Below are positions 1 through 64,000 of a stretch of DNA of 64,000 nucleotides, piece after piece (the first letter of the stretch is position 1; each line of letters starts with the position of its first letter). The DNA is from Gaiellaceae bacterium. GTDB lineage: Bacteria > Actinomycetota > Thermoleophilia > Gaiellales > Gaiellaceae. The notes under the pieces are model-generated. The model was not told the DNA's origin, did no database searches, and worked only from the letters and a program-made list of their open reading frames with translations. The DNA is taken from the NCBI GenBank assembly GCA_035708345.1, contig DASSSR010000009.1:25-64024 (forward strand). The letters run 5' to 3'. Position numbers and translations under genes: made by a program.

Positions 1-431
1 CCGCGGCGGGCCTCCATCGAGCCGACGTCGAAGGTGAGGTCGGCGAAGCGGAGCAGCTCGGCCGGCGCCTGGTCGGCGCGCCGGAGCAGCGCACGCAGCC
101 GCGCCAGCAGCTCCTCGAGCGCGAACGGCTTCGGCAGGTAGTCGTCTGCGCCGGCGTCGAGCCCCTCAACCCGGTCGCCGACCGCGTCACGGGCCGTCAG
201 CAGCAGGATCGGGATCCGGTTGCCCTCGCGGCGGAGCCGCCGCGTCACGTCGAGGCCGTCGTAGCCGGGCATCATCACGTCGAGGACGAGCGCGTCCGGC
301 GTCCGCTCCGAGGTCGCAGCGAGCGCCTCGTTGCCGTCCGCCGCGAGGGCGACGTCGAAGCCGTTCAGCTGCAGCGCCCGCTCGAGCGCCTCGCGGACCG
401 CACGGTCGTCGTCTGCCACGAGAACGAGCAT
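1..431 (-). CDS. OmpR/PhoB-family response regulator. The receiver domain and the start of the DNA-binding domain are present; the 3' end runs off the window.
   Basis: My own translation from ATG 431..429 gives [109 protein letters not shown], a classic REC domain. It is absent from the ORF track because it has no stop inside the window. Track ORF 187..435 is the wrong frame. Confidence 0.85.
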
Positions 432-463
432 CCATTAAGTGTGCCGCGTCACGTGAGAGACCG

Positions 464-1588
464 CTAAGAGGGTCGCGCCATCGCGAGGTTGTGCCGCACG
501 ATCGCCCGCGTGCGGGCGGCCATGTCGGCGGCGCTGTTCACGAGCGTGGCGCGCGCCGGCGAGTAGAGCGCCCACCACTCGCCGCTCTCCTCCGTGGCGG
601 CGAGGGCGGGATCGGTCACCTCGGCCGGCATCGGCCGCGAGGCGAGCTCGAGCGCCCAGAACGCGTCGCCCGCGACTTCCGGGCTCCGCTGCAGCCGGGC
701 GAGGAACGACGTGAACGAGCGAAGCGTCGGCCAGTTCGTCCGGTCCCAGCCGTACTCGTACGCGATGTAGGGCTTGTGCGCACGGCGGCACCGGTCGATT
801 CGCGGCTGCGCGAAGCCGGCCATCCCCTGATGCCAGTGCGGGTAGATGAACGACACGCACGCGTCGACGTTCCGCAGTCCTGCGTTCGACGCGTCGGAGA
901 GGATCAGGTGATGCCGGTCGATCGAGCGCACGTAGTTCGCGATCGTCTTCGTCCAGCCCGGTGGGCTGCCGCCGCCGTTGATCAGGTCCCAGCCGAGGAT
1001 CGTCGGGTCGTTCTTGTACGCGACGTGCGTGTACGTGTTCACGTGGTTCAGCAGCGCCGCGACGTGCTGCTCGACGTCGGCGATCACCTGCGGGTCGGTG
1101 AAGAACGGATCCATGTGCGCAAGCGAGCAGTCGGGCACGTCGATCCCCCGCCAGCCGAGATAGACGCAGCCGGAGCCGCCGGAGGCGGCGTCGTCGCCGA
1201 CGATCGTCGCGATCAGCCGCAGCCCGCGCTTCTTCGCCGCCGCGATCGCGTAGTCGACGTGACGGAACGCCTCCGCGTTGAACGTCCCGAGCGTCGGCTC
1301 GAGGCAGAGGTCGCAGCCGACCGAGTCGCCGAGCGTCTGGCTGCGCACGACGCGCGCGCCGAGCTTCTTCGCCGTCGCGAGCGCGCGGTCGACCTCGGCG
1401 TGCGTCGGATACCGCGGAGGCGTCGGATACGCCGGGCCGTAGTTCGAGAGCCCGAGCCACTCGATGTTCGCGCCGCCGAAGCGATACGGCTTGCCGCCGA
1501 GCTCGAGGTGTGTACCCGCGCGGACGACGAAGGGATTCGCCAGCGTCAGCGCTGCGAGCGCCACCCCCAGAAGCTGCACGGGCATCAT
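464..1588 (-). CDS. Secreted glycoside hydrolase, GH5 (cellulase/mannanase-like TIM barrel)
   Basis: 374-aa ORF with an N-terminal hydrophobic signal-like segment (MMPVQLLGVALAALTLA). GH5-like blocks are present: GANIEWLG, ...ILGWDLINGG..., IAYEYGW. Confidence 0.75.
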   Translation of the reverse strand: MMPVQLLGVALAALTLANPFVVRAGTHLELGGKPYRFGGANIEWLGLSNYGPAYPTPPRYPTHAEVDRALATAKKLGARVVRSQTLGDSVGCDLCLEPTLGTFNAEAFRHVDYAIAAAKKRGLRLIATIVGDDAASGGSGCVYLGWRGIDVPDCSLAHMDPFFTDPQVIADVEQHVAALLNHVNTYTHVAYKNDPTILGWDLINGGGSPPGWTKTIANYVRSIDRHHLILSDASNAGLRNVDACVSFIYPHWHQGMAGFAQPRIDRCRRAHKPYIAYEYGWDRTNWPTLRSFTSFLARLQRSPEVAGDAFWALELASRPMPAEVTDPALAATEESGEWWALYSPARATLVNSAADMAARTRAIVRHNLAMARPS

Positions 1589-1596
1589 GGTGCCGG

Positions 1597-3537
1597 ATGG
1601 GGGTTCTCGCCACCGCCGCTGCGGCGGCCGCCGTGCTCTTCTCGCAGCAGCACGGGCAGCTCGTCGTCAAGGCTCCCGCGTACCGGCTCGTGCTCAGCGC
1701 CACGAACGGCCGGATCCTCGAGCTCGACGACGCGCGTGGCCGCACGCTGCTCGGCGCCGGCTACGGCTGCCTCTGGTGGCTGAACCCGAACCATCACGCG
1801 ACCTCCCAGGGCGGCTGCGGCGAGCGGCCGGGGCACCGCTGGAACGCGCGCACCTCGACGCTCACGCTCACGTACCCGACGGTGACGGTCACCGTCCACG
1901 CGACGCGCGCGTATGTCGATCTGCGGATGCAGCTGCGCAGCACCGCCGTCGTCCGCGACCAGATCCGCTTCCCGGCCGGGCTCGTCGGCGACACACGCAC
2001 CGTGCAGGCCGGCTACGCACCCGACGTGCTGCCCGGTGTGAGGTTGAGCAAGGCGTTCTTCTCCCGCGTCGGCAACCCGGTGCAGATCTATCCGTCGCGC
2101 TGGGCGTTCGCGGACTGGCTCGCGCTCGACGTGAACGGCGGCCACGTCGCGCTCTACACCGTGAACCGCGGTCCGATCGCGCCCGCCAGCCTCGGCTTCC
2201 TGCACCGTGGAACCGGCTCGCCGTGCTCGAATCGCGTCTTCTGCGTCTTCCACGAGTTCGAGACGTGGGTGAAGCCCGGGACGACCTGGCGGAGCCCGAT
2301 CGTCCGCGTCCGGGTCGGCGAGACGGCGCAGCAGGCGATCCTCGCCTACCGGCACGACAACGGGATCGACGCGTACCCGTCGCTCGCCTCGAAGCTCGGG
2401 GCGGCGCGGCTCGAGGAGCTCGCGCGCGCGCCGCTCGTGAAGGCCGACGTCTCCAAGCTCGGGCTGCCGTTCGCGCAATGGGGGCCGAAGCTCGCGCAGC
2501 TCCCCTCGCCGATCCTGCTGCACCCGGTCGCCTACGAGCCCGGCGGGCACGACGAGAACGACCCGGACTTCCTCCCGCCCGACCCGCGCTGGGGGACGAC
2601 GGCCGATCTCGGCGCGGCGATCGCACAGGCGCACGCCGACGGCGACCTCGTGATGCCGTACGACAACCTGAGCTGGTGGGACCCATCGTCGCCGACGATG
2701 CAGACGACGACGCCGGAGCAGGTCGGCGCGCTCGACGAGAGCGGCACGCCGCAGCGGATCGACTACGGCACGCATACGGGCGTGATCGTCTCGCCGTTCG
2801 CACAGCTCGTCCGGCAGCGCATCGCGCAGGAGCTCGACACGTGGAGCACGCTCGGCGCCGACTGCGTCTTCGTCGACCAGGTCGGCGCGCGACCGTGGCT
2901 GTACGACTTCAACCCGGCCACGCCGTCGCCGCTCGCGTACGACGACGGCTGGCTCGCGCTGCTCGCGCCGTACCGCGACGACTGCGTGATGGCGGAGGAC
3001 GGCTGGGACCGGCTCGCCGCCGACGTCGTCGGCTTCCACGGCGGCCTGCTGATGATGCAGCGCGAGCTCGCGTACGTCGACCACTACTTCGGCGCCGGCA
3101 ACTGGCAGCCGTACCCGCTCGCGACGTGGCTCGTGCACGACAAGGTGCTGATGTACCAGCACGACCTCTTCCCGCTGACGATGGCGCGCGACGCGGAGGT
3201 CCTGACCTGGAACCTCGCGTTCGGGCTCGTCGACTCGTACGAGTGGTGGCTCGGCGACGAGCAGGACACCTGGCTCGAGCTCGCCGCACGGCTGCAGCGG
3301 GACCTCGGCCCGCACTACGCGGGCGTGCCGCTGCGCAGCTACACGACGATCGCCCCGGGCGTGACGCGGAGCGTCTTCGGCGACCTGACCGTCGACGCCA
3401 ACTGGAACGACACCGCGTGGAACGGGATCGCGCCGCACGGCTTCCGCGCGCAGGGGCCGGGCGTGAGCGCGGTCGCGCAGCCGGACGGAAGCTTCGTCGT
3501 CTCGGACGCCGCCGGCACGGCGCAGTTCCGGCCCTAG
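1597..3537 (+). CDS. Hypothetical secreted or membrane-anchored protein, possibly carbohydrate-active (no family recognised with certainty)
   Basis: Track ORF 1510..3537 has non-repetitive, normal composition. ATG 1597 precedes a hydrophobic N-terminus (MGVLATAAAAAAVLF). It is divergent from the GH5 gene. Confidence 0.7.
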   Translation: MGVLATAAAAAAVLFSQQHGQLVVKAPAYRLVLSATNGRILELDDARGRTLLGAGYGCLWWLNPNHHATSQGGCGERPGHRWNARTSTLTLTYPTVTVTVHATRAYVDLRMQLRSTAVVRDQIRFPAGLVGDTRTVQAGYAPDVLPGVRLSKAFFSRVGNPVQIYPSRWAFADWLALDVNGGHVALYTVNRGPIAPASLGFLHRGTGSPCSNRVFCVFHEFETWVKPGTTWRSPIVRVRVGETAQQAILAYRHDNGIDAYPSLASKLGAARLEELARAPLVKADVSKLGLPFAQWGPKLAQLPSPILLHPVAYEPGGHDENDPDFLPPDPRWGTTADLGAAIAQAHADGDLVMPYDNLSWWDPSSPTMQTTTPEQVGALDESGTPQRIDYGTHTGVIVSPFAQLVRQRIAQELDTWSTLGADCVFVDQVGARPWLYDFNPATPSPLAYDDGWLALLAPYRDDCVMAEDGWDRLAADVVGFHGGLLMMQRELAYVDHYFGAGNWQPYPLATWLVHDKVLMYQHDLFPLTMARDAEVLTWNLAFGLVDSYEWWLGDEQDTWLELAARLQRDLGPHYAGVPLRSYTTIAPGVTRSVFGDLTVDANWNDTAWNGIAPHGFRAQGPGVSAVAQPDGSFVVSDAAGTAQFRP

Positions 3538-3950
3538 CGGTGCTGCCGCGCCTCGGGCGAGGCGGGCCAGAACTCGTCGAGCTTCGTCGCGTCCCGCCGC
3601 CCGAGCCGCCGCGACACCGCCCAGAGCTCGACCGGCTCGTCGCCCTCGTTGCGGTGCGAGCGCGGCGTCCGCGGGGCCACCCGGACGACCGTGCCGGGGC
3701 CGACCCGCGCGACGTCGTCGCCGAGCCGGAGCGTCAGCGTGCCGCGGGTGACGAGGTAGAGCTCCTCGATCTCGTCGTGGAAGTGCCCCGTCCCCTGCTC
3801 GAAGTCGGAATGGGGCGGGACCCGGATCAGCGTCACGGCGAGCTGCTCGCAGCCGAGCGCGTCCGTCAGGCGGCGGAACTCGCCCGGGACGTCCGTGCCC
3901 GCGTAGGCGTCCTCGACCTCGTCGGCGCTGACGATCGCGTAGTCGCTCAC
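3534..3950 (-). CDS. Cupin-domain protein
   Basis: 138 aa with the cupin motifs [18 protein letters not shown] and [16 protein letters not shown]. Confidence 0.8.
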
Positions 3951-3973
3951 CGCCCGCCCATTATCGTCGGATC

Positions 3974-4954
<981 letters not shown>

Positions 4955-5003
4955 CGGGTACGCCGGGCGGCGTGACGGGCCGCCGCTTCCAGATCGTCCC
5001 CCG

Positions 5004-6056
5004 GTGAGCCGCCGCGGCGCGATGCTCGCCGCGACGGCCGGCTGCACGGCCGCCGCGGGCGCGCTGAACTACGCGACGAGCGCGCACGTGCTCACGTTCG
5101 TCGTCGCCGGCCTCGCGCTCGCAGGGCTCGCGTGGGTCGTCGGCGTGGGGACGGAGTCGGTCGGCGCGCGCTTCGGGCCGGCGGCGACCGGTGTGCTGCA
5201 GTCGACGCTCGGCAACCTGCCGGAGCTCTTCATCGTCCTCTTCGCGCTCGGCGCCGGCGAGACGGTGGTCGCGCAGACGTCGGTGCTCGGCTCGCTGTTC
5301 GCGAACGGGCTGCTCGTGCTCGGGCTCGCGATCGTCGCGGGGGCGCGGCACGCCGAGGACGGCGTGATGCGGTTCAGCCCCCGCCTGCCGAACGACACGG
5401 CGGTGCTGCTGCTGCTCGCGTCGTTCCTGATCGTGATCCTCGGCGTCGCCGACCGGATGGGCGACCGCGCGAGCCGGCACGAGGTGGCGATCTCCTGCGT
5501 CGGCGCCGTCGTCCTGCTGCTGATCTACGGCGCCTGGCTCGCCAACTACCTGCGCACGGGCGAGGCGGCGGAGGCGAGCCTGGAGGAGTCGGCGCACAAC
5601 CTGAGGTTCGCGCCGGCGCTCGCGCTGCTCGCCGGCGCCGGCGTCGCGGCCGCGTTCGTCTCGGACTGGTTCGTGGCGGCGCTCGACCCCGCGGTGAGGC
5701 AGCTCGGGATCTCGAAGGCGTTCACCGGGCTCGTGGTCGTCGGCATCGCCGGCAACGCGGTCGAGAACGTCGTCGGCGTCACGCTCGCGGCGAAGGGCCA
5801 CTCCGATCTCGCCGTGTCCGTGATCAAGAACTCGGTCGCGCAGATCGCCGTCTTCCTCTTCCCGGCGCTCGTGCTGCTGTCGCTGCTCTTCAACGCGCGG
5901 CTGACCTTCGTGATCAACCCGGTGCTGACGAGCGCCGTCGCGCTCTGCGCGGTCGCGATCTGGGCGATCACCGGCGACGGCCGCGCGCCGGCGTTCGAGG
6001 GCTGGGCGCTCGCCGGCTTCTACGCGATCCTGGCCGCGCTCGTCTGGTTCGAGTAG
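5004..6056 (+). CDS. Ca2+/H+ (cation/proton) antiporter, CaCA family
   Basis: 350-aa polytopic membrane protein with the two alpha-repeat signatures GNLPELFIV and GNAVENVVGV. Confidence 0.85.
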   Translation: MSRRGAMLAATAGCTAAAGALNYATSAHVLTFVVAGLALAGLAWVVGVGTESVGARFGPAATGVLQSTLGNLPELFIVLFALGAGETVVAQTSVLGSLFANGLLVLGLAIVAGARHAEDGVMRFSPRLPNDTAVLLLLASFLIVILGVADRMGDRASRHEVAISCVGAVVLLLIYGAWLANYLRTGEAAEASLEESAHNLRFAPALALLAGAGVAAAFVSDWFVAALDPAVRQLGISKAFTGLVVVGIAGNAVENVVGVTLAAKGHSDLAVSVIKNSVAQIAVFLFPALVLLSLLFNARLTFVINPVLTSAVALCAVAIWAITGDGRAPAFEGWALAGFYAILAALVWFE

Positions 6057-6096
6057 CTCTCAGGCGTTTCTCACGCTTCGGCGGCAGTGTGCACCC

Positions 6097-7023
6097 GTGA
6101 TCGAGGCGCGCGGGCTGACGAAGGTCTACGGCGAGAAGCGCGCCGTCGACGATCTCTCCTTCACGGTGCGGCCGGGCATCGTCACCGGCTTCCTCGGCCC
6201 GAACGGGTCGGGGAAGTCGACGACGATGCGGCTGGTCCTCGGCCTCGACAGGCCGACGGCGGGCAGCGTGATCGTGAACGGGAAGCCCTACCGCGAGCAC
6301 GCGGCGCCGCTGCACGAGGTCGGCGCGCTGCTCGAGGCGCGCTCCGTGCACACGGGCCGCTCGGCGTTCAATCATCTGCTCGCGCTCGCGCAGACGCACG
6401 GGATCCCGCGGCGGCGCGTCGACGAGCTGATCGACCTCGTCGGGCTGCACGACGTCGCGCGCAAGCGCGCCGGTCAGTTCTCGCTCGGCATGGGCCAGCG
6501 GCTCGGGATCGCGGCGGCGCTGCTCGGCGACCCGACCACGGTGATGCTCGACGAGCCGGTGAACGGTCTCGACCCGGAGGGCATCCACTGGATCCGCAAC
6601 CTGCTCAAGCGGCTCGCCGCGGAAGGACGGACGGTGTTCGTCTCGTCGCATCTGATGAGCGAGATGTCGCAGACGGCCGACCACCTGATCGTGATCGGGC
6701 GCGGCCGGCTGATCGCCGACACGGGCGTGCGCGAGTTCGTCGGCCGCGCCTCGAAGCGGCTCGTGCGCGTGCGCACGCCCCAGCCGACGCTGCTCGCCGA
6801 GCAGCTCGCGGCGCCCGAGGTGACGGTCGAGGCGCAGAACGACGGCTCGCTCGAGGTGGCGGGGCTGACCGCGGAGCAGGTGGGCGAGGCGGCCGCCGCG
6901 GCGCGGATCGTCCTGCACGAGCTGACGCCGCACGAGGCCTCGCTCGAGGAGGCGTTCATGGAGCTGACGCGCGACGAGCTCGAGTTCGCCGCCGCCGCGG
7001 AGCGCGAGGAGGTGCCTGCGTGA
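6097..7023 (+). CDS. ABC transporter ATP-binding protein (ABC-2 type exporter)
   Basis: Walker A GPNGSGKST, signature LSLGMGQRL, Walker B VMLDEP. Confidence 0.9.
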   Translation: MIEARGLTKVYGEKRAVDDLSFTVRPGIVTGFLGPNGSGKSTTMRLVLGLDRPTAGSVIVNGKPYREHAAPLHEVGALLEARSVHTGRSAFNHLLALAQTHGIPRRRVDELIDLVGLHDVARKRAGQFSLGMGQRLGIAAALLGDPTTVMLDEPVNGLDPEGIHWIRNLLKRLAAEGRTVFVSSHLMSEMSQTADHLIVIGRGRLIADTGVREFVGRASKRLVRVRTPQPTLLAEQLAAPEVTVEAQNDGSLEVAGLTAEQVGEAAAAARIVLHELTPHEASLEEAFMELTRDELEFAAAAEREEVPA

Positions 7024-7838
7024 GCGCGCTCCCGGTCGCCGCCGCACGTCTGCCGCACACCGGCCGCGTCACGTTGCCGGGCGTGATCCGCTCCGAGTGG
7101 ACGAAGCTGCGCTCCGTGCGCTCGACCCGGTGGGCGCTGTTCGTCGCGTTCCTCTTCACCGTCGGGCTCGCCGCGCTCGCGTGCGCCGTCGTCAGCCATC
7201 ACTTCCCGCGGATGAGCCCGCACGACCGCGCAAACTTCCATCCGCTCGAGGTGAACCTCGCGGGCGTGCAGCTGGCGCAGCTCGCGATCGGCGTGCTCGG
7301 CGTGCTCGTGATCACGGCGGAGTACTCGACCGGGATGATCCGCGCCTCGATGACCGCGGTGCCGAAGCGGCTGCCGGTGCTGTGGTCGAAGGCGATCGTC
7401 TACGGGGCGACGACGCTGCTGTTGATGGTGCCGGCGGCGCTGCTCGCGTTCGCGATCGGCGAGGCGATCTTCTCGCGGCGCCACATCGACATCGCCTTCA
7501 CGCATCCCGGTGTCGCGCGCGCGGTCGTCGGCGCCGGCCTGTACCTGACGGTGATCGGGCTGTTCGGGCTCGGGCTCGGCGCGATCGTGCGCAACACCGC
7601 CGGCGGGATCGCGCTCTTCGCCGGGATCATGTTCGTGCTGCCGCCGCTGATGAACGTCCTGCCCACGAGCTGGAACAACGCGGCCTCGCCGTACCTGCCG
7701 CTGCAGGCTGGTCAGACGATCATGTCGATCACGCCCGGCAACCATCTCTCGCCGTGGGGCGGGTTCGGGCTGCTGTGCGCGTACGCCGCCGCGGCGCTCG
7801 TGATCGCCGCGCTGCTCCTGCGCCGCCGCGACGTCTGA
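7020..7838 (+). CDS. ABC-2 family transporter permease
   Basis: GTG 7020 overlaps the ATPase stop (GTGA). The translation VSALPVAAARL..IRSEWTKLRSVRSTRWALFVAFLF.. has 6 predicted TM segments. It lies in the frame of track ORF 6087..7838. Confidence 0.85.
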   Translation: MSALPVAAARLPHTGRVTLPGVIRSEWTKLRSVRSTRWALFVAFLFTVGLAALACAVVSHHFPRMSPHDRANFHPLEVNLAGVQLAQLAIGVLGVLVITAEYSTGMIRASMTAVPKRLPVLWSKAIVYGATTLLLMVPAALLAFAIGEAIFSRRHIDIAFTHPGVARAVVGAGLYLTVIGLFGLGLGAIVRNTAGGIALFAGIMFVLPPLMNVLPTSWNNAASPYLPLQAGQTIMSITPGNHLSPWGGFGLLCAYAAAALVIAALLLRRRDV

Positions 7839-7876
7839 GGTTTCGGGCCCGGCCGGATCGGGTTAGAGGACCCGCG

Positions 7877-8614
7877 ATGGGTCGCCGCGCCCACGAAACG
7901 GTGTTCGAACGCGGGGATCGGGTGCACGAGTACTGGCTCGCGAACTGCGAGGGGTTCTCGATCGTCCGCGGCAGCGCGCGAGCGCGCGTGACCGGCGTCG
8001 TCGTGGACCCGTCCGACGGGCGGGCGCGCTCGGTGCTCGCCCGGTCCGGCACGCGCGGCAAGGTGCGGGCGGTGCCGGCGGCGCGCGTCGCCGCGGTCGA
8101 CCCGTTCGAGAAGGTCCTGTATCTGGAGCGGCGGGTGCGTCCGGGATCCGTGACGGTGCCGATCGGGCGCGTCGCCGGCGGGGCGTCGGCGCTCGCACGG
8201 GACGGCGCCGTCCGCTGCCGCGGCGGCGCCGCCTGGGCCGCCCCGCGCGTGCGCGCCGGCGGCCGCGCCACCGCCGTCGCCGCGGGCCGCGCCTCGGTGC
8301 TGGGCGCGCAGCGCACCCGGGCCGCCGCCGAGTGGTGCCGGCCGCGGGCGGCCGCGTCCGGCCGTGCCTCGGCGCTCGCCGCGCGCCGCGCCGCGCTCGT
8401 CTCGCGGGACTGGTCGCGGCGGCGTCTCGCCGCCCTGCGGGCGTGGTGGCTCGAGGCGGCCGTCCCGGCCGCCCGGCGCCTGCGGGCGTCGGTCGCGGCC
8501 GCGTCGGTGCGGGCCTGCCGCGCGGTCGGGCGCACGGCCGCGGCCGTCACCCGGATCGCGGCCGAGCGCCGCGAGGCGCGGCGCGGCTCGAGCTCCTCCT
8601 CGGCCGGCGGCTGA
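7877..8614 (+). CDS. Hypothetical protein with a PRC-barrel-like N-terminal domain and an Ala/Arg-rich tail
   Basis: ATG 7877 in the frame of track ORF 7097..8614. The N-terminus MGRRAHETVFERGDRVHEYWLANCEGFSIVRG..VTGVVVDPSDG is ordinary. The C-terminal half is low complexity, so the extent is uncertain. Confidence 0.5.
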   Translation: MGRRAHETVFERGDRVHEYWLANCEGFSIVRGSARARVTGVVVDPSDGRARSVLARSGTRGKVRAVPAARVAAVDPFEKVLYLERRVRPGSVTVPIGRVAGGASALARDGAVRCRGGAAWAAPRVRAGGRATAVAAGRASVLGAQRTRAAAEWCRPRAAASGRASALAARRAALVSRDWSRRRLAALRAWWLEAAVPAARRLRASVAAASVRACRAVGRTAAAVTRIAAERREARRGSSSSSAGG

Positions 8615-8632
8615 GCGCCCGTCGGGCGCCCG

Positions 8633-8649
8633 CTTACGTGCGCCTTACG
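8633..8649 (+). promoter_or_regulatory. Direct repeat CTTACG-N5-CTTACG with 11-bp phasing. Candidate response-regulator binding site upstream of the secreted-protein gene.
   Basis: CTTACG at 8633..8638 and at 8644..8649, which is 71-87 nt upstream of ATG 8720. The same architecture occurs at 18371..18387 and 26376..26392. Confidence 0.3.
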
Positions 8650-8719
8650 TTCCCGTTGCGCGGGCCTGATCGCGGGCCGGAATGCTCCCTTCGTCAACAC
8701 CCATGGGAGGCAAGAGACG

Positions 8720-9454
8720 ATGAAACGCACCCTGGTCGGCGCGGCGGTCGCCGCCGCCGCCCTCGGCGCCGCGGGCATGGCCGTCGCGCACGGGGTCGAG
8801 GGAGGCAAGTCCGTCAAGGCCGTGTCCGGCACGTTCACCGCCACGAGCGTGTCGCGCGTGACGCAGCGCACGTGCACGACGAGCGACGGGAAGACGGTCG
8901 TCACGACCGACGGCACGTACACCGGCACGTCGGCCGGCGACGCCGACCTCGCGGGGCCGGCGACGCTGCGCGCGCGGTCGACGATCAACACGACCGACAA
9001 CGTCGGCGTCGTCAGCGGCACGCTGCGCGTCGACGTCCCGGGTCGCGACACCACGGCGCAGCTCACCGGCGTCTACAGCGGCGGGCACGTCGCCGGTCTC
9101 GCGGTCGGCCACGCCCATTCGCCGGCGGCGCAGCTCGTCGCGAACGTCTCCGCCGACTTCACGGCGACGGGCGGCTTCACGAACGGGAAGCTCGGCGGCA
9201 CGGCGGGCGGCGCGGCGGTCGAGCTCGCACCGGCGGGCTGCAAGGCGGCGAAGGTCGTGAAGGAGCGGAGCGAGGCGCGCGGCAACGTGAGCGCCGTCTC
9301 CTCCACCTCGATCACGGTCGCCGGCCTCACGTGCACGGTGCCGGCGAGCATGCAGTCGAAGGTCGCGGGCATCGCGGTCAACTCGCGGACCGAGATCCAC
9401 TGCCGGCTGCTCAACGGCGTCAACACGCTGACGAGCATCGAGCGGCGGAAGTAG
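8720..9454 (+). CDS. Secreted hypothetical protein (Thr/Gly-rich beta-type)
   Basis: 244 aa with the signal peptide MKRTLVGAAVAAAALGAAGMAVA. A GGGAGG Shine-Dalgarno lies 9 nt upstream of the ATG. Confidence 0.75.
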   Translation: MKRTLVGAAVAAAALGAAGMAVAHGVEGGKSVKAVSGTFTATSVSRVTQRTCTTSDGKTVVTTDGTYTGTSAGDADLAGPATLRARSTINTTDNVGVVSGTLRVDVPGRDTTAQLTGVYSGGHVAGLAVGHAHSPAAQLVANVSADFTATGGFTNGKLGGTAGGAAVELAPAGCKAAKVVKERSEARGNVSAVSSTSITVAGLTCTVPASMQSKVAGIAVNSRTEIHCRLLNGVNTLTSIERRK

Positions 9455-9518
9455 GCGCGGACGGGCGGCGCGGCCTCGGCCGCGCCGCCTGCCGCCGCAG
9501 CTGCCACACTGGGGCGCG

Positions 9519-10832
9519 GTGAGGACGATCGCGGTGCTGTTCGCGGTCGCGCTGCTCTCCGGGGGTCTCGCGTCCGCCGCGGCGCCTCCGGGCGCCGTGC
9601 CGCGCGATTCGAGCCCCTGGTGGGCGCCGAAGGCGACGATGCTCGCGTTCGACCGCTCGTCGCCGGGGCCCGACGACGGCGACCTCCTCTTCACGCCGGC
9701 CGTGCGCGGCCCCGAGGTGGACATCCTCGGCGCCGGCCGCGTTCGCGGGTTCCGGCCGGGGAGCGGCGACCTGCTGCTCGAGACCGGCTCGTCCACGAGC
9801 GTCGTCGACGGCTCCGACCGGGAGCTGGGCCGGATCCCGGGCGTGGACGCGTCCTGGTCGCCCGACGGGTCGCACGTCGCGTTCCTCCAGGGCGACGCGC
9901 TCGCGGTCGCGGAGGCGAGCGGCGCGAACGTCCGTCAGCTCGCGGCGGGGATCGTCCCGCCGGAGCCCGACGTGACGGGGCCGGTGTGGTCGCCCGACGG
10001 GACGGCGGTCGCGATCGCGACCACCACGGCGGCCGGCTCGGCGATCCTCGTCGCGCCCGTCGACGGCACGCCGGCGCATGCCGCCTTCGACGGGCCGGGC
10101 GACAACGCCGACCCGAGCTGGTCGCGCGACGGCGCGACGATCGCGTTCGACCGCGACACGGGCGGGCGCTGGGCGGTCTGGACGGTCGCTCCCGACGGCA
10201 GCGGGGCGCAGGAGGCGGTCGGCGGCGACGCGAACAACCGGCTGCCGCAGTGGAGCCCGACCGACGACCGGCTCGCGTTCCTGAGCGACCGCGCCGGACC
10301 GTTCGGACTGTACGTCGGCACCGTCGGCGGCTCGCCGCTGAAGCTGATCGGCGACGTCGCGTCCGACGCTCCCGCGCGCTGGTCGCCGACGGGCACGGCG
10401 CTCGCGGTGTCGTCGGCGCGCGACTGCAAGCGGTTCGGCATCTACGTGGTGAGTGCGTCGGCACCGGTGCGGGCGGTGCGGCGGTCGAACCAGTGCCGGA
10501 TCGACGGCACGGCGGGCGGCGACCTCATCCACGGGACGCCGTACTACGACGTCGTCTACGGCTACGGCGGCAACGACTCGATCTTCACCGCCGGCGGCGA
10601 CGACGTGATCTACGGCGGACCGGGCAACGACGCGATCGGCGGCGGGCCGGGGAACGACGTCATCTACGGCGGACCGGGGAACGACGTCCTCTCGGGCAGC
10701 ACCGGGAACGACGTCATCTACGGCGGTCCGGGACGCGACAAGATCGGCTGCGGGCCGGGGAACGACACGGCGTACATCGGGCCGGGCGACACCGTGCGCG
10801 ACTGCGAGCACGTGCACCGCGGCCGCCGCTGA
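9519..10832 (+). CDS. Secreted TolB-like beta-propeller protein with C-terminal RTX (hemolysin-type Ca-binding) repeats
   Basis: Signal peptide present. Repeated WSPDG/WSRDG/WSPT..LAF blades (PD40-type). C-terminal nonapeptide repeats GGxGNDxIYGGPGNDxI occur about 6 times. Confidence 0.8.
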   Translation: MRTIAVLFAVALLSGGLASAAAPPGAVPRDSSPWWAPKATMLAFDRSSPGPDDGDLLFTPAVRGPEVDILGAGRVRGFRPGSGDLLLETGSSTSVVDGSDRELGRIPGVDASWSPDGSHVAFLQGDALAVAEASGANVRQLAAGIVPPEPDVTGPVWSPDGTAVAIATTTAAGSAILVAPVDGTPAHAAFDGPGDNADPSWSRDGATIAFDRDTGGRWAVWTVAPDGSGAQEAVGGDANNRLPQWSPTDDRLAFLSDRAGPFGLYVGTVGGSPLKLIGDVASDAPARWSPTGTALAVSSARDCKRFGIYVVSASAPVRAVRRSNQCRIDGTAGGDLIHGTPYYDVVYGYGGNDSIFTAGGDDVIYGGPGNDAIGGGPGNDVIYGGPGNDVLSGSTGNDVIYGGPGRDKIGCGPGNDTAYIGPGDTVRDCEHVHRGRR

Positions 10833-10865
10833 CCGGGCGCGTTCGCGGCGGCTTCGTCGAGAGAG

Positions 10866-10910
10866 AGTGCCCCCGGCAAGAATCGAACTTGCGCACGCGG
10901 TTTAGGAAAC
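10866..10910. repeat. Left att direct repeat (a partial copy of the tRNA-Arg 3' half)
   Basis: agtgcccccggcaagaatcgaacttgcgcacgcggtttaggaaac is identical to 14553..14597. Confidence 0.95.
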
Positions 10911-10996
10911 GCCCCGGTGATGCCGGCGAAAGTCTCGATTAGCTGAATCTTTGTGCCGACGCGTAGCGTCGCGCGACAGTCGGCGCGACAGTCGCG

Positions 10997-11479
10997 TCAG
11001 TCGTCGAGCGTCTCGGGCGGCTCCGCAGGCGACTCAACGAGACCCATCTGCGCCAGTAGGTAGGCGAGAGCTTCCTCCGCGAAGACGTAGCTCGTTGACG
11101 CCCACTCGTCGAAGCGTTCTGCGGCGACCGCGGCGGGAGCATGTCGCTCGGTCCACTCGGAGAACGCCTGCGCCTGCGTCGGCGGCCCCGGTTCCTCGTA
11201 CTCGCCCGTCGAGGCAACCACCGGCGTCTCACCAGGAGCGGCGCCGTGAAGCGTCGCGAGATCGCTGTCGGCGATCAGGAACGTCAGCACCGGTGCTCCC
11301 GCCGACCCTGCTACGTCAGCGGCGAGCTGCCCGAGGTCTCGCTCCCAGTCTTCGGAGAGGATCGCCCGGCTCCATCCGGTGTCAGCGGACCACGGCAACG
11401 TGAAGTCTTCATCACGATCGACGGCAACGTCGTCCGGCAGTTCACCGCGAACGCCGATGGCTTGCACCCACAATCCCAC
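10997..11479 (-). CDS. Hypothetical acidic protein (island cargo)
   Basis: 160-aa ORF with normal composition and no recognised motif. Confidence 0.6.
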   Translation of the reverse strand: MGLWVQAIGVRGELPDDVAVDRDEDFTLPWSADTGWSRAILSEDWERDLGQLAADVAGSAGAPVLTFLIADSDLATLHGAAPGETPVVASTGEYEEPGPPTQAQAFSEWTERHAPAAVAAERFDEWASTSYVFAEEALAYLLAQMGLVESPAEPPETLDD

Positions 11480-11482
11480 CGC

Positions 11483-11998
11483 CTAACCGTAACCGAGTGA
11501 ACGGCGGAGGATCGCGCGCACGGTCGACGGCCACCACCGCGCGCCCCCTTGCGCCGTCGGTACCTGGTCAGTCGTGAGTCGTCGCCCGATCTCGCCGATG
11601 CTTCTGCCGGCGGCGTGTTCGGCTCTGATTCGCTTGACCACATCGGTCGGAACCGTTGCGCGGCGCCCGGGCTGCGCGGGAGGCAGTGCCTGCCGGCGGG
11701 CTGGGCGGCGGCGTTCCGTGGCGACTCGCTCGAGCTCGTCGACGGGAATCAGCCGCGTGCCCCACGGCATCTCGATCGTCTCGACCAGTGGCAGGACGCG
11801 GCGGTCGAAGGTCGAGCGGCTGACGCCGAGCGCCTCCGCAGCCTGCGTGCGCGTGTAGGCGAGGCGCTCAACTCGCGCCGCTTCGCGGATGATCGCCCCC
11901 GGCGACGTACCCGGCTTCGCGTGGGTGGGCCGGTGGCTTGCTTTCCGGCGCCTGTCGCGGCGGCGCGACATTCGTACACCGTACACGAATACTGACAC
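11483..11998 (-). CDS. Helix-turn-helix DNA-binding protein: excisionase/MerR-like HTH plus resolvase-HTH/recombinase-like segment. An alternative start is ATG 11971.
   Basis: YTRTQAAEALGVSRSTFDRRVLP (Xis-type HTH), GRSIGEIGRRL and ..ARWWPSTVRAILRR (the 'Recombinase'-domain signature of serine recombinases). No catalytic domain is present. Confidence 0.65.
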   Translation of the reverse strand: MSVFVYGVRMSRRRDRRRKASHRPTHAKPGTSPGAIIREAARVERLAYTRTQAAEALGVSRSTFDRRVLPLVETIEMPWGTRLIPVDELERVATERRRPARRQALPPAQPGRRATVPTDVVKRIRAEHAAGRSIGEIGRRLTTDQVPTAQGGARWWPSTVRAILRRSLGYG

Positions 11999-12003
11999 GA
12001 TTT

Positions 12004-12017
12004 TGCATCGCGATGCA
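12004..12017. promoter_or_regulatory. Perfect 14-bp palindrome TGCATCGCGATGCA between the divergent HTH and Fic genes. Candidate operator.
   Basis: Read directly from the sequence. It lies in the AT-richer divergent region, next to the tandem heptamer CGTACAC-CGTACAC at 11973..11986. Confidence 0.35.
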
Positions 12018-12522
12018 TCTGCGTCTCGCTGGCTATTCGGCTATCCGAAGCGTCTGGCTCGCGCCTTCTTTGACTCTGTGGCCACGGATAAGAAGTCGAC
12101 CTATGCGCGCCAAAGGAAAGTCCGACAGGTCCAATTGCTAGATTTGACCGAAGCTATGAGCATGAGCGGAGATAGGTCAAATATCGCCTAGAGGCCGCGG
12201 CCGTCCGAGCCGTGCCGATGTACTGCGCGCTCTCGACCGGGCTGTCGAGGATCTGCAGAGCGTCGGTGGCCTTCCGCTCCCGCTTGAGGCGGAGTCGATC
12301 TGGGAGGGGATCTGGCACGAGGAGGCCCACCATTCGACGGCGATTGAGGGCAACACCCTCGTCCTGAGGGAGGTCGAGCGGCTGCTTGCCGAAGGCAAGG
12401 CTGTCGGGAGCAAGGAGCTCGCCGAGTACCTCGAGGTCGAGGGTTACGCAAAGGGGGCGCAATGGGTCTACGCCCAGGCGGTCGAGCAATCCCGTGATTG
12501 GTCCGGCGCGGAGCGGATCAAC

Positions 12523-13179
12523 TTGACCGAATTGCGTCAGATCCACCGGCTCGTTGTCGAGCCGGCATGGCTGCACTCACCGCCGGAGGGGCTGCACCAG
12601 CGCGAAGGCCCGGGTTCGTTTCGGCAGCACGAAATCCGTCCGTTCGCCGGCGGGATGACGCCGCCGGCGTTTCCGGAGGTTCCGGCGCTCGTCACCGACT
12701 GGCTTCGCGACGCCAACCGAGGGCCGACGAGCGATCAACACCCGATGGTGTTCGTCGCCGATGTCCACGCCCGCTTCGAGCGGATCCACCCTTTCCGCGA
12801 CGGGAACGGGCGCGTTGGTCGCCTGGCCACGAACCTTCTTCTGGTTCGGCATGGCTATCCGCCTGCGGTGATCCACAAGCGGGACCGGACGCGCTATCTC
12901 AACGCCCTCAGACGTGCTGATCGGGGCGATCCAGAACCCCTCGCGGAGATGTTCGCGCGTTCCGTAACGGATGGCATCCACCGTTTCCTGCTGCCGGGCT
13001 TGGCCGGACCGCATCGGTTGGTCCCACTGCGGTCGCTTGCTGACGGCGAGCTCTCTGGCAACGCCCTCGCCGTCGCCGCGAAGCGCGGCCGACTCCGCGC
13101 AGTACGGCGGACGGATCAGTGGTACTCGAGCAGGCAGTGGGTCGAGGAGTACAAGCAGCGCCGCTACCAGCGCGGCTGA
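12523..13179 (+). CDS. Fic/Fido-domain protein (AMPylase-type). The homologous reading frame continues upstream to 12166 without an ATG/GTG/TTG.
   Basis: Canonical Fic motif HPFRDGNGRVGR. The in-frame upstream translation ...LRALDRAVEDLQSVGGLPLP..WHEEAHHSTAIEGNTLVLREVERLLAEGK.. is a typical Fic N-terminal region with an S-x-x-x-E-G inhibitory-helix motif. Confidence 0.8.
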   Translation: MTELRQIHRLVVEPAWLHSPPEGLHQREGPGSFRQHEIRPFAGGMTPPAFPEVPALVTDWLRDANRGPTSDQHPMVFVADVHARFERIHPFRDGNGRVGRLATNLLLVRHGYPPAVIHKRDRTRYLNALRRADRGDPEPLAEMFARSVTDGIHRFLLPGLAGPHRLVPLRSLADGELSGNALAVAAKRGRLRAVRRTDQWYSSRQWVEEYKQRRYQRG

Positions 13180-13215
13180 ATTCGACCTACTAGAGCGCTC
13201 GGAAAAGCGAACAGG

Positions 13216-14391
13216 TCAACTTGTCGCCCCGCGAACCTGAGCGATGCGCGAAGCGCTGTCCGCGCGGGTGAGGTACGCGTCGACGAGCGCTGCCGCTTCG
13301 GCCTCCGAACCTGGCATGAGCTTGCCGTAGAGGTCGTACGTCGTCTGGATCGACGCGTGACCCATGTACGTGGTGATCGCCTTTGCGTTCACGCCCGCGG
13401 CGATGAGAATCGACGCGAAGGTGTGTCTCGCCTCGTGGAGTCCGATCGGCTCGACGCCTGCGCGCTTCCATGCGCTCCGGGCGCGGCGCCAGACGTTGGA
13501 CGGCTGGAAGGGAGCGTGACCGCCGAAGACGAGTGTGTCGGCTCGAGCCTGGTTCGCCTTGTGCTCCACGAGGATGTCGCGAAGCGCGCCGACGATCGGG
13601 ATCGTTCGGCGGCCGGCGCGGCTCTTCGGCTCGACCTCGAGGCGGGCCTTCTCGTCGTACGCCCGCTAGACGCGGATTACGCCGTTGGCGAGGTCGACGT
13701 CGTCCCACCGGAGAGCCATGAGTTCGCCACGGCGGAGGCCGGCGTATAACGCGGTCGCCCACACTGGTCGGTCCCGAGCGGGGAGTGCAGCGAGCAGCTG
13801 CTCCGCCTCTTGCGGCGATGCGATCCGTTCCCGACGGCCGCGGACTGCGGGTAGGCGAAGGTGCATGCATGGGTTGACTGCGACGTCGCCATCCTCGACC
13901 GCGCGACGGAAGATCACGCGCAGGGGCATGAGGGCGTTCCGGATGGTCGACGGGTCGCGACCCTCGGCGAGCAAGTCGTCGGCGATCCGCTGGACGTCGC
14001 GATGCTGCACGTCGCCGAGGCGAGTTCGGCCGATCCGCGGAACGACGCGATCGCGGAGCGCGGCCTCGTAGCTCCGGATCGCGCTCGGCTTGTACGGGTC
14101 GCCCGACCGGGTGCGGACGCGGCCCGACTTCATCCCTGCGACGAGCTCCTGCGCCGCCTCGGCGACCGTCGTGTGCGCCGGCGCCCGCAGCGTTCCTCGT
14201 CGGACGCCGGTCTGCGTCTCGGCGCGCCACGCTCGCGCTTCGGCGAGCGTCGCGAACGTCTTTCGGATGCGCTTCGACTCCCGCGCGCTCCAGACGCTCG
14301 CCTGGTACGTCGGGTCGCAGCTGCAGCGAGCGCAGCGGCGCGAGGCGCACGCCTTCTTGTGCCGAACCTCGATGCCCGTTCGCTGCGCCAT
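13216..14391 (-). pseudogene. Tyrosine recombinase/integrase interrupted by one in-frame TAG (13668..13666)
   Basis: Track ORFs 13666..14583 (real start MAQRTG at 14391) and 13216..13569 are in the same frame. The bridging translation ..ANGVIRV*RAYDEKARLEVEPKSRAGRRTIPIVGALRDILVEH.. is continuous integrase sequence. C-terminal catalytic residues are present: HEARHTFAS and Y in GHASIQTTYDLYG. Confidence 0.85.
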
Positions 14392-14552
14392 GACGTGAAC
14401 GCTAGAAGGGGCATCGGACGTTCCGCGCGACAGTCGCGCGACAGGCTCACGGTCCCGCTGGCCGTCTCGGCCGACGACACCGTCCGCCGCCGACAAGTCA
14501 GTAAGAAAGAAAGAATTCCTGCAAACTGGCCGGTTCTTGCAGGACAATCGGA

Positions 14553-14597
14553 AGTGCCCCCGGCAAGAATCGAACTTGCGCACGCGGTTTAGGAAAC
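14553..14597. repeat. Right att direct repeat (inside tRNA-Arg)
   Basis: Identical to 10866..10910. Confidence 0.95.
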
Positions 14598-14626
14598 CGC
14601 TGCTCTATCCACTGAGCTACGGGGGC
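14555..14626 (-). tRNA. tRNA-Arg (anticodon CCT)
   Basis: The minus-strand sequence GCCCCCGTAGCTCAGTGGATAGAGCAGCGGTTTCCTAAACCGCGTGCGCAAGTTCGATTCTTGCCGGGGGCA folds as a 72-nt cloverleaf: 7-bp acceptor stem, anticodon loop TTCCTAA, T-loop TTCGATT. CCA is not encoded. Confidence 0.95.
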
Positions 14627-14665
14627 GCCGCGCGCAGGGTACCGCCACGCCCCCGCGCAGCCTCG

Positions 14666-16318
14666 CTACGCGGCCGGTGAGACATGCAGCGCATACCGCG
14701 GCGTCGTGCGATTCGAGCTGCACTGCTCGACGTCGATCGCGAAGCGCGTCCGCGGCGGCACTCTGAACGAGTACGTCAGCGTCGGCCGGCCGGGCGCGGT
14801 GCAGCCGCCGCCGTTGCCGAGGTAGTTCCGCCCGGGATTGACGGGGTCGAAGTCCTCGGCGTACGCGGCGCTGAACAGCCGCTGCGTCGACGCGGCTCGC
14901 ACGGTCACCGTCACGCACCGCCCGCCGCCGCTCGCGTTCTCGAAGCCGTGCACGGCATACCGGACGGTGCGCACCCGCACGTGCGGCGTCTTCGGCTTCT
15001 TCCTGCAGGAGGACGCCGCCGCCGTCCGGCCCAGCACGTTCGTGTGCACCGGCGCCCCCGGAGCCGACACGCCCGCCGCGGCTGCGCCGATCGCGGCGGC
15101 CGCCGCCGCGACGACGACGGCGACGAGCGCTCGCAGCCGCGCGAAGAGGAGGACGAGCACGAGCGCCGCCAGCACGAGGTCGCGGGCGAGCACGAGCCAC
15201 GACGCGCGCGGGTCGAAGGCGAACGCGAGGTCGAGATACCTGCGCGGGAACCAGAGCTGCGTCAGCACGAGCGAGCAGACGAGCAGCGCCGTCGCGGCGG
15301 CGCCGCGGCGGCCGCGCACGAGCGGCACGAGCGGGATCAACCAGACCAGGTACTGCGGCGACAGCACCTTGCTCAGGACGATGAACGTGCAGACCGCGGC
15401 GGCGGAGAACCGCAGCAGGCGCTCTCGCGTCGCCGGGCCGCGCGCGAACGCGACCCACAGCGCGAGCAGCGCGAGCGGCGCGAGCACACCCTGTGCCGTG
15501 GCGACGGCGTGCGGCAACGAGCCGGCGAGGTTGTCCGACCCGTGCGAGGTGACCTTCGCGATCGGCAGCCCCCACGTCTGGTGCGCCGCGAGCAGGAAGC
15601 CGGAGCCGAGGCTCTCGATCTGCAGCGGCCGGCTGAGCTGCCCCGCGAGGCTCTCCCAGACCCCGTGCGGCGCGAGCGCCACGAACGGCAGGAACACCGC
15701 GACCGCCACGACGGCCGCGATCGCCCCGCAGATCACCGCCTCGCGGCGGCCCCGGCGCCGCCAGACGTAGGCGAGCGCGATCGGCACGAGCACGCCCGGG
15801 TAGATCTTCGCCGCGAAGCCGAGGCCGAGCGCGGCGAGACCGAGCCGCGGCCGTCGCGCGAGCAGCGCCGCGACGCCCGCGACGGTCAACAGCGCCGGCC
15901 ACAGGTCGAACCGCGAGAGCACCACCGAGCCGAGCGCGAGCGGCGCCAGCCCGACGAGCAGCGCCCGCACGAGCCGACGGCGCGGCGGTCCCGGCTCTCG
16001 CAGCAGCACGGCCGCCGCGAGCGCCGTCGCGAGCGCGCCGCATACGAACAGCCCCGCCTCGAAGACGATCCGGTAACGGACGTAGTGGCCGGGGCCCGCG
16101 ACCGCCGAGGGGACGACGAAGAACGGCAGCGCTCCGGGCGGGTACTCGACCGAGAAGTCCCGGTACGGCACGCGATGCCCGCGCACGACGGCGTCGCCGT
16201 ACCGCTCGTACACCGGCAGGTCGGACAGCCGGCTGCGGTTGAAGAAGCCGAGATGCAGGGCCGCGAACGCGACTGCGAACGCGGCGACCGAGACGAGGAT
16301 GAGCTTGGTCGAGGCCAC
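14666..16318 (-). CDS. Polytopic membrane glycosyltransferase (GT87/DUF2029-like, polyprenol-phosphate-sugar dependent type) with a C-terminal extracytoplasmic domain
   Basis: 550 aa with about 10 TM segments. Motifs typical of GT-C mannosyltransferase-like proteins are present (DFSVEYPPGALPFF, AAKIYPGVL, LSPQYLVWL). The soluble tail is about 120 aa. Confidence 0.7.
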   Translation of the reverse strand: MASTKLILVSVAAFAVAFAALHLGFFNRSRLSDLPVYERYGDAVVRGHRVPYRDFSVEYPPGALPFFVVPSAVAGPGHYVRYRIVFEAGLFVCGALATALAAAVLLREPGPPRRRLVRALLVGLAPLALGSVVLSRFDLWPALLTVAGVAALLARRPRLGLAALGLGFAAKIYPGVLVPIALAYVWRRRGRREAVICGAIAAVVAVAVFLPFVALAPHGVWESLAGQLSRPLQIESLGSGFLLAAHQTWGLPIAKVTSHGSDNLAGSLPHAVATAQGVLAPLALLALWVAFARGPATRERLLRFSAAAVCTFIVLSKVLSPQYLVWLIPLVPLVRGRRGAAATALLVCSLVLTQLWFPRRYLDLAFAFDPRASWLVLARDLVLAALVLVLLFARLRALVAVVVAAAAAAIGAAAAGVSAPGAPVHTNVLGRTAAASSCRKKPKTPHVRVRTVRYAVHGFENASGGGRCVTVTVRAASTQRLFSAAYAEDFDPVNPGRNYLGNGGGCTAPGRPTLTYSFRVPPRTRFAIDVEQCSSNRTTPRYALHVSPAA

Positions 16319-16355
16319 GAACGGCGGGCAGCGCCCGCGATCATATTCCGACCGA

Positions 16356-17144
16356 CTACTCGAACGCCTCGCCGCGCTCCCATTCGTGCTCGAACGCGAG
16401 CTTGAGCAGGCGCGCGAGCGCGGGATGCTCGACGACCATGATCGTCAGGTCGGTGGGCCCGGCGACGGGATCCTCCATCGTGAACAGCGAGACCCGCTCG
16501 TCGACGATCACGAGCTTCAGCGGCAGCTCGTCGACGACGCGCGCCTGCTCGCCCGACGCGACGAACGCGTGCACGGCGTCGACCACCGCCTCGTCCTCGT
16601 AGACCGACCGCTCGTACACGCTCCGCGCCTCGACGCCGCGCTCCAGCAGCTCGCGCCCGGCGACGTTCTCCGGCGGCTCGACGGCGTACGGCGGCTTCGT
16701 GAAGACGAGGATCTCCCGCTCCGCCGCCGCCTCCAGCTCGGCGAAGCGCTTCGCGATCGCGCCCGGCTCGCGCAGCACCTCGATGTAGTCGAGCGGATCG
16801 CTCGCGTCGCGGCCCTCGCGGTAGGCCGGGCCGAGCAGGGCCGCCGTCTCGGCCGCCGCCCGCTCGAGCTGCTCGAGCTCCGCACGGCGCTCCGCGAGGA
16901 GCGCGGCGACGGCGTCGTCGGGCGGCGCCGCGCGGTAGCGCGCCGGCCGGCCCGGCTCGACGCTGGCGAGCCCGCGGCGGACGAGACCGTCCAGGACGTC
17001 GTAGATCCGCTGCCGCGGCAGCGAGGCGAGCCGGGCCACCTCGGCCCCCGTCGCCCGCTCGCGGCGCGTCAGGGCGACGTAGGCGCTCGCCTCGTACCCC
17101 GTCAGGCCCAGCTCCGTCAGCGTCCCGGCCGCCAGTTGATCCAC
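16356..17144 (-). CDS. TrmB-family transcriptional regulator
   Basis: The N-terminal wHTH LGLTGYEASAYVALTRRERATGAEVARLASLPRQRIYDVLDGLVRRGL is the TrmB signature. The C-terminal effector-type domain is present. Confidence 0.85.
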   Translation of the reverse strand: MDQLAAGTLTELGLTGYEASAYVALTRRERATGAEVARLASLPRQRIYDVLDGLVRRGLASVEPGRPARYRAAPPDDAVAALLAERRAELEQLERAAAETAALLGPAYREGRDASDPLDYIEVLREPGAIAKRFAELEAAAEREILVFTKPPYAVEPPENVAGRELLERGVEARSVYERSVYEDEAVVDAVHAFVASGEQARVVDELPLKLVIVDERVSLFTMEDPVAGPTDLTIMVVEHPALARLLKLAFEHEWERGEAFE

Positions 17145-17153
17145 CGTTCAAGC

Positions 17154-17178
17154 TTGTCACCACGGAGAGTGGTTACAC
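17154..17178. promoter_or_regulatory. Imperfect palindrome TTGTCACCAC-GGAGA-GTGGTTACAC in the trmB/secreted-protein divergent region. Candidate operator.
   Basis: 8 of 10 arm positions are complementary. It lies 10 nt upstream of the trmB GTG (17144). Confidence 0.25.
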
Positions 17179-17233
17179 AAGCGGCGAACCGGGGTAGGGG
17201 GCGCTCACCTTTGCACCGGACAGGAGGCATCTC

Positions 17234-18289
17234 GTGACCCGCATCACCCTCTCGCTCGCCGTCGCGCTCGCCGCGTGCGCGGTGCTCGGCGCCGCCTCGG
17301 CGTCCGCCGACGTCGGGCCGATCCAGACGTCGGCGAAGCACTTCTTCTGGGCGCCGAACCAGTCGGTCGACGCACAGACGACCGCCGACTCGGCGGCGAA
17401 CGACCTCGTCTGGCACGGCGGCAACGCCGGCGCCGGCGCGATCGGCGTCGAGACGCAGCCCGCGGTCTACCTCGTCTTCTGGGGCCCGCAGTGGGCGACC
17501 GGCTTCCAGACGGCAGACACCGACGGGACGCTCTACTCCTCGAAGACGCTGCAGAGCTACCTCAAGGCGTTCTTCGGCAGCGTCGGCGGCAGCCCGTGGG
17601 CGAACATCCAGACGCAGTACTGCAACGTGCTCCTGCCCGGCTCGTCCTCGTGCGTCGGCGGCTCGGGCTTCGTCACCAACCCGACGAAGCAATTGAAGGG
17701 CGTCTGGACGGATCCGACGCCGGTCCCCGACGACATCATCGCGGCCGGGCTCGCGCAGAACCTGATCGACGACCCGATCGCGCAGGAGGCGATCCGCGCC
17801 TCCGCGCACTTCGGCTACGACGCGCAGGCGACGTACATCGTCTTCACGCCGCCCAGCACGATCGCGACCGGTCAGCCCGTCTACTGCGGCTACCACACGC
17901 AGACGTCGAGCGTCGACGGCCTCGGCAACCCGTACCGGATTCAGTACGCGTTCATCCCGTGGCTGAACGAGAACTGGCCGGTGGTCGGCTCGTCCGGCTG
18001 CGGCATGCACTTCGTCAACGCGACCTCTGACGCCTTCGGGAACGGGATCTTCGACGGCTACTCGATCGTCACCGGGCACGAGTACGCCGAGGCGGTCACC
18101 GACCCCGACAACATCGCGTCGTGGCAGGACGGCTGGCTGGACGCGCAGGGGAACGAGAACGGCGACAAGTGCGCGTGGGCCGCGAACACGCAGAACATCA
18201 CGCTCGGCACGCACCAGTTCGCCGTGCAGCCGCTCTGGAGCAACGAGGCGTACGACGCGACCGGCAACGGCTGCGTCGTCGGCCGTTGA
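17234..18289 (+). CDS. Secreted hypothetical protein (Cys-containing, family not recognised)
   Basis: 351 aa with the signal peptide MTRITLSLAVALAACAVLGAASASA. A GGAGG lies 8 nt upstream of the GTG. Confidence 0.75.
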   Translation: MTRITLSLAVALAACAVLGAASASADVGPIQTSAKHFFWAPNQSVDAQTTADSAANDLVWHGGNAGAGAIGVETQPAVYLVFWGPQWATGFQTADTDGTLYSSKTLQSYLKAFFGSVGGSPWANIQTQYCNVLLPGSSSCVGGSGFVTNPTKQLKGVWTDPTPVPDDIIAAGLAQNLIDDPIAQEAIRASAHFGYDAQATYIVFTPPSTIATGQPVYCGYHTQTSSVDGLGNPYRIQYAFIPWLNENWPVVGSSGCGMHFVNATSDAFGNGIFDGYSIVTGHEYAEAVTDPDNIASWQDGWLDAQGNENGDKCAWAANTQNITLGTHQFAVQPLWSNEAYDATGNGCVVGR

Positions 18290-18312
18290 GGGGACGATCT
18301 GCGGCGGCCGGC

Positions 18313-18344
18313 GGCCGGCGGGCGACGAGCGTCGTCCGCCGGCC
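18313..18344 (+). terminator. GC-rich hairpin downstream of 17234..18289 (no U-tract)
   Basis: ggccggcgggcgacg / cgtcgtccgccggcc arms (one G-T pair) starting 24 nt after the stop codon. Confidence 0.4.
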
Positions 18345-18370
18345 GCGTCCCGGCCCGCTCACGGCGGTTC

Positions 18371-18387
18371 CTTACGCGACGCTTACG
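18371..18387 (+). promoter_or_regulatory. Direct repeat CTTACG-N5-CTTACG upstream of the S1C protease gene
   Basis: CTTACG at 18371..18376 and at 18382..18387, which is 25-41 nt upstream of GTG 18412. Confidence 0.3.
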
Positions 18388-18411
18388 GATCCCCGGTACT
18401 AGTGAAGGCCC

Positions 18412-19419
18412 GTGCGTACGCCTCGCCTGCTCGCCGCCGTCGTCACCGCCTCCGCGCTCGCCGTCGGCGGCGCCTCGACCGCGGCCGCCGCGAAGCCCAA
18501 GCCGAAGCCCGCGCCGAAGCCGTCGCCGACGCGGGGCGTCGTGCTCGTGAACACGAACCTCGCGCTCGAGAACGCGAGCGCCGCGGGCACCGGCATCGTC
18601 CTGACGAAGGACGGCGAGGTGCTGACGAACAACCACGTGATCCGCGGCGCGACGACGATCAAGGTCGCCGTCCCGGCGACGAAGAAGACGTACTCCGCCA
18701 CCGTCGTCGGCTACGACATCGTCGACGACATCGCGCTGCTGAAGCTGCAGGGCGCGACGAATCTCGCCACAGCGACGCGCGGCAACTCGGCGACGCTGAA
18801 GCTCGGCGCGTCGACGACCGCGGTCGGGAACGCGAACGGCGGCGGCAAGCTCGTCGTCACGCACGGCCGCGTCACCGCGCTGAACAAGACGATCTCGGTG
18901 CAGGACGACAACGGCGACGTCCACGCGCTCGCGAACCTGATCCAGACGAGCGCACGGCTCGTGCCCGGGGACTCCGGCGGCCCGCTGCTCGACGCGAAGG
19001 GCCGCGTGATCGGCATCGACGCGGCCGGCTCGCCGACCTTCGCGTTCGACGCGAACGCGCCCGGCTACGCGATCCCGATCAACAAGGCGTGGACGATCGT
19101 CGGCCAGATCCGCGCCGGCCGCTCCTCGGCGACGGTGCACATCGGCGAGACGGCGTTCGTCGGCCTCTTCGTGCAGGCGGGCCCGAGCGGCAGCCTCGTC
19201 GTCCAGGACATCGTCGCCGGCTCGCCCGCGGCGCAGGCGGGGCTCGTCAAGGGCGACACGGTCACGTCGATCGACTCCAGGCCGGTGACGACGTTCGACG
19301 ACGTCCGCGACGTGCTCTTCGCACACCATCCCGGCGACTCGATCACCGTCGGCTACACCGACACGCTCGGCAACCAGACGAGCACGACGATCGTGCTCGC
19401 TAGCGGTCCGCCGCAGTAG
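18412..19419 (+). CDS. Secreted trypsin-like serine protease, S1C (HtrA/DegP-like) with a C-terminal PDZ domain
   Basis: Catalytic triad context TNNHVI / DIALLKL / GDSGGPL. A PDZ-like GLFVQAGPSGSLVVQDIVAGSPAAQAGLVKGDTVTSID is present, together with a signal peptide. Confidence 0.9.
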   Translation: MRTPRLLAAVVTASALAVGGASTAAAAKPKPKPAPKPSPTRGVVLVNTNLALENASAAGTGIVLTKDGEVLTNNHVIRGATTIKVAVPATKKTYSATVVGYDIVDDIALLKLQGATNLATATRGNSATLKLGASTTAVGNANGGGKLVVTHGRVTALNKTISVQDDNGDVHALANLIQTSARLVPGDSGGPLLDAKGRVIGIDAAGSPTFAFDANAPGYAIPINKAWTIVGQIRAGRSSATVHIGETAFVGLFVQAGPSGSLVVQDIVAGSPAAQAGLVKGDTVTSIDSRPVTTFDDVRDVLFAHHPGDSITVGYTDTLGNQTSTTIVLASGPPQ

Positions 19420-19858
19420 CGAGCCCGGTCGGCTCGTACCGCTTCACGCGCACGTCGCCGCCGGTGACCGGGCCGCCGCACGCCGCGCAGGTGTGCTCGA
19501 GCTCGAGCTCGGCGCCGCACTCGTGCTCCCACACGGTCACGCGGGAGCAGGGGGCCCAGCGGTCGCCCCAGCGGGCGAGGCCGAGCAGGATCGGGCGCAG
19601 CTCGCGGCCGGCCTCCGTCAGCCGGTACTCGTGGCGCTGCGGCCGCTCCTGGTAGAGCCGCCGCTCGAGCACGCCGACCTCCTCGAGCCGCCGCAGCCGC
19701 GCCGTCAGCACGTCCCGCGGCGCCCCCGTGTTCCGGCGGATCTCGTCGAAGCGGTGGACGCCGAGCGCGAGCTCCCGGACGACGAGGAACGACCACTTCT
19801 CGCCGAGGAAGGCGAGCGACGAGGCGATCGAGCAGGGCCGGGGATCGACGTCGTCCAC
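19400..19858 (-). CDS. HxlR-family transcriptional regulator with a C-terminal Cys-rich (zinc-ribbon-like) tail
   Basis: CSIASSLAFLGEKWSFLVVRELALGVHRFDEIRRNTGAPRDVLTARLRRLEEVGVLER is the HxlR wHTH. The tail reads HECGAELELEHTCAACG. The start is placed at GTG 19858. Confidence 0.85.
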   Translation of the reverse strand: MDDVDPRPCSIASSLAFLGEKWSFLVVRELALGVHRFDEIRRNTGAPRDVLTARLRRLEEVGVLERRLYQERPQRHEYRLTEAGRELRPILLGLARWGDRWAPCSRVTVWEHECGAELELEHTCAACGGPVTGGDVRVKRYEPTGLATAADR

Positions 19859-19880
19859 GGACGCAGTGTGCCAGAGCGGG

Positions 19881-19910
19881 TTGACTTGTCCAACCCGTAA
19901 CGAGTAGGTT
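19881..19910 (+). promoter_or_regulatory. Candidate sigma-70-type promoter for the GNAT gene: TTGACT, 18 nt, TAGGTT
   Basis: -35 TTGACT at 19881..19886 and -10 TAGGTT at 19905..19910. The ATG lies 15 nt downstream, so the leader is very short. The region overlaps the GGGTTG/CAACCC inverted repeat. Confidence 0.3.
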
Positions 19911-19924
19911 TTTCCAACTGACGT

Positions 19925-20422
19925 ATGCACACCCGGCTGATCACCCCCAGGCGCGGCCCGACCCTCCTCGTCCGGCCGCTCCGCGACGGCGACACCGCCA
20001 CCGTGCTCGCCGTCTTCGAGCGGCTCGGCCCGGAGTCGCGCCGGACGCGCTTCAACGGCCCGAAGCCGTGCCTGAGCGACGTCGAGCTCCGCCACCTCGC
20101 CCGCGTCGACGGCTCCCACCACGCGCTCGTCGCCTGGGTGGAGACCGACCCGGCGCCGGCGGCGATCGCCCGGCTCGCGCGCACGGGCCGCGGCAGCGCC
20201 GAGGTCGCCTTCGCCGTCGCGGACGAGTACCAGGCGCGCGGGATCGGCGCCGCGCTCGCCGCGGAGCTCGTCGCCGACGCGCGCATGGCGGGGATCACGG
20301 AGATCACCGCGCTGACCTCGCCCGACAATCCGGCGGCGCTGGCGGTCGTCCGCCGCATCGGCCGGATCGTCGACGTCTGCTTCGAGGGCCCGGAGCTCTC
20401 TGTCCGCGCGGCGATCGCGTAG
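19925..20422 (+). CDS. GNAT-family N-acetyltransferase
   Basis: 165 aa with the acetyl-CoA binding block VADEYQARGIGAALAAELV. Confidence 0.85.
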   Translation: MHTRLITPRRGPTLLVRPLRDGDTATVLAVFERLGPESRRTRFNGPKPCLSDVELRHLARVDGSHHALVAWVETDPAPAAIARLARTGRGSAEVAFAVADEYQARGIGAALAAELVADARMAGITEITALTSPDNPAALAVVRRIGRIVDVCFEGPELSVRAAIA

Positions 20423-20436
20423 CTACATTCCGCGGC

Positions 20437-21780
20437 ATGGAGCTGCGCGGGCTGATCGAGAACGCCGGCGACGCGCACGAGCTCTGGGCGCGCACGATCA
20501 ATCCGCAGTTCGTGCGCGTGCTGCGCACGATCGGCTTCGACCGCGACTGGGCCCGCAGCGAGGGGGCCTACCTCTACGACGCGAACGGCGACCGCTATCT
20601 CGACATGCTCGGCGGCTTCGGGATGTACAACGTCGGCCGCAACAACGCGCGCATCCGCGCCGCCCTCGTCGAGGCGCTCGAGCTCGACACGCCGGGGATG
20701 CTGGCGATGGGCGTCACGCCGCTCCCGGGCCTGCTCGCCGACGCGCTGCTCCGGCGCACGCCGCCGCGGCTCGAGCGCTGCCTCTTCACGAGCTCCGGCA
20801 CCGAGGCGATCGAGGCGGCGCTGAAGCTCGGCCGCGCCGCGACGAAGCGGCCGCGCGTCCTCTCCGCCGAGCACGGCTTCCACGGGCTGACGCTCGGCTC
20901 GCTGAGCGCGAACGGGAACCCGGAGTTCACGGCGCGGTTCCAGCCGCTGCTGCCCGGCTTCGACCGCGTCCCCTTCGGCGACCTCGACGCGCTCGAGCGC
21001 GAGCTTCGGCGCGAGGACGTTGCGCTCTTCCTCGTCGAGCCGGTCCAGGGGAAGGGCGTCAACCTGCCGCCCGCCGGCTACCTCGAGGGCGCGCAGGAGC
21101 TGTGCCGCCGCTACGGGACGCTCTTCGCCGTCGACGAGATCCAGACGGGCTTCGGCCGCACGGGGACGCTGTTCGCGTTCGAGCACTGGGGGCTCGAGCC
21201 GGATCTCGTGCCGGTCGCGAAGTCGCTCTCGGGCGGCTACGTGCCGGTCGGCGCGCTGCTGATGTCGCGGCGCGTGCACGAGGCCATCTTCGACTCGATG
21301 TCGAACGCGCTCTCGCACGGCTCGACGTTCGCGCCGAACGAGCTGGCGATGGCGGCGGGGCTCGCGACGCTCGAGGAGCTCGACCGCGAACGGCTCGTCG
21401 AGCGCTCCGCCCGGCTCGGCGAGCGCCTGCTCGGGCTGACGCAGCCGCTCGTCGAGGAGTTCGACGTCGTCCGCGAGGTGCGCGGGCTCGGGCTGATGTG
21501 GGCGATCGAGTTCGAGGGCGACAGCCGGATGTACCGGCTGCTCGAGCGCGCGCAGCGCGGCCTCTTCGCGCAGCTCGTCGTCGTGCCGCTCTTCCGCGAC
21601 CACAGGATCCTCACGCAGGTGGCCGGCCACAACATGGCCGTCGTCAAGGTTCTGCCGCCGCTGATGCTCGCGGACGAGGATCTCGAGCAATTCGCCGAGG
21701 CGCTGCGCGAGACGGTCGGGCAGGCGCGGCGGATGCCGAGCTCGCTGACGAAGTTCGCGCTCGCCGCGGCGCGGCGCTGA
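20437..21780 (+). CDS. Class-III (PLP-dependent) aminotransferase, acetylornithine/putrescine/GABA-aminotransferase-like
   Basis: Motifs TSSGTEAIEAALKL, FHGLTLGSLS, VDEIQTGFGRTG and PVAKSLSGG (the PLP lysine). ATG 20437 in the frame of track ORF 20068..21780. Confidence 0.9.
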   Translation: MELRGLIENAGDAHELWARTINPQFVRVLRTIGFDRDWARSEGAYLYDANGDRYLDMLGGFGMYNVGRNNARIRAALVEALELDTPGMLAMGVTPLPGLLADALLRRTPPRLERCLFTSSGTEAIEAALKLGRAATKRPRVLSAEHGFHGLTLGSLSANGNPEFTARFQPLLPGFDRVPFGDLDALERELRREDVALFLVEPVQGKGVNLPPAGYLEGAQELCRRYGTLFAVDEIQTGFGRTGTLFAFEHWGLEPDLVPVAKSLSGGYVPVGALLMSRRVHEAIFDSMSNALSHGSTFAPNELAMAAGLATLEELDRERLVERSARLGERLLGLTQPLVEEFDVVREVRGLGLMWAIEFEGDSRMYRLLERAQRGLFAQLVVVPLFRDHRILTQVAGHNMAVVKVLPPLMLADEDLEQFAEALRETVGQARRMPSSLTKFALAAARR

Positions 21781-21786
21781 GAGCTC

Positions 21787-22152
21787 TCAGAGCTCGGAAC
21801 CGAGCTCGCCGAGGTCGGCGCGGGCGTGGATGCACGCGGTCGCCCAGTCGTTCGCGAGCTCGAGCACCCGGTCGGAGAGCTCGTCGACGTCGAGGCCCGC
21901 GTACTCCGGCGCGACCTCGATCACCACCTGGCGCAGCGACGCCTCGCGGTCGCCGCCGAACTCGTGCCGCTCCTCGGCGACGATCGCGAACGACTCCACC
22001 TCGCCGCGCAGCCGGCGGGCGAGGTCGTCGATCTCCGCCTGCGTCGCGTTCCGGCCGGCGAACACGCCGAAGTTGACGCGGATCTCCAGCGCGACCTCCG
22101 GCGGCTCCGGGGCGCGGAAGACGAGCTCGGTCACGATGCCGTCGGCTCCCAT
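21787..22152 (-). CDS. Small acidic hypothetical protein, last gene of the SixA/ABC-2 operon
   Basis: 121 aa from ATG 22152 (MGADGIVTELVFRAPEPPE..). It overlaps the permease 3' end by 22 nt. Confidence 0.55.
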   Translation of the reverse strand: MGADGIVTELVFRAPEPPEVALEIRVNFGVFAGRNATQAEIDDLARRLRGEVESFAIVAEERHEFGGDREASLRQVVIEVAPEYAGLDVDELSDRVLELANDWATACIHARADLGELGSEL

Positions 22153-22871
22153 CGAAACTTCAACGTCGCGAGCACCAATCCGGCTACGCCCCAGGCGGCG
22201 AGCACGCCGATCGCCTCCGGCCGCGACCAGAAGGAGTGGTGGTGCAGGTAGACGGCGTTCGTCAGGTCGACGAGGTACTTGAGCGGGAGCACGTCGCCGA
22301 TCGCCCGCAGCACCTGTGGATAGTGCTGCGTCGGCCCGAAGGCGCCGGTGAGGAACGCCATCGGCAGCACGATCAGGTTGACGACCGCCGACGAGCCTTC
22401 CGCCGAGCGGACGAGCCCGGAGAGGCCGATCCCGAGCGCCGCGAAGCACGCGATCCCGAAGACGACGACGAGCACGATCGAGCCGACCCGCGACGGGAAC
22501 GGCGTCCCGAACACGGCCCTCCCGAGCAGGAAGAGCGCGACCGTCTGGATCGCGAAGACGACGAGCGTCGACGCGAGCAGCGCGAGCACGTACGTCGGCG
22601 GCGGCAGCGGCGTCGCGCGCAGCCGCTTCAGCAGCGACTGCTCGCGCCGGATCACGAGCGTGATCGCGAGCCCCGCGAAGGCGACCATCGTGCAGCCGTA
22701 CGCGAGCAGCGCCGCCAGCAGCGCCTCGGACGCCGGCACGCCGTAGATCCGCCCCGAGTAGACCGACCCGAGCAGCACGAACAGCAGCAGCGGGAAGATG
22801 AACGTGAAGACCGCCGACTCGCGCGAGCGCCAGTAGAGCAGCTGCTCCGTCCGCAGCTGGTGCAGGAACAT
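22131..22871 (-). CDS. ABC-2 family transporter permease
   Basis: The 246-aa translation MFLHQLRTEQLLYWRSRESAVFTFIFPLLLF.. has 6 TM segments. The ATG lies 2 nt after the ATPase stop. Confidence 0.85.
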   Translation of the reverse strand: MFLHQLRTEQLLYWRSRESAVFTFIFPLLLFVLLGSVYSGRIYGVPASEALLAALLAYGCTMVAFAGLAITLVIRREQSLLKRLRATPLPPPTYVLALLASTLVVFAIQTVALFLLGRAVFGTPFPSRVGSIVLVVVFGIACFAALGIGLSGLVRSAEGSSAVVNLIVLPMAFLTGAFGPTQHYPQVLRAIGDVLPLKYLVDLTNAVYLHHHSFWSRPEAIGVLAAWGVAGLVLATLKFRWEPTAS

Positions 22872-22873
22872 CC

Positions 22874-23755
22874 TCACGCCTCGACCTCCTCGTCCTGGAC
22901 GAGGGCGAGGTAGACCTCCTCGAGCGTCGGCCGCCGCACCTCGAGCCGCTCCAGCTCCCCGCCGCGCGCGAGCGCCTCCGAGGTCAGCTCGTGCAGCACG
23001 CGCGTCGCGTCGGCGGTGCGCAGCAGCACCTCCTCGCCGTCGCGGCGGTAGCGGATCTCCACCTCGACCTCCGCCGAGGTCAGCTCGCGCGGCGTGCCGA
23101 CCCGCACGATCCGGCCCTCGCGCATGACGGCGACGCGGTCGGCGAGCTGCTCCGCCTCGTCGAGGTAGTGCGTCGTCAGCAGGACGGTCTTGCCGAGCGA
23201 GCGCAGCGACCGGATCATCTCCCACGCTGCGCGCCGCGCCGCCGGGTCGAAGCCGGTCGTCGGCTCGTCGAGGAAGACGAGGTCGGGATCGCCGACGAGC
23301 GCGACGCCGAGGTCGAGGCGGCGCTTCTGCCCGCCCGAGAGGGACTTCACCCGCGCGCCCCGCTTCTCGCCGAGGCCGACGAGCTCGATCACCTCGTCGA
23401 CGTCCCGCGGCCGCGCGTAGTAGCCGGCGAACGCCCGGTGCACCTCCTGCACGGTCAGGTTCGGCCAGAGGTCGGACTGCTGCAGGACGACGCCGATCCG
23501 CTGCCGGAACTCGGGCCCCGGGCGCTGCGGGTCGTGCCCGAGCACGGTCACCTCGCCGGCGTCGCGCTCGCGGTAGCCCTCGAGGATCTCCACCGTCGTC
23601 GTCTTGCCGGCGCCGTTCGGGCCGAGCAGCCCGAACACCTCGCCCTCCTCGATCTCGAAGTCGACGCCGCGCACGGCTGCGAGCCCGCCGTACGACTTGC
23701 GGAGCCCGTGGACGGAGATCGCCCTCACGAAAGCTCGACCGTCACGTGTCCGCAC
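22874..23755 (-). CDS. ABC transporter ATP-binding protein (DrrA-like). The alternative GTG 23728 gives a GTGA overlap with the upstream gene.
   Basis: Walker A GPNGAGKTT, signature LSGGQKRRL, Walker B VFLDEPT. Confidence 0.9.
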   Translation of the reverse strand: MRTRDGRAFVRAISVHGLRKSYGGLAAVRGVDFEIEEGEVFGLLGPNGAGKTTTVEILEGYRERDAGEVTVLGHDPQRPGPEFRQRIGVVLQQSDLWPNLTVQEVHRAFAGYYARPRDVDEVIELVGLGEKRGARVKSLSGGQKRRLDLGVALVGDPDLVFLDEPTTGFDPAARRAAWEMIRSLRSLGKTVLLTTHYLDEAEQLADRVAVMREGRIVRVGTPRELTSAEVEVEIRYRRDGEEVLLRTADATRVLHELTSEALARGGELERLEVRRPTLEEVYLALVQDEEVEA

Positions 23756-24105
23756 GGCGGGAAGGCCGGCTCCGGCCCGCCGGTCAGCGCCGCGGCCGCC
23801 CGGCCGCAGTCGGGCTGGTGGCCGACGACGACCACCGTCTCGCCGCGGCCCTCCGCGGCGGCGCGCACGTCGTCGGGCTCCGCGCCCGGCGCGAGCCGCT
23901 CGTCGACCGCCGGCTCGCCGAGGCCGAGCGCCGCAGCCGTCTCGCGGGCGCGCAGCAGCGGGCTGCAGACGACCGCGTCGACGTTTTCCGTCCCCAGCTC
24001 CGCGCCGAGGCGGCGTGCCTGCCTACGGCCCGCCGCGGTCAGCGGACGCAGCTCGTCGGGATGTCCCGACGCCGCTTCCGCATGGCGGACGATCACGAGG
24101 CGCAT
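23725..24105 (-). CDS. Histidine-phosphatase superfamily protein, SixA-like phosphohistidine phosphatase
   Basis: MRLVIVRHAEA (the RHG motif region) ...SPLLRARETA...VVVGHQP. Confidence 0.8.
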   Translation of the reverse strand: MRLVIVRHAEAASGHPDELRPLTAAGRRQARRLGAELGTENVDAVVCSPLLRARETAAALGLGEPAVDERLAPGAEPDDVRAAAEGRGETVVVVGHQPDCGRAAAALTGGPEPAFPPCGHVTVELS

Positions 24106-24419
24106 CGAGGCCAGGATAGTCTCGCGCCATCGGGATCCCGGCTCTCGAAGGCGTCGCGGCATTCCTGCTCGTCGCGGGTCTCGCCGTCGACGACGGCGGC
24201 TTCGACGCGGTCTCGTGGAACCGTGCGCTGCTCGGCCTCGCGCTCGTCCTGCTCGCGTTCGGCGCGCGCCGGAGCACGCGCACGGGCGGGATCGTCGTCT
24301 GCGCGGCGGTCGCGCTGACGGCGTGGACGGCGCTCTCGTACGTCTGGTCCGAGTCGCCGCCGCTCGCGCTCGCGGAGGCGCAGCGCGTCGCCCTGTACGC
24401 CGCGGTCGTCGCGGCGGTC

Positions 24420-25511
24420 GTGCTCGTCGCGCCGCACGTGCCGGTCTGGAGCGTCGTCGCCGGCACGACCGTCGTCGCCGTCTGGAACCTCGTCACGCGC
24501 GCGAACGGGCTCGGCTCCGGCACCGGCGCCGGCTCCGAGCCGGTCGGGTACGCGAACGCGCTCGCGCTTCTCTGCGTGCTCGGGCTCGTGCTGCTGCCGG
24601 CGCTGCCGCGCCTCGCCTGGCCGGCTGCGGCGCCGCTCGTCGCGGTGCTCGTCCTGCAGCACAGCGACGGCGCATACGCGGCGCTCGCCGTCGGCGTCGT
24701 CGCGTACGTCGTCCGCCGCCGCAGCCTGCGCCTCGCGCTCGTCGCCGCCGCGGTCGGGCTGCTGCTCGCCTCGCCCTTCTTCGCCGGCGGCCACGAGCGC
24801 AACCGCTACTGGCGCGTCGCGGCGCGCGAGGCGCACGCGCACCCGCTGCTCGGCTCGGGCGCCGGCACGTACGGGAACTGGTGGGTGCGCGAGCGCACGG
24901 TGCCGCAGCAGACGCAGGAGGCGCACTCGCTCTACGTCGAGACGTGGGCCGAGCTGGGGCCGTTCGGGCTCGCGCTCGTGCTCGTCCTGCTCGCCGTGCC
25001 GCTCGCGGTCACCCGCCGGCCGGAGCTCGCCGCCGGCATCGCCGCCTACGCCGCCGGCGCGGCCGTCGACTTCCACTGGGAGCTCGCCGGCGTGACCGCG
25101 CCGGCGCTGATCCTCGTCGGGCTCGCCGTCGCCGACCCACGCCGGCGGCGGCCGCTGCCCGTGCGCGGCCTCGCGCTCGCCGTCGGCGTCGCGGCGCTGC
25201 TCGCCTACCTCGGCAACGCGCGGCTCTCGGCGGCGCAGGACGCGGCGCAGCGGGGCGACTTCGCCGCCGCGCGGAGCGACGCGCAGGCCGCGCTGCGCTG
25301 GCAGCCGTACTCGCCGGAGCCCTGGCGCCTGCTCGGCGACGTCTCGTCCTCGCGGGCGGAGCGCGTCGACGCCTACCGCCGCGCGACCGAGCTCGATCCC
25401 GCCGACTGGAGCCTCTGGCAGCGGCTCGGCGGCGTCGCGAGGGGGGAGCTGCGCCGCCTCGCCGAGGCGAAGGCGGCGCAGCTGAATCCGCTCGGTGCTA
25501 GCGGATCTTGA
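24420..25511 (+). CDS. O-antigen ligase (Wzy_C)-like membrane protein with a C-terminal TPR-like region. The membrane-like reading frame continues upstream to 24120 without a canonical start.
   Basis: The block AHAHPLLGSGAGTYGNWW..EAHSLYVETWAELG is typical of the O-antigen ligase family. The C-terminus has TPR-like helices. Confidence 0.75.
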   Translation: MLVAPHVPVWSVVAGTTVVAVWNLVTRANGLGSGTGAGSEPVGYANALALLCVLGLVLLPALPRLAWPAAAPLVAVLVLQHSDGAYAALAVGVVAYVVRRRSLRLALVAAAVGLLLASPFFAGGHERNRYWRVAAREAHAHPLLGSGAGTYGNWWVRERTVPQQTQEAHSLYVETWAELGPFGLALVLVLLAVPLAVTRRPELAAGIAAYAAGAAVDFHWELAGVTAPALILVGLAVADPRRRRPLPVRGLALAVGVAALLAYLGNARLSAAQDAAQRGDFAAARSDAQAALRWQPYSPEPWRLLGDVSSSRAERVDAYRRATELDPADWSLWQRLGGVARGELRRLAEAKAAQLNPLGASGS

Positions 25512-26307
25512 CCTGCACGAGCCGGCGCGTCGACGCGCCGACGAGCAGCGGCTGACCCTCGGCGCGCGCCCGCACGAACATCACGAGCGCCGTGCCACGG
25601 CGGGTCGGCATGTTGATCGTCGGGACGACGGTGATCGTCGCCCAACCGTTCATGTCCGTCTTCACCTCGGGGTTGCTGCGGGCCCACGAGTACGGCAGGC
25701 CGGTCAGCTTGACCAGCGCGTCGCGGACGACGTAGCCGCGGGTGTCCACGACGTGCACGCGCTCCGCGAACGGCCGCCGGGAGGCGATCCTCGCCGGCGA
25801 CACGCGGTCGATGATCAGCCGCTCCGGCAGCGCCACGCTCGACGCCGGGATCGACGTCTGGCCCTGCGGCGTCTTGATCGCGCCGGCGGGACCGGGCTGT
25901 CCGACGATCGCCGTCTGCGCGGAGGTCGCCGAGCCGGAGCCGCTCGAGTTCGTCGCCGTGACGACGACGCGGAGCGTCTTGTTGACGTCGTCCGAGGTCA
26001 CCTTGTACGTCTGGCCGGTCGCGCCCGAGATCGCGGCGCAGTTGTTCCCGGCCGTGTCGCAGCGCTGCCACTGGTACGTGTACGTCGGCGTCGTGCTGCT
26101 GTTCCACGTGCCGGTCGTCGCGGTCAGCGTCTGGCCGACCTGAGCGGTGCCGCCGATCGTCGGGGCGGCCGAGTTCGTCGGCGCGTAGTTCGCCTGCGCC
26201 GCCGAGCTCTGCGCGAGGCCGGTGCCGGCGATCGCGGTGAGCGCGACGACGAGCAGGACGAGCGCGGCCGCGCCGCCGAGCAGGCGCGGAAGAGCTTTGC
26301 GAGTCAT
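25498..26307 (-). CDS. Secreted protein with an Ig-like repeat module
   Basis: Signal peptide present. The module PTIGGTAQVGQTLTATTGTWNSSTTPTYTYQWQRCDTAGNNCAAISGATGQTYKVTSDDVNKTLRVVVTATN is a recurrent actinobacterial Ig-like repeat. Confidence 0.75.
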   Translation of the reverse strand: MTRKALPRLLGGAAALVLLVVALTAIAGTGLAQSSAAQANYAPTNSAAPTIGGTAQVGQTLTATTGTWNSSTTPTYTYQWQRCDTAGNNCAAISGATGQTYKVTSDDVNKTLRVVVTATNSSGSGSATSAQTAIVGQPGPAGAIKTPQGQTSIPASSVALPERLIIDRVSPARIASRRPFAERVHVVDTRGYVVRDALVKLTGLPYSWARSNPEVKTDMNGWATITVVPTINMPTRRGTALVMFVRARAEGQPLLVGASTRRLVQVKIR

Positions 26308-26375
26308 CGAACCTCCTCGTTTCTGATGCTTTCGGAGAAGATCGATACCCGTTGAAACGCGGAGGAGAACGTTCT

Positions 26376-26392
26376 TTTACAGGACTCTTACG
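26376..26392 (+). promoter_or_regulatory. Direct repeat TTTACA-N5-CTTACG with 11-bp phasing in the divergent region between 25498..26307 and phzF-like
   Basis: TTTACA at 26376..26381 and CTTACG at 26387..26392. Confidence 0.25.
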
Positions 26393-26463
26393 CCCTCGCC
26401 CGGATCCGCGCGCCCCTCCGCGGGCTGCGCACGCCAGGGCGCGCTCGTGGTTGACTGGTTCGG

Positions 26464-27294
26464 ATGCCGCGCCACCGCTACGTCGTCGTCGACGTCTTCA
26501 CCGACGAGCCGCTGCAGGGCAACCAGCTCGCCGTCTTCACGAACGCGCAGGAGATCCCCGAGGCGCAGCTGCAGCGGCTCGCGCGCGAGGTCAACTTCTC
26601 GGAGACGACCTTCGTCTACCCGGCGGAGGCGGACGGCCACGTGCGCGTGCGCATCTTCACGCCCGCGGCGGAGGTCCCGTTCGCGGGGCACCCGACGCTG
26701 GGGACGGCGTTCGCGCTCGCGGGGCCGCTCCAGCTCGTCGAGATCCAGCTCGAGACCGGGCGCGGCGTCGTCCCGGTCGAGCTGCAGCGGGAGGGCGCGC
26801 AGATCGTCTTCGGCCGCATGCGCCAGCCGGCGCCGGCGATCGAGCCGTTCCCGCGCACCGACGAGCTGCTCGCGGCGCTCGGCGTCGGCGAGTCGCAGCT
26901 GCCGGTCGAGCTGTACGACAACGGCGTCCGGCACGTCTACGTCGCGCTCGGCTCGCGCGCCGAGGTCGCCGCGCTCGACCCCGACCTCGCACGGTTGCGC
27001 GAGCTCGGGCCGATCGGAGTCAACTGCTTCGCCGGCGAGGCGTCGAGCTGGAAGACGCGCATGTTCGCGCCGGCGCTCGGCGTCGCCGAGGACCCGGCCA
27101 CCGGCTCCGCCGCCGGGCCGCTCGCGCTCCACCTCGCCCGCCACGGCCGCATCCCGTTCGGCGACGAGGTGCAGATCGTGCAGGGCGAGGAGATCGGCCG
27201 CAGCTCGCTGCTCTACGCGATCGCCCACGCCGAGGACGACATCCGGGTCGGCGGCTCGGCCGTGATCGTCGCGCGCGGCGAGTTCCAGCTCTGA
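26464..27294 (+). CDS. PhzF-family isomerase (phenazine-biosynthesis-like protein)
   Basis: The N-terminus YVVVDVFTDEPLQGNQLAVF...NFSETTFV is the PhzF signature. Length is 276 aa. Confidence 0.9.
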   Translation: MPRHRYVVVDVFTDEPLQGNQLAVFTNAQEIPEAQLQRLAREVNFSETTFVYPAEADGHVRVRIFTPAAEVPFAGHPTLGTAFALAGPLQLVEIQLETGRGVVPVELQREGAQIVFGRMRQPAPAIEPFPRTDELLAALGVGESQLPVELYDNGVRHVYVALGSRAEVAALDPDLARLRELGPIGVNCFAGEASSWKTRMFAPALGVAEDPATGSAAGPLALHLARHGRIPFGDEVQIVQGEEIGRSSLLYAIAHAEDDIRVGGSAVIVARGEFQL

Positions 27295-27298
27295 GGCT

Positions 27299-27997
27299 TC
27301 AGGCCGCGCGGTGCAACGCGCGCCCGCGGTGCGCGTGCGAGCGGGCGATCGCGCGCAGCACCGCCTCGGTGTCGACGTCTCGGCCGTCGGCGAGGCACTG
27401 CTCGAGCCACGTCGACGCCGGTGCGTTCGCGCGGCCGTGGTTGCACGCCGCGCACGAGAGGACGAGGTTGTCGAGCCCGTCGGCGCCGCCGTGCGAGCGG
27501 CAGCGGACGTGGTCGAGCGTCGCGTGCAGGCTGCGGTACGAGAGCGGCGTCGAGCACCAGACGCAGTGCTCGCCGTCGCGCTCGCCGAGCCGCAGCATCT
27601 TCCGCCGCGTCGTCGAGAGCGACGACTCGAGCCGTTCGCGGTCGTCGGGAGCGGGGAGCAGGACGAGCTTCCGCCGCCCCGTCGCGACGACCGTGACGTC
27701 GTCGGCCGAGGCCAGCCACTCGAGCAGCGTCCGCCGGACGGGCCGGCGGAGGCTGCGCAGCTCGATCCTCGCCTCGCGCCCCCACGGCTTCAGCAGCCAG
27801 CAGGCCTCGCGGACGAGGTGCGTCGCCGGCCCCTGCCGCACCGACTCGAGCTCGCCGAAGCCGATCGAGATCACGCGCTCGCCGCGGTAGGACGCGGCCA
27901 GCGCGAGGGCGGCGTCGTCTCCTTCTTCGGCGCGGGCGAGGCGCCGCACGCGCAGGGCGGGCTCGAAGCAGAGGGTGGTCGCGGCGCCTAGCGCCAA
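27299..27997 (-). CDS. HNH endonuclease-domain protein with an uncharacterised N-terminal domain
   Basis: The C-terminal motif CVWC..LDHVRCRSHGGADGLDNLVLSCAACNHGR is HNH with a Zn-finger Cys pattern. Confidence 0.8.
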   Translation of the reverse strand: MALGAATTLCFEPALRVRRLARAEEGDDAALALAASYRGERVISIGFGELESVRQGPATHLVREACWLLKPWGREARIELRSLRRPVRRTLLEWLASADDVTVVATGRRKLVLLPAPDDRERLESSLSTTRRKMLRLGERDGEHCVWCSTPLSYRSLHATLDHVRCRSHGGADGLDNLVLSCAACNHGRANAPASTWLEQCLADGRDVDTEAVLRAIARSHAHRGRALHRAA

Positions 27998-28027
27998 GAA
28001 CCCAGCGGTCGCACTGCCTCCCCTGTT

Positions 28028-28417
28028 CTAGTCGAGCCAGGCGACTCCTTCGACGTCCGGCAGCTCGAACGGCAGCGCGTGCCAGAAGACGCCGCCGTTG
28101 CGCGAGACGAAGAGGCGGTTGCGGGCGGCGTAGAGCATCCGGTCGGGATCGTCTTCCGCCACCGCGACGGCGAAGCCGGCCGGCAGCCCGCCGCCCGCCT
28201 CCGTCCACGTCGCGCCGCCGTCGCGCGAGATCGCGAGCGGCGGCCGGCGCTCGACGACCGCGACGACCGTCGCGCCCGCGCGCGCCGTCGCGACGACGCG
28301 CGGCAGCTCGACGCCGGGGGCGTCGGCGGCCGGCACCTCCGTCCCCTCGCCGAGCAGCTCCTCCGCCTCGACGTCGACGAGGAAGACGCCCGCGATCGTG
28401 CCGACCGCGGCGATCAC
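28028..28417 (-). CDS. Small BNR/Asp-box repeat protein
   Basis: Two Asp-boxes, SRDGGATW and SRNGGVFW. GTG 28417 overlaps the upstream stop (GTGA). Confidence 0.65.
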   Translation of the reverse strand: MIAAVGTIAGVFLVDVEAEELLGEGTEVPAADAPGVELPRVVATARAGATVVAVVERRPPLAISRDGGATWTEAGGGLPAGFAVAVAEDDPDRMLYAARNRLFVSRNGGVFWHALPFELPDVEGVAWLD

Positions 28418-29199
28418 CGCGCCCGCCCCGCGAGCAGCGCGCCGACGAGCGCCGTCGCCCGGCGCGCCGCGGAGAGCGACGTGTGCCCGTCGGCCCGCGA
28501 CGCGAGGTAGGCGGCGGAGAAGGCGTCGCCGGCGCCGGTCGGGTCGGCGTCGACGGCGCGCGCGGGCACGTCGACCTGCTCCTCCCGGGTGATGATCGTC
28601 GAGCCGACGGGCCCGCGCGTCACCAGCACCTCCGGCACGCCGAGCTCGCGCACGTCGCCGATCGCCGCCGCCTCCTCCTCCGCGAGCTTGAGCACGTCGA
28701 CGTGGCGGAGCACGCCGCGGTCGAGGTCGCCGCTCAGCTCGAGCGGCCCGGTGCGACGCGTGCGCACGAGCCCCTGCCCGTCGAAGAGGATCCGCCGTCC
28801 GCGCGCGAGCCAGGCGAACGCCTCGTCGTCGAAGTCGCCGTGCAGCAGCGCCGGCACGTGCAGCCAGCCGACGCCGCGCAGCAGCGCCTCCGGGATGTCG
28901 CTCACCTGCCACGGCTGGCCGACGGCGTCGACGGCCATCGTCCGCACGCCCGCGTCGTCGTACGAGAACGAGAACGCGGTCGTCTCGCCGCCGCTCTTCA
29001 CCGCGACGGGAAGCCCGAACGCGGCGAGCTTCCGTCCGAACGCGTCGCGGTCGGGCTCGCCGCACTTCGCGACGACGATCGCGCGGTGGCTCAACGCGTG
29101 CAGCGCCCGCGCGGCGTGGAACGGGCCGCCGCCGATCCGCGGCGCCGTGCCGGCGACGACGTCGCGCGCCAGATGTCCGATCACGCAGAGCGAGGCCAC
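28414..29199 (-). CDS. PfkB-family (ribokinase-like) carbohydrate/nucleoside kinase
   Basis: The C-terminal anion-hole motif DPTGAGDAFSAAYL is present. N-terminus VASLCVIGHLARDVV.. Length is 261 aa from GTG 29199. Confidence 0.85.
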   Translation of the reverse strand: MASLCVIGHLARDVVAGTAPRIGGGPFHAARALHALSHRAIVVAKCGEPDRDAFGRKLAAFGLPVAVKSGGETTAFSFSYDDAGVRTMAVDAVGQPWQVSDIPEALLRGVGWLHVPALLHGDFDDEAFAWLARGRRILFDGQGLVRTRRTGPLELSGDLDRGVLRHVDVLKLAEEEAAAIGDVRELGVPEVLVTRGPVGSTIITREEQVDVPARAVDADPTGAGDAFSAAYLASRADGHTSLSAARRATALVGALLAGRAR

Positions 29200-29249
29200 G
29201 GGCGGGAAGCGTACGAGGTCCCCCGGGGACGCCACGCGCCGAGTCGGCG

Positions 29250-30608
29250 CTACCGGCGCGACTGGGAACGCACCCTCGCGCCCGCGAGCGCGGCGAGGCG
29301 GCCCGTGCTCAGGCCGGTGGGGGCCGTCAGCGCCAGGGAGAGCGCGAAGGCCGCGAAGAAGCTCGGCAGCGAGCCGCCGATCGCGCCGAGGCCCGGATGC
29401 GTGTGCTCGACGAGCCGCGTCCACCACGCCGGGCCGACCGGCGACAGCCACTGGTAGAGGCAGAAGCCGGCGAGCCACGCCGCGATCTGCGCGGGGCGGA
29501 CGCGCGGCGCGGCGAACGGGTCGCGGTGCCCCACGAGCCACTGTGCGAGCAGCACGCCGAAGAGCGGGACGAAGAACGACCCGAGCAGCAGCAGGAAGCT
29601 CGCGTACTGGACGAGGTCGATCACGAAGACGCCGACCGTCGCGATCGCGCCCACGAGCACGATCAGCGCGCGCTGCGGTACGCGCGGGACGACGTTCTGC
29701 AGCGACACCGCGGCGGAGTAGACGTTCGCGAACGGCTCCTTCGTCTCGTCGACGCCGAGCGCGACGAGCGCGATCGCCGCCGCGACGCCGCCGCCGGCGA
29801 TCGCCGTCAGCACCGACGGCGCGTCGCTCAGGCCCCGCGTCAGCAGCAGCACGGCTCCGAGCGCGTACAGCCAGACGTTCGGGACGAGGTAGCCGACCGC
29901 CGTCCCCCAGAACGCGCCGCGCCCGTCGCGCGAGAAGCGCGTGTAGTCGGCGGCGAGCGGCAGCCACGACACCGGCATCGCCACCATCAGGTCGACGCCC
30001 TGCCAGAACGACGGGAAGCCGCCCTTGCCCGGCCGCGCCCACAACGTCGACAGGTGCGCCCCCGCCGGCAACCCGTGCAGCGCCCACCAGGTCAGGTACG
30101 CGAGCGACGCGAGCACGACCCAGAGCGCGAACCGCTTCACCCATTCGCGTACGAACCCGACCGGCCCGAGCAGCGCGAGCCCGGTCGCCGCCGCGGCGGC
30201 GGCGAGCTTCCACACCCACATCGGCCCGTGCACGAGCGCGTGCGCCGCGGTCGCGATCACGAGCACCTCGAAGATCGTCCAGCCGAGGTTCTGGAGGACG
30301 TTCAGCGCCGTCGGCAGCCACGACCCCGCCTGCCCGAGCGGCGCGCGCAGCAGCACCATCGCCGGGACGCGGGCCTCCGCGCCGAGCAGCGCCGCGAGCC
30401 CGAGCAGGACGTTGCCGAAGACGCCGCCGACGGCGATCGCGAGCAGCGCCTCGCGCAGCGAGAGCGCCGGCACGAGCACCGTCCCCGCGACGAGCACGAG
30501 CAGGCTCAGCCCGAGGCTGCTCCAGAGCATGCCGTTGTCGAGCCCGCCGAGCGTCCGCAGGCGCGCCGGGACGGGGTCGATGCCCCAGGACGGCGTTCTC
30601 TCCGACAT
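29250..30608 (-). CDS. NCS1-family permease (cytosine/purine/thiamine-precursor type). A CytX-like hydroxymethylpyrimidine transporter is the most likely call given the riboswitch.
   Basis: 452 aa with 12 TM segments, MSERTPSWGIDPVPARLRTLGGLDNGMLWSSLGLSLL.. It is preceded directly by a TPP riboswitch. Confidence 0.8.
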   Translation of the reverse strand: MSERTPSWGIDPVPARLRTLGGLDNGMLWSSLGLSLLVLVAGTVLVPALSLREALLAIAVGGVFGNVLLGLAALLGAEARVPAMVLLRAPLGQAGSWLPTALNVLQNLGWTIFEVLVIATAAHALVHGPMWVWKLAAAAAATGLALLGPVGFVREWVKRFALWVVLASLAYLTWWALHGLPAGAHLSTLWARPGKGGFPSFWQGVDLMVAMPVSWLPLAADYTRFSRDGRGAFWGTAVGYLVPNVWLYALGAVLLLTRGLSDAPSVLTAIAGGGVAAAIALVALGVDETKEPFANVYSAAVSLQNVVPRVPQRALIVLVGAIATVGVFVIDLVQYASFLLLLGSFFVPLFGVLLAQWLVGHRDPFAAPRVRPAQIAAWLAGFCLYQWLSPVGPAWWTRLVEHTHPGLGAIGGSLPSFFAAFALSLALTAPTGLSTGRLAALAGARVRSQSRR

Positions 30609-30611
30609 CGA

Positions 30612-30705
30612 ATCAACTCCCTTCGCCGGTACGAGCCGGATCAGGTTCGACGGGTCTGATCTCAGCCGCGCGTCGGGCGCGGCACCCCGGTAGCAACGAG
30701 CGTAC
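30612..30705 (-). promoter_or_regulatory. TPP (THI-box) riboswitch
   Basis: The minus strand reads CUACCGGGGUGCCGCGCCCGACGCGCGGCUGAGAUCAGACCCGUCGAACCUGAUCCGGCUCGUACCGGCGAAGGGAG. All conserved THI-box blocks are present: GGGGUGC, GCUGAGA, ACCC, GAACCUGAUCCGG, UACCGGCG, AGGGA. The 3' GGGAG doubles as the Shine-Dalgarno 8 nt before AUG 30608. Confidence 0.9.
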
Positions 30706-30731
30706 CGCGATACTCTGTACCCGGGATCGCG

Positions 30732-31253
30732 ATGGGGATGCTGCTGGAGATCTCGGGGGTGTCGGCGCTCGCGCTGCTCGTGGGCATGCCGCTGCTGACG
30801 CTCGTGCACGAGCTCGGGCACGGGCTCGTGGCGGCGGTCGCCGTCGGCGGTCGCGTGACGATCGTGCAGGGGCCCGCGCCGGCGAGGCTCCGCGTCCGGG
30901 TCTGGCGGCTCGACCTGCGCCTGCGCGGGCCGGTCGCCCCGCACCGGGTGATGGTCGGCTGGGCCTTCTGGGGGCCGCACTCCGACCCGCGCCGGCACGC
31001 GCTCGCGAACGCCGCCGGCCCGCTCACCTCCGCGCTCTCCGCGGCCGCGTGCGGCGCCGGCGCCTACCTCACGGGCGGGCTCGGCCAGCTGCTGCTCCTG
31101 CTGCTCGGGCTCGCGGCGACGCTGCAGACGCTGAGCACGAGCGTCCCCTGCCGCTACGGCCGCTGGTTCGGCAGCTACGCCGGCGAGGCGAGCGACGGCC
31201 TCCGGATCGCCCGCGCGCTGCGCGGGCGCCGCGGGCCGGCAGCCACCGCCTAG
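30732..31253 (+). CDS. Small M50-like (site-2-protease-type) membrane metalloprotease homolog
   Basis: The HELGH zinc motif sits inside the first TM region (LLTLVHELGHGLVAAV). Length is 173 aa. Confidence 0.65.
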   Translation: MGMLLEISGVSALALLVGMPLLTLVHELGHGLVAAVAVGGRVTIVQGPAPARLRVRVWRLDLRLRGPVAPHRVMVGWAFWGPHSDPRRHALANAAGPLTSALSAAACGAGAYLTGGLGQLLLLLLGLAATLQTLSTSVPCRYGRWFGSYAGEASDGLRIARALRGRRGPAATA

Positions 31254-32305
31254 AACCGCCCGCCGGCGGCGTGGATCGCCGCGTCCTCGTCCTGGGCCGC
31301 ACGGTCGGTCTCGCCGAGCTCCTCCTGCAGCCGGCGCGCGCGGGGCAGCAGCGCGAGCGCGGGCAGCAGCGGCAGCCAGAAGTTGACGGCGCGGTACGTC
31401 ACGGCCGCCGGCAGCGCCTCGGCGAACGGGACGCCCATCACGTGCAGCATCCCGGCCATCGACGCCTCGGCGACGCCGGAGCCCCCGCCGGGCAGCGGCA
31501 CGAAGCTGAGCACCCAGGCGGTCGCCTCCGCCAGCACCAGCCGCGCCGGGTCGAGATGGACGCCGAAGGCGACGAGCGCGACCCAGAGGATGAAGAAGTC
31601 GCCGATCCAGAAGAGCGGATAGCCGGCGACGCCGCCGAGGTAGCGGAGCGGGTGCGAGACGACGTGGCGGACGACGACGACGCCGCCGATCGTGTCCGCG
31701 AAGAGCTTGCGCGCCTTCCGCACCCAGCGGTTGCCGCCCTCGGGCACGTCGAGGATCCGCGGCGCGAGCCGCTCGCCCGAGACGACGGCGGCGGCCGCGG
31801 TCGCCGCCGGCACGACGGCGAGCCAGACGATCGCGAGCGCGAGCGCCCAGCCCGAGGCGCCGAGGATCAGCACGACGAGCCCCGCGAGCGCGGCGAGCGT
31901 CGTCAGCCCCGCCGCCTGCAGCGTGTTGAGCGCCAGCGTGCGCCGGGCCGCCTCGTGCGTCGTGGCGCCCGCCTTGCGCATCGCCCAGTAGTCGACGGTC
32001 AGCCCGCCGGCGCCCGACCCGATCACGTACGCGCCGAGCCCGAGCGTGATCACCTGCGCCGCCTCGCGGTACGGCAGCTTCGGCCCGCCGTCCGCGGCGG
32101 CGACCGAGCGGTACGCGACGACGTAGCCGAGGTAGGCCGCGACCTCGCCGAGCAGGCAGAGCGGCAGCCACCGCTTGTCCGCCCGGCGCACCGCGTCGGC
32201 GAGCTCGCCGTAGCTCGTGAGCTGGCCGAGCAGCGCCACCGCACCGACGGTGAGCGCGAGCGCCACGACGACGCCGATCAGCGCCTTCCGCCGGTCGACG
32301 TTCAC
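31250..32305 (-). CDS. Flippase-like membrane protein (LPG-synthase TM / UPF0104-type domain), copy 1
   Basis: 351 aa from GTG 32305 (GTGA overlap). Polytopic, with architecture and N-terminal pattern (RRKALIGVVVALAL..ADKRWLPLCLLGEVAAYLGY) like MprF flippase-domain proteins. Confidence 0.65.
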   Translation of the reverse strand: MNVDRRKALIGVVVALALTVGAVALLGQLTSYGELADAVRRADKRWLPLCLLGEVAAYLGYVVAYRSVAAADGGPKLPYREAAQVITLGLGAYVIGSGAGGLTVDYWAMRKAGATTHEAARRTLALNTLQAAGLTTLAALAGLVVLILGASGWALALAIVWLAVVPAATAAAAVVSGERLAPRILDVPEGGNRWVRKARKLFADTIGGVVVVRHVVSHPLRYLGGVAGYPLFWIGDFFILWVALVAFGVHLDPARLVLAEATAWVLSFVPLPGGGSGVAEASMAGMLHVMGVPFAEALPAAVTYRAVNFWLPLLPALALLPRARRLQEELGETDRAAQDEDAAIHAAGGRF

Positions 32306-33588
32306 GGCCGGGCCTTCCGCCGCGCGTGCGACGTCACCGCGACGCCGAAGAGCGCGAGCGCGACCGCGACGACCGCCGTGAGCGCCTGCGCCGCGACCGC
32401 GAGCGCGATCGCGGGCTCCGCGTCGATGCCGGCGCCCGCGAGCACGGCTGCGCCGACGCCGGCCTGCGTCGCCGCCCCCGCCGGCCCGATCGGCAGCGCG
32501 GAGGCGCCGGCCGCCGCGACGACGTACGCCGTCGCGACCGCGAACGACGAGCGCAGCCCGACCGCGTCGAGGAGCATGTACAGGCCGCCGGCGCGCGTCA
32601 CCCAGGAGCCGGCGACGAGCAGGACGGCCCAGACCGCCTCGCGGTACGACGCGGGAGCGTGCGCCGCGAGCCAGCGGCCGAGGCGGTAGCGCGCGATGCG
32701 GCCGCTGCCGCGGATCGACGGGAGCGCGGCGGTGAGCAGCGCGGCGCCGACGCCGACGCCGGTGAGGGCGAGCATCGGCACGCGGACGGCGTACGACGCC
32801 CGGACGAAGCCCGCGGCGAATGCGGCGAACGGCGTCAGCGCCGCCATGTCGAGCAGGCCGAGCAGGAAGAGCGAGAGCGCGAGCGTCCCGACCGACGGCG
32901 CCCGCCGGCCGACCTTCCGGAGCACGGCGATCGCGATCGCGTCGTCGATCCGCGAGGGCAGCGCGATCGCGGCGACCGCGGCCGTCGCGTTCGAGGTGAC
33001 GAGCGCGAGCGAGCGCGGCCGCTCGTACGGCCGGAAGAGGCGCTGCCAGGCGAGCGCCCGCAACGCGAACGTCGCGATGAAGAGTGCGGCCGCGGCCGCC
33101 GTCAGCCGCGGGTCGGCGCGATGCAGCCCCCAGCCGCGCGACCTGAGGCGCTGCACGACGAGCACGACGAGCGCCGTCGCCGCGACGACGAAGACGAGCT
33201 CGACGACGTGCCTCGTCCGCCGGCCGCGCACGATCCGCAGCGGCCAGCGCAGCAGCAGCAGCCAGCCGCGCGCGGCGACGCCGAAGGCGCGCTCCGGCTC
33301 CGGCAGCAGCACGTGCTCGTGCCGGCGCGCCGGCGGTGGGGCGAAGCGCGAGAGCCGCCACGCGCGACGGACGGGGGCCGTGGCGCGCCGCCAGGAGCCG
33401 GGCGAGAGCTCGCGCGCACCCCAGAGGGCGAAGAACACCGTCGGCAGCACGTAGAAGAAGAGGACGCCCCACGCGGGGACGATCCGCACGAGCGCGAGCG
33501 ACGCGATCGCGAGCGCGCCGATCCCGAGCGTGGCGGCGGCGACGTAGAGGCGCGCGGCCGGGGACACACCGTCCGCTTCCCCCGGCAT
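32302..33588 (-). CDS. Flippase-like membrane protein (LPG-synthase TM / UPF0104-type domain), copy 2, with extra N-terminal TM segments
   Basis: 428 aa from ATG 33588. Polytopic, with ..LRALAWQRLFRP..LPSRIDDAIAIAVLRK.. typical of the family. Confidence 0.65.
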   Translation of the reverse strand: MPGEADGVSPAARLYVAAATLGIGALAIASLALVRIVPAWGVLFFYVLPTVFFALWGARELSPGSWRRATAPVRRAWRLSRFAPPPARRHEHVLLPEPERAFGVAARGWLLLLRWPLRIVRGRRTRHVVELVFVVAATALVVLVVQRLRSRGWGLHRADPRLTAAAAALFIATFALRALAWQRLFRPYERPRSLALVTSNATAAVAAIALPSRIDDAIAIAVLRKVGRRAPSVGTLALSLFLLGLLDMAALTPFAAFAAGFVRASYAVRVPMLALTGVGVGAALLTAALPSIRGSGRIARYRLGRWLAAHAPASYREAVWAVLLVAGSWVTRAGGLYMLLDAVGLRSSFAVATAYVVAAAGASALPIGPAGAATQAGVGAAVLAGAGIDAEPAIALAVAAQALTAVVAVALALFGVAVTSHARRKARP

Positions 33589-33636
33589 CCCTCGGGGTAA
33601 CGGTTTCGGGCGCGGCCGGCGCGGCACGACACGGGG

Positions 33637-34494
33637 GTGGACCGCGAGGTCGAGCTCCCCGGCGGAGACCGCGTCGCCTACGCGATCTACGGCCGGGAGG
33701 ACGGGCGGCCCGTCCTGCTGCTGCACGGCTTCTCGGACTCCCGTCTCACCGGCCGGGCGTTCGAGGCGGCGGCCCGCAGGACCGGCGTCCGGCTGATCGT
33801 CCCCGACCGTCCGGGGATCGGCGGGTCGACGGGCAGCTTCGAGTCGCTCGCCGACGTCGCCGGCTGGCTCTCCGAGCTCGCCGACGTGCTCGGGCTGCCG
33901 CGCGTGCCCGTGGTGGGGATCTCGGGCGGCGGCCCGTTCACCCTGGCCGCCGCCCGGTTCGCGCCGCAGCGGGTCGAACGGGCGGTGGTCGTCTCCGGGC
34001 TCGGACCGCCGGAGCTCGGCTACGCGGAGATGCCGGCGGGGCAGCGGCTGTCGATCGCGGTCGCGTCGCGGGCGCCGGCGCTGGCGGGCCGGGTGCTCGG
34101 CCTCGTCGCCCGCCTCGGCCGGGTCTCGCCCGCGCTCTTCCTGCGGCTCGTCGGCTCGAGCCCGAGCCCGGCCGACGCCGAAGCCGTGCGCGACCCCGGC
34201 TCCGTCGAGACGATCGTCCGGCCCTTCGTGGAGGCGTACCGGCAGGGCAGCGCCGGCGTCGCCGGCGAGCTGCGCCTGCTGCTGCGCCCGTGGGGCTTCG
34301 CGCCGGCGGAGGTGTCGGTTCCCGTCCGCTTCGAGCACGGGGCCGACGACGCGACGGTTCCGCCTGCGGCCGCGCGGGCGCTGGCCCGCGCCGTGCCGGG
34401 CGGCCGCCTCTCGATCCGCGACGGCGTCGGGCACTTCACGATCGTCCCGCGGTACGGGGACGAGCTCCTCCGCGCCGCGCTCGGCGAGGCCTGA
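33637..34494 (+). CDS. Alpha/beta-fold hydrolase
   Basis: HG oxyanion motif (LLLHGFSDS), nucleophile elbow GISGGG, and C-terminal GHF. Confidence 0.85.
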   Translation: MDREVELPGGDRVAYAIYGREDGRPVLLLHGFSDSRLTGRAFEAAARRTGVRLIVPDRPGIGGSTGSFESLADVAGWLSELADVLGLPRVPVVGISGGGPFTLAAARFAPQRVERAVVVSGLGPPELGYAEMPAGQRLSIAVASRAPALAGRVLGLVARLGRVSPALFLRLVGSSPSPADAEAVRDPGSVETIVRPFVEAYRQGSAGVAGELRLLLRPWGFAPAEVSVPVRFEHGADDATVPPAAARALARAVPGGRLSIRDGVGHFTIVPRYGDELLRAALGEA

Positions 34495-34526
34495 GGCCGG
34501 CGAAGGGCACGCCGGCGGCCACGGCG

Positions 34527-35663
34527 TCAGTCCCCGAGGCCGAAGCCGTCGTAGTGCATCGACGGCCGCCAGAGCGGCCACGCCTGCCGGAAGACGTCGC
34601 GGCGGCGCATGCCCGGCGGCAGCGACACGCTCGGGTGCATCGCCTCCCAGAGCCGGTTCAGCTCGCCGACGATCCAGCGCATCTCGACGCCCGACCGCGC
34701 CACGATCGTCTCCTCGGGCTCGTGCCCCTCGAACGAGCGCGCCGCGACCAGCGGCAGGTCGGCTCCCGCGAGCGCGGTCAGCGGCAGCCAGCCGTAGACG
34801 CGCGCGCCGAGCTCCATCAGCCGCGGCGTCCCTTCCGCGTCGATGTGGTACTGCAGGTCGCCGAGCCCCTCGAAGCCGATCTCGCCGAAGAAGCGGAGCA
34901 CGTCGGCGATCCCGGGCTCCGCCGGCCCGACCGTCCGCCGCCAGACCGCGACGCCGCCGGCGATCGGCCACTGCCGGTACGCCTCGCGCGCGCCCCAGGC
35001 GAGGATCCGGCCCCCGCGGACGACGACGCCGACGCCGATCGACCGCCCGGGTGTCCACGCCTGCACGATCGGCAGCTCCCAGCCGCGGGCGAGATAGCGC
35101 TCGACGGCGGCGCGCGTCTCCTCGGGCGAGTGGACGACCGTGTGCCGCGCGTACGGCCGCGTGTCGCCGAGCCGGCCGTACGAGCGGCGCGGCTTGACCG
35201 CGCACGGGAAGCCGATGTCGCGCGCGGCCGCGACGGCCTCGGCGACGTCCTCCGGGACGACGGAGCGGGGCGTGGGGAAGCCGTGCTCCCGGGCGGCGGC
35301 GAGCGTCTTCACCTTGTCGGTCGCGAGCGCCGCCGACGGCTCGTCGCCGCCGAGCACCCGTGCGCCCTGCAGCAGCCCCGGCGTCTCGTACAGGAGCTCG
35401 AGCGACGCGTCCTCGGCCGGCGAGACGAGGGTCACGCCCCGGCGGTCGATCGTCTCCGCCACCGTTGCGGCGAACGCCGACGCGTGCTTCCTGTAGTCCG
35501 GGAGCCGGACGACCTCGGAGCAGTAGCGGGAGCGCGCCGCCTTCGTGTGCGCGGGCGCGATCACGCGCCAGCCGGCCGACCCGAGCGAGCGGGCGACGAC
35601 GCGGCTCGGCCAGCCGTTCCCGTCGAGGACGAGCGCCACGCGGCGCGGGAGCTCAGCGGCCAC
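34527..35663 (-). CDS. ATP-grasp domain protein (carboxylate-amine ligase type)
   Basis: 378 aa from GTG 35663. ATP-grasp core: DKVKTLAAAREHGFPTP..FPCAVKPRRSYG..IVQAW..LQYHIDAEGTPRLMELGARV. Confidence 0.8.
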   Translation of the reverse strand: MAAELPRRVALVLDGNGWPSRVVARSLGSAGWRVIAPAHTKAARSRYCSEVVRLPDYRKHASAFAATVAETIDRRGVTLVSPAEDASLELLYETPGLLQGARVLGGDEPSAALATDKVKTLAAAREHGFPTPRSVVPEDVAEAVAAARDIGFPCAVKPRRSYGRLGDTRPYARHTVVHSPEETRAAVERYLARGWELPIVQAWTPGRSIGVGVVVRGGRILAWGAREAYRQWPIAGGVAVWRRTVGPAEPGIADVLRFFGEIGFEGLGDLQYHIDAEGTPRLMELGARVYGWLPLTALAGADLPLVAARSFEGHEPEETIVARSGVEMRWIVGELNRLWEAMHPSVSLPPGMRRRDVFRQAWPLWRPSMHYDGFGLGD

Positions 35664-36861
35664 GCGCGCTGCGGTAGGCGGCGAGGAGGCGGGGCAGCCG
35701 CTCCGGGCGTGCGCGCGCGGCCGCGAGGGCCTCCGCGACGCGCAGTGCGCGGACCGCGGGGTCGTGCAGCTCGGGCGGCACCGGGCGTCGCTCGGCCGCC
35801 GCGCGATCGACCTCGCGCGCCAGCCGCTCGGCGGCCGTGCGCCCCTCGCCGTCGGCGAGCGCGGCGGCGACGACCTGCCCGACCGTGAGCGGGACGGTGT
35901 GCGCGAGCAGCGCCCGCACGAAGGCATCGGCGTTCCGCCGCGGCGGCGGCACGGCCGCGCCGACGCCGACGTACGCGCGGCTGCGGCCGCGCACGAGCGG
36001 GTCGTACGCGATCCCGAGCGGCTGCACGACGCGCGGGCGGGCGATGCGGACGAGCGCCCCGACGCCCGCCTTCAGCGGCTGGAGCGACCCGTCGGGGGAC
36101 GAGCGCCCCTCCGGTGAGATGAGCACGACGCCGCCGCCGCGGATGATCTCCACGAAGCGGCGGAAGTCCGCCCGTGCCGCGGCCGAGCGCTCCGCGAACA
36201 GGTTCTCGGCGAGCGAGCCCGCGACGTCCTCCGCGCGCACCACCCACCAGAGGAGATCGGCGTACACGCCCGCGAGCGCGTCGCGCGCCCGCCGCGGCGC
36301 CGGGCGGCCGAGCTCGGACGCGCGCGCGTGCAGCCGGTGCACGAGCTCGGCGGGCAGCAGCTCGTCGAGCTCTGCGTCCGGCTCCGCGCGAAGCAGGTCG
36401 ACCACGAGCATCCGGTGCGCGCTCCGCAGCGCCGGACAGGGAAGCGGGCCGTCGAGCACCCGGGCGAGCCCGATCGGGAAGAGCAGCCGCCGGGCGAGGA
36501 GCGGCAGGCGGAGCGGATACCCGGCGAGGAAGCCGCGGGCGTGCAGGTCGTCCCGGAGCGTGAAGTGGACGAGCAGCTCCTTCCGCCACGGGCGGTAGAG
36601 CCGCGGGTACAGCGCCGCGACCGCGACCGCCGGATCGGCCTCCTGCGGATGGTTCGCGACGAGCAGCGTCGACGGCTCGAGGCGGGCGGCCGCCGGCCCG
36701 AGCGCCTGCACGCGGTACCGGGAGCGCGCCGCCGCGGTCAGGATCAGCGCGGCCGCGTGGTAGAGCGGCGCGCGGCGCCGCTCCGGCGCGCGGGCGACGA
36801 GCGTGTCGAGCGGGGGCGCGCCGAGGGCCGCGCGCTCGGTGGTGGACGCCGTCGCCGTCAT
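35653..36861 (-). CDS. PlsC-like (lysophospholipid/glycerolipid) acyltransferase-family protein
   Basis: The HX4D motif occurs in LLVANHPQEADP, and the downstream ISPEGRSSPDG block (the family's PEGT-type motif) is present. Length is 402 aa. Confidence 0.7.
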   Translation of the reverse strand: MTATASTTERAALGAPPLDTLVARAPERRRAPLYHAAALILTAAARSRYRVQALGPAAARLEPSTLLVANHPQEADPAVAVAALYPRLYRPWRKELLVHFTLRDDLHARGFLAGYPLRLPLLARRLLFPIGLARVLDGPLPCPALRSAHRMLVVDLLRAEPDAELDELLPAELVHRLHARASELGRPAPRRARDALAGVYADLLWWVVRAEDVAGSLAENLFAERSAAARADFRRFVEIIRGGGVVLISPEGRSSPDGSLQPLKAGVGALVRIARPRVVQPLGIAYDPLVRGRSRAYVGVGAAVPPPRRNADAFVRALLAHTVPLTVGQVVAAALADGEGRTAAERLAREVDRAAAERRPVPPELHDPAVRALRVAEALAAARARPERLPRLLAAYRSARGR

Positions 36862-36961
36862 GAACGTGTGATTTCGCCGCGCTGTCGGCCGAAACGACGA
36901 GAACCTCCACATCGCCTCACGATTTGTTTGCCCGCCCGTCCGCGGCGGGCAGAGCCGGAGA

Positions 36962-38113
36962 GTGGGGATCGAGAGCACGGCGCGGGCGGACGTCCTGCCG
37001 CGGGCGCACGCGGTCGCAGGGCTGCGGGAGGTCGACGCGGAGGAGTGGGACGCGCTCGTGCCGCCGGGCCGCGGCGGCCTCAGGCGCGCCCAGCTGCTCG
37101 CGTGGCAGGAGTGCGAGCTTGCCGCGCTCCGCTCCCGTCCGCTCGTCGTGCGCGGGCGGTCCGGCGAGCTGCTCGCCGCGGCGCCCGGGTATCTGTACGA
37201 GCTCGACGTCGTCGCCGTGCAGGAGAGCTGGGTCGCGCGGCTGCTGCAGGCGCTGCGCGTCGTCCGGCCACGGCTGCTGACGATGCGTGTGCTCGAGCTC
37301 GGCTGCGCCGTGCCGGATTCGCCGCCGTTCCTGCACGCGCCGTGGGTCGACACGGTCGAGGCGGCGGAACGGCTGCTCGACGGCGCGCTCCGCGAGGCCG
37401 ACGCCGAGCAGGTCGACATGCTGATCGTGCAGGATTTCCCCGACGACGCCCCGTGGCGGCGCGCATTCCGCGAGCGCGGCTTCTCGCGCATCCCGATGCA
37501 CCCGACGATCGTCGTCGACGTCGTCTGGGACTCGTTCGACGAGTATCTCGCCGCGATGCGCGCCAACTACCGCCGCCGGGCGCGGACGGTGCTGAAGCGC
37601 TCGGCGCACCTGACGCCGGAGCTCGTCGAGGACTTCTCGCCGCTCGCCGACGAGCTCTCGCGCCTGTGGCGTTGCGTGTTCGACCGGGCGACGGAGTACC
37701 GCCGCGAGCTGCTCCCGCCCGCGTACTTCGCGGCGGCCGCCGCCGACGACGCCACCCGCGTCCTGCTCCTGCGCCGCGACGACGCCAGCATCGCGTCGTT
37801 CGCCGTGCTCTACGACGACGCGCCCGTCCTGCACTTCTTCTCCTGCGGCTTCGAGGCGGCGGCCGGACAGGAGGAGGGGGCGTACTTCCGCCTGCTCTAC
37901 GAGATCGTGCGGGTCGGCATCGAGGAGGGGTACGAGGAGATCAACCTCGGCATGACGACGGCCGAGCCGAAGTACGACGTCGGCGGGCGCCCGCTGCCCG
38001 TCGCGTCGTGGATGCGCCATCGCAGCCGGCTGCTGCACCGGTCGTTCGCAGCGCTCGGCGCGGGGCCGTTCGCGCCCGAGGCGCCCGAGCCGCGGCACGT
38101 CTTCAAGGACTGA
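36962..38113 (+). CDS. FemAB-like / GNAT-fold acyl- or aminoacyl-transferase (DUF482 / Acetyltransf_6-type)
   Basis: 383 aa. The overall pattern (..WDALV....QLLAWQECEL..FDEYLAAMRANYRRRARTVLKR..FFSCGFE..YFRLLYEIVRVGIEEGYEEINLG) matches the FemAB-like family. Confidence 0.7.
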   Translation: MGIESTARADVLPRAHAVAGLREVDAEEWDALVPPGRGGLRRAQLLAWQECELAALRSRPLVVRGRSGELLAAAPGYLYELDVVAVQESWVARLLQALRVVRPRLLTMRVLELGCAVPDSPPFLHAPWVDTVEAAERLLDGALREADAEQVDMLIVQDFPDDAPWRRAFRERGFSRIPMHPTIVVDVVWDSFDEYLAAMRANYRRRARTVLKRSAHLTPELVEDFSPLADELSRLWRCVFDRATEYRRELLPPAYFAAAAADDATRVLLLRRDDASIASFAVLYDDAPVLHFFSCGFEAAAGQEEGAYFRLLYEIVRVGIEEGYEEINLGMTTAEPKYDVGGRPLPVASWMRHRSRLLHRSFAALGAGPFAPEAPEPRHVFKD

Positions 38114-38151
38114 CCTCGTACCGGTTCGCGAGCCCGTGCCGTTGGCCGACC

Positions 38152-39390
38152 GTGAGCCTCGACGCGGTCAGGGAGCTCGGCCAGAAGCTGACCCCGGCGG
38201 CGGAGGACGCGGGCGAGCGGAGGCTGATCGGCGTGCTCGGCCTCGGCGTCGTCGGCCTCACCTGGTCGCTGACGACCGTCGCCGCGTACCTGCCGGAGAT
38301 CCTGCACCGCTTCACCTCGTCGCGCACGGTCGTCGGCGGCATCCTCGGCGGCGAGGGGCTCGTGGCGATCGCGGCGCCGCTCGTGTTCGGGCCGCTCTCC
38401 GACCGGCTGCGGACCCGCCACGGCCGGCGGCGCCCGTTCATGGCGGTCGGCGCGCCGCTGATGGTCGCCGCGCTCGCCGTCGTCGCGCTGATGCCGGGGC
38501 TCGTCTGGACGGCGATCGTGCTCGGCTGCTTCTTCGTCGCGTACTACGTCTACGAGACGCCGTACCGCAGCCTCTACGCCGACTGCCTGCCGCGCGGGGT
38601 CGAGTCGGAGGCGCAGTCGGTGCAGCACCTCTTCCGCGGCGTCGCGATCGGGCTCTCGCTCGTGCTCGGCGGCGTCCTGCTCTCGCTCGCGCGGCCGCTG
38701 CCGTTCCTGCTCTCCGCGGGGATCGTCGCCGCGAGCGCGTTCGTGGTCATCCGCGGCGTGCACGAGCGGAGCGGCCGCGACCGTCAGCGCGGGCGCGCGA
38801 CCGAGCCCTTCCGGCTCGCGCTCCGCAGCGGGCCGCTGCGCCGCTTCCTCGTCGCCAACACGGCCTGGGAGACGACGTTCGCCGGGATGCGGACGTTCGT
38901 CGTCCTCTACATCGTGCAGGGGCTGAAGCAGCCGCTGTACGTGTCGTCGGTCGTGCTGGCCGTCGTCGCCGCGGGCTACATCGTCGCGGCCGCGACGGTC
39001 GGGCGGCTCGCGTCGGCGGCCGGCACCGCGCGCGTGATCTTCGGCGCGGCGGTCGTGTACGGCGGGCTGCTCTGGGTCGGGGTCTTCCCGAGCCACTGGC
39101 ACTGGTACTACCTCGCGCTCGTCTTCGTCGTCGCGCTCGCAGCGGGCGCGGTGATGACGCTCGCGTGGAGCCTGCTCTACGAGGTGATGCCGGAGGGCGA
39201 GCGCGGCTCCAGCGCCGGCCTCGGCGACGCGACGAAGGGCGCCGGCCTGCTGATCGGGCCCGCGCTGACCGGGCTCGCGATCGACCTGGCCCACGACTGG
39301 CTCTCGACGACGGACGGCTACGCGATCATGTGGCCGGTGCTCGCGCTGCCGATCGTCCTGACGCTGCCGGTCGTGCGGTCGCTGCGGTGA
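38152..39390 (+). CDS. MFS transporter
   Basis: 412 aa from GTG 38152 with 12 TM segments. The loop 2-3 motif GPLSDRLRTRHGRRRPF is present. Confidence 0.85.
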   Translation: MSLDAVRELGQKLTPAAEDAGERRLIGVLGLGVVGLTWSLTTVAAYLPEILHRFTSSRTVVGGILGGEGLVAIAAPLVFGPLSDRLRTRHGRRRPFMAVGAPLMVAALAVVALMPGLVWTAIVLGCFFVAYYVYETPYRSLYADCLPRGVESEAQSVQHLFRGVAIGLSLVLGGVLLSLARPLPFLLSAGIVAASAFVVIRGVHERSGRDRQRGRATEPFRLALRSGPLRRFLVANTAWETTFAGMRTFVVLYIVQGLKQPLYVSSVVLAVVAAGYIVAAATVGRLASAAGTARVIFGAAVVYGGLLWVGVFPSHWHWYYLALVFVVALAAGAVMTLAWSLLYEVMPEGERGSSAGLGDATKGAGLLIGPALTGLAIDLAHDWLSTTDGYAIMWPVLALPIVLTLPVVRSLR

Positions 39391-40703
39391 CGAGCCTCGA
39401 CGCGCGGGCGCGCGCGGTGCTGGAGCGGAACACGCGCACGGCGGTGCGCGACGGGCGGACGTTCCGCTTCTCGATCCCGGCGGAGGGCTCGTACCCGTTC
39501 CAGTGGTTCTGGGACTCCTGCTTCCACGCGATCGTCTGGTCGCGCTTCGACCGCGAGCGCGCCGCCGACGAGCTCCGCTCGCTGCTCGCCTGGCAGCGGC
39601 CGAACGGGATGATCCCGCACGTCGTCTTCTGGGACCGCTCCGCGATCACCGTCAAGAAGTTCTGGCACCACGCCGAGAGCCGCGGCGTCCCGTTCCTGCG
39701 CACGCCGTGGACGAGCGAGCTCGTGCAGCCTCCCGTGCTCGCGCAGGCGGTGGAGCGGATCGGCGGCGCCGTCGTCGACGAGCTGCTCGAGCCGGTCGCC
39801 CGCTTCCACGGCTACCTCGCGCGCGAGCGCGACCCCGACGGCGACGGGCTCGTCTCGATCGTCAACCGGTTCGAGAGCGGGCTCGACTACAGCCCGATCT
39901 TCGACGACGGCGTCCGCTACCGGAGCCCGGTCGCGCTCTTCCTCGCCGCCCGCCGCGGCGAGGTCGTCAACAAGCTGCTCGGCTTCGACCTCGAGCGCAT
40001 CTTCCGCCACACCGACCACCACTTCGAGGGCGTGCTCTTCAACACGCTGCACGCGGACGGGCTCGCGGCGCTCGCGCGGCTCGCGCGCGGACGCGACGAC
40101 GAGCTCGCGGGCTGGGCGGCGGCGCAGGCGGCGCGGGTGACGTCGGCGCTGCTCGAGCGGTGCTGGGACGAGCGGCGGGGGCTCTTCTTCAACCTCCGCG
40201 GCCGCGGCGAGGCGCGGACGACGCAACGGTCGATCGTCTCGCTGCTGCCGCTCGTGCTCGCCGACCTGCCGCGGGAGGTCTCGGAGGCGCTCGTCGAGCA
40301 CCTGCTCGACCCGGCCACGTTCTGGACGCCCCATCCCGTCCCCTCGGTGCCGCGCGACGACCCGGCGTTCCTGCGCCGCAGCCGCCTGCGCCGCGTGCGC
40401 TTCATCTGGCGCGGGCCGACGTCCGCCAACACGAACTGGCTCCTCTGGCGGGGGCTGCGCAGGCACGGCTACGCGCGCGAGGCGGACGAGCTGGCCGAGC
40501 GGTCGCGCGCGCTCGCCGAGCGCGGCTTCAACGAGTTCTACGACCCGCTCGACGGCACGCCCTGCGGCGCCAGGGACTTCGGCTGGTCGACGCTCGCGGT
40601 CGAGCTGGACTCCGGCTGCAGCTCTCGCCAGAGCAGCCACGCGACGAGCGAGATCATCACGAACGAGCCCTCGAGCAGCATGATCCCGCCGCCGACGCGC
40701 TGA
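39387..40703 (+). CDS. GH63-like (alpha/alpha)6 glycoside hydrolase, glucosylglycerate/mannosylglycerate-hydrolase-like
   Basis: Blocks YPFQWFWDSCFHAIVW, RFESGLDYSP, ANTNWLLWRGL and FNEFYDPLDGTPCGARDFGWS. GTG 39387 overlaps the MFS stop (GTGA). Confidence 0.8.
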   Translation: MTSLDARARAVLERNTRTAVRDGRTFRFSIPAEGSYPFQWFWDSCFHAIVWSRFDRERAADELRSLLAWQRPNGMIPHVVFWDRSAITVKKFWHHAESRGVPFLRTPWTSELVQPPVLAQAVERIGGAVVDELLEPVARFHGYLARERDPDGDGLVSIVNRFESGLDYSPIFDDGVRYRSPVALFLAARRGEVVNKLLGFDLERIFRHTDHHFEGVLFNTLHADGLAALARLARGRDDELAGWAAAQAARVTSALLERCWDERRGLFFNLRGRGEARTTQRSIVSLLPLVLADLPREVSEALVEHLLDPATFWTPHPVPSVPRDDPAFLRRSRLRRVRFIWRGPTSANTNWLLWRGLRRHGYAREADELAERSRALAERGFNEFYDPLDGTPCGARDFGWSTLAVELDSGCSSRQSSHATSEIITNEPSSSMIPPPTR

Positions 40704-41311
40704 TCGTCGAGCCGGTCGCCGTAGCGCGCGTAGTACACGTGCCCGGACCACATGAAGATCTGCGAGAGCGTCAGCGAGACGAGCCACATCACGCCGACGT
40801 AGGCGAGCCGGTGCGGCAGCCGGAACCAGCGCGGCCCGGGCAGCAGCTCGAGCAGAGCCGCCCAGAGCAGCGCGCCGCACGTGAAGAAGAGCAGGTGCTG
40901 GAGCGCGTGCACCGCGTCGTGGTCGAGCGCCGCGTCGTAGAGCGGCGCGACGTGCCAGAGGCAGATGTCGACGGCCCAGAGCGGCAGCGCGACGAGCGGG
41001 TGCGCGAGCACGCGCAGCGTGCGCACGGGCCGCAGCGCGAGCGCCGGCCGCAGCAGCGGCCCGTTCAGGCCGAGCACGCAGAAGAGCGGCGCGAGGTCGC
41101 CGATCAGCAAATGCTGAGCCATGTGGGCGGAGAAGTAGCGCTCCTCGCCGAGCCGGTCGAGCGGTGAGAGGAAGGCGACGAGCAGCAGGGCGATCCCGGT
41201 AGCGAACGAGACGGCGCGCAGGACGTCGACCGTGCCCCGCCGGCGCCGGACGCGCAGCACCGCCGCGGCGTAGAGCGCCGCCGCGAGCAGGGTGAGCGCG
41301 AGCTGGGACAT
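40538..41311 (-). CDS. ctaG: Cytochrome c oxidase assembly factor CtaG (Bacillus caa3_CtaG type)
   Basis: 257 aa with 6-7 TM segments. The blocks FSAHMAQHLLIGDLAPLF and HALQHLLFF are characteristic. It is divergent from ctaC. Confidence 0.8.
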   Translation of the reverse strand: MSQLALTLLAAALYAAAVLRVRRRRGTVDVLRAVSFATGIALLLVAFLSPLDRLGEERYFSAHMAQHLLIGDLAPLFCVLGLNGPLLRPALALRPVRTLRVLAHPLVALPLWAVDICLWHVAPLYDAALDHDAVHALQHLLFFTCGALLWAALLELLPGPRWFRLPHRLAYVGVMWLVSLTLSQIFMWSGHVYYARYGDRLDDQRVGGGIMLLEGSFVMISLVAWLLWRELQPESSSTASVDQPKSLAPQGVPSSGS

Positions 41312-41364
41312 CGGGGTACGAACCGTTTTACCCGGTCACCCCCGGGTAGCCCGCATCCCGTACC

Positions 41365-42354
41365 GTGAAACAGTCGGGGGACAGGATCCGGGGGGCGCGG
41401 CTCGCCGTGCTGGGCGGCGGAGTCGTCTTCGTCCTCGCCGGCTGCGGCAACGGCCAGAACACGCTCCAGCCGAAGAGCCCGCAGGCCGGCTCGATCGCGA
41501 CGCTCTGGTGGATCATGCTCGGCGTCTCGACGTTCGGGCTCGCCGTGATCGTCGGGATGCTCGTCGTCTCCTGGTTCAAGCGCGGCGGCGTCGGCCGCGA
41601 GCGTCCGGCGACGATCACCGTCCTCGTGCTCGGGATCGCGACGCCGATCCTCGTGATCGCCGCGCTCTTCTCCTACTCCGACATCTTCCTGATCCGCGGC
41701 ACGTCCGCACCGCCGCCGACCTCGCTCGTCGCGAAGCGCGCGCTCGACATCACGGTGATCGGCCATCAGTTCTGGTGGGAGGTGCACTACCCGAAGGGGA
41801 AGGTCGTGACCGCGAACGAGATCCACATCCCGGTGCGCACCCCGGTCGTCGTCTCGGTCACCTCGCGCGACGTCATCCACAGCTTCTGGGTGCCGGAGCT
41901 GAACCGGAAGATGGACCTCGAGCCGGGGCGGACGAACCAGGTCGAGATCTACGCGAGCAAGGTGGGCAAGTACCGCGGCCAGTGCGCCGAGTTCTGCGGG
42001 CTGCAGCACGCGCACATGGCGTTCTACGTCTTCGCCGACCCGCCGCCGGTCTTCGCGCGCTGGCTGAAGCGGGAGGCGAAGCCGGCGACGCGCACGCTGC
42101 CGCTGTTCCAGAGCACGTGCTCGAACTGCCACGCGATCCAGGGGACGCCCGCGAACGCGCACGTCGGCCCCGACCTCACGCACGTCGGCTCCCGCACGAC
42201 GATCGCCGCCGGGACGCTGACGAACACGCTCGCGAACATGGAGCAGTGGATCGCGCACCCGCAGGAGGTCAAGCCGGGTAACCAGATGCCCGACCTGAAG
42301 CTGACCGGCGCGCAGGTCCACGAGCTCGCCGCGTATCTGGAGAGCCTGAAGTGA
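41365..42354 (+). CDS. ctaC: Cytochrome c oxidase subunit II with a fused C-terminal cytochrome c domain (caa3 type). Lipoprotein-like signal.
   Basis: CuA site HSFWVPEL..CAEFCGLQHAHM. C-terminal CSNCH heme-c motif plus GNQMP. Lipobox LAGC. Confidence 0.95.
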   Translation: MKQSGDRIRGARLAVLGGGVVFVLAGCGNGQNTLQPKSPQAGSIATLWWIMLGVSTFGLAVIVGMLVVSWFKRGGVGRERPATITVLVLGIATPILVIAALFSYSDIFLIRGTSAPPPTSLVAKRALDITVIGHQFWWEVHYPKGKVVTANEIHIPVRTPVVVSVTSRDVIHSFWVPELNRKMDLEPGRTNQVEIYASKVGKYRGQCAEFCGLQHAHMAFYVFADPPPVFARWLKREAKPATRTLPLFQSTCSNCHAIQGTPANAHVGPDLTHVGSRTTIAAGTLTNTLANMEQWIAHPQEVKPGNQMPDLKLTGAQVHELAAYLESLK

Positions 42355-42421
42355 GCGTAGGCTCGACGGAGCTCACCAGAGAGCGGAGGCGTCAGCTTCG
42401 CCGGCGCCGGGAGCGGGTCAC

Positions 42422-44317
42422 GTGAGCACGACGACCGTCACCGAGCGCGTCGACCGGCTCGACCGGATGTGGACCGCGCGGCCGGGCCTGCTCGGCTGGC
42501 TGACGACGACCGACCACAAGCGGATCGGGCTGCTCTACTTCTGGACGACGCTCGTCTTCTTCGGCGCCGGCGGCGTCGAGGCGCTGACGATGCGCACGCA
42601 GCTGATCGAGCCGAACAGCCACCTCGTCGGCCCGGAGCTCTACAACCAGCTGTTCACCGTGCACGGGATGACGATGATCTTCTGGTTCATCATCCCGATG
42701 ACGACCGGGGCGTTCGGGAACTACCTCGTCCCGTTGATGGTGGGCGCGCGGGATCTCGCCTTCCCGCGGCTGAACGCGCTCAGCTTCTGGATCTTCGTCG
42801 CGTCCGGGATCTTCCTCTACATCGGCCTCTTCAGCGGCTTCGGGCCCGACGCCGGCTGGTTCGACTACGTCCCGCTCGCGTCGAAGCTGTACGACCCCGG
42901 CCGGAACATCGAGTTCTACACGCTCGCGGTGATCTTCAACGGCATGTCGTCGACGCTGACGGCGGCGAACCTGATCGTGACGATCCTGAAGCTGCGCGCG
43001 CCCGGGATGTCGTTCAACCGGATGCCGCTCTTCTGCTTCGCGTTCCTCGCGGCGTCGCTCGGCCTCCTGTTCGCGCTGCCGTCGCTGACGGCCGACACGA
43101 TCTTCCTCTACCTCGACCGCAACGTCGGCACGCACTTCTTCGACCCGTCGCACGGAGGGTCGACGCTGCTCTGGCAGCACCTCTTCTGGTTCTTCGGCCA
43201 TCCGGAGGTGTACATCCTCATCGTCCCTGCGTTCGGGATCGCGACGGAGATCATCCCTGCGTTCACGCAGCGCAAGATGATCGCCTTCCCGCTCGTCGCG
43301 ATCGCCGAGCTGCTCGTCGTCTTCATCGGCTTCGGCGTCTGGGCGCACCACATGTTCGCGACGGGCATCCCGACGACGACGCTGATCTTCTTCGCGGGCG
43401 CGACGGCGATGGTGGTGATCCCGTCGACGATCCAGGTGTTCGCGTGGTCGACGTCGATCCTCGTCGGCCGACCGCAGTTCAAGACGCCGCTGCTGTTCAT
43501 CGTCGGCTTCATCTTCATGTTCGTCGTCGGCGGCCTGACCGGGATCATGTTCCTGGCGATCCCGTTCGACCAGCAGACGACGGACACGTACTTCGTGATC
43601 GCCCACTTCCACTACATCATCTTCGGAGCCGCCGTCTTCCCGATCTTCGGCGGCATGTACTACTGGTTCCCGAAGGTCACCGGGAAGCTGTACTTCGAGC
43701 TGCCGGGGCAGATCTCGTTCTGGATCCTGATGGTCGGGACGAACCTGCTCTTCTTCCCGATGCACATCGTCGGGCTGCTCGGGATGCCGCGCCGGGTCTA
43801 CACGTACCCGGCGAACATGGGCTGGGGCAGCTACAACCTGGCCGAGACGATCGGCGGCTACATCACGGGGATCGGGATCCTCGTGCTGTTCGCGAACCTC
43901 GTCGTCTCGTACTTCCGCGGCGCGCCCGCCGGGCCCGACCCGTGGCACGGGCCGACGCTCGAGTGGAGCATCCCGTCGCCGCCGCCCGAGTACAACTTCG
44001 CCGTCCTCCCGGTCGTCTCGAGCCCGTACCCGAACTGGGACCACGACGACCGCGAGCTGGACGGGCGGCGCCTCGAGGCGGGCGAAGGCCTCCTCGACCA
44101 GGGCCACCAGCAGCGCGTGTCGGCGCTGATCGACGGCTGGCGCGTCGGCATCGCGGACATGCCGCACTCGTCGCCGTGGCCGATCGTCTCCGCGTTCGTG
44201 CTGACGCTGATGTTCACCGTCCTCGTCGTCGAGAAGTTCGTCGTCGCTGCGTTCCTCGCGATCGTGCTGCTGGCGACATTCCTCGGCTGGCATTCGAAGG
44301 AGCCGCAGGAGCATTGA
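42422..44317 (+). CDS. ctaD: Cytochrome c oxidase subunit I
   Basis: 631 aa with the canonical blocks WFFGHPEVYILI, GFGVWAHHMF and HFHY. Confidence 0.97.
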   Translation: MSTTTVTERVDRLDRMWTARPGLLGWLTTTDHKRIGLLYFWTTLVFFGAGGVEALTMRTQLIEPNSHLVGPELYNQLFTVHGMTMIFWFIIPMTTGAFGNYLVPLMVGARDLAFPRLNALSFWIFVASGIFLYIGLFSGFGPDAGWFDYVPLASKLYDPGRNIEFYTLAVIFNGMSSTLTAANLIVTILKLRAPGMSFNRMPLFCFAFLAASLGLLFALPSLTADTIFLYLDRNVGTHFFDPSHGGSTLLWQHLFWFFGHPEVYILIVPAFGIATEIIPAFTQRKMIAFPLVAIAELLVVFIGFGVWAHHMFATGIPTTTLIFFAGATAMVVIPSTIQVFAWSTSILVGRPQFKTPLLFIVGFIFMFVVGGLTGIMFLAIPFDQQTTDTYFVIAHFHYIIFGAAVFPIFGGMYYWFPKVTGKLYFELPGQISFWILMVGTNLLFFPMHIVGLLGMPRRVYTYPANMGWGSYNLAETIGGYITGIGILVLFANLVVSYFRGAPAGPDPWHGPTLEWSIPSPPPEYNFAVLPVVSSPYPNWDHDDRELDGRRLEAGEGLLDQGHQQRVSALIDGWRVGIADMPHSSPWPIVSAFVLTLMFTVLVVEKFVVAAFLAIVLLATFLGWHSKEPQEH

Positions 44318-44910
44318 CAGAGATCACTGCAGAGACGCTGGACCCGCGGGCGCGCGAGCGCTTCCCGATCGGCTGGTGGGGCATGGCGATCGTCGTCGCG
44401 AGCGAGGGGACGTTGTTCGCGATGATGGTCGGCACGTACTTCTACCTGCGCTTCCGCACCCCGGTCTGGCCGCCGGCGGGCGTGCCGAAGCCGCACGTGC
44501 TCGTCCCCGCCGTCGTGCTCGGCTGCCTCGTGCTGACGGCGATCCCGATGCGGCTGGCGTCGGTCGCCGGCCAGGCGGGCAGGCTGCGCGCGACGCGGTG
44601 GCTGCTCGTCCTCGCGACGCTCGTGCAGGCCGGCTACTTCTGGGTCGAGGTCTGGAGCTACCTCGAGGACCTCGAGAAGTCGACGCCGCAGCGCGACGCC
44701 TACGACTCGATCTACTACACGCTGCTCGGCGCCGACCACGCGCACATCGCGATCGGCGTGCTGCTGAACCTCTGGCTGCTCTGGAAGCTGCGCTACGGCT
44801 TCACGCAGTACCGGACGACGGCGCTGCGCGCGATCAGCTTCTTCTGGCTCGCGGTGATCGTCATGACGGTCGTCGTGATCCTCACCACCCTCTCCCCGTC
44901 CTTCACGTGA
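44314..44910 (+). CDS. ctaE: Cytochrome c oxidase subunit III
   Basis: TTG 44314 (TTGA overlap, GAAGGAG 11 nt upstream). The translation WWGMAIVVASEGTLFAMMVGTYFYLR...YYTLLGADHAHIAIGVL is subunit-III-like. Confidence 0.85.
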   Translation: MTEITAETLDPRARERFPIGWWGMAIVVASEGTLFAMMVGTYFYLRFRTPVWPPAGVPKPHVLVPAVVLGCLVLTAIPMRLASVAGQAGRLRATRWLLVLATLVQAGYFWVEVWSYLEDLEKSTPQRDAYDSIYYTLLGADHAHIAIGVLLNLWLLWKLRYGFTQYRTTALRAISFFWLAVIVMTVVVILTTLSPSFT

Positions 44911-45281
44911 GCCTGCGCCGACTCTCCCAGCTGCAGTGGGTCGGCTTCCTCGCCGGCGGGACGATCTGGTTCCTCGAGTACCTCGCCGGGATCGCGGAGT
45001 CCCAGGCGAAGTGCAACGTCGCGAGCAGCCGCTGGAACCTGCCGCACGACGCGATCCAGATCGGCTTCGGCGCCTTCGCCGGCGTGATCGTGCTGATCGC
45101 GCTGGCGGCGTCGGCGGTCGTCTTCCGCGAGACGCGCCACCACGAGGAGTACGACGCGCCGCCGCAGGGCCGCCTGCACTTCTTCTCGGCCGCCGCGCTC
45201 GGCGGCAACGTCATCTTCCTGATGATCATCATCCTCACGACGGTCGCGACCGTCGTCGACCGGACGTGCCACGTCGCATGA
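44907..45281 (+). CDS. Small 3-4 TM membrane protein embedded between ctaE and qcrC. Possible oxidase/supercomplex accessory subunit (subunit-IV-like position).
   Basis: 124 aa from GTG 44907 (GTGA overlap). Its stop overlaps the qcrC ATG (ATGA). No family was recognised. Confidence 0.6.
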   Translation: MSLRRLSQLQWVGFLAGGTIWFLEYLAGIAESQAKCNVASSRWNLPHDAIQIGFGAFAGVIVLIALAASAVVFRETRHHEEYDAPPQGRLHFFSAAALGGNVIFLMIIILTTVATVVDRTCHVA

Positions 45282-46030
45282 GGCCGATCGTCGCCCTGCT
45301 CGCCGCCGCGCTCGTGCTCGCGCTGCCCGCGTCCGCCGCGAACGTGCAGCACGGCAAGCAGCTCTTCGGCGAGTACTGCGTCTCGTGCCACGGGCCGAAC
45401 GCGGAGGGGTCGCTCGGCCAGCGCTACGGCGGCGGCAAGGGCCGCGACAACCAGATCCTCACCGGGCTCGCGCCGAGCCTGCACGGCGTCGGCGCGCTCG
45501 CCGCCGACTTCTACCTGACGACCGGCTACATGCCGCTGCGGCGCAACGGGATCCAGCCGCGGCGCTCGAGCCTCATCTTCGGCCGGCGCGACATCGCCGA
45601 CCTGACCGCGTACATCGCCTCGCTCGGCAAGGGCCCGGCGATCCCGAAGCCCGACCCGGCGAAGGGCAACCTCGCCGAGGGCATGCACCTGTTCACCGAC
45701 CACTGCGCCGGCTGCCACCAGGTCGTCGCGGAGGGCGGCTTCGTCACCGGCGCCGTGCCGCCACCGCTCGAGGACGACTCGTCGACGCAGATCGCCGAGG
45801 CGGTGCGGATCGGCCCCTACGTGATGCCGAAGTTCACGAAGAAGGCGATCAGCGACGCACAGCTGAACTCGATCATCGCCTACGTCCAGTACGCGAAGCA
45901 CCCGGACGACCGCGGCGGCTGGTCGCTCGGCCACATCGGCCCCGTCCCGGAGGGGCTCGTCGCCTGGTTCATCGCCGCGGCCGCGCTCGTCGCCGTCTGC
46001 ATGGTGATCGGAAAGAGGCTGCGTGGCTAG
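45278..46030 (+). CDS. qcrC: Diheme cytochrome c subunit of the bc1 complex
   Basis: Two heme-c motifs, CVSCH and CAGCH. Signal peptide and C-terminal TM anchor are present. Confidence 0.9.
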   Translation: MRPIVALLAAALVLALPASAANVQHGKQLFGEYCVSCHGPNAEGSLGQRYGGGKGRDNQILTGLAPSLHGVGALAADFYLTTGYMPLRRNGIQPRRSSLIFGRRDIADLTAYIASLGKGPAIPKPDPAKGNLAEGMHLFTDHCAGCHQVVAEGGFVTGAVPPPLEDDSSTQIAEAVRIGPYVMPKFTKKAISDAQLNSIIAYVQYAKHPDDRGGWSLGHIGPVPEGLVAWFIAAAALVAVCMVIGKRLRG

Positions 46031-47018
46031 AGCGAAGGACCTGCTGCTCTCCGGGCTCGTGCTCGTCGTCTCGCGCGGGCGGCGCAAGCCGCGCAAGAGC
46101 GCGCTGCGGACGGTCCCCGACTACGGCCCGAACCCCGGCGCCGAGACGGCGGCGATCGTGCTCCTCTTCCTCTCCGCGCTGTGCGGCGCCGCCTTCGTCG
46201 GCGTCTACGCCGTCGACCGGATCCCCGACCAGACGCAGTACCTCGGGCTCTCGATGGGGCTCTGCTGCGGCTTCCTCGCGGCGGCGCTGATCGTCACGGC
46301 GCTGAAGCTCGTCGTGACCGAGGAGATCGCCGAGGAGTACCCGCCGAACGAGCATCCGCACGAGCAGGCGCTGATCGCCGAGGTCGTGGAGGAGTCCGCG
46401 AGCCGGCTGACGCGGGCGCGCCTCTTCAAGCTCGGCCTCGCGGCCGCGGGCGGCGGCCTCACCGCCGCGGCGCTGACGCCCGCCGTCTCGTTCGGCCCCT
46501 TCCTGCGGATCAAGTACTTCTTCGGCACTCCCTGGCGCGCCGGCCGCCGGCTCGTGGACGAGAACGGCCGTCCCTGGAAGGCGTCCGACATCGAGGAGAA
46601 GAACTTCTACACCGCCTTCCCCGAGGACGATCCCGACCTCGAGGCGATCGGCGCGCCGCTCGTCGTGATCCGGCTGCCGAAGTCGGCTCTGCGCCTGCCG
46701 CCGGAGGTGCACGGCTACGACGCGGACGGGATCCTCGCGTTCTCGAAGATCTGCACGCACGCGGGCTGCGCGATCTCGCTCTACCGCGCGCCGCTCTTCG
46801 AGGCGACCGACCCGCACCCGGCGCTCGTCTGCCCGTGCCACTACTCGACCTTCGACCCCTCCACGGGCGGCCAGGTGATCTTCGGGCCGGCGCCGCGGCC
46901 GCTGCCGATGCTGCCGCTGATGATCGACAGGAAGGGCTACCTGCGCGCGCGCGGCAACTTCGACGCGGCGCTCGGGCCGTCGTGGTGGGGCGTCCGGAAC
47001 AGGAAGCCGAGCTCGTGA
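46023..47018 (+). CDS. qcrA: Rieske 2Fe-2S subunit of the bc1 complex
   Basis: CTHAGC...CPCHYSTF Rieske boxes and three N-terminal TM segments, as in actinobacterial QcrA. Confidence 0.9.
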   Translation: MARAKDLLLSGLVLVVSRGRRKPRKSALRTVPDYGPNPGAETAAIVLLFLSALCGAAFVGVYAVDRIPDQTQYLGLSMGLCCGFLAAALIVTALKLVVTEEIAEEYPPNEHPHEQALIAEVVEESASRLTRARLFKLGLAAAGGGLTAAALTPAVSFGPFLRIKYFFGTPWRAGRRLVDENGRPWKASDIEEKNFYTAFPEDDPDLEAIGAPLVVIRLPKSALRLPPEVHGYDADGILAFSKICTHAGCAISLYRAPLFEATDPHPALVCPCHYSTFDPSTGGQVIFGPAPRPLPMLPLMIDRKGYLRARGNFDAALGPSWWGVRNRKPSS

Positions 47019-48406
47019 GCCTGACGCGGAGGGCGGTCAGGTTCGTCGACCAGCGGAGCGCGAGCGCGCCGCTGCTGCGCAAGGTCGCGCGGTACCTCTT
47101 CCCGGACCACTGGTCGTTCCTGCTCGGCGAGGTCGCGCTCTACGCGTTCATGGTCCTCGTCGCGACGGGGATCTATCTGACGTTCTTCTTCGTCGACTCG
47201 ACGAAGGACACGGTCTACCACGGCCCGTACGTGCCGCTCCAGGGCCAGCACATGTCCGAGGCCTACAAGTCGGTGGTCGACATCTCGATGACGGTGAAGG
47301 CGGGCCTGCTGATCCGCCAGACGCACCACTGGGCGGCCGACGTCTTCGTCGCGGCGATCATCCTGCACCTCTTCCGCGTCTTCTTCACGGGCGCGTTCCG
47401 CAAGCCGCGCGGGCTGACGTGGATGTTCGGCGTGACGATGCTCATGCTGACGCTGCTCGAGGCGTACATGGGCTACTCGATGGTCGACGACCTGCTCTCG
47501 GGGATGGGGCTCGTGATCGGCTACTCGGTCGGGATGTCGATCCCCTTCATCGGCGCGAACCTGATGGAGTGGCTGTTCAAGGGGCCCTTCCCCGGGCAGC
47601 ACGCGTTCTGGCCGCGCATGTACATCGCGCACGTCCTGATCTTCCCGGTGCTGATCGGAATGCTGCTCTCCGTGCACCTGCTGCTCGTCGCGATGCGGCA
47701 TCACACGCAGTTCAAGCGGATGCGGGCGCAGAGCAACCACACGATCGTCGGCGTGCCGATGTACCCGGGACAGGCGCCGCGCTCGCTCGGGCTGCTCTTC
47801 GCCGTCGTCGCGATGCTCTTCCTGCTCGGGGGGCTCGTGCAGATCAACCCGATCTGGCTGTGGGGGCCGTACCACACGTACTCCTCGACGAACGGCGCGC
47901 AGCCGGACTGGTATCTCGGCTGGCTGATCGGCGGCCTGCGGCTGATGCCCGGCTTCGACGTCGTGATCGGCAAGTACACGCTCGTCCCGAACCCGTTCTG
48001 GGGCGGCGCCGCCTTCCCGATGATCGTCTTCGGGTTTCTCTACTTCTGGCCGTGGCTGGAGCGGCGGATCACCGGCGACCTGGGCTTCCACAACCTCGCG
48101 CAGCGCCCGCGCGACAACCCGATGCGCACCGGCGTCGGCGTCTGGATGATCACGTGGGTGCTGATCGTGTTCATCGCGGGCTCGTCCGACCGCGTCGAGG
48201 TGCTCTTCGACATCCCCTACGTGGGCCAGATCTGGTTCTACCGCTTCTTCAACCTCTTCTTCCCGATCGTCGCCGGCTTCGTCGCCTGGTGGGTCTGCAG
48301 GCAGCTGCAGAAGGGCGAGCCGGTCGAGGAGGATCGCCACAGGGCGGAGGCGGAAGCTAGGCTCGCCGCATGGTCGTCCGCACGGAGGCAGAGCTCCGAG
48401 ACCTGA
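47015..48406 (+). CDS. qcrB: Cytochrome b subunit of the bc1 complex
   Basis: GTG 47015 (GTGA overlap). The blocks FPDHWSFLLGEVALYAF.. and RQTHHWAADVFVAAIILHLFRVFFTGAFRKPR are typical actinobacterial QcrB. Confidence 0.95.
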   Translation: MSLTRRAVRFVDQRSASAPLLRKVARYLFPDHWSFLLGEVALYAFMVLVATGIYLTFFFVDSTKDTVYHGPYVPLQGQHMSEAYKSVVDISMTVKAGLLIRQTHHWAADVFVAAIILHLFRVFFTGAFRKPRGLTWMFGVTMLMLTLLEAYMGYSMVDDLLSGMGLVIGYSVGMSIPFIGANLMEWLFKGPFPGQHAFWPRMYIAHVLIFPVLIGMLLSVHLLLVAMRHHTQFKRMRAQSNHTIVGVPMYPGQAPRSLGLLFAVVAMLFLLGGLVQINPIWLWGPYHTYSSTNGAQPDWYLGWLIGGLRLMPGFDVVIGKYTLVPNPFWGGAAFPMIVFGFLYFWPWLERRITGDLGFHNLAQRPRDNPMRTGVGVWMITWVLIVFIAGSSDRVEVLFDIPYVGQIWFYRFFNLFFPIVAGFVAWWVCRQLQKGEPVEEDRHRAEAEARLAAWSSARRQSSET

Positions 48407-48987
48407 TCGGCTCGCCGAACGAGCTCGTGCAGGCGAAGGTCGCCGACCGATTGAACGAGCTGTCGCGGCGGTGGATCGAGCGCTCGCCGTTCGTGTGCGT
48501 CGCGACGGCGCGGCCGGACGGCGGACTGGACGTCTCGCCGCGCGGCGACCCGCCCGGCTTCGTGCGCGTCCTCGACGAGCGGACGCTGCTGCTGCCCGAG
48601 CGGCCCGGCAACAAGCTCGCCGACACGCTGACGAACCTGCTCGGCGACCCGCGGATCGCCCTGCTCTTCCTCGTGCCGGGCATCGGCGACACGTTCCGCG
48701 TCAACGGCCGCGCCCGGCTCGTCGACGACGCGGAGCTGCTGGAGCCGTGCGCGGTCGAGGGCAAGGTGCCGAGGCTCGGCATCCTCGTCGAGGTCGAGCA
48801 GGCGTACACGCAGTGCCCGAAGGCGCTGCTGCGCTCGGAGCTCTGGAACCCGGAGAAGCACGCCGACCCGTCCGAGCTGCCGAAGGCGTCGGAGATCCTC
48901 AAGGCGGTCGGCGCGCCCGAGCTCGACGTCGCCGAGTACGAGCGCGCGCGGGCCGGCCGCTACGCCCGCCGCGAAGGCTTCTACTAG
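48370..48987 (+). CDS. PPOX-class (pyridoxamine-5'-phosphate-oxidase-like) FMN/F420-binding flavoprotein
   Basis: 205 aa with SPFVCVATARPDGGLDVSPRGDPPGFV...PERPGNKLADTL..IALLFLVPGIGDTFRVNGRA. It overlaps the qcrB 3' end by 37 nt. Confidence 0.8.
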   Translation: MVVRTEAELRDLIGSPNELVQAKVADRLNELSRRWIERSPFVCVATARPDGGLDVSPRGDPPGFVRVLDERTLLLPERPGNKLADTLTNLLGDPRIALLFLVPGIGDTFRVNGRARLVDDAELLEPCAVEGKVPRLGILVEVEQAYTQCPKALLRSELWNPEKHADPSELPKASEILKAVGAPELDVAEYERARAGRYARREGFY

Positions 48988-49015
48988 CCGGCCCGCGCGC
49001 CGGCGGCGCCGCCGA

Positions 49016-49161
49016 GGCCGGTACTACTTACCGTCACGAAACCGTCAAAAAGAGGCGGCTGCCGCGCGTGCAGGCATTTCGTCGTCGGCGGTGACGGTGT
49101 CGTGACGAAGCGGCGAGGGTTCCGTTTGCGTACTACGTACCCGCAGGAGAGCGTCACGCGT
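49016..49161. repeat. Copy A of a tandemly duplicated ~146-nt structured element (unclassified)
   Basis: About 92% identical to 49204..49350. The core 49063..49135 is 73/73 identical to 49252..49324. Confidence 0.9.
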
Positions 49162-49203
49162 CGCCGGGCCGGAGGGCGCGGGGCTCGTACGAGCCGGCCA
49201 TAC

Positions 49204-49350
49204 GGCCGGTACTAAAGTACCGTCACGGAACCGTCACGGAGCGGCGGCTGTCGCGCGTGCAGGCATTTCGTCGTCGGCGGTGACGGTGTCGTGACGAAGC
49301 GGCGAGGGTTCCGTTTGCGTACTAGGTACCCGCCGGAGAGGGTCACGCGT
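49204..49350. repeat. Copy B of the same element. Its last 8 nt are the final codons and stop of the CMD-family gene.
   Basis: See copy A. The offset between copies is 188-189 nt. Confidence 0.9.
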
Positions 49351-49900
49351 AGCCGAGCTCGAAGAACCGCCCCTCGTGGGCGATCGCCTGCTCCCGGGTC
49401 AGGCCCTGCTCCGAGTGCGGCTTCGCGCCGAGCGTGTCGGCGTAGCGCGTGATCAGGTCGAAGGCCGCCTTCACCTCGACCGCCTCGCGCAGCGCCTCGC
49501 GCGTCACGCCCGCGGCGAGCGCGCGCGACGGGTCGAGCGTCGCGAGGAAGTGCAGCGTCCCGCGCAGCCGTTCGTCGACCGGCGCCGTCTCGTAGTCGCG
49601 CAGCACCCCGTCCACGAGCTCTGCGTCACCGAAGGCGTACGACGCGACCGCGCCGTGGGCCTCCGTTCAGAACGGACACTGGTTCTGCGCGGACACGAAG
49701 GCGGCGAAGAGCTCCCGCTCCGCCTCGCTCCACGCGGAGGGGCCCTTCATGATCTCCTGCATCAGCGCCCCGAACGGGCGTCCGAAGAGCTCCGGCCGGT
49801 AGCGCAGCGCGACCGAGATGTCCGAGACGTAGCCGTCGCGCTCGCGTAGCTCCGCGATCTGCGCGGCGGCGCTCGGGTCATGACGCAGCTCGAGCCTCAC
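49343..49900 (-). CDS. AhpD/carboxymuconolactone-decarboxylase (CMD)-family peroxidase-related protein with an in-frame TGA at the second active-site Cys position. Candidate selenoprotein (C-P-F-U-T-E-A-H).
   Basis: Track ORFs 49667..49900 and 49343..49615 are in the same frame. The read-through translation ..AFVSAQNQCPF[TGA]TEAHGAVASYAFGDAELVDGVLRDYE.. recreates the family motif CxxCxxxH. A hairpin follows the TGA. Confidence 0.7.
49639..49656 (-). promoter_or_regulatory. SECIS-like hairpin 10 nt downstream of the in-frame UGA
   Basis: ACGGCGC-GGUC-GCGUCGU forms a 7-bp stem (one G-U pair) with a GGUC apical loop. Confidence 0.45.
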
Positions 49901-50154
49901 GCGAGCGCCGCCAAAGCGCGTCGCCGCTCCGCCAGCGCGACGCCGAGCGCCGCCGCGAGCGCCGCCTCGACCACCACGTCGGCCTCGAGCCCGGCGACGT
50001 CCGCGTCGACGATCCGGTACGCGTGCCGCCGCACCTTCTCGAGCAGCGGCGCCAGCTCGGGCGGGTCGTCCCCCGCGAAGATCGCGCAGCGCTGCAGAGG
50101 CGTCAGCACTCCGGCGCCGCCGAGCGTCGCCTCACAGACCCCCTGCCAGCCCAC
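49897..50154 (-). CDS. Small hypothetical protein translationally coupled (GTGA) to the CMD-family gene
   Basis: 85-aa ORF whose stop overlaps GTG 49900. No motif was recognised. Confidence 0.45.
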   Translation of the reverse strand: MGWQGVCEATLGGAGVLTPLQRCAIFAGDDPPELAPLLEKVRRHAYRIVDADVAGLEADVVVEAALAAALGVALAERRRALAALA

Positions 50155-50209
50155 GCACCGACCCTACCGCAGCGAAACCGGCGGCACGACCCGCCCGTTG
50201 TCCCTGTAG

Positions 50210-52383
50210 ATGACCGGCCTCGACCCGATCGAGGCAGTCGTCGAGGCGCGCCGGGGACGCCGGCGCCGGGGGAAGCGTCCGCGGCGGCTGCTGCTCCTGA
50301 CCCTCCTGCTCGTCGTCGGCTCGGCGGTGGTCGTCGCGGCCGCCGCGGGCGGCGCGCGCTGGTATCTCTCCCGCTGCACGCTCGACGGGCGCACGGCGGC
50401 CCCGCTCGGCCGCACCTCCGTCGTCTACGCCGCCGACGGGACGTACCTCGGCGCGATCCACGCGGACACCTATCGCCGCGTCGTCCCGGACTCGAGGATC
50501 TCTCCCTGGCTGAAGAAGGCGACGGTCGCGATCGAGGACCGCCGCTTCTGGACGAACCCGGGCGTCGACTACCGCGGCCTCGCGCGCGCGGCCGTGCAGG
50601 ACGTGCTCGCCGGTCACATCGTCCAGGGCGGCTCGACGATCACGCAGCAGCTCGTGCGCAGCATGTACCTCGACGACTCGCGCACCTTCGCGCGAAAGCG
50701 GCTCGAAGCGTGCCTCGCGCTGAAGCTGACGCGGCGCTGGCCGAAGGAGCGGATCCTGACGACCTACCTGAACCGGGCGCCCTACGGCCACCGCGCGTAC
50801 GGCGTCGAGGCGGCCGCGTGGACGTACTTCGACCGTCCCGCCGCGAAGCTCGGGCCTGCGCAGGCGGCGCTGATCGCCGGGCTGCCGCAGGCGCCGTCGC
50901 GCTACGACCCGCTCGTCCATCCCGCGCAGGCGCTCGCGCGGCGCAACGAGGTGCTGCGGGCGCTCGTCGGCGCCGGCGCGCTGACCCGGGCGCGCTACCG
51001 GCGACTCGTCGCGCGGCCGCTCGGCCTGCACCCGGGCCGCGTCTACACGCTCCGCCGCGCGCCGACGTTCTTCTCGTACGTTCGCAGCGAACTGGTGCGC
51101 GTCTACGGCGAGCAGCGCGTGCGACAGGGCGGCCTCCGCGTCTACACGACGCTCGTCCCACGCGACCAGCGCGCCGCGCGCAGCGCGATCCGCTCGGTGC
51201 TGAACCGGAAGCACGACCCGGCCGGCGCGGTCGCGTCCGTCGACCCGCGCACGGGGGCGATCCGGGCGCTCGTCGGCGTCGTGCACGGCAGGCGGCTCGA
51301 CTTCGACCTCGCCGTCTCGGGCCGCCGGCAGGCAGGCTCCGCGTTCAAGACGTTCGTGCTGGCGGCCGCGATCGCGCGCGGCGCGAATCCCTACTCGACG
51401 AAGTACCTGTCGGCGCCGTTCTCCGTCGCGCTGGCGAACGGGACGACCTGGAGGCCGCACACCTACGAGAACGCGTTCTTCGGCGTCGAGAACCTCGTGC
51501 GGGCGACGCTCCTCTCCGACAACGTCGTCTACGCGAAGCTGACGCTCGACGTCGGCGCGCAGCACGTCGCGCAGATGGCGCACCGCCTCGGCGTGCGCTC
51601 GCCGCTCGACCCGGTCGCCTCGATCGGCCTCGGCGCGGACGCCGTCTCGCCGCTCGACATGGCGTCCGCGTACGCGACGCTCGCCGCCGGCGGCGTCTAC
51701 CGCGCACCGCACGCGATCCGCAAGGTCGTGCTCCCGGACGGGGCGGTCGACACGAGCCACCGCTGGACGGCGCCGCCGAAGCACGCCGTCCCGCGCAACG
51801 TCGCCTACTGGGTGACGCGCGTCCTGCAGGCGAACGTCGAGCGCGGCACCGGCACGGCGGCCCGGCTGCCGCGTCGCGCCGTCGCGGGCAAGACCGGCAC
51901 GACGAGCGACTGGACGGACGGCTGGTTCGTCGGCTACACGCGCCGCCTCGCCGCGGCGGCATGGGTCGGCTACCCGCACCGAACGGTGCCGATGACGGAC
52001 GTGCACGGCATCCACGTCACCGGCGGCAGCCTCCCGGCGCAGATCTGGGCGCGCTACGCGAAGGCGTCGCTCCGCGGCAAGCCCGCCGCCGGCTGGCTGC
52101 AGCCGCTGCGGCCGATGCGCTGGCGGCCGTGGCACGGCGAGCGCCGCTACGTTCCGCGCAGGCCGAAGGCGAAGCCGGGCAGCTACGTGCTCGTGCTGAG
52201 CTCGTTCCGGCCGACGCACCTGCACGAGGCCCAGAGCCGCGCGCACGCGATCGGTGCGAAGGTCACGCGCTCCGGCCGGATTCCGGGCCTGCGGCCGGGC
52301 TGGGTCGTCGTCTACGCCGGCCCGTTCGCGACCGAGAGCGCCGCGCGGGCCGCGCGCGACCGCTTCGCCCGCGGCATCGTCCG

Positions 52384-52387
<4 letters not shown>
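50210..52387 (+). CDS. Class A penicillin-binding protein (GT51 transglycosylase plus transpeptidase) with a C-terminal SPOR domain
   Basis: GT51 block [30 protein letters not shown]. Transpeptidase motifs SAFK, SDN and KTGTT. SPOR-like tail YVLVLSSFR...[19 protein letters not shown]. Confidence 0.95.
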
Positions 52388-55101
<2,714 letters not shown>

Positions 55102-55109
55102 AGCTCGAT

Positions 55110-55892
55110 TCAAGCAGAAGCTTCGCCGTTGCCCGCGCGCCCTTGGGTGAAGCGGTTCAGCGTGATCAGCCCCATCCCGCCGAGCATGTTCCCGGCGGCG
55201 GCGAGGGCGAAGTTGCCGACGATGAACGCCCAGTCGAACCGGGCGCCGAAGCGGTAGCCGAAGATCAGCTCGATCGTGTCCACGATCACGTGGTCGAACT
55301 GGCCGAGGACGATGATCGCGCCGACGATCCACGCGACGACGATCCGGACGAGGACCGACTCCTGGCCCTCGACGAACCAGGTCATCGCCGTGATCAGGGC
55401 CCCTGCGAAGACGGCGCTGACGAAGAGGGCGAGCACGCCGTTCGCGTGGATCCGCTCGGAGGCGTGGACGAGCGCGGCGCCGGAGCCGTACGGGAGCACG
55501 CTGTGCACCGTCAGCAGCAGGACGACGACCAGCCCGCCGAGGATGTTGAAGAGCGGTGAGACCGTCCAGAGCTTCAGCAGCTTCCTCCACGCGCCGCCGT
55601 GCTCCTCGACGCCGGCGAGCGGGACGAGGAAGTTCTCGGTGAAGAGCTCGCCCCGCCCGATGACGAGGAAGACGAACGAGACGCCGAAGCCCGCCGAGGC
55701 GACGACGTGCGCGGCGTCGCCGCCGAGCGCGTGCTGGAGCTGCGATTGCAGCAGCGCGAACACGGCGAGCCCCGCGACGATGTCGAAGCCGGCGGCGAGC
55801 GCGGTCGACATCTCCTCGAGGAAGGGGCGCTCGAGCCGGCGCCTGCCCTCCTCCTTCGTGCGCGCGTAGATCTCCTCCGGCGTCGGCGCCAC
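55110..55892 (-). CDS. Formate/nitrite transporter (FNT) family channel
   Basis: 260 aa with 6 TM segments and the signature [12 protein letters not shown]. Confidence 0.85.
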
Positions 55893-55900
55893 GACGGCCC

Positions 55901-56842
55901 TCAGGCCTTCGGGAGCAGCTCGCGCGCCGCCCAGCTGCAGAACTCCTGCTGGTTCTCGCTGATCTGGTGGACGTACACGTGGGTGAAGCCCGCGTCGCCG
56001 AACTTCCCGATCTGCTCCAGGTACGGGCCGGGGTCGGAGCCGTGCGGGACGAGCTCGGCGACGTCCTCGGGCGAGATCATCGGCGCCGCGCCCGCGAAGT
56101 CGGACGGCGTCGGCAGCTCCTGCCCGAGCGAGCCCTGCATGGCGAGGTTCGGCCAGAGCTCGTGCGCCCGCTTCAGCCCCGCCGCGGCGTCCGTGTCGTA
56201 GGCGACGTGCATCATCCCGACCTTCGGCTTGTCCTGGCCGAACTTCTGCACGACCTCCTCGTCCGGCGACGTCGAGATCAGCCCGTCGCCGATGAGGCCG
56301 GCGAGCTCCGCCGCGTTCGGCTGCGCGGCGGCGACGTAGACGTCGATCGGGTCGTCGGGCAGGTCGAAGACGCGCGCGTGGTCGACGGTGTAGTGCTTGC
56401 CGCGGTGCGTCTGCTCGCCTCCCTGCCAGAGCAGTCGGATCACCTCCACGGCCTCCTCAAGCATCTCGAGCCGCTCGTCGGGCAGCGGCCAGCGGTCGCC
56501 GAGCACGTGCTCGTTCAGGTTCTCGCCGCTGCCGACGCCGAGGAAGAAGCGCCCCTCGAACATGCAGGCGACCGTCGCCGCCGCCTGCGCGACGAGCGCC
56601 GGGTGCTGGCGGATCAGCGGGCACGTGACGCCGGTGCCGACGCGGATCGTCTTCGTCGCGTGGGCGATCCCGCCGAGCGTCGACCAGACGAACGACGCGT
56701 GCCCCTGCCGCTCGATCCAGGGGTGGTAGTGGTCGGAGATGAGGCAGAAGCCGAAGCCGGTCCGCTCCGCCAGCGCCGCCTGCTCGACGAGGTCGTTCGG
56801 GGGATGGTCCTCGGACGAGAGGGCGAAGCCGAGCTCGGGCAT
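55901..56842 (-). CDS. LLM-class F420-dependent oxidoreductase (G6PDH-family subgroup)
   Basis: [42 protein letters not shown]... and [11 protein letters not shown]. Length is 313 aa. Confidence 0.85.
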
Positions 56843-56886
56843 GGCACCCGCGTTTCCGCGCCGAATACGCCGGAAACACGGCACTT

Positions 56887-57192
56887 GTGGATCCTGCGAC
56901 GGCAGCCGAGCTGAAGACGGTGCTGGTGGGCGTCCGCCTGCCGGCAGAGCGCTCCGACCTGCTCGAGTACGCGGTCCGGCAGCATGCCGAGCCGCAGCTG
57001 CTCGACGGCCTCCGCTCGCTTTCGAGCGGCCGGCAGTACCAGAGCCTCGACGAGGTGGTCGACGAGCTGCTGCAGGTGCAGCCGGAGCGCGGCAAGCCCG
57101 TGCCCCACGAGCCGAAGGAAGAGGCCGGCCGGCCGCCGGGCGGCGACGCGTACACGGAGCAGGACCCGCGGTCCGGCGCGGTTCGGCTGTAG
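56887..57192 (+). CDS. DUF2795-like small protein
   Basis: ERSDLLEYAVRQHAEPQLLDGLRSLSSGRQYQSLDEVVDEL matches the DUF2795 pattern. Confidence 0.7.
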   Translation: MDPATAAELKTVLVGVRLPAERSDLLEYAVRQHAEPQLLDGLRSLSSGRQYQSLDEVVDELLQVQPERGKPVPHEPKEEAGRPPGGDAYTEQDPRSGAVRL

Positions 57193-57239
57193 CGGCGCCG
57201 GGCGGCTCACGTTTTGCCCCGGAACCCGTCGGCAAGGAC

Positions 57240-58232
57240 GTGACGGTGGGGAAGATCGCCGTCGTCACCGGCGGGAGCGCGGGCGTCGGCCGTGAAGTCG
57301 TGCGCCAGCTCGCGCGGCGCGGCTGGGACGTCGCCGTCCTGGCGCGCGGGCGCGCAGGCGCCGAAGCTGCGGCACGAGACGTCGAGGCCGCGGGCCGCCG
57401 CGGCCTCGCCGTCGTCACCGACGTCGCCGACCTCGAGCAGGTCGAGGCCGCGGCCGAACGGGTCGAGCAGGAGCTCGGGCCGATCGACGCCTGGGTGAAC
57501 GTCGCGTTCGTCGGCGCCCTCCGCTTCTTCTGGGACACCGACATGGAGACCTACAAGCGCATCACCGACGTCAGCTACCTGGGCCAGGTCCACGGCGTGC
57601 AGACGGCGCTGAAGCGGATGCGCCCGCGCGACCACGGCGTCGTCGTCAACGTCGGCTCCGCGCTCGCGTTCCGCGGGATCCCGCTCCAGGCCGCCTACTG
57701 CGGCGCGAAGCACGCGGTCAAGGGCTTCACCGAGTCGGTGATCACGGAGCTGAAGCACGAGGGCAGCAACGTGCAGCTGTGCATGGTGCAGCTGCCCGGC
57801 CTGAACACGGTGCAGTTCGACTGGAACGACAACGAGTTCGACGAGCACCCGCAGCCGGTCGCGCCGATCTTCCAGCCCGAGCTCGCGGGCCGCGCGATCG
57901 CGTACGTCGTCGAGCACCCGCGCCGCAACATGTGGGTCGGCGTCTCGACCGCCTACACGATCCTCGGCAACCGGTTCGCGCCCTGGCTCGTCGACTGGTA
58001 CCTCGCGAAGACCGGCGTCAACGGGCAGCTCTCGCAGCAGGACGGCCCGCGCTTCGGCTCGAACGTCTTCGAGCCGAAGGACGAAGACGCAGACCGCGGC
58101 TCGCACGGGATGTTCGACGAGCAGGCACACGGCTCCGACCCGTGGTCGTGGGCGTCGATGCACCGCAAGCAGATCGCCGGCGGCGCGCTCGCGGGCGTCG
58201 CCGCCGTGGCGGCGCTGCTCAGCCGGGACTAG
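57240..58232 (+). CDS. SDR-family oxidoreductase with a C-terminal hydrophobic tail
   Basis: TGGSAGVG cofactor motif, the catalytic YCGAKHAV, and NVGS. Confidence 0.9.
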   Translation: MTVGKIAVVTGGSAGVGREVVRQLARRGWDVAVLARGRAGAEAAARDVEAAGRRGLAVVTDVADLEQVEAAAERVEQELGPIDAWVNVAFVGALRFFWDTDMETYKRITDVSYLGQVHGVQTALKRMRPRDHGVVVNVGSALAFRGIPLQAAYCGAKHAVKGFTESVITELKHEGSNVQLCMVQLPGLNTVQFDWNDNEFDEHPQPVAPIFQPELAGRAIAYVVEHPRRNMWVGVSTAYTILGNRFAPWLVDWYLAKTGVNGQLSQQDGPRFGSNVFEPKDEDADRGSHGMFDEQAHGSDPWSWASMHRKQIAGGALAGVAAVAALLSRD

Positions 58233-58903
58233 AGATTCTTCCGCACGCCGGCCTCGTTCTCGAGGGCGACGACCTGCTCGTCGAGCGGAGCGGTCAGCCC
58301 GCGGCGGGAATCGACGCCGCGGAAGGTCGGCAGCATCCCCCTGCTGCGCGAGCCCTCGACCTCGAGCGCGAGCGCCGCGTAGAGCGCCGCCGCCGCGACG
58401 GCGCAGCCGACGACGCCGGTGGCCGTCTTCAGCCCGCCCGAGTGCGTCAGCCCGGTGATCCCCGTCAGGACGAAGCGGCACGCGGCGAACGCGAGCACGC
58501 CGGCGGGGAGCAGGCTGCCGCCGTGCGCGTCCGAGAGGGCGGGCACGAGCAGCGCCGCGCCGACGCCGAAGGCGAGCATCGCCGTCGCCTGCGACGGCAC
58601 CGGCTCGCCCGGGTGCGCGTTGATCAGCGCGAGCGCCGTGCCGAGCCAGGCGGCCGCGAGCACGCTCGAGCCGGTCGCCGCCGACGCGCTCCGCCCGTGG
58701 AAGCCGAAGACCGCCGCCACGAGCTGCAGCGGGATCGGCACCGCGATCAGCACCCAGCCCGTCTCGTGCACCTGCGACTTCGGGATCCAGCCGAGCTCGA
58801 GCCCGCTCAGCACCGTCGACGCGAGCAGCAGCCCGACGAACGTGAGCGGGAGCGGCGTCGCGATCGGCGTCAGGACGACGCGCGCGCGGTCGTCCCCGCG
58901 CAC
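58229..58903 (-). CDS. Six-TM membrane protein, tentatively a GPR1/FUN34/YaaH (acetate/succinate channel)-like protein
   Basis: 224 aa. The topology and the N-terminal P-x-PL motif region (TPIATPLPLTFVG) resemble the actinobacterial YaaH-like family. The assignment is tentative. Confidence 0.5.
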   Translation of the reverse strand: MRGDDRARVVLTPIATPLPLTFVGLLLASTVLSGLELGWIPKSQVHETGWVLIAVPIPLQLVAAVFGFHGRSASAATGSSVLAAAWLGTALALINAHPGEPVPSQATAMLAFGVGAALLVPALSDAHGGSLLPAGVLAFAACRFVLTGITGLTHSGGLKTATGVVGCAVAAAALYAALALEVEGSRSRGMLPTFRGVDSRRGLTAPLDEQVVALENEAGVRKNL

Positions 58904-58904
58904 C

Positions 58905-59846
58905 TCAGGCGCCGCGGCCGGCCGGTGCGGCGGGCTCGCCGGGGAAGGTGGTCGCCTTCGAGCCGCCGTTGCGGTCCGCGCGCTCGCGCTGCGGCTTCAC
59001 CGTGTACTTCGGGTCCCGTGCCGACTGGACGCCGGCCTTGAACACCGCCCAGCGGAGGCAGAGCTCGCCGGCGCAGACCATCGCGCCGCCGAGCGTCGCC
59101 GCGGCGCGGCTCCTGCGGCCCTTCGTCGCGAGCAGCGCGGCGCCGCCGCCCGCCAGCACCTTCGCGGCGAGCGAGAACTTCCCGGCGGCGCCCTGGTGGT
59201 AGACCTCGCCGACCTCGCCGAGCCGGAGCTCCATCGCGTGCACGAGCGTGCCCTCGGCGATCACGCCGCCGATCGCGAGCCGCCGCGCCGGGCCGGCGTC
59301 GCCGGGGTCCATGAACATGGTCGAGGCGGCGCCGGCGCTCGCCGTCGCGCTCGCGCCGAAGAGCCACGGCAGCTCGTGCCGTCCCTCGTGCCACGCCGGC
59401 ACCGCCGTGTCGGCGACGAGCACGCCCGTGTACGTCGCGAGCGGCGGGCCGAAGAAGGTCGCGACGAGCTCGGCGAGCAGCTTGACCGGCTTGAGGATCC
59501 CGAGCAGCTCGAGCACGGCGGCGGTGTTGGAGGCGCCGCCGTTGACGAGCAGCACCCAGGCGCCGACGTTCATCGGCGACGTCACCTTGAAGACGCGCAG
59601 CATGTGGTGGAAGCGCTCCGGCCGGCCGAGGTCGGAGATCAGCAGCAGCGGCGAGACCGCGTCGAACGCCGCGCCGATGTAGAGCGCGCGCTTCGACAGC
59701 TTCTCGTTCCCGAACAGCTTCGCCGACAGCGACAGCACCGACGACGCCCCGGAGACGCCGCCCGTGAAGAAGTACGTCGGGATCTCCCACGTCCACACCG
59801 GCTCCTTGATCACGGGCCGGCCGTAGTACGACCGCACCTCGCTCAC
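58905..59846 (-). CDS. NrfD/PsrC-type integral membrane (quinone-interacting) subunit of the formate dehydrogenase complex
   Basis: 313 aa from GTG 59846 (GTGA overlap with the Fe-S subunit). The N-terminus YYGRPVIKEPVWTWEIPTYFFTGG is the NrfD-family signature. Confidence 0.85.
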   Translation of the reverse strand: MSEVRSYYGRPVIKEPVWTWEIPTYFFTGGVSGASSVLSLSAKLFGNEKLSKRALYIGAAFDAVSPLLLISDLGRPERFHHMLRVFKVTSPMNVGAWVLLVNGGASNTAAVLELLGILKPVKLLAELVATFFGPPLATYTGVLVADTAVPAWHEGRHELPWLFGASATASAGAASTMFMDPGDAGPARRLAIGGVIAEGTLVHAMELRLGEVGEVYHQGAAGKFSLAAKVLAGGGAALLATKGRRSRAAATLGGAMVCAGELCLRWAVFKAGVQSARDPKYTVKPQRERADRNGGSKATTFPGEPAAPAGRGA

Positions 59847-60823
59847 CTGCGTCCTCCGAGCGCGACGACGCCGACGACGCCGACCATCAACGCGGCGGCG
59901 GCCGTCGCCATGTTCAGCCACATCTCGCCGAGCTTCGCCGTCGGCACGACCGGGTCGGGCGGGAGGCCGTACACCTCCGGGTCGTCGAGCAGCAGGAAGA
60001 AGGCGCCGAAGCCGCCGACGCCGTCGTCGGGGTTGCGGCCGTACAGCTGCGCGCCGTTCCAGCCCTCCGACTCGAGCTTCGCGAGCCGAGCGTCGGCGCG
60101 CTGCCGCAGCTCCTCGAGCGGGCCGAACTGGATCGACTTCGTCGGGCACGCCTTCGCGCACGCGGGCTCGTGGCCGCCGCGCAGCCGGTCGTAGCAGAGC
60201 GTGCACTTCCAGACGCGCCCGTCCTTCTGTTTCCCGAGGAACGACGGCAGGTCGGGCTTGTAGCCGGAGTCCTGCGTCGACGGGATCTCGCGCTTGTCGA
60301 GCACCCCGAACGGGCACGCGGGCACGCAGTAGCCGCAGCCGTTGCAGATGTCCGCCTGGATGACGACGGTGCCGAACTCGGTGCGGAAGAGCGAGCCGGT
60401 GGGGCAGACGTCGAGGCAGCCCGCGTGCGTGCAGTGCTTGCAGACGTCCGACTCCATCAGCCAGCGCAGGCCCGTCCCGCCGTCGCCGTTCCCAGTCGCC
60501 GAAGGCGACGGTTTTCCGCCGGGCGCCGACGGCTCTGCCGTCGGCGCTTCCAGCGTCCTGTACAGCGGCTTCTCCTGCTCGACGAAGGCGACGTGCCGCC
60601 AGGTGTTCGCGTCGAGCTCGCCGGTGTTGTCGTACGAGTGCCCCGTCCACTCCTGGCCGTCCTGCGGGATCAGGTTCCACTCCTTGCACGCGACCTCGCA
60701 CGCCTTGCAGCCGATGCACACCGACGTGTCGGTGAAGAAGCCGACGCGCTCGTGCTTGTCGTCGCCGTACGCCTCCCAGCCGGCCGGCTCGCCGGTCGGC
60801 TGCATCGGCAAGACGGCGCTCAT
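59843..60823 (-). CDS. Formate dehydrogenase iron-sulfur (4x[4Fe-4S]) subunit with a C-terminal TM anchor
   Basis: Ferredoxin motifs CIGCKACEVACKEWN, CKHCTHAGCLDVCP, CNGCGYCVPACP and CTLCYDR..AC..ACP. Confidence 0.9.
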   Translation of the reverse strand: MSAVLPMQPTGEPAGWEAYGDDKHERVGFFTDTSVCIGCKACEVACKEWNLIPQDGQEWTGHSYDNTGELDANTWRHVAFVEQEKPLYRTLEAPTAEPSAPGGKPSPSATGNGDGGTGLRWLMESDVCKHCTHAGCLDVCPTGSLFRTEFGTVVIQADICNGCGYCVPACPFGVLDKREIPSTQDSGYKPDLPSFLGKQKDGRVWKCTLCYDRLRGGHEPACAKACPTKSIQFGPLEELRQRADARLAKLESEGWNGAQLYGRNPDDGVGGFGAFFLLLDDPEVYGLPPDPVVPTAKLGEMWLNMATAAAALMVGVVGVVALGGRR

Positions 60824-60887
60824 GCCCGCTCCCGGCGCCGGCCGAGCCGGCGCCTCCGCTCTCTGATGAGCTCCGTCGAGCCTACGC

Positions 60888-63800
60888 TCATGTCTGCCGC
60901 ACCTCTTCGGGCTCCGTGCGCTCCTCGGTCGCGTACGAGCGCAGCTCCTCGACGAACCGCTCGTACGCCTTCCCGCGCGGGCGGCGGCCGGGGCGGATCC
61001 CGCACGTCGACGCCTTCGTCTCCATGATGTGCACGTTCGGGTCGAGCGCCGCGTGGATCAGGTCGTTCGCGCTGTCGCCCGACGTGAGCAGGCGCACCCC
61101 CCAGTGGTACGGCAGGCCGACCTGGTGGACGGTGCGGCCGCGCACGACGACCGGCGGGATCCGGTTCGTCACGAGCACGCGTGCCTCGATCGCCGCGCGC
61201 GTCGTGTAGATCGTCGCCCAGCCGCCGTGCTCGAGGCCCTCGAGCCCGGCGAGCTCGGGCGAGACTTCGCAGAACATCTGCGGCTGCAGCTCCGCGAGAT
61301 ACGGGACGGAGCGCGTCATGCCGCCGGCCGTGTGATGCTCGGTCAGGCGGTACGTCGTGACGACGTGCGGGAAGCGCTCCGCGCCGGGCTCGCCGGCGAT
61401 CGGGTTGTACGGGTCCCACCAGGCGTCCTTGTGCTGCTGGCGGCGCGGGTTCGCGCGCTGCGAGTAGAGCGGGTTGTCGAACGGCGACTCGTGCGGCTCG
61501 TAGTGCGTCGGCAGCGGCCCGTCCTCGAGACCCTGCGGGACGAACAGCCAGGAGCGGCCGTCCGACTGCATGATGAACGGGTGGTCGCCGGCGATCGCGT
61601 CGGGGCCCTCGGCGTCGTCGGGCGGCACGTAGTCCGGCGGCTTCGTCTCGTCGAAGTCGGGCGTGTCGACGCCCTGCCACTGCTCCTGCTCGCCGTCCCA
61701 CCAGACGTACTTCTTGCGCTCGGACCACGGCTTGCCGTCGGGGTCGGCGGAGGCGCGGTTGTAGATGATGTGCCGGTTCGCCGGCCACGCCCACGCCCAC
61801 TCCGGGGCGACGTACGTGTCCTGCTCCCAGTGCGCCTTCTTGCGCGCCGCCTGGTTGATCCCGTCCGCGTAGACGCCTGAGTAGATCCAGCAGCCGCACG
61901 CGGTCGAGCCGTCCTTCGTCAGCTCCTTGTAGCTCGACAGCGGCTCGCGCGTCTTCGTCTTGTAGCCGCTGATCTCCTTCAGGATCGCGTCCGCGCTCGG
62001 CTCCTCGATCTGCGCGTGCACCGGGTAGTCCCAGTTGAGGAGGTTGACGAGCTTGTCGCGCTCCTCCTCGGAGTCCTGCAGCATCGACTTGATCCGCTTG
62101 CCGAGGTGGAAGTAGAACCAGAGCTCCGAGCGGCAGTCCTCCTTCGGCTCGACCGCCTGGAAGTGCCACTGCAGCAGCCGCTGCGTGTTCGTGAAGGAGC
62201 CGTCCTTCTCCGTGTGCGACGCGGCCGGCATGAAGAAGACCTCCGTCGCGATCTCGTCGGTCTTCAGCTCGCCCGACTCGATCTCGGGGCTGTCGTACCA
62301 GAACGACGCCGACTCGATCTCGACGACGTCGCGCACGACGAGCCAGTCGAGCTTCGCGAGCGCGAGCCGGTGCGCCTTGCCGTTCGCGTTCCCGACGGCC
62401 GGGTTCTCGCCGGCGATGATGTAGCCCTTGACGTTGCCCTCGAGCATCTGCTCGAGCGTCCAGTAGACGGAGTTGTCCTGGTCGATGCGCGGCAGGTGCT
62501 CGAACAGCCACTCGTTCTCCTCGGTGGCGTTCGGGCCGAAGTACGCGCACATCAGGCTGACCCAGTACTCCTCGAAGTTCCCCCACCAGCCGGTCGGCGC
62601 GACGTTCGCCTGGACGTAGTTGTCGAAGCTGCCGTACTCCTCCGTGTGCGGCATCGGCAGGTAGCCGGGGAGGATGTTGTAGAGCGTCGGGATGTCGGTC
62701 GAGCCCTGGATGGACGCGTGCCCGCGCAGCGCCATGATCCCGCCGCCCGGCCGGCCGATGTTCCCCAGCAGCTGCTGCACGATCGCGCAGGTGCGGATGA
62801 TCTGGACGCCGACGGTGTGCTGCGTCCAGCCGACGGCGTAGCAGAACGCACTCGTGCGCTCGCGGCCGGAGTTCTGCGCGAGCGCCTCGGCGACGTAGAC
62901 GAAGTCGTCGACCGAGACGCCGCACGTGTCGGCGACGAACTCCGGCGTGTAGCGCGCGTAGTGGCGCTTGAGGATCTGGAAGACGCAGCGCGGATGGGCG
63001 AGGTCGGGGTCCTCGGACGGCGGCTCGCCGTGCGAGAGGCCGCCGCCGTGGCCGCCGTGGCCGGACTGCTCGCCCTTCGCCGAGTAGCCCTCCTCGCGCT
63101 GGCCCGCGGCGCCGTGCGTCTCCATCCCCTCGTACGCCCACGTCGTCGTGTCGTACTCGCCCTGCTCGGGGTCCCAGCCGGAGAAGAGCCCGTCGCCGTC
63201 CTCCGTGTCGGCGAACGCCTCGTCGATGATCACCGGCGCGTTCGTGTAGTGCTTGACGTACTCCTCGAAGTAGAGGTCGTTCTGCAGCAGGTAGTTGACG
63301 ATCCCGCCGAGGAAGGCGATGTCGGTGCCGGCGCGGATGCCGACCCACTTCGTCGCCATCGCGCTCGTGCGCGTGAAGCGCGGGTCGACGTGGATCACCT
63401 TCGCTCCCCGCTCGCGCGCCTCCATCACCCACTGGAAGCCGACCGGGTGGTTCTCGGCCATGTTCGAGCCCATAATCACGATGCAGTCGGAGTTCTGCAG
63501 GTCCTGCTGGAACGTCGTCGCACCGCCTCGCCCGAACGAGGTCCCCAGACTGGGGACCGTGGAGCTGTGTCATATGCGCGCCTGGTTCTCGACCTGCACG
63601 ACGCCGAGCGCGGTGAAGAGCTTCTTCATCACGTAGTTCTCTTCATTGTCCAGCGTCGCCCCGCCGAGGTTGCCGATCGCGAGCGTGCGGTTCGCCGGCG
63701 CGCCGTCTCCCGTCTTCTCCTGCCAGGTCTCGGCGCGCTTGTCGACGACGCGCTTCGCGATCATGTCCATCGCGTCCTCGAGCGACAGCTCCTCCCACTG

Positions 63801-64000
63801 CGTCCCGTACGGGCGCCGGTACTTGACCTTGTACTCCCGCAACGGGCTCGCCGCGTAGCTCCTGGACGCCTGCCCCTTCGGGCAGAGCCGGCCGCGGGAA
63901 ACTGGGCTCGCCGGGTCGCCCTCGATGTGCGTGACCTCGCCGTCCTTCACGTAGACGAGCTGCGCGCAACCGACCGCGCAGTAGGGGCAGATCGACTGGA
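60888..64000 (-). CDS. Formate dehydrogenase catalytic (molybdopterin) subunit. It contains selenocysteine (in-frame TGA at 63572..63570). The 5' end lies beyond the window.
   Basis: Track ORFs 60888..63479 and 63570..63950 are in the same frame. The read-through ..VQVENQARI[TGA]HSSTVPSLGTSFGRGGATTFQQDLQNSDCIVIMGSNMAENHP matches the FdnG/FdoG Sec site (ARxUH). Upstream, ..SICPYCAVGCAQLVYVKDGE.. is the N-terminal Fe-S motif and continues to position 64000. Confidence 0.92.
63540..63558 (-). promoter_or_regulatory. SECIS hairpin 11 nt downstream of the formate dehydrogenase UGA
   Basis: GGUCCCC-AGUCU-GGGGACC forms a perfect 7-bp stem with a 5-nt loop containing G and U. Confidence 0.6.

What the first reader, a model, noticed from the sequence alone, without database searches (positions are those of the whole stretch)
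10866..14626. Minimal 3.7-kb integrative element in tRNA-Arg(CCT) carrying a Fic gene
A 45-bp sequence is present twice in direct orientation, at 10866..10910 and 14553..14597. The right copy is the 3' 43 nt of an intact tRNA-Arg(CCT), from the anticodon stem to the discriminator base, plus 2 nt. This is the classic signature of site-specific integration into a tRNA gene that regenerates the tRNA. Between the repeats lie four genes: a tyrosine integrase next to the tRNA, an Xis/HTH-type gene, a Fic gene and one acidic hypothetical. An AT-richer divergent control region is centred near 12000..12200. There are no conjugation, replication or phage structural genes. The element is therefore either a satellite/mobilisable islet or the remnant of a larger element.
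Basis: partly seen in the sequence, partly recalled or inferred. Interest (0 to 1): 0.6.

Follow-up and report, generated by a model that had tools for sequence, protein, structure and literature searches.

The report
Small broken tRNA-Arg integrative element
A 3.7-kb mobile DNA element carrying a Fic (protein-AMPylating) gene sits in a tRNA-Arg gene of a soil Gaiellaceae bacterium; it belongs to a widespread family of tiny cargo-swapping elements, but this copy looks recently disabled.

Summary
A perfect 45-bp direct repeat (10866-10910 / 14553-14597) brackets 3.7 kb next to an intact tRNA-Arg(CCT). The four genes are as described, and there are no transfer, replication or phage structural genes.

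The interpretation also holds. Near-identical elements (Int 96%, Fic 97.5% aa; 98.4% nt over 1.3 kb) lie at the same tRNA with the same att boundaries in metagenome contigs. Their host genes are only 51-80% identical to this genome, and their flanks differ. In one of them the displaced att copy keeps a different T-stem.

The small size is native. Relatives with the same integrase, HTH partner and conserved arm-type repeats are mostly 3.5-6.6 kb (one is 17 kb) and carry different cargo. None has transfer genes.

This copy has two single-base lesions. An in-frame amber replaces integrase codon 242 (CAG in the closest relative). The Fic start codon is ATA where relatives have ATG. It is therefore probably immobilised and silenced.

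No empty site with matching flanks was found.

This is an ordinary kind of element, a new member in an uncultured lineage.

The parts
14554..14626 (-). Intact tRNA-Arg(CCT). Its 3' part (from position 30) is the proximal att core.
   Evidence: ARAGORN. Rfam RF00005, 70 bits. 73/73 identical to the tRNA next to the related elements in L053 and L056.
14553..14597 (.). Proximal att core copy (attR-type junction), inside the tRNA gene.
   Evidence: Perfect 45-bp direct repeat D8. The identity block starts at the same tRNA position in all family members.
14497..14543 (.). Conserved A/T-rich tract and 7-bp inverted repeat (CCTGCAA / TTGCAGG) between the tRNA and the arm repeats. Possible bending or core-type site, or int promoter region.
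   Evidence: Conserved across the window, L053, L056, L034, L035 and L041 in the alignment. The function is inferred.
14425..14446 (+). Two tandem arm-type repeats (GCGCGACAGTC / GCGCGACAGGC) just upstream of the int start. Candidate P-arm integrase-binding sites.
   Evidence: 2-4 tandem copies at this position in every family member examined. Four of the window's five GCGCGACAG matches lie in the element.
13216..14391 (-). Tyrosine integrase gene, 391 codons, interrupted by an in-frame TAG at 13666-13668 (codon 242). Probable pseudogene.
   Evidence: Intact 388-393-aa homologs reach 96% identity. Codon 242 is CAG in L056 and GAG or AAG in others. K256, H319, R322, H345 and the Tyr region lie downstream of the stop.
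12181..13179 (+). Class II (FICD/SoFic-like) Fic gene, 332 codons, convergent with int. The start codon position reads ATA (12181-12183) where relatives have ATG.
   Evidence: It has the HPFRDGNGR motif and the N-terminal inhibitory TAIEGN motif. PDB FICD E 7e-25; PADLOC SoFic E 6e-30. Family members are 332 aa.
11972..12180 (.). Divergent control region, GC about 0.58, with the conserved palindrome TGCATCGCGATGCA at 12004-12017.
   Evidence: Composition. The palindrome is perfect in L056 and has one mismatch in L053/L055, within otherwise divergent sequence. No sigma-70 consensus match.
11483..11971 (-). HTH partner gene (162 aa): an N-terminal winged-helix-like domain plus a C-terminal three-helix domain resembling part of the serine-integrase recombinase domain. 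Candidate directionality factor or regulator.
   Evidence: It co-occurs with the integrase lineage, including the members that target tRNA-SeC and tRNA-Trp.
10997..11479 (-). Acidic 160-aa orphan ORF in the element's variable cargo slot.
   Evidence: No family in four libraries. 45 homologs, with Gaiellaceae among the named ones. The homologs examined lie outside Int-Fic elements. Single copy in the MAG.
10971..10993 (+). Two tandem arm-type repeats (GCGCGACAGTC x2) 60-80 nt inside the distal att copy. Candidate P'-arm sites.
   Evidence: Conserved at the distal end of L053-L056 and L106-L111.
10866..10910 (.). Distal att core copy (attL-type junction): the displaced 3' part of the tRNA.
   Evidence: Homology to the related elements ends here.

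Best explanation
This is a horizontally acquired, 3.7-kb site-specific integrative element of a family widespread in Gaiellaceae.

Mechanism (inferred from the anatomy). A 391-aa tyrosine integrase recombines an element-borne att site with tRNA-Arg(CCT). The element's att site contains the tRNA from the anticodon stem to the 3' end. Integration puts the element downstream of the tRNA and replaces the tRNA's 3' part with the element's copy. The host's original 3' part is left as the distal repeat. Tandem (G/A)ACTGTCGCGC repeats near both ends are the likely arm-type integrase-binding sites. The conserved two-domain HTH protein is the likely directionality factor or regulator, acting at a conserved palindrome in the divergent control region.

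Cargo. The payload is a class II Fic AMP-transferase of the SoFic/FICD type, plausibly a toxic defence or addiction function. An orphan acidic protein occupies a second, variable slot.

Transfer. The element has no transfer or replication genes, so it must rely on outside routes to move between cells. The route is unknown.

State of this copy. The integrase carries an amber codon ahead of most catalytic residues, and Fic has lost its start codon. The copy is probably a recently immobilised and silenced relic with intact att and arm sites.
For: Architecture:
- Perfect 45-bp repeat and intact tRNA.
- Gene families.

Mobility:
- L056-L058 carry the same element, 3.69 kb, at the same tRNA. Homology starts and ends at the att copies.
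- Int and Fic are 96% and 97.5% identical in protein, and 98.4% in DNA over 12632-13932. Host genes beside L056 match this genome at only 51-80% aa.
- L056's distal att copy has a different, pair-compensated T-stem, as expected for a displaced host tRNA half.
- Element GC is 67.6% against 73.2% for the genome. GC3 is 0.76-0.84 against 0.95-0.96 for flanking genes.
- 20 of 20 same-genus tRNA-Arg(CCT) loci lack these genes. Several carry relic partial tRNA copies, which marks the site as a hot spot.

Family:
- The same Int + HTH + arm repeats occur with other cargo at 3.5-6.6 kb, and once at 17 kb. No transfer genes were found.
- Arm repeats are conserved at both ends.

Fic class:
- FICD alignment with the TAIEGN and HPFxDGNGR motifs.
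- PADLOC SoFic, E 6e-30.
- SoFic is a class 2 Fic defence protein (PMC12249575).

Lesions:
- TAG against CAG in near-identical context.
- ATA against ATG.
- The family Fic length is 332 aa.
- No CUA-anticodon tRNA among the 33 tRNAs found.
Against: - No empty site with the window's own flanks was found.
- The genome is a 66%-complete MAG, so the TAG and ATA could be minority alleles or consensus errors. The broken integrase fragments are not recorded in any independent assembly.
- The HTH protein's role is not established: HTH_17 is below Pfam's cut-off and there is no significant global fold match.
- The arm-motif count for the whole window is not above chance. Only its clustering and conservation are informative.
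- Fic's role in defence is inferred from HMM similarity only.
Confidence: 0.8

Rival explanations
1. The element is fully active. On this reading the amber codon and the ATA start are assembly or consensus artefacts or minority alleles, or they are tolerated through readthrough or weak non-canonical initiation.
For: The source is a fragmented MAG of 89 contigs, 66% complete. The att repeats are 45/45 identical and the arm sites are intact. Apart from the two changes, both genes are 96-97.5% identical to intact copies.
Against: Substitution errors that create a stop and destroy a start within 1.5 kb of each other are unlikely in a consensus assembly. No suppressor tRNA was found, though the MAG is incomplete. 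The public annotation of this contig calls Fic as a 218-aa fragment, and no integrase product is on record. Integrase and Fic decay is common in the family.
Confidence: 0.13
2. It is a phage satellite or a mobilisable element that depends on a helper phage or a conjugative element for excision control and transfer.
For: It has no transfer genes of its own, yet it has clearly moved between hosts. Fic-like proteins match phage protein families (phrog_11900, E 4e-30). Tycheposons are comparable small tRNA elements found in vesicles and capsids (10.1101/2020.12.28.424599).
Against: Neither this element nor ten relatives contain a packaging, capsid, primase, relaxase or oriT-related family. The integrase has no close relative in 50,697 phage or 72,556 plasmid records; the best is 33% identity or less.
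Confidence: 0.2
3. It is the remnant of a larger prophage or actinomycete conjugative element (AICE) that lost most of its genes by deletion.
For: Relic att copies with gene-poor content occur at this tRNA in relatives, for example G023 with one gene and no integrase. Tandem decayed arrays also exist (L115, L106).
Against: Independent copies in different hosts share the same 3.5-3.9-kb layout and both arm-site clusters. The 17-kb relative also lacks Rep, Tra and phage genes. The att repeats here are perfect.
Confidence: 0.04

Closest known systems
tRNA-integrated genomic islands/islets driven by lambda-type tyrosine integrases with arm-type sites (general class; anticodon-loop-to-3'-end att cores as catalogued by Williams 2002, recalled from memory)
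   Same: The integrase sits next to the tRNA 3' end. A 44-45-bp att core spans the anticodon stem to the 3' end. The tRNA is regenerated. Arm-type repeats lie at both ends. There is a small HTH partner. Composition is foreign.
   Different: It is very small (3.7 kb) and has no phage, replication or transfer genes. The integrase lineage is 33% identical or less to any annotated phage or plasmid integrase. This copy's integrase is broken.
Tycheposons of Prochlorococcus (Hackl et al., bioRxiv 10.1101/2020.12.28.424599)
   Same: These are also tyrosine-recombinase elements at specific tRNAs. They have swap-in cargo, integrase subclades matched to tRNA targets, tandem arrays separated by partial tRNA copies, and degenerate remnants that build islands. 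They have no conjugation genes.
   Different: Tycheposons usually carry a 2-4-kb replication module (primase, helicase or polymerase), and about 15% carry packaging genes. No such module is present here or in the relatives examined. The host phylum and habitat differ. Whether the integrases fall in the same clade was not tested.
Actinomycete integrative and conjugative elements, AICEs (Ghinet et al. 2011, PMC3218068)
   Same: The host is an actinobacterium, and a tyrosine integrase plus an Xis-like gene integrate into a tRNA gene.
   Different: AICEs are defined by Rep (RepSA, RepAM or Prim-Pol) and FtsK/SpoIIIE Tra modules. Neither is present.
SoFic single-gene anti-phage defence, a class 2 Fic AMPylase (PMC12249575)
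   Same: It has an N-terminal inhibitory helix motif and a canonical Fic loop. It matches the PADLOC SoFic model at E 6e-30, and it is carried on a mobile element.
   Different: Sequence similarity to solved SoFic is weak (E 2e-6), and FICD is closer. There is no room for a small downstream antitoxin like AS1, because only 36 bp separate the Fic and int stops. This copy lacks a start codon. Activity is untested.
CIMEs, cis-mobilisable att-flanked elements without their own recombinase (recalled from memory: the Streptococcus ICESt family literature)
   Same: If the amber is real, this copy has intact att and arm sites but no working integrase. It could move only with an integrase supplied in trans.
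   Different: The integrase gene is still present and nearly intact. No second integrase of this lineage is present in the 66%-complete MAG.

Membership tests
tRNA-targeting tyrosine-integrase integrative element | Tyrosine recombinase gene adjacent to the 3' end of the target tRNA | tested here: met
   int at 13216-14391 starts 163 nt from the tRNA 3' end. PF00589 and phrog_1 match both halves.
tRNA-targeting tyrosine-integrase integrative element | Direct repeat of the tRNA 3' part at the distal boundary | tested here: met
   45/45 identical repeat.
tRNA-targeting tyrosine-integrase integrative element | Same element in different genomic contexts, or presence/absence polymorphism | tested here: met
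   L053-L058 have different flanks, with homology ending at the att copies. 20 of 20 same-genus loci lack the genes. No empty site with identical flanks was found.
tRNA-targeting tyrosine-integrase integrative element | Intact integrase with the catalytic R-K-H-R-H-Y set in one polypeptide | tested here: not met
   The residues are conserved in the alignment, but the TAG at codon 242 separates the first Arg from K256, H319, R322, H345 and the Tyr.
tRNA-targeting tyrosine-integrase integrative element | Detectable excision (attP circle and attB junction) | not testable with these tools
AICE (PMC3218068) | Replication module (RepSA, RepAM/DUF3631 or Prim-Pol) | tested here: not met
   No such Pfam or NCBIfam hit in any ORF of the element.
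AICE (PMC3218068) | FtsK/SpoIIIE-type Tra protein (PF01580) | tested here: not met
   No hit. It is also absent from the 17-kb relative.
Phage satellite (PICI / P4-like) | Packaging or helper-hijacking genes (terS, capsid, primase-replicase, etc.) | tested here: not met
   PHROGs gave only integrase, excisionase-like and unknown (Fic) families.
Tycheposon (10.1101/2020.12.28.424599) | tRNA-specific tyrosine recombinase plus cargo, with partial-tRNA-separated arrays | tested here: met
   Cargo varies on a common backbone. Tandem relic arrays occur in L106 and L115.
Tycheposon (10.1101/2020.12.28.424599) | Replication module (primase/helicase/polymerase), and membership of the tycheposon integrase clade | tested here: not met
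   No replication genes. Membership of the integrase clade was not tested.
SoFic-type class 2 Fic defence | Fic active-site motif HxFx(D/E)GNGRxxR | tested here: met
   HPFRDGNGRVGR aligns to FICD's HPFIDGNGRTSR.
SoFic-type class 2 Fic defence | N-terminal inhibitory helix motif (S/T)xxxE(G/N) | tested here: met
   STAIEGN aligns to FICD's TVAIEGN.
SoFic-type class 2 Fic defence | Match to the defence-system model | tested here: inconclusive
   PADLOC SoFic E 6e-30, 103 bits, but no curated cut-off is given. NCBIfam SoFic scores 34 bits against a cut-off of 550.
SoFic-type class 2 Fic defence | Translatable full-length gene, and anti-phage activity | tested here: not met
   The start position reads ATA and there is no alternative start before codon 115 of the 332 (12523). 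Activity cannot be tested here.
Excisionase / recombination directionality factor | Small Xis/MerR-type winged-helix protein encoded with the integrase | tested here: inconclusive
   HTH_17 scores 18.9 bits against a cut-off of 27. phrog_66 'excisionase and transcriptional regulator' E 2.8e-4. The model shows a wHTH-like N-domain, but no significant fold hit was found. It does co-occur consistently with the integrase lineage.

The most novel reading that the evidence does not exclude
The Int + HTH + arm-site backbone defines a family of ultra-minimal 'gene shuttles' in soil Gaiellaceae, an actinobacterial counterpart of marine tycheposons. Members are 3.5-6.6 kb and have no replication or transfer module at all. 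They exchange one or two toxin- or defence-like cargo genes (Fic, DUF6932/Xre, orphans) and spread between genera by a route that is not self-encoded, such as vesicles, transduction or transformation. Successive insertions build tRNA-proximal islands.
Probability: 0.35. Interest if true: 0.55.

Novelty: new member of a known kind. Interest (0 to 1): 0.3.

Why it matters
Gaiellaceae are abundant soil actinobacteria that are almost entirely uncultured, and their mobile elements are essentially undescribed. A full-text search for Gaiellales + integrase + tRNA returned one unrelated paper.

This locus and its relatives give a complete paper model of a minimal integration system: att core, arm sites, integrase, partner protein and operator. 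That model could be tested in plasmid assays, and the system might be developed as an integration tool for high-GC actinobacteria.

The data also show that tRNA-Arg(CCT) is a recurrent hot spot where small cargo elements arrive and decay. That is useful for reading genomic islands in MAGs.

For this window itself the result is modest: an ordinary integrative islet, probably dead.

Tried and rejected
1. Empty-site search. Exact look-ups of both flanking proteins found nothing. 43 metagenome loci carry orthologs of the left-flank PD40-RTX gene (76% aa or less). None has tRNA-Arg, GT87 or the element downstream, and synteny is lost there. The tRNA neighbourhood is not conserved even within the genus. 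No conclusion is possible by this route.

2. Read-level tests of the TAG, the ATA and excision joints.

3. Independent records of the truncated integrase products. None are on record.

4. Amber suppression. No CUA-anticodon tRNA was found among 33 tRNAs, though the MAG is incomplete.

5. Promoter and terminator consensus scans of the element. No matches.

6. Known RNA families. Only the tRNA was found.

7. Older att relics elsewhere in the window. None.

8. Acidic ORF as conserved element cargo. Rejected, because its homologs sit in ordinary chromosomal contexts.

9. GTG at frame codon 19 as the lost Fic start. Rejected, because that position is simply a variable Val codon (GTG, GTC or GTA). 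The real family start is the ATG at 12181-equivalent.

10. Fold search for the HTH partner. No significant global hit.


Full report
**Observation**

The window contains a perfect 45-bp direct repeat at 10866-10910 and 14553-14597. It is the only perfect repeat of that length in the 8 kb examined. The right copy lies inside an intact tRNA-Arg(CCT), called at 14554-14626 on the minus strand by ARAGORN and at 70 bits by Rfam. The repeat runs from tRNA position 30, in the anticodon stem, to the 3' end plus 1-2 nt.

Four genes lie between the copies:
- **Integrase:** a tyrosine integrase at 13216-14391, minus strand.
- **Fic:** a Fic gene whose frame is open from 12166 to 13179, plus strand.
- **HTH gene:** at 11483-11971, minus strand. 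It has weak HTH_17/HTH_8 hits, and its C-terminal 50 residues match part of the serine-integrase 'Recombinase' domain (PF07508).
- **Acidic ORF:** 160 aa at 10997-11479, with no family in any library.

The HTH-Fic intergenic region is AT-richer, with GC 0.58. No conjugation, replication or phage structural family was detected in Pfam, NCBIfam, PHROGs or PADLOC.

**Two lesions the finding's text does not mention**

The integrase reading frame contains an in-frame TAG at 13666-13668, codon 242 of 391. The Fic frame has no ATG, GTG or TTG before 12523. I confirmed them independently and can explain them from relatives, as described below.

**Source organism**

The window is contig C9 of a MAG of 2.02 Mb in 89 contigs, 66% complete. 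Named homologs come from Gaiellaceae MAGs.

**Evidence that the element is mobile**

The integrase, read through the stop, has thousands of homologs. Many are intact proteins of 388-393 aa, up to 96% identical. The contigs encoding the two closest (P0002, P0003) show the same layout:
- tRNA-Arg(CCT), identical 73/73;
- the integrase 163 nt downstream;
- a convergent Fic gene;
- the HTH gene;
- a 43-44-nt copy of the tRNA 3' part, 3.69 kb from the tRNA (L056-L058), or 5.07 kb where an IS3-family transposase has inserted (L053).

A DNA alignment of the window's element with L056 gives these identities:

| Region | Nucleotide identity |
|---|---|
| Integrase 3' half and Fic 3' half | 97-100% |
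| Integrase 5' half | about 90% |
| HTH gene | about 70% |
| Fourth gene | none |
| Outside the att copies | none |

The element is therefore a mosaic, and its homology boundaries coincide with the att sites.

The flanking genes differ. L056 has DUF4234 and an aminotransferase on one side and GalK/LacI on the other. The window has PD40-RTX on one side and GT87 on the other. The host genes beside L056 do have orthologs in this MAG, but at only 51-80% aa identity. Int is 96% identical and Fic 97.5%, and the DNA is 98.4% identical over 12632-13932. That contrast requires recent horizontal movement.

In L056 the distal att copy differs from the tRNA in the T-stem by paired changes (AA to TG and TT to CG). 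This is what is expected if the element brought its own tRNA 3' half and displaced the host's. It also places the crossover within the 20 nt spanning the anticodon stem-loop and variable region.

Composition agrees with a foreign origin. Element GC is 67.6% against 73.2% for the genome, within the lowest 1% of equal-sized windows. GC3 is 0.76-0.84 against 0.95-0.96 in the flanking host genes.

At least five of those loci have relic partial tRNA copies 0.6-16 kb downstream. One (G023) encloses a single gene and no integrase. The site is a recurrent hot spot.

**Cis elements**

The motif GCGCGACAG occurs five times in the 64-kb window, which is about the number expected by chance. However, four of the five are two tandem pairs inside the element, at 14425-14446 just upstream of int and at 10971-10993 just inside the distal att.

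In element orientation the unit is (G/A)ACTGTCGCGC. Two to four tandem copies stand at the same two positions in every family member examined, including divergent ones. I read them as arm-type integrase-binding sites; this is inferred.

Two other features are conserved. A 7-bp inverted repeat with an A/T-rich tract lies between the tRNA and the arm repeats. The palindrome TGCATCGCGATGCA (12004-12017) lies upstream of the HTH gene. It is perfect in L056 and has one mismatch in L053, within otherwise divergent sequence. That fits an operator.

**Is it a remnant of something larger?**

No. The same integrase lineage, together with the HTH partner and arm repeats, occurs at several sizes:

| Integrase identity to window | Loci | Cargo | Size |
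|---|---|---|---|
| 87% | L106-L108 | DUF6932 plus Xre-type genes | 3.5-3.9 kb |
| 87% | L109-L111 | unknown genes plus a 38-aa Fic relic | 6.6 kb |
| 89% | L114 | not examined | 5.5 kb |
| 74% | L112 | see below | 17 kb |

The 17-kb relative carries GrpB, PD40 and PQQ propeller proteins and unknowns. It still has no Rep, Tra or phage genes.

Cousins at 60-69% identity sit beside tRNA-SeC and tRNA-Trp. Some of these also have the HTH partner, and one is a 4.3-kb element with a 63-nt att copy. The integrase is 33% identical or less to any integrase in 50,697 phage and 72,556 plasmid records.

Small size is therefore the family's normal state. The backbone is Int + HTH + arm sites. There is one cargo slot between int and the HTH gene and another between the HTH gene and the distal arm sites. 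How such elements pass between cells is not shown by anything here.

**The cargo**

The Fic protein aligns with human FICD over residues 44-267 (E 7e-25). The alignment includes the N-terminal inhibitory-helix motif (TAIEGN) and the catalytic loop (HPFRDGNGR), so it is a class 2 Fic. It matches the PADLOC SoFic model at E 6e-30. SoFic is a class 2 Fic reported to act as a toxic, abortive-infection-type anti-phage protein (PMC12249575). A defence or addiction role is therefore plausible but untested.

The acidic ORF belongs to a 45-member orphan family. Its other members sit in ordinary chromosomal contexts. Here it is variable cargo of unknown function.

**The HTH partner**

An AlphaFold model built from six family sequences (pLDDT 72) shows two parts joined by a disordered linker: an N-terminal helix-helix-hairpin-helix unit and a C-terminal three-helix bundle. 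Foldseek finds no significant global match. Locally, 55 residues superpose on the recombinase domain of large serine integrases at 1.4 A rmsd. The weaker hits are MerR/BldC/ArsR-type winged helices.

Its constant association with the integrase makes a directionality-factor or regulator role the best guess. That role is not established.

**State of this copy**

At integrase codon 242 the closest relative has CAG within a near-identical 60-nt context. Other relatives have GAG or AAG. The window's TAG is therefore a single transition. It falls upstream of K256, H319, R322, H345 and the catalytic Tyr region.

For Fic, the L056-L059 copies open with ATG (M-S-P-R-G-R-G-R-P...), giving the family-typical 332 aa, and L053 has the same ATG bases. 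The window reads ATA at 12181-12183. The public annotation of this contig calls only a 218-aa fragment from TTG 12523, and no integrase product is on record. No amber-suppressor tRNA is present among the 33 tRNAs recovered, and no second integrase of this lineage is in the MAG.

The att repeats are still 45/45 identical and the arm sites are intact. The simplest reading is a recently acquired element that has just been disabled at both its recombinase and its potentially toxic cargo.

The caveat is that this is a MAG consensus.

**Comparison with known systems**

- **Works like:** a lambda-type tRNA-integrating island, with an att core from the anticodon stem to the 3' end, arm sites, and Int plus a small HTH partner.
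- **Not an AICE:** it has no Rep and no FtsK-type Tra, which are the defining modules in PMC3218068.
- **Not a recognisable phage satellite:** it has no packaging or hijacking genes.
- **Closest concept:** the tycheposon (10.1101/2020.12.28.424599). Both have tRNA-specific tyrosine recombinases, swap-in cargo, tandem arrays separated by partial tRNAs, and decayed remnants that build islands. This element lacks the replication module typical of tycheposons.
- **Functional state:** with a broken integrase, this copy is effectively CIME-like.

The scan has also flagged other minimal tRNA islets in unrelated genomes (I did not check them).

**Verdict**

The finding is real and correctly interpreted. 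It is an ordinary kind of mobile element and a new member in an undescribed lineage. Two things add modest interest: the family of ultra-small cargo shuttles it belongs to, and the fresh double inactivation in this copy.

Noticed in passing
window 14280-14391 (integrase N-terminus): His11, Cys15, Cys23 and Cys25 are invariant across 13 integrase homologs. They may form a zinc-binding motif in the arm-binding domain.
   Followed up: no
L017 5418-5444 and L020 10024-10049 (same-genus genomes G008, G012): Perfect 26-27-nt copies of the 5' half of tRNA-Arg(CCT) lie 1.8-2.5 kb from the tRNA on its 5' side. Integration at the 3' end does not explain them.
   Followed up: no
L112 2083-19047 (G129) and window 9519-10832: A 17-kb relative of the element carries three PD40 beta-propeller genes as cargo. 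In the window, the gene immediately outside the distal att is also a PD40 + RTX-repeat secreted protein. Its orthologs elsewhere are not next to tRNA-Arg. It might be an older island cargo, but no older att relic is detectable.
   Followed up: partly
L054 2262-2366; L109 3460-3573: Fic decays repeatedly in this element family. One variant is frameshifted, and another keeps only a 38-aa C-terminal relic beside an intact integrase.
   Followed up: partly
L106 9070-9111 and 12432-12465; L115 5475-5515 and 10410-10447: Tandem arrays of att copies lie downstream of tRNA-Arg(CCT). This indicates successive insertions, with older, decayed elements pushed distally.
   Followed up: partly
window 14627-20434: Between tRNA-Arg and the aminotransferase/ABC-transporter cluster the window has about 5.8 kb (GT87 glycosyltransferase, TrmB-like regulator, secreted protein). 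The syntenic L056 has only a DUF4234 gene there. GT87 has paralogs on contigs C16 (73% nt) and C50.
   Followed up: no
The neighbouring palindrome is conserved.
   Followed up: yes
L053 13480-14717: An IS3-family transposase (HTH_Tnp_1 + rve) has inserted inside one copy of the element. A PhdYeFM/ParE toxin-antitoxin pair lies just outside its distal att.
   Followed up: no

Follow-up and report, generated by a model that had tools for sequence, protein, structure and literature searches.

A stretch of 64,000 nucleotides from a Gaiellaceae bacterium, a soil actinobacterium (hereafter the window), contains a conserved, uncharacterized gene set whose most likely role is to make an amino-acid-bearing membrane lipid and export it. 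We tentatively read u173, B, A, C, E, D and F (30732–38113; Table 1) as a split and extended MprF-like system for lipid aminoacylation and flipping that is specific to Thermoleophilia. Domain identities, folds, gene linkage and a fusion of E to F are established here. The first-pass annotation of this DNA was aware of no described system of such composition; we found none in the literature searched.

The module would resemble MprF taken apart and extended. At the cytoplasmic face, a lipid head group would gain an amino acid or a short peptide and would then be moved to the outer leaflet. F would transfer the aminoacyl group, most likely from an aminoacyl-tRNA, to a membrane lipid acceptor. E may act in the step next to this one, where it would either introduce a second partner (a carboxylate or an amine) or cap the alpha-amine; their fusion shows that E and F act together. 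D, coupled to E, would acylate or re-acylate the lipid; A and B, by analogy to MprF, would constitute the translocator; and C (or M28 peptidases elsewhere), together with the HExxH protein u173, might trim or remove the modification. G and H would be unrelated neighbors.

Table 1. Genes of the locus, with positions counted from the first nucleotide of the window.
Gene	Position	Strand	Length (aa)	Assignment
u173	30732..31253	+	173	HExxH membrane protein; no Pfam match
B	31250..32305	-	351	PF03706 (LPG_synthase_TM) flippase-like membrane protein
A	32302..33588	-	428	Second PF03706 flippase-like membrane protein
C	33637..34494	+	285	Abhydrolase_1 alpha/beta-fold hydrolase
E	34527..35663	-	378	ATP-grasp (ATPgrasp_Ter, CPSase_L_D2)
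D	35653..36861	-	402	PF01553 LPLAT/PlsC-superfamily acyltransferase
F	36962..38113	+	383	Tandem GNAT (PF13480, PF04339, COG3146)
G	38152..39390	+	412	MFS_1 transporter
H	39387..40703	+	438	MGH1-like_GH (PF22422), GH63-like glycoside hydrolase

Gene layout and conservation

When coordinates were rechecked, the eight genes A–H had the strands, overlaps and gaps described previously. Third-position GC was 0.96–0.99 in all proposed frames, backing every gene call; that of A was 0.974, and the ATG at 33588 and position 33567 are both candidate starts of this gene. A and B share a 4-nt GTGA overlap, i.e., they are translationally coupled. D and E share 11 nt (GTGGCCGCTGA, as read from the sequence itself), G and H are coupled with an overlap of 4 nt, and 38 nt separate F from G; the divergent gaps measure 48 bp (A/C) and 100 bp (D/F). 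A ninth conserved component, u173, lies outside the region annotated at first; it converges on B, and the two stops overlap by 4 nt. The earlier domain assignments for A–H all held, as every Pfam match passed the gathering cut-off.

F lies beside two PF03706 genes (A and B) in approximately 15–20 related Thermoleophilia loci, in at least eight gene orders (the window, L001–L004, L006–L010, L012, L013, L060 and L061 have F with both). Recurrent co-location and the E–F fusion support a genuine link of F to two separate flippase-like proteins, an alpha/beta hydrolase, an ATP-grasp protein and a PlsC-like acyltransferase. Chance does not account for the grouping of A–F, given that it is found again in many gene orders and, in one case, as a fusion. 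Co-occurrence of all eight genes had been proposed as a check; it was found for A–F, in shuffled orders, and not for G and H.

Membrane proteins and hydrolases

A matched PF03706 over residues 136–411 (62.8 bits, 4.8e-17), and B did so over its full length (90.5 bits, 1.7e-25). B also matched the NCBIfam flippase-like model TIGR00374 (45.3 bits) and aligned to positions 8–294 of the model for bifunctional MprF; the TM region at the N terminus of MprF likewise falls under PF03706. The N-terminal extension of A (~135 aa) comprises two hydrophobic segments and an Arg-rich stretch. Orthologues of A (58–82% identity) occur in L007–L010, L060, L061 and L065, and those of B in at least 12 related loci. 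Being coupled tandem paralogues, A and B probably form a heteromer.

C has a GISGG nucleophile elbow and matched Abhydrolase_1 with 57 bits (2.8e-15); among PDB sequences, a pimeloyl-ACP methyl ester carboxylesterase comes closest (1.2e-22). In L007/L008 and L061, the cluster likewise includes an orthologue of C (62–67% identity). Sequence prediction found neither a signal peptide nor a TM segment; C is cytoplasmic and is a candidate esterase for removing or remodelling the modification. Hydrolases of aminoacyl-PG are secreted, unlike the signal-peptide-less C, which counts against an MprF-like role for the locus. Across the loci, the hydrolase slot is held by C or by a membrane-anchored M28 peptidase with a TM hairpin. 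This arrangement mirrors the synthase–flippase–hydrolase triad of aaPGS operons (PMC6103681).

Orthologues of u173 (58–66% identity) stand beside B in L007, L009, L010, L060 and L061. Their alignment has invariant H26-E-L-G-H30 and S154-D-G156 motifs, and the protein is hydrophobic, with two hydrophobic segments. In these sequence features, u173 resembles a mini site-2-protease, making it a putative M50-like metallohydrolase.

The ATP-grasp ligase and the acyltransferase

E is an ATP-grasp carboxylate–amine ligase of the biotin-carboxylase/CPS-like three-domain type. It matched ATPgrasp_Ter (32 bits) and CPSase_L_D2 (26.7 bits) in Pfam, its predicted structure (pLDDT 94) matched biotin carboxylases and 2pn1 in Foldseek, and its PDB sequence matches include L-amino-acid ligases. 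In nine loci, E is a neighbor of F, A or B (its orthologues are in L009, L010, L014, L060, L061, L065, L088 and L095), and in L070 it is fused to F in a single ORF of 775 aa. The earlier idea that the ATP-grasp protein permits tRNA-independent activation is pure speculation, and it is weakened by the many loci that carry F and the flippases without an ATP-grasp gene.

D exceeded the PF01553 cut-off (28.3 bits vs. 23) and carries the motifs NHPQEAD (HX4D) and SPEGRSS; H71, D76, F100, R103, D105 and P250-E-G252 are invariant across 30 homologues. Its profile matches PlsC (5kym) at 5.6e-7; a long insert separates motifs II and III of the protein, which is also extended at the C terminus. Orthologues occur alongside E and/or F in L061, L063 and L095; D is missing from most loci carrying F, A and B.

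F and the chemistry of the proposed lipid

F is the predicted core catalytic gene of the module. Its product matched Acetyltransf_6 at 30.7 bits, and its predicted structure (pLDDT 91.6) had as best Foldseek matches Sbb17/Sba18 (E = 4e-13), FemX, FemA and the DUF2156 domain of MprF; the MprF/aaPGS synthase domains 5vrv, 4v34-36, 7duw and 9goe were matched as well. TM-scores were 0.5–0.7 for aminoacyl-tRNA-dependent transferases and lower, at 0.36–0.49, for acyl-CoA tandem GNATs, a ranking that could be skewed by the lack of any structure of the ceramide-synthase type among the PDB matches. Judging from this model, F is a soluble transferase of the Fem/MprF fold; the initial call of a FemAB-like GNAT fold holds, with F being a FemX/MprF-fold tandem GNAT. 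Profile searches yielded no FemX or MprF sequence match to F in the PDB and no match to PF02388 (FemAB), and no paralogue or fusion of an aminoacyl-tRNA synthetase was seen. Sub-threshold matches to PF09924 (LPG_synthase_C) were found in 9 of 35 F-family members (best 3e-6); assignment of F to the aaPGS family was rejected (13 bits vs. a cut-off of 27.5).

The data offer real support to each of two donors: aminoacyl-tRNA, as in MprF, and acyl-CoA/ACP, as in ornithine-lipid or ceramide synthesis. The latter would place the genes in an acylated-aminolipid pathway, a strong rival that we consider somewhat less likely. F, as a bCerS/OlsB analogue, would N-acylate an amino acid, a dipeptide or an amine-bearing lipid. 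E would build or extend the amino-acid head group as an L-amino-acid ligase, or amidate a free carboxylate; D would add a second, ester-linked acyl chain like OlsA; A and B would export the finished lipid; and C, M28 and u173 would degrade or trim it.

The relatives of F argue for this pathway. Its closest non-flippase-linked relatives (P0094, P0097 and P0098, 45% identical) each follow, at 4 nt, a gene for an alpha-oxoamine synthase, to which the first two, the sister clade of F, are translationally coupled. In the PDB, this synthase best resembles KBL/BioF and serine palmitoyltransferase (1e-90). Remoter members of the family show a fusion to Spt-like domains (PDB 8guh, 3.5e-94; NCBIfam serine palmitoyltransferase, 425–471 bits). 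Such coupling and fusion suggest that F is a ceramide-synthase or OlsB-like N-acyltransferase. The sole precedent known to us for pairing an Spt-type with an F-type enzyme is the acyl-CoA-dependent N-acyltransferase bacterial ceramide synthase (bCerS), a putative PF13480/PF04339 member. Acting together with Spt, bCerS is a cytoplasmic N-acyltransferase associated peripherally with the membrane (PMC11087976, PMC11324152). The complete set of LPLAT motifs in D fits an OlsA-like role, and the L-amino-acid ligases among the matches of E agree with head-group synthesis. L006 and L070 both have class-III aminotransferase genes. These point to an amino compound, which also speaks for an MprF-like system; in the acylation pathway they might provide a non-proteinogenic amino acid, one that is beyond delivery by tRNA. 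In L009 and L060, F directly adjoins a gene resembling acetyl-CoA synthetase. D and the aminotransferases find less natural roles in an MprF-like system than in this pathway.

Against acylation, however, neither the window nor any flippase-linked locus has an alpha-oxoamine synthase, most F/A/B loci lack D, and aminoacyl-tRNA enzymes outrank acyl-CoA tandem GNATs as structural matches of F. Known OlsB and GlsB enzymes belong to a different, single-domain family, and, to our knowledge, PF03706 proteins have been tied by experiment to aminoacyl-PG alone. A cultured Solirubrobacter has, alongside PG, DPG, PI and PIM, an unidentified lipid of the aminophospholipid type rather than an aminolipid free of phosphorus (PMC10722151); its presence strengthens the case for MprF-like aminoacylation.

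We consider it improbable that the acceptor is no bulk membrane lipid but a glycan linked to a lipid or a precursor of the cell wall (for instance, a polyprenyl-phosphate sugar, lipid II or a glycolipid). E and F would then attach an amino acid or a peptide branch to it, and A and B would flip the carrier-linked product. Such an acceptor would accord with E relatives of 47% identity that carry a fused polysaccharide deacetylase, with one of them in L062 that adjoins a PF13480 GNAT within a Wzx/Wzy exopolysaccharide cluster, with the peptidoglycan precursors that FemX and FemA use as substrates, and with the MFS and GH63-like genes trailing F in the window. Yet E homologues at or below 47% identity are a separate clade without detectable F or A/B neighbors, no glycosyltransferase, Wzx/Wzy or Mur gene was found in the Thermoleophilia F/A/B loci, F lacks a FemAB match, and the module never recurs with G and H. 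In walls with meso-DAP, the cross-links are usually direct, so that a Fem-type bridge is not needed. Solirubrobacter walls carry meso-DAP (PMC10722151).

G and H as neighbors of the module

G matched MFS_1 with 81 bits (1e-22) and H matched its Pfam family with 252.9 bits (8.9e-75); H scored 153 bits against NCBIfam GluglyHdase, far under the 550-bit cut-off of that model. The family of H comprises mannosylglycerate/glucosylglycerate hydrolases. No homologue of either gene was found in ~30 related loci (up to 10 kb of flank, E ≤ 1e-6), and the proposal of a single eight-gene unit fails on this absence. The lipid-modification interpretation itself retains the support of the A–F linkage and domains, and loses the MFS/GH63-like pair.

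We thus regard as very unlikely a pathway that includes G and H, in which, for example, a glycoside would be imported and hydrolyzed to supply or recycle the head group of a glycolipid. F, G and H run in the same direction, their 38-nt gap and 4-nt overlap would allow co-transcription, and no terminator-like site was found between F and G. However, besides the missing homologues, the names of H's family in Pfam and NCBIfam indicate action on soluble glycosyl-glycerates, and in L006 an M28 gene, a PF03706 gene and a small ORF sit where G–H would, between the module and ctaG. From this occupancy, G–H appears to have been inserted into a conserved site of the chromosome. The two genes are probably plain neighbors outside the module, and probably an independent pair for solute uptake and hydrolysis.

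The synteny data all but refute a chance juxtaposition of unrelated housekeeping lipid and metabolic genes: every domain family is common on its own, and D-like acyltransferases and E-like ATP-grasps are found in other contexts too (L064, L072–L087), but the same families co-locate in at least eight rearranged orders, neighbors are translationally coupled, and E and F occur as one fused ORF.

Gene calls and domain assignments

Because the window is 72–78% G+C, mechanical ORF calling yields many spurious frames, and we thus employed codon-position GC for gene calling. Third-position GC was 0.96–0.99 in all eight frames of the cluster (designated A to H; see the table of features), and rival frames did not show this pattern. 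Together with direct reading of the sequence, this analysis bore out every coordinate, strand and junction that the first-pass annotation had proposed for these genes. Its domain assignments also held: in an HMM check, each of the eight proteins scored above the gathering threshold of its Pfam family.

Features of the cluster, of its surroundings and of related loci (L-numbered metagenome or MAG contigs)
Feature	Sequence	Coordinates	Strand	Assignment
A	window	33588–32302	−	flippase-like, PF03706 (LPG_synthase_TM)
A/B junction	window	32302–32305		GTGA overlap
B	window	32305–31250	−	flippase-like, PF03706 (LPG_synthase_TM)
A/C divergent gap	window			48 bp
C	window	33637–34494	+	alpha/beta hydrolase, Abhydrolase_1
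D	window	36861–35653	−	PlsC-like acyltransferase, PF01553
D/E junction	window	35653–35663		11-nt overlap, GTGGCCGCTGA, read directly
E	window	35663–34527	−	ATP-grasp
D/F divergent gap	window			100 bp
F	window	36962–38113	+	tandem GNAT, PF13480
F–G gap	window			38 nt
G	window	38152–39390	+	MFS transporter, MFS_1
G/H junction	window			GTGA overlap
H	window	39387–40703	+	MGH1-like GH63-type hydrolase
u173	window	30732–31253	+	hydrophobic HExxH protein, 173 aa
Cytochrome c oxidase cluster	window	40538–44317		ctaG, COX2-cytochrome c fusion, COX1
TPP riboswitch	window	30601–30699	−	67.8 bits
NCS1-family permease	window	29250–30608	−	Transp_cyt_pur
PfkB-like kinase	window	28414–29235
Lower-GC island	window	~10900–14550		GC 0.66 vs. 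0.72–0.78
Serine-recombinase/HTH fragment	window	11483–11998	−
Fic/DOC gene	window	12523–13179	+
tRNA-Arg(CCT)	window	14554–14626	−
GT87-family glycosyltransferase	window	14666–16318	−
Membrane protein	window	24420–25511	+	Wzy_C/O-antigen-ligase-like
Radical-SAM gene	L003	7151–8527		B12-binding
Synthase and F relative	L005	8751–11209		alpha-oxoamine synthase, sister-clade F
Cytochrome c oxidase cluster	L006	12056–18980		distantly related locus
Deacetylase-ATP-grasp fusion and GNAT	L062	8782–11968		Wzx/Wzy cluster
Acyltransferase region	L064	10001–14724		D-type acyltransferase
Radical-SAM gene	L070	2118–3752		B12-binding
E-F fusion	L070	5333–7660		775-aa ORF
Synthase and F relative	L094	4796–7164		alpha-oxoamine synthase, sister-clade F

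The two flippase-like proteins exceeded the PF03706 cut-off of 33.4 bits (A, 62.8; B, 90.5). Neither a signal peptide nor a transmembrane segment was predicted in C, D, E or F, and their chemistry is thus expected to be cytoplasmic. NCBIfam returned no name for D or F. The acyltransferase D (PF01553, 28.3 bits; profile match to PlsC 5kym at 5.6e-7) contains the motifs NHPQEAD (HX4D) and SPEGRSS. It has LPLAT motifs I (HX4D), II (FxxR), III (PEG) and IV, and H71, D76, F100, R103, D105 and P250-E251-G252 are invariant across 30 homologues. In L064, a few genes separate a D-type acyltransferase gene (product 45% identical to D) from another stand-alone PF03706 gene and a PAP2 phosphatase gene, a hint that LPLATs of the D type work together with PF03706 proteins in other lipid-related settings.

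The model of E (pLDDT 94.2) matched biotin carboxylases and 2pn1 in Foldseek (E 4e-19), and its nucleotide-binding residues are conserved, K157, E284 and R288 being invariant in the homologue alignment. As modeled, E is a generic three-domain biotin-carboxylase/CPS-like ATP-grasp protein whose substrate cannot be read from its fold. H scored 153.5 bits against the NCBIfam GluglyHdase model, below the equivalog cut-off of 550; by its PF22422 match (252.9 bits), it is only a family-level member of the glucosylglycerate/mannosylglycerate hydrolases.

A conserved gene module in Thermoleophilia

Related loci were gathered from the contexts of F, E and D homologues, from a one-genome-per-species scan with an F profile and from a metagenome scan with an E profile; all were then searched with the window proteins by tblastn and HMMs. 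The related sequences all come from MAG or metagenome contigs, many of which are short; on a short contig, the lack of a gene is weak evidence.

Two PF03706 genes flank F in about 15 Thermoleophilia loci, and the remaining genes join them in varied orders (see the table of gene orders). In L063, D and E stand alone as a divergent pair. In L070 (Ga0209810_1006443), a single uninterrupted ORF encodes an E-type ATP-grasp protein and an F-type tandem GNAT as one fusion (61% identity to E and 52% to F, respectively). The existence of this fusion indicates that E must act with F. Upstream of it are genes for an M28 peptidase, a B12-binding radical-SAM protein (DUF4070) and a class-III aminotransferase. 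L003 likewise has a B12-binding radical-SAM gene next to the module, together with a methyltransferase and an aldehyde dehydrogenase gene; lipid or head-group methylation is a possible role.

Gene orders in related loci
Locus	Order
L007/L008	u173, B, A, C, F
L009	E, u173, B, A, F
L010	A, B, u173, E, F
L060	F, A, B, u173, E
L061	third PF03706 gene, D, F, C, A, B, u173, E
L065	F, E, A
L095	F, D, E (as in the window)
L014	F, E
L001–L004, L013	A', F, M28, B'
L006	M28, PF03706, aminotransferase-III, PF03706, F, M28, PF03706

The gene u173, overlooked in the first-pass annotation, adjoins B in five loci. Its HELGH and SDG motifs are invariant and characteristic of a minimal metallohydrolase resembling site-2 proteases. 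Where an M28 peptidase takes the place of the alpha/beta hydrolase (L001, L003, L006, L012, L013, L070), it has a hydrophobic hairpin at approximately residues 55–100 but lacks a signal peptide, and it looks like a membrane-anchored enzyme specific to the module. A 403-aa ORF downstream of F in L010 was considered as an equivalent of D and rejected, having no similarity to D and no Pfam match. Custom HMMs found no PF03706 neighbors beside distant F homologues (Acidobacteriota, Gemmatimonadota, Bacteroidota and others); the linkage of F to PF03706 is thus clade-specific. We conclude that u173, B, A, C, E, D and F constitute one functional module, with F, A and B as its core and E, D, C or M28, and u173 as accessory components.

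Fold and family of F

The AlphaFold model of F is a tandem GNAT (pLDDT 91.6). Its best fold matches in the PDB (Foldseek, TM-scores 0.5–0.7) were Sbb17/Sba18, FemX, FemA and the MprF DUF2156 domains of several species. Sbb17/Sba18 and FemX/FemA headed the ranking (E 4e-13 to 2e-10), with FemX structures 7z6a, 4ii9 and 1ne9 at TM 0.57–0.66 and FemA represented by 1lrz; the MprF/aaPGS synthase structures were 5vrv, 4v34-36, 7duw and 9goe. Tandem GNATs that use acyl-CoA (VipF, Eis, NMT, clavulanate GNAT) ranked after these, with lower TM-scores.

Only fold comparison yielded PDB relatives for F: sequence and profile searches of the PDB with F and with B returned nothing useful, and no sequence similarity of F to FemX or Sbb17 was detectable. 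By sequence, F belongs to the PF13480/PF04339 (COG3146) family. PF13480 matched F (30.7 bits; cut-off 22) and 35 of 35 homologues; PF04339 matched 34 of the 35, while F itself, at only 14.6 bits, fell short of the cut-off of 27. For PF09924/DUF2156, the score of F (13.3 bits, E 0.044) fell below the cut-off of 27.5, and matches of any kind occurred in only nine of the 35 homologues (best, 3e-6). None of the 35 matched PF02388 (FemAB) at E ≤ 0.1.

A search of 1.84 billion representative proteins placed 4962 clusters (about 5000, at 50% identity) in the F family at E ≤ 1e-3. The 150 best of these 4962 representatives included no PF03706-GNAT fusion; Spt-like, PilZ and histidine-kinase fusions were present instead. 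When plasmids were searched with F, the only matches were three GNATs, none of them annotated. No assigned function for COG3146/PF04339 was found in the literature searched: a pterin-related hypothesis was invalidated (PMC3223725), and for AlpO of the argolaphos cluster an aminoacyl-tRNA ligase role has only been proposed (PMC8976061).

A possible split MprF-like system

How might these parts work together? Our preferred, and tentative, answer is by analogy: the module would be a split MprF-like system for lipid aminoacylation and flipping, in which we infer all that goes beyond fold, family and linkage. We favor this reading because the parts are a PF03706 membrane module, a cytoplasmic transferase of the Fem/MprF fold and an operon-linked hydrolase; such a synthase-flippase-hydrolase triad has been reviewed for aaPGS systems (PMC6103681). 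F would aminoacylate a membrane lipid at the inner leaflet, and E would perform an adjacent ATP-dependent ligation, e.g. of a second residue or an N-cap, that would also stabilize a labile aminoacyl ester. D would acylate the lipid. A and B, as coupled paralogues that probably form a heteromer, would translocate the product, and C or the M28 peptidases anchored by their hairpin, together with u173, would remove or trim the modification. Class-III aminotransferases recur in L006 and L070, and a cultured Solirubrobacter contains an “unidentified aminophospholipid” (PMC10722151); both facts fit an amino-acid-bearing phospholipid.

The closest functional parallel is MprF/aaPGS, the LysPG and AlaPG synthase-flippases, with its operon-linked hydrolases (AhyD, PA0919, AcvB/VirJ). 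Both have a PF03706 transmembrane part, a cytoplasmic tandem-GNAT catalytic part of the same fold and an associated alpha/beta hydrolase, and both are predicted to modify the head group in the cytoplasm and then to flip it. B aligns to positions 8–294 of NCBIfam bifunc_MprF, but for the whole protein it reaches 26.6, where the cut-off is 600. However, the module is not a member of that family, as it fails on both the catalytic domain and the single-polypeptide architecture. MprF catalysis belongs to DUF2156/PF09924, whereas F belongs to PF13480/PF04339 and is below the PF09924 threshold. MprF is one polypeptide, whereas the flippase and F genes are separate and on opposite strands, with the flippase itself made of two paralogous proteins. 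The module also has an ATP-grasp protein (sometimes GNAT-fused), an LPLAT acyltransferase, the HExxH membrane protein and, elsewhere, M28 peptidases, and its hydrolase C is cytoplasmic, unlike the MprF-linked ones.

FemX/FemA and Sbb17/Sba18, aminoacyl-tRNA-dependent transferases that form peptide bonds, are soluble tandem GNATs that aminoacylate an amine and share the fold of F, but not its sequence family. They act on peptidoglycan precursors or on an antibiotic scaffold and lack flippase partners. The fungal ErdS/ErdH and ErgS (aspartyl- and glycyl-ergosterol synthases, with hydrolase) and Corynebacterium AlaDAGS/PesT are DUF2156 members, unlike F, and, unlike the module, lack separate flippase proteins and ATP-grasp. 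They nevertheless show that lipid-aminoacylating GNATs can be free-standing or differently fused, can use acceptors other than PG and can pair with a cytosolic alpha/beta hydrolase (PMC8913301, PMC7334510, PMC6103681).

The general type, amino-acid modification of lipid head groups with flipping, is therefore rated as known, and the composition as not described in the literature searched; no paper found there combined PF03706 and ATP-grasp in one system. Cationic-peptide resistance and membrane charge depend to a large extent on lipid aminoacylation by MprF, for which, to our knowledge, only a single fused architecture and a single catalytic family (DUF2156) have so far been described. Here, a conserved system has stand-alone paired flippase proteins and a COG3146/PF04339 catalytic protein, to which an ATP-grasp is sometimes fused. 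If characterized, it would give the COG3146/PF04339 family its first function, offer a natural experiment separating synthase from flippase activity and probably bring to light a new membrane lipid of Gaiellales and Solirubrobacterales, which are abundant, barely cultured soil bacteria. The aminophospholipid seen in Solirubrobacter (PMC10722151) has so far had no genetic explanation.

It is a long shot that the product is an undescribed lipid class, a peptidyl- or N-capped aminoacyl-lipid. The ATP-grasp ligase, physically coupled to the Fem/MprF-fold transferase, would assemble its head group in tandem with that enzyme, by two different chemistries that form amide or ester bonds, and a heteromeric PF03706 flippase dedicated to this lipid would export it. 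In the most radical form of this proposal, the ATP-grasp would supply the activated amino acid, making lipid aminoacylation tRNA-independent. Were that true, COG3146 GNATs would become the third family of transferases that aminoacylate lipid head groups, and this in one of the most abundant actinobacterial lineages of soil.

Alternative explanations

The main rival reading, which we consider somewhat less likely, is that F instead transfers a fatty acyl group in an acylated-aminolipid pathway of the ornithine-lipid kind. F would then correspond to OlsB or bCerS and D to OlsA, E would build or extend an amino-acid head group, and A and B would export the lipid. This account explains D and the aminotransferases better than does the MprF-like reading. 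The OlsB/OlsA and GlsB/GlsA systems likewise pair an N-acyltransferase with a PlsC-type O-acyltransferase bearing the HX4D motif found in D, and their product is an amino-acid-containing lipid. However, OlsB is a single-domain type, whereas F has two domains of the Fem/MprF fold; D occurs in only a minority of module loci; and we know of no ATP-grasp or PF03706 component in those systems.

Relatives of F also point to acyl transfer. In the nearest clade without flippase linkage (P0094, P0097 and P0098, 44–46% identical to all flippase-linked members, which are 47–55% identical among themselves), the F-like gene is translationally coupled to a serine-palmitoyltransferase/KBL-like alpha-oxoamine synthase gene, whose stop it overlaps by 4 nt, on two independent contigs, L005 and L094. 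More distant relatives (P0253, P0331, P0335, P0378) are fused to Spt-like PLP enzymes (8guh at 3.5e-94; NCBIfam Spt models at 425–471 bits), some with PilZ; the Spt-like-GNAT(-PilZ) proteins are possible uncharacterized ceramide-like lipid synthases regulated by c-di-GMP. We are aware of no characterized partner of bacterial Spt other than bCerS, which may be a GNAT of the F type; if so, F probably transfers fatty acyl rather than aminoacyl groups. The Pfam family of bCerS is stated nowhere in the bacterial ceramide-synthase literature searched, which describes it as a cytoplasmic, peripheral-membrane N-acyltransferase and partner of bacterial Spt (PMC11087976, PMC11324152).

Compared by description, bacterial ceramide synthesis (Spt, bCerS and CerR) resembles the module in this soluble, cytoplasmic N-acyltransferase acting on a lipid amine (PMC11087976). 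The pairing of Spt with an F-type protein, though, was found only in the sister clade and the distant fusions. Alpha-oxoamine synthase (PF00155), ACP and a CerR-like reductase are all absent from the window and from the flippase-linked loci, and the putative flippase of the Caulobacter ceramide cluster, CC_1166, is of the Wzx type rather than PF03706. By sequence, then, the module has family-level relatives among Spt-coupled GNATs, but lacks Spt. The PF03706 proteins, the hydrolase/peptidase context and the Foldseek ranking are also less well explained by acyl transfer. If this account were true, ceramide-synthase-like chemistry would extend to non-sphingoid aminolipids, and PF03706 would be linked to export.

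An acceptor that is a lipid-linked glycan or cell-wall precursor seems very unlikely. In L062, a polysaccharide-deacetylase-ATP-grasp fusion (47% identical to E) is beside a PF13480 GNAT in an exopolysaccharide cluster; an ATP-grasp and a Fem-like GNAT may together serve as a transferable unit that decorates amino groups. Nevertheless, the E clade of the L062 type is distinct from that of the window, and neither glycosyltransferase nor Mur genes occur with the module in Thermoleophilia.

The first-pass annotation had proposed a unit of all eight genes. Its synteny survives for A to F, whose families recur together in Thermoleophilia, but not for G and H: tblastn and HMM searches found homologues of neither in the related Thermoleophilia loci, many of which are on short contigs. 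A unit including G and H is thus more doubtful still. Because of this absence, and because the L006 module directly abuts ctaG, as the window module would without G-H, we place the pair outside the module; it is probably a separate two-gene unit for uptake and hydrolysis of a glycosyl-glycerate-type solute. Chance juxtaposition of the cluster's genes is hardly credible, given that the grouping recurs.

Surroundings of the module

A cytochrome c oxidase cluster (ctaG, a COX2-cytochrome c fusion and COX1) adjoins the module both in the window and in the distantly related L006, which suggests an ancestral chromosomal position beside it. On the other side of the module, a TPP riboswitch is immediately upstream of an NCS1-family permease gene, probably for a transporter of thiamine or a precursor; a PfkB-like kinase gene follows.

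Farther away, a lower-GC island without high-GC3 ORFs abuts tRNA-Arg(CCT) and holds a Fic/DOC gene and a serine-recombinase/HTH fragment; it is probably a decayed integrated element. A position of the cluster beside an rRNA operon was ruled out, as this low-GC stretch (10.9–14.5 kb) has no rRNA. Nearby envelope genes encode a Wzy_C/O-antigen-ligase-like membrane protein and a glycosyltransferase of family GT87, which includes the mycobacterial polyprenyl-phosphate-mannose-dependent mannosyltransferases.

What the first reader, a model, noticed from the sequence alone, without database searches (positions are those of the whole stretch)
49016..49350. Tandemly duplicated ~146-nt structured element with a 73-nt perfectly identical core between convergent genes
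The 355-nt gap between the PPOX gene stop (48987) and the CMD-family gene stop (49343) contains two direct copies of one element, at 49016..49161 and 49204..49350. The offset is 188-189 nt and there are about 12 differences. The core 49063..49135 equals 49252..49324 with no mismatch.
Structural features within each copy:
- CGTCACG(A/G)AACCGTCA can pair with TGACGGTGTCGTGACG about 45 nt downstream, giving 16 positions with one mismatch. The A/G difference between copies changes an A-U pair to a G-U pair, so pairing is preserved.
- The enclosed GCGGCTG(C/T)CGC mini-hairpin also stays pairable.
- Each copy starts and ends with AT-containing mini-palindromes (GGTA-CTAC-TACC or GGTAC-TAAA-GTACC, and GTAC-TA(C/G)-GTAC) that stand out in this GC-rich DNA.
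- In copy B the segment ACGGAACC can alternatively pair with GGTTCCGT (49308..49315).
The last 8 nt of copy B are the final two codons and the stop of the CMD gene (tac gcg tga). Copy A carries the variant gac gcg tga, followed by weakly similar sequence. This suggests a 188-nt tandem duplication of the gene's 3' end plus its 3' flank. The non-coding part has stayed far better conserved than the ex-coding part, which argues for function. Candidates are a 3'-UTR-derived or independent sRNA, a protein-binding array (repeated GTCAC/GTGAC half-sites) or an unusual terminator module. I could not match it to any RNA family I know.
Basis: seen in the sequence. Interest (0 to 1): 0.7.

Follow-up and report, generated by a model that had tools for sequence, protein, structure and literature searches.

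The report
Orphan tandem duplication of a palindromic spacer
The two near-identical 146-nt copies are real, but they are a tandem duplication found only in this genome, in fast-changing non-coding DNA between two converging genes, and nothing shows that they form a conserved RNA or a protein-binding device.

Summary
Copies lie at 49016-49161 and 49204-49350, offset by 188/189 nt, with 12 differences and an identical 73-nt core. This is the only long-period tandem repeat in the window.

The source is a Gaiellaceae MAG. Twelve syntenic contigs from the closest relatives have flanking genes 87-90% identical in DNA. Their homology stops exactly at the PPOX stop and resumes 5 nt before the CMD stop. 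Their spacers are 74 or 139 nt long and unrelated to the element.

No other copy was found:
- none elsewhere in the window (BLAST and a covariance model);
- none in the searched genome, metagenome, viral, plasmid or phage collections;
- no Rfam match.

Folding energies equal those of shuffled sequence. The minus-strand small ORFs are non-coding (GC3 0.73-0.76 against 0.92-0.98 in real genes).

Copy A keeps a decayed copy of the CMD gene end, so a 189-bp duplication of gene end plus 3' flank is supported. The perfect core covers only the 3' half of the hairpin. That fits gene conversion between adjacent repeats better than selection on a structure.

The most likely role is a generic hairpin without a U-tract at converging 3' ends. 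Interest is low.

Side finding: the CMD gene is an AhpD-like CxxU selenoprotein with a conserved UGA and a SECIS hairpin.

The parts
49016..49161 (.). Repeat copy A (146 nt), proximal to PPOX
   Evidence: covariance model R1 scores 157.8 bits
49204..49350 (.). Repeat copy B (147 nt). Its last 8 nt are the final codons and stop of the CMD gene.
   Evidence: R1 scores 157.9 bits
49063..49135 (.). 73-nt tract of copy A identical to 49252-49324 in copy B. I read it as a gene-conversion tract (inferred).
   Evidence: run-length test
49252..49324 (.). The matching 73-nt identical tract in copy B
49032..49107 (.). Main hairpin of copy A: 16-nt arms 49032-49047 and 49092-49107 with one A/G mismatch and a 44-nt loop. 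Each arm holds two (C)GTCA(C) units 11 nt apart.
   Evidence: (I8)
49221..49296 (.). Main hairpin of copy B: 17-nt arms 49221-49237 and 49280-49296, 88% complementary. The 5' arm is the perfect 11-nt tandem ACCGTCACGGA x2.
   Evidence: (I10)
49162..49188 (-). Decayed copy of the last codons of the CMD gene, attached to copy A (16/27 identical to 49351-49377)
   Evidence: P = 0.004; for the ancestral GAGCG|TCA junction
49189..49203 (.). Junction segment between the copies. It forms short palindromes with its flanks (GGCTCGTACGAGCC, CCGGCCATACGGCCGG) and has no similarity to the CMD gene.
48944..49000 (+). Perfect 14-bp GC stem (48944-48957 and 48987-49000) spanning the PPOX stop codon. Its 3' arm is the first 14 nt of the lineage-specific spacer.
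   Evidence: (I16)
48370..48987 (+). PPOX / PNPOx-family gene (left flank). It is 100% identical to a Gaiellaceae MAG protein.
49343..49900 (-). CMD/AhpD-like gene (right flank) read through the in-frame TGA at 49667-49669 (CPF-U-TEAH). The SECIS-like hairpin lies at 49639-49656.

Best explanation
The locus is a young, lineage-specific stretch of non-coding palindromic DNA between the 3' ends of two convergent genes. The genes are PPOX on the + strand and an AhpD-like selenoprotein gene on the - strand.

**Origin.** The stretch has undergone one tandem duplication of about 189 bp. The duplicated unit was the last 15-30 nt of the AhpD-like gene plus about 140 nt of its 3' flank.

**The perfect core.** The 73-nt identical tract is best explained by concerted evolution, that is, a gene-conversion or unequal-exchange tract between the two adjacent repeats. 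Selection on a specific RNA or operator explains it less well.

**Likely role.** If the DNA does anything, the 16-17-bp stem-loops act generically. They would form hairpins without a U-tract ('I-shaped') that stop or stall converging transcription and protect both mRNA 3' ends. The duplication would simply place two such hairpins in series.

**Shown and inferred.**
- Shown: the duplication and its boundaries, its absence from relatives, its non-coding status, and the absence of any family match.
- Inferred: gene conversion and the terminator or stabiliser role.
For: 1. **Duplication and unit.** The degenerate gene end in copy A matches the CMD end at 16 of 27 positions (P = 0.004). Copy A also keeps the GAGCG|TCA junction found in relatives.
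2. **Lineage-specific.** Contigs L007-L017 and L019 show the same gene order (qcrB, PPOX, then convergent CMD, ORF85 and aconitase). Their flanks are 87-90% identical in DNA. The homology breaks exactly at 48987 and resumes at 49338.
3. **Unrelated spacers in relatives.** Their spacers are 74 or 139 nt, and alignment scores against the element fall within shuffle nulls. At least three different spacers occupy this site in close relatives, so turnover here is fast.
4. **No other copy found.** None in the window or in the 16 loci searched with covariance model R1, apart from a locus pre-selected by a pattern scan. No true match for the core 20/21-mers, an 18-mer or a gapped stem pattern in the genome, metagenome or viral scans, nor for the element by BLAST against plasmids and phages.
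5. **No RNA signal.** No Rfam family at E <= 10 other than miRNA noise on the hairpin. Fold z-scores are about 0.
6. **Asymmetric identity.** The identical tract covers the 3' arm and downstream sequence. The 5' arm and the adjacent loop carry 9 differences in 47 nt. The clustering is significant, and its contiguous, asymmetric shape fits a conversion tract.
7. **Termination context.** The consensus scan found no more hairpin-plus-T-run (canonical) terminators than in shuffled sequence across about 35 kb of the window. The relatives' unrelated spacers also fold into hairpins. Both are consistent with a generic, sequence-independent role.
Against: - The non-coding part is 0-19% diverged while the ex-coding part is about 41% diverged. 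Purifying selection on the element would also predict this contrast, and conversion is inferred rather than demonstrated.
- GTCAC units at 11-bp spacing are enriched: 3 matches against 0.21 expected. The region is the densest GTCAC/GTGAC cluster in the window. This hints at protein binding.
- No U-tract follows the hairpins on either strand, and termination was not measured.
- Only 64 kb of this genome could be searched, so dispersed copies elsewhere cannot be excluded.
Confidence: 0.55

Rival explanations
1. The element is a MITE-, REP- or PATE-like mobile palindromic element that inserted into the spacer and was then duplicated. Its imperfect terminal inverted repeats and subterminal GTAC mini-hairpins would be transposase recognition features.
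For: - The ends are imperfect inverted repeats: 49216-49235 against 49304-49323, 20 nt at 75% complementarity (I13).
- Similar GTAC-loop-GTAC mini-palindromes sit near both ends.
- The whole unit folds back on itself.
- The spacer is non-homologous to those of close relatives, so the DNA must have come from somewhere.
- Sites between convergent genes are classic landing sites for REP and MITE elements (established knowledge).
Against: - No third copy in 64 kb by BLAST or covariance model.
- No true match for core 18-21-mers in 596 Gb of representative genomes, JGI metagenomes or viral contigs.
- No target-site duplication is visible.
- The repeat unit includes the end of the CMD gene, which points to a local duplication and not to two insertions.
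- No match in plasmids or phages.
Confidence: 0.12
2. The element is a functional structured RNA. It would be a 3'-UTR element or a 3'-UTR-derived sRNA of the AhpD-like selenoprotein mRNA (- strand) or of the PPOX mRNA (+ strand), present in two copies.
For: - A long stem plus a second hairpin in each copy.
- The core is far better preserved between copies than the ex-coding part.
- The A to G change keeps a G-U pair on the + strand.
Against: - No Rfam match.
- No homolog in any relative, so covariation cannot be tested and conservation fails.
- Fold stability is not above shuffles.
- The identical tract covers only one arm of the stem.
- No promoter-like or terminator-like signal. By eye, the core holds no TANNNT -10 hexamer on either strand.
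- On the - strand the A to G change would give a C-A mismatch.
Confidence: 0.12
3. The element is a protein-binding array. Phased (C)GTCAC(G) units, two direct and two inverted per copy at 11-bp spacing, would bind a winged-helix (OmpR/PhoB-type) or other regulator or a nucleoid protein.
For: - GTCAC-N6-GTCAC occurs 3 times against 0.21 expected, and only here in the window.
- There are 9 GTCAC/GTGAC in 350 nt against a window mean of 0.54.
- A Chloroflexota MAG (L023 4985-5090) carries CGTCACG-type units at exact 11-nt spacing, five direct (one degenerate, ATCAC) and three inverted, between nadB-like and nadC genes.
- An 11-bp phase is typical of OmpR-family operators such as the actinobacterial MtrA and PhoP boxes (my own knowledge, not tested).
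Against: - The site lies between two 3' ends, with no promoter to regulate.
- The second unit is GTCAA in copy A.
- The counts are inflated by the duplication and by the hairpin symmetry.
- The Chloroflexota hit was selected by the very pattern it matches, and one such hit is compatible with chance among the many long hairpins in 596 Gb.
- The array is absent from relatives that share the same flanking genes.
Confidence: 0.08
4. The repeats carry MIRU-like small ORFs that are translationally coupled. Each repeat would encode a small peptide on the - strand (49212-49346, 44 aa; 48984-49157, 57 aa). The first GTG overlaps the CMD stop as GTGA.
For: - Both copies keep the frame open.
- A GTGA overlap also links ORF85 to CMD.
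- By my hand count, about four of the roughly nine nucleotide differences within the ORF are synonymous.
Against: - GC3 is 0.73-0.76 against 0.92-0.98 in neighbouring genes.
- No Pfam family.
- No homolog among 1.84 billion representatives. The single hit is a low-GC repeat artefact.
- By my estimate, an open 44-codon frame has a chance probability of about 0.3 at this GC content.
- Relatives lack the GTG start.
Confidence: 0.03
5. The duplication is an assembly artefact, with two strain variants of a single-copy spacer concatenated by the metagenome assembler.
For: - The source is a short-read MAG.
- The identical core (73 nt) is shorter than typical final k-mers, so the assembler could thread two variants.
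Against: - The junction (49162-49203) is unique sequence. It is neither the PPOX flank nor the intact CMD end. Reads carrying that junction must exist.
- The decayed gene end is not what a strain allele of a coding region looks like.
Confidence: 0.05

Closest known systems
Intergenic minisatellites / VNTRs of actinobacteria (MIRU and ETR type loci of Mycobacterium)
   Same: - Head-to-tail repeats in an intergenic spacer of a high-GC actinobacterium.
- The repeat boundary overlaps a gene's stop codon.
- A small ORF overlaps the neighbouring stop as GTGA.
   Different: - The period is 189 nt, against about 50-100 nt.
- There are only two copies.
- It is a single locus with no dispersed family.
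- The small ORFs do not look coding.
- It lies between convergent genes, not inside an operon.
REP/BIME and MITE-type palindromic extragenic elements (for example E. coli REP, Neisseria Correia elements)
   Same: - Imperfect palindromes at gene 3' ends and between convergent genes.
- They can act as 3'-UTR stabilisers or terminators. A 2026 bioRxiv paper (doi 10.64898/2026.03.23.713779), seen in the listing and read only as its abstract, has the title 'Repetitive extragenic palindrome (REP) elements are local, context-dependent, dual 3'UTR regulators in Escherichia coli'.
   Different: - These families are defined by many dispersed copies. Here there are two adjacent copies and none elsewhere in anything searched.
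- No target-site duplication and no associated transposase were seen.
U-tract-less ('I-shaped') hairpin terminators of high-GC actinobacteria
   Same: - GC-rich stem-loops shortly after stop codons, without a T-run.
- The consensus scan found no more canonical terminators than in shuffled sequence across about 35 kb of the window.
   Different: - The stem encloses a 42-44-nt structured loop, much larger than a typical terminator loop.
- Function is untested.
- Whether such hairpins terminate at all is debated in mycobacteria (my own knowledge).
Direct-repeat operators of OmpR/PhoB-family response regulators (MtrA, PhoP boxes)
   Same: GTCAC-containing units repeated with 11-bp phase.
   Different: - The array is not upstream of any gene.
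- The units are arranged as a long inverted repeat.
- No cognate regulator was identified.
- The resemblance is recalled from knowledge and was not tested.

Membership tests
Rfam structured RNA families | Match to a curated covariance model | tested here: not met
   cmscan of 48500-49900 at E <= 10 gave only sub-threshold miRNA/snoRNA noise, at 21 bits against gathering scores of 80-95.
Novel structured RNA | Homologs in other genomes with compensatory base changes | tested here: not met
   No homolog in 12 syntenic relatives or in any collection. Between the two copies there is only one one-sided A-U to G-U change.
Novel structured RNA | Folding energy clearly below shuffled controls | tested here: not met
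   z = +0.06, -1.52, +0.16 and +0.03 for the two copies on both strands.
MITE / REP-like mobile palindromic element | Multiple dispersed copies in the genome | tested here: inconclusive
   None in the 64-kb window and none in the genome, metagenome or viral scans. The rest of this MAG could not be searched.
MITE / REP-like mobile palindromic element | Terminal inverted repeats and target-site duplication | tested here: inconclusive
   Imperfect 20-nt inverted ends at 75% complementarity (I13). No flanking direct duplication is visible.
Tandem duplication / VNTR | Head-to-tail direct copies with a defined period | tested here: met
   TRF: period 189, 1.8 copies, 91% matches, score 587.
Tandem duplication / VNTR | The unit carries recognisable flanking sequence (the gene end) into the new copy | tested here: met
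   49153-49188 against 49342-49377. The GTCACGCGT block is followed by a 16/27 match, P = 0.004.
Tandem duplication / VNTR | Copy-number variation among strains | not testable with these tools
   No contig of the same species other than the source is on record.
Canonical intrinsic terminator | GC-rich hairpin followed by a T/U tract | tested here: not met
   No terminator-like site in 48600-50300 on either strand.
OmpR/PhoB-type operator array | Direct repeats with 10-11 bp phase | tested here: met
   GTCAC-N6-GTCAC occurs 3 times against 0.21 expected.
OmpR/PhoB-type operator array | Position at or upstream of a regulated promoter | tested here: not met
   The array lies between two stop codons and no promoter-like site was found.
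Small protein gene | Codon-position GC bias of the host, and homologs | tested here: not met
   GC3 is 0.73-0.76 against 0.92-0.98. No Pfam family. No true homolog among 1.84 billion representatives.
AhpD-like 2 selenoprotein (flanking gene, side finding) | pfam02627 domain with a CxxU motif | tested here: met
   CMD domain at E = 1.1e-8. The motif reads C-P-F-TGA-T-E-A-H. The family is listed as pfam02627, CxxU in PMC2398784.
AhpD-like 2 selenoprotein (flanking gene, side finding) | Conserved in-frame UGA, Cys in some homologs, and a SECIS hairpin just downstream | tested here: met
   TGA is present in 7 of 7 related loci. The hairpin with a GGUC loop about 13 nt after the UGA is near-invariant. 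The M. marinum homolog has Cys.
AhpD-like 2 selenoprotein (flanking gene, side finding) | selA, selB, selD and tRNA-Sec present in the genome | not tested
   Only tRNA-Arg is found in the window. The rest of the genome was not available.

The most novel reading that the evidence does not exclude
The duplicated module could be a new, narrowly distributed cis-acting device. One version is an array of 11-bp-phased CGTCACG units arranged as a long inverted repeat. It would be bound by a regulator or nucleoid protein, or would extrude as a cruciform, to block converging transcription. A similar array sits between nadB-like and nadC genes in a Chloroflexota MAG. The other version is a 3'-UTR-derived sRNA of a selenoprotein mRNA. 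In both versions selection, not gene conversion, keeps the core identical.
Probability: 0.1. Interest if true: 0.45.

Novelty: new member of a known kind. Interest (0 to 1): 0.17.

Why it matters
As it stands this matters little. It is an example of how quickly the spacers between convergent genes turn over in Gaiellaceae: at least three unrelated spacers occupy the same site in genomes that are about 89% identical in the flanks. It also shows how a local tandem duplication followed by homogenisation can mimic a 'conserved core'. It is a useful caution against reading identity between paralogous copies as functional constraint.

If the minority reading were true, it would add an orphan regulatory or roadblock module to a poorly studied actinobacterial lineage. 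The side finding corrects an annotation: the 'split' CMD gene is one AhpD-like CxxU selenoprotein gene.

Tried and rejected
- **Rfam scan at a permissive threshold:** noise only.
- **BLAST against plasmids and phages:** nothing.
- **Exact core 21-mer in GTDB genomes:** nothing.
- **Exact core 20-mer in JGI metagenomes:** two 20-nt chance hits with no extension.
- **Two 18-mers in viral contigs:** none, or chance hits.
- **Gapped stem pattern in genomes:** one Chloroflexota locus. The covariance-model score of 33 bits is explained by the pre-selected arms. I treat it as an analogue, not a homolog.
- **Element downstream of CMD homologs elsewhere (L001-L004):** absent, and the synteny differs.
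- **Weak homology to the 139-nt and 74-nt spacers of relatives:** alignment scores fall within shuffle nulls.
- **Small-ORF hypothesis:** rejected on GC3 and on the lack of homologs. The only phmmer hit (P0209) is a 59-aa-period low-GC repeat artefact.
- **SECIS-in-3'-UTR idea:** rejected. The real SECIS sits directly after the in-frame UGA, and I saw no hairpin with a GGUC loop in the element when reading its sequence.
- **integron attC site or promoter:** rejected by eye; I saw no core motifs and no conserved TANNNT.
- **Exact-protein look-ups for same-species contigs (PPOX, CMD C-terminal part):** nothing on record. Copy-number polymorphism could therefore not be examined.

Full report
**1. 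The observation**

The region was read directly.
- PPOX (48370-48987, + strand; PNPOx_N, E = 1.5e-18) and the CMD-family gene (- strand, stop at 49343-49345) converge on a 355-nt spacer.
- The repeat finder reports a direct repeat of 160 nt at 88% identity with 189-nt spacing (49029-49188 and 49218-49377), plus the shared GGCCGGTACTA start at 49016 and 49204.
- TRF gives period 189, 1.8 copies, 91% matches and score 587. This is the only long-period array in the 64-kb window.
- The pairwise alignment shows 12 differences over the 146/147-nt copies.
- The ungapped comparison places the identical tract at exactly 49063-49135 = 49252-49324.
- The 16/17-nt inverted arms and the alternative ACGGAACC/GGTTCCGT pairing are present (I8, I10, I13).

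The clustering of differences is not random. P is about 0.002 for a 73-nt clean run given 12 differences in 146 nt, and about 2e-5 over the 173-nt repeat.

**2. What the sequence is not**

- *A known RNA family.* cmscan at E <= 10 gave only sub-threshold miRNA and snoRNA noise.
- *Unusually stable.* RNA z-scores are +0.06, -1.52, +0.16 and +0.03 for the two copies on both strands. DNA z-scores are -0.54 and -0.40.
- *An exceptional hairpin.* Hairpins with 14-nt arms and at most one mismatch occur 19 times in the window.
- *A promoter or canonical terminator.* No promoter-like or hairpin-plus-T-run terminator site lies in 48600-50300. Across about 35 kb of the window the same scan found no more terminator-like sites than in shuffled sequence.
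- *Coding.* The two minus-strand ORFs (49212-49346 and 48984-49157) have GC3 of 0.73-0.76, against 0.92-0.98 in the four neighbouring genes. They match no Pfam family. The only hit among 1.84 billion representative proteins is a low-GC 59-aa repeat artefact.

**3. Where it comes from and whether relatives have it**

The PPOX protein is 100% identical to a protein of a 'Gaiellaceae bacterium' MAG on a 64,147-nt contig.

Contigs encoding the closest PPOX homologs (89-93% amino-acid identity) were fetched.
- Twelve of them (L007-L017 and L019) show the same local gene order: qcrB, PPOX, then the convergent CMD C-terminal part, CMD N-terminal part and ORF85, with aconitase next wherever the contig extends that far.
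- BLASTN shows 87-90% DNA identity in the flanks. Homology ends exactly at 48987-48990 and resumes at 49338-49341.
- Between those points the relatives have 74 nt (eleven contigs, identical to one another) or 139 nt (L007).
- These spacers are unrelated to the element, with local alignment scores inside shuffle nulls on both strands. By eye they are also unrelated to each other.
- A further contig (L018) has different DNA after PPOX.

So at least three different spacers occupy this site in genomes that are about 89% identical in the flanks. The element is specific to this lineage.

**4. Searches for other copies**

- BLASTN and a covariance model built from the two copies (R1, 131 positions, 43 pairs) find only the two copies, in the window and in the 16 loci searched with R1.
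- No match in plasmids or phages.
- The core 21-mer is absent from 596 Gb of species-representative genomes.
- A 20-mer gave two bare chance hits in JGI metagenomes.
- Two 18-mers gave nothing or chance hits in viral contigs.
- A gapped pattern for the two stem arms found one locus, in a Chloroflexota MAG (L023). There CGTCACG-type units repeat at exact 11-nt spacing, five direct (one degenerate, ATCAC) and three inverted, between a nadB-like gene and nadC.
- Model R1 scores that locus at only 33 bits, essentially the pre-selected arms. I treat it as an architectural analogue or a chance hit, not a homolog.

**5. Origin**

- Copy A is followed by GTCACGCGT and then 27 nt that match the last codons of CMD at 16 of 27 positions (P = 0.004).
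- Copy A keeps GAGCG before TCA, as in relatives, while copy B has GAGGG.

It argues against two independent insertions of a mobile element.

An assembly artefact is unlikely. The junction (49162-49203) is unique sequence that matches neither the PPOX flank nor the intact CMD end.

**6. Why the core is identical**

Divergence between the copies is strongly graded:

| Segment (copy A coordinates) | Differences | Divergence |
|---|---|---|
| 49016-49062 | 9 in 47 nt | about 19% |
| 49063-49135 (core) | 0 in 73 nt | 0% |
| 49136-49161 | 3 in 26 nt | about 11% |
| 49162-49188 (ex-coding) | 11 in 27 nt | 41% |
| beyond 49188 | | random level |

Selection could produce such a gradient, but two points argue against it.
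- The clean tract covers the 3' arm of the stem and not its 5' partner, which an RNA-stem constraint would not predict.
- The second GTCAC unit is GTCAA in copy A, so a half-site constraint is not kept either.

A single contiguous conversion tract between adjacent direct repeats explains a perfectly clean block with sharp edges. This is an inference, not a demonstration.

**7. Most likely function**

The spacer lies where two transcription units collide, and the scan gave no sign of canonical terminators in this window. The unrelated spacers of relatives also fold into hairpins.

The best-supported role is therefore generic. The stem-loops would act as U-tract-less barriers or 3'-end protectors for both mRNAs, with the duplication itself neutral. 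My confidence is about 0.55.

The rivals and my confidence in each:

| Rival | Confidence |
|---|---|
| Mobile palindromic element | 0.12 |
| Functional RNA | 0.12 |
| Phased protein-binding array (GTCAC-N6-GTCAC 3 times against 0.21 expected; densest GTCAC cluster) | 0.08 |
| Assembly artefact | 0.05 |
| Coupled small ORFs | 0.03 |

**8. Comparison with known kinds**

It works most like an intergenic VNTR or tandem duplication of a palindromic 3' spacer.
- It resembles REP/MITE elements in shape and position. It fails, as far as could be tested, their defining property of dispersed multiplicity.
- It resembles OmpR-type operators only in the 11-bp phasing and fails on position.
- It is not a member of any Rfam family.

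**9. Side finding**

The 'CMD' gene is annotated in relatives as two ORFs, but it is one gene (49343-49900, - strand) with an in-frame TGA at 49667-49669. The TGA stands in the second position of the CxxC motif (NQ-C-P-F-TGA-TEAHG).
- The TGA is present in 7 of 7 related loci, including ones only 77-79% identical.
- It is followed about 13 nt later by a near-invariant hairpin, CGGCGC-GGUC-GCGUCG.
- Some database homologs read the codon as Trp or stop there, and a Mycobacterium marinum homolog has Cys.

This matches the known 'AhpD-like 2' selenoprotein family (pfam02627, CxxU) listed in PMC2398784.

**10. Verdict**

The repeat is real, but it is an ordinary kind of feature: an orphan, lineage-specific tandem duplication with a homogenised core. 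Interest is low.

Noticed in passing
window 49343-49900 (-); TGA at 49667-49669; hairpin at 49639-49656: The CMD gene is a single AhpD-like selenoprotein gene with a CxxU motif. The in-frame TGA is conserved in 7 of 7 relatives and is followed by a near-invariant SECIS-like hairpin with a GGUC loop. Gene callers split it into 77-aa and 90-aa ORFs, or read the TGA as Trp.
   Followed up: partly
window 10866-10910 and 14553-14597: A perfect 45-nt direct repeat. The second copy is the 3' part of tRNA-Arg(CCT) (14554-14626, - strand). It looks like attL/attR of a 3.6-kb integrated islet. The islet region also holds 27-nt-period repeats at 10514-10822, apparently of the RTX/nonapeptide type (not verified).
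   Followed up: no
window 50176-52382: A 2.2-kb segment carrying a class A PBP-like gene (50210-52387, + strand; transglycosylase motif seen by eye) lies between ORF85 and aconitase. In relatives (L008, L009) only 11 nt separate those two genes. This is a second lineage-specific rearrangement at the same locus.
   Followed up: partly
window 49897-50154 (-), ORF85: This ORF has no Pfam family and overlaps the CMD start as GTGA. In other Gaiellaceae proteins (P0048, P0054, P0067, P0076) a homologous segment is fused downstream of the ...FFELGYA end of a CMD-like protein. That suggests domain shuffling or tandem paralogs in the family.
   Followed up: no
window 48944-48957 / 48987-49000: A perfect 14-bp GC stem spans the PPOX stop codon. 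Its 3' arm is the first 14 nt of the lineage-specific spacer and pairs with coding sequence.
   Followed up: no
L023 4985-5090 (Chloroflexota MAG DATGER010000257.1): An array of CGTCACG-type units at exact 11-nt spacing, five direct (one degenerate, ATCAC) then three inverted, lies in the 130-nt spacer between a nadB-like gene and nadC. It could be an operator or an intercistronic hairpin. Its nature is unknown.
   Followed up: partly
L007 1358-1496 and L008 3616-3689: The orthologous spacers of close relatives appear unrelated to each other (by eye) and show no detectable similarity to the window. All are hairpin-rich. Turnover at this convergent junction is unusually fast.
   Followed up: partly
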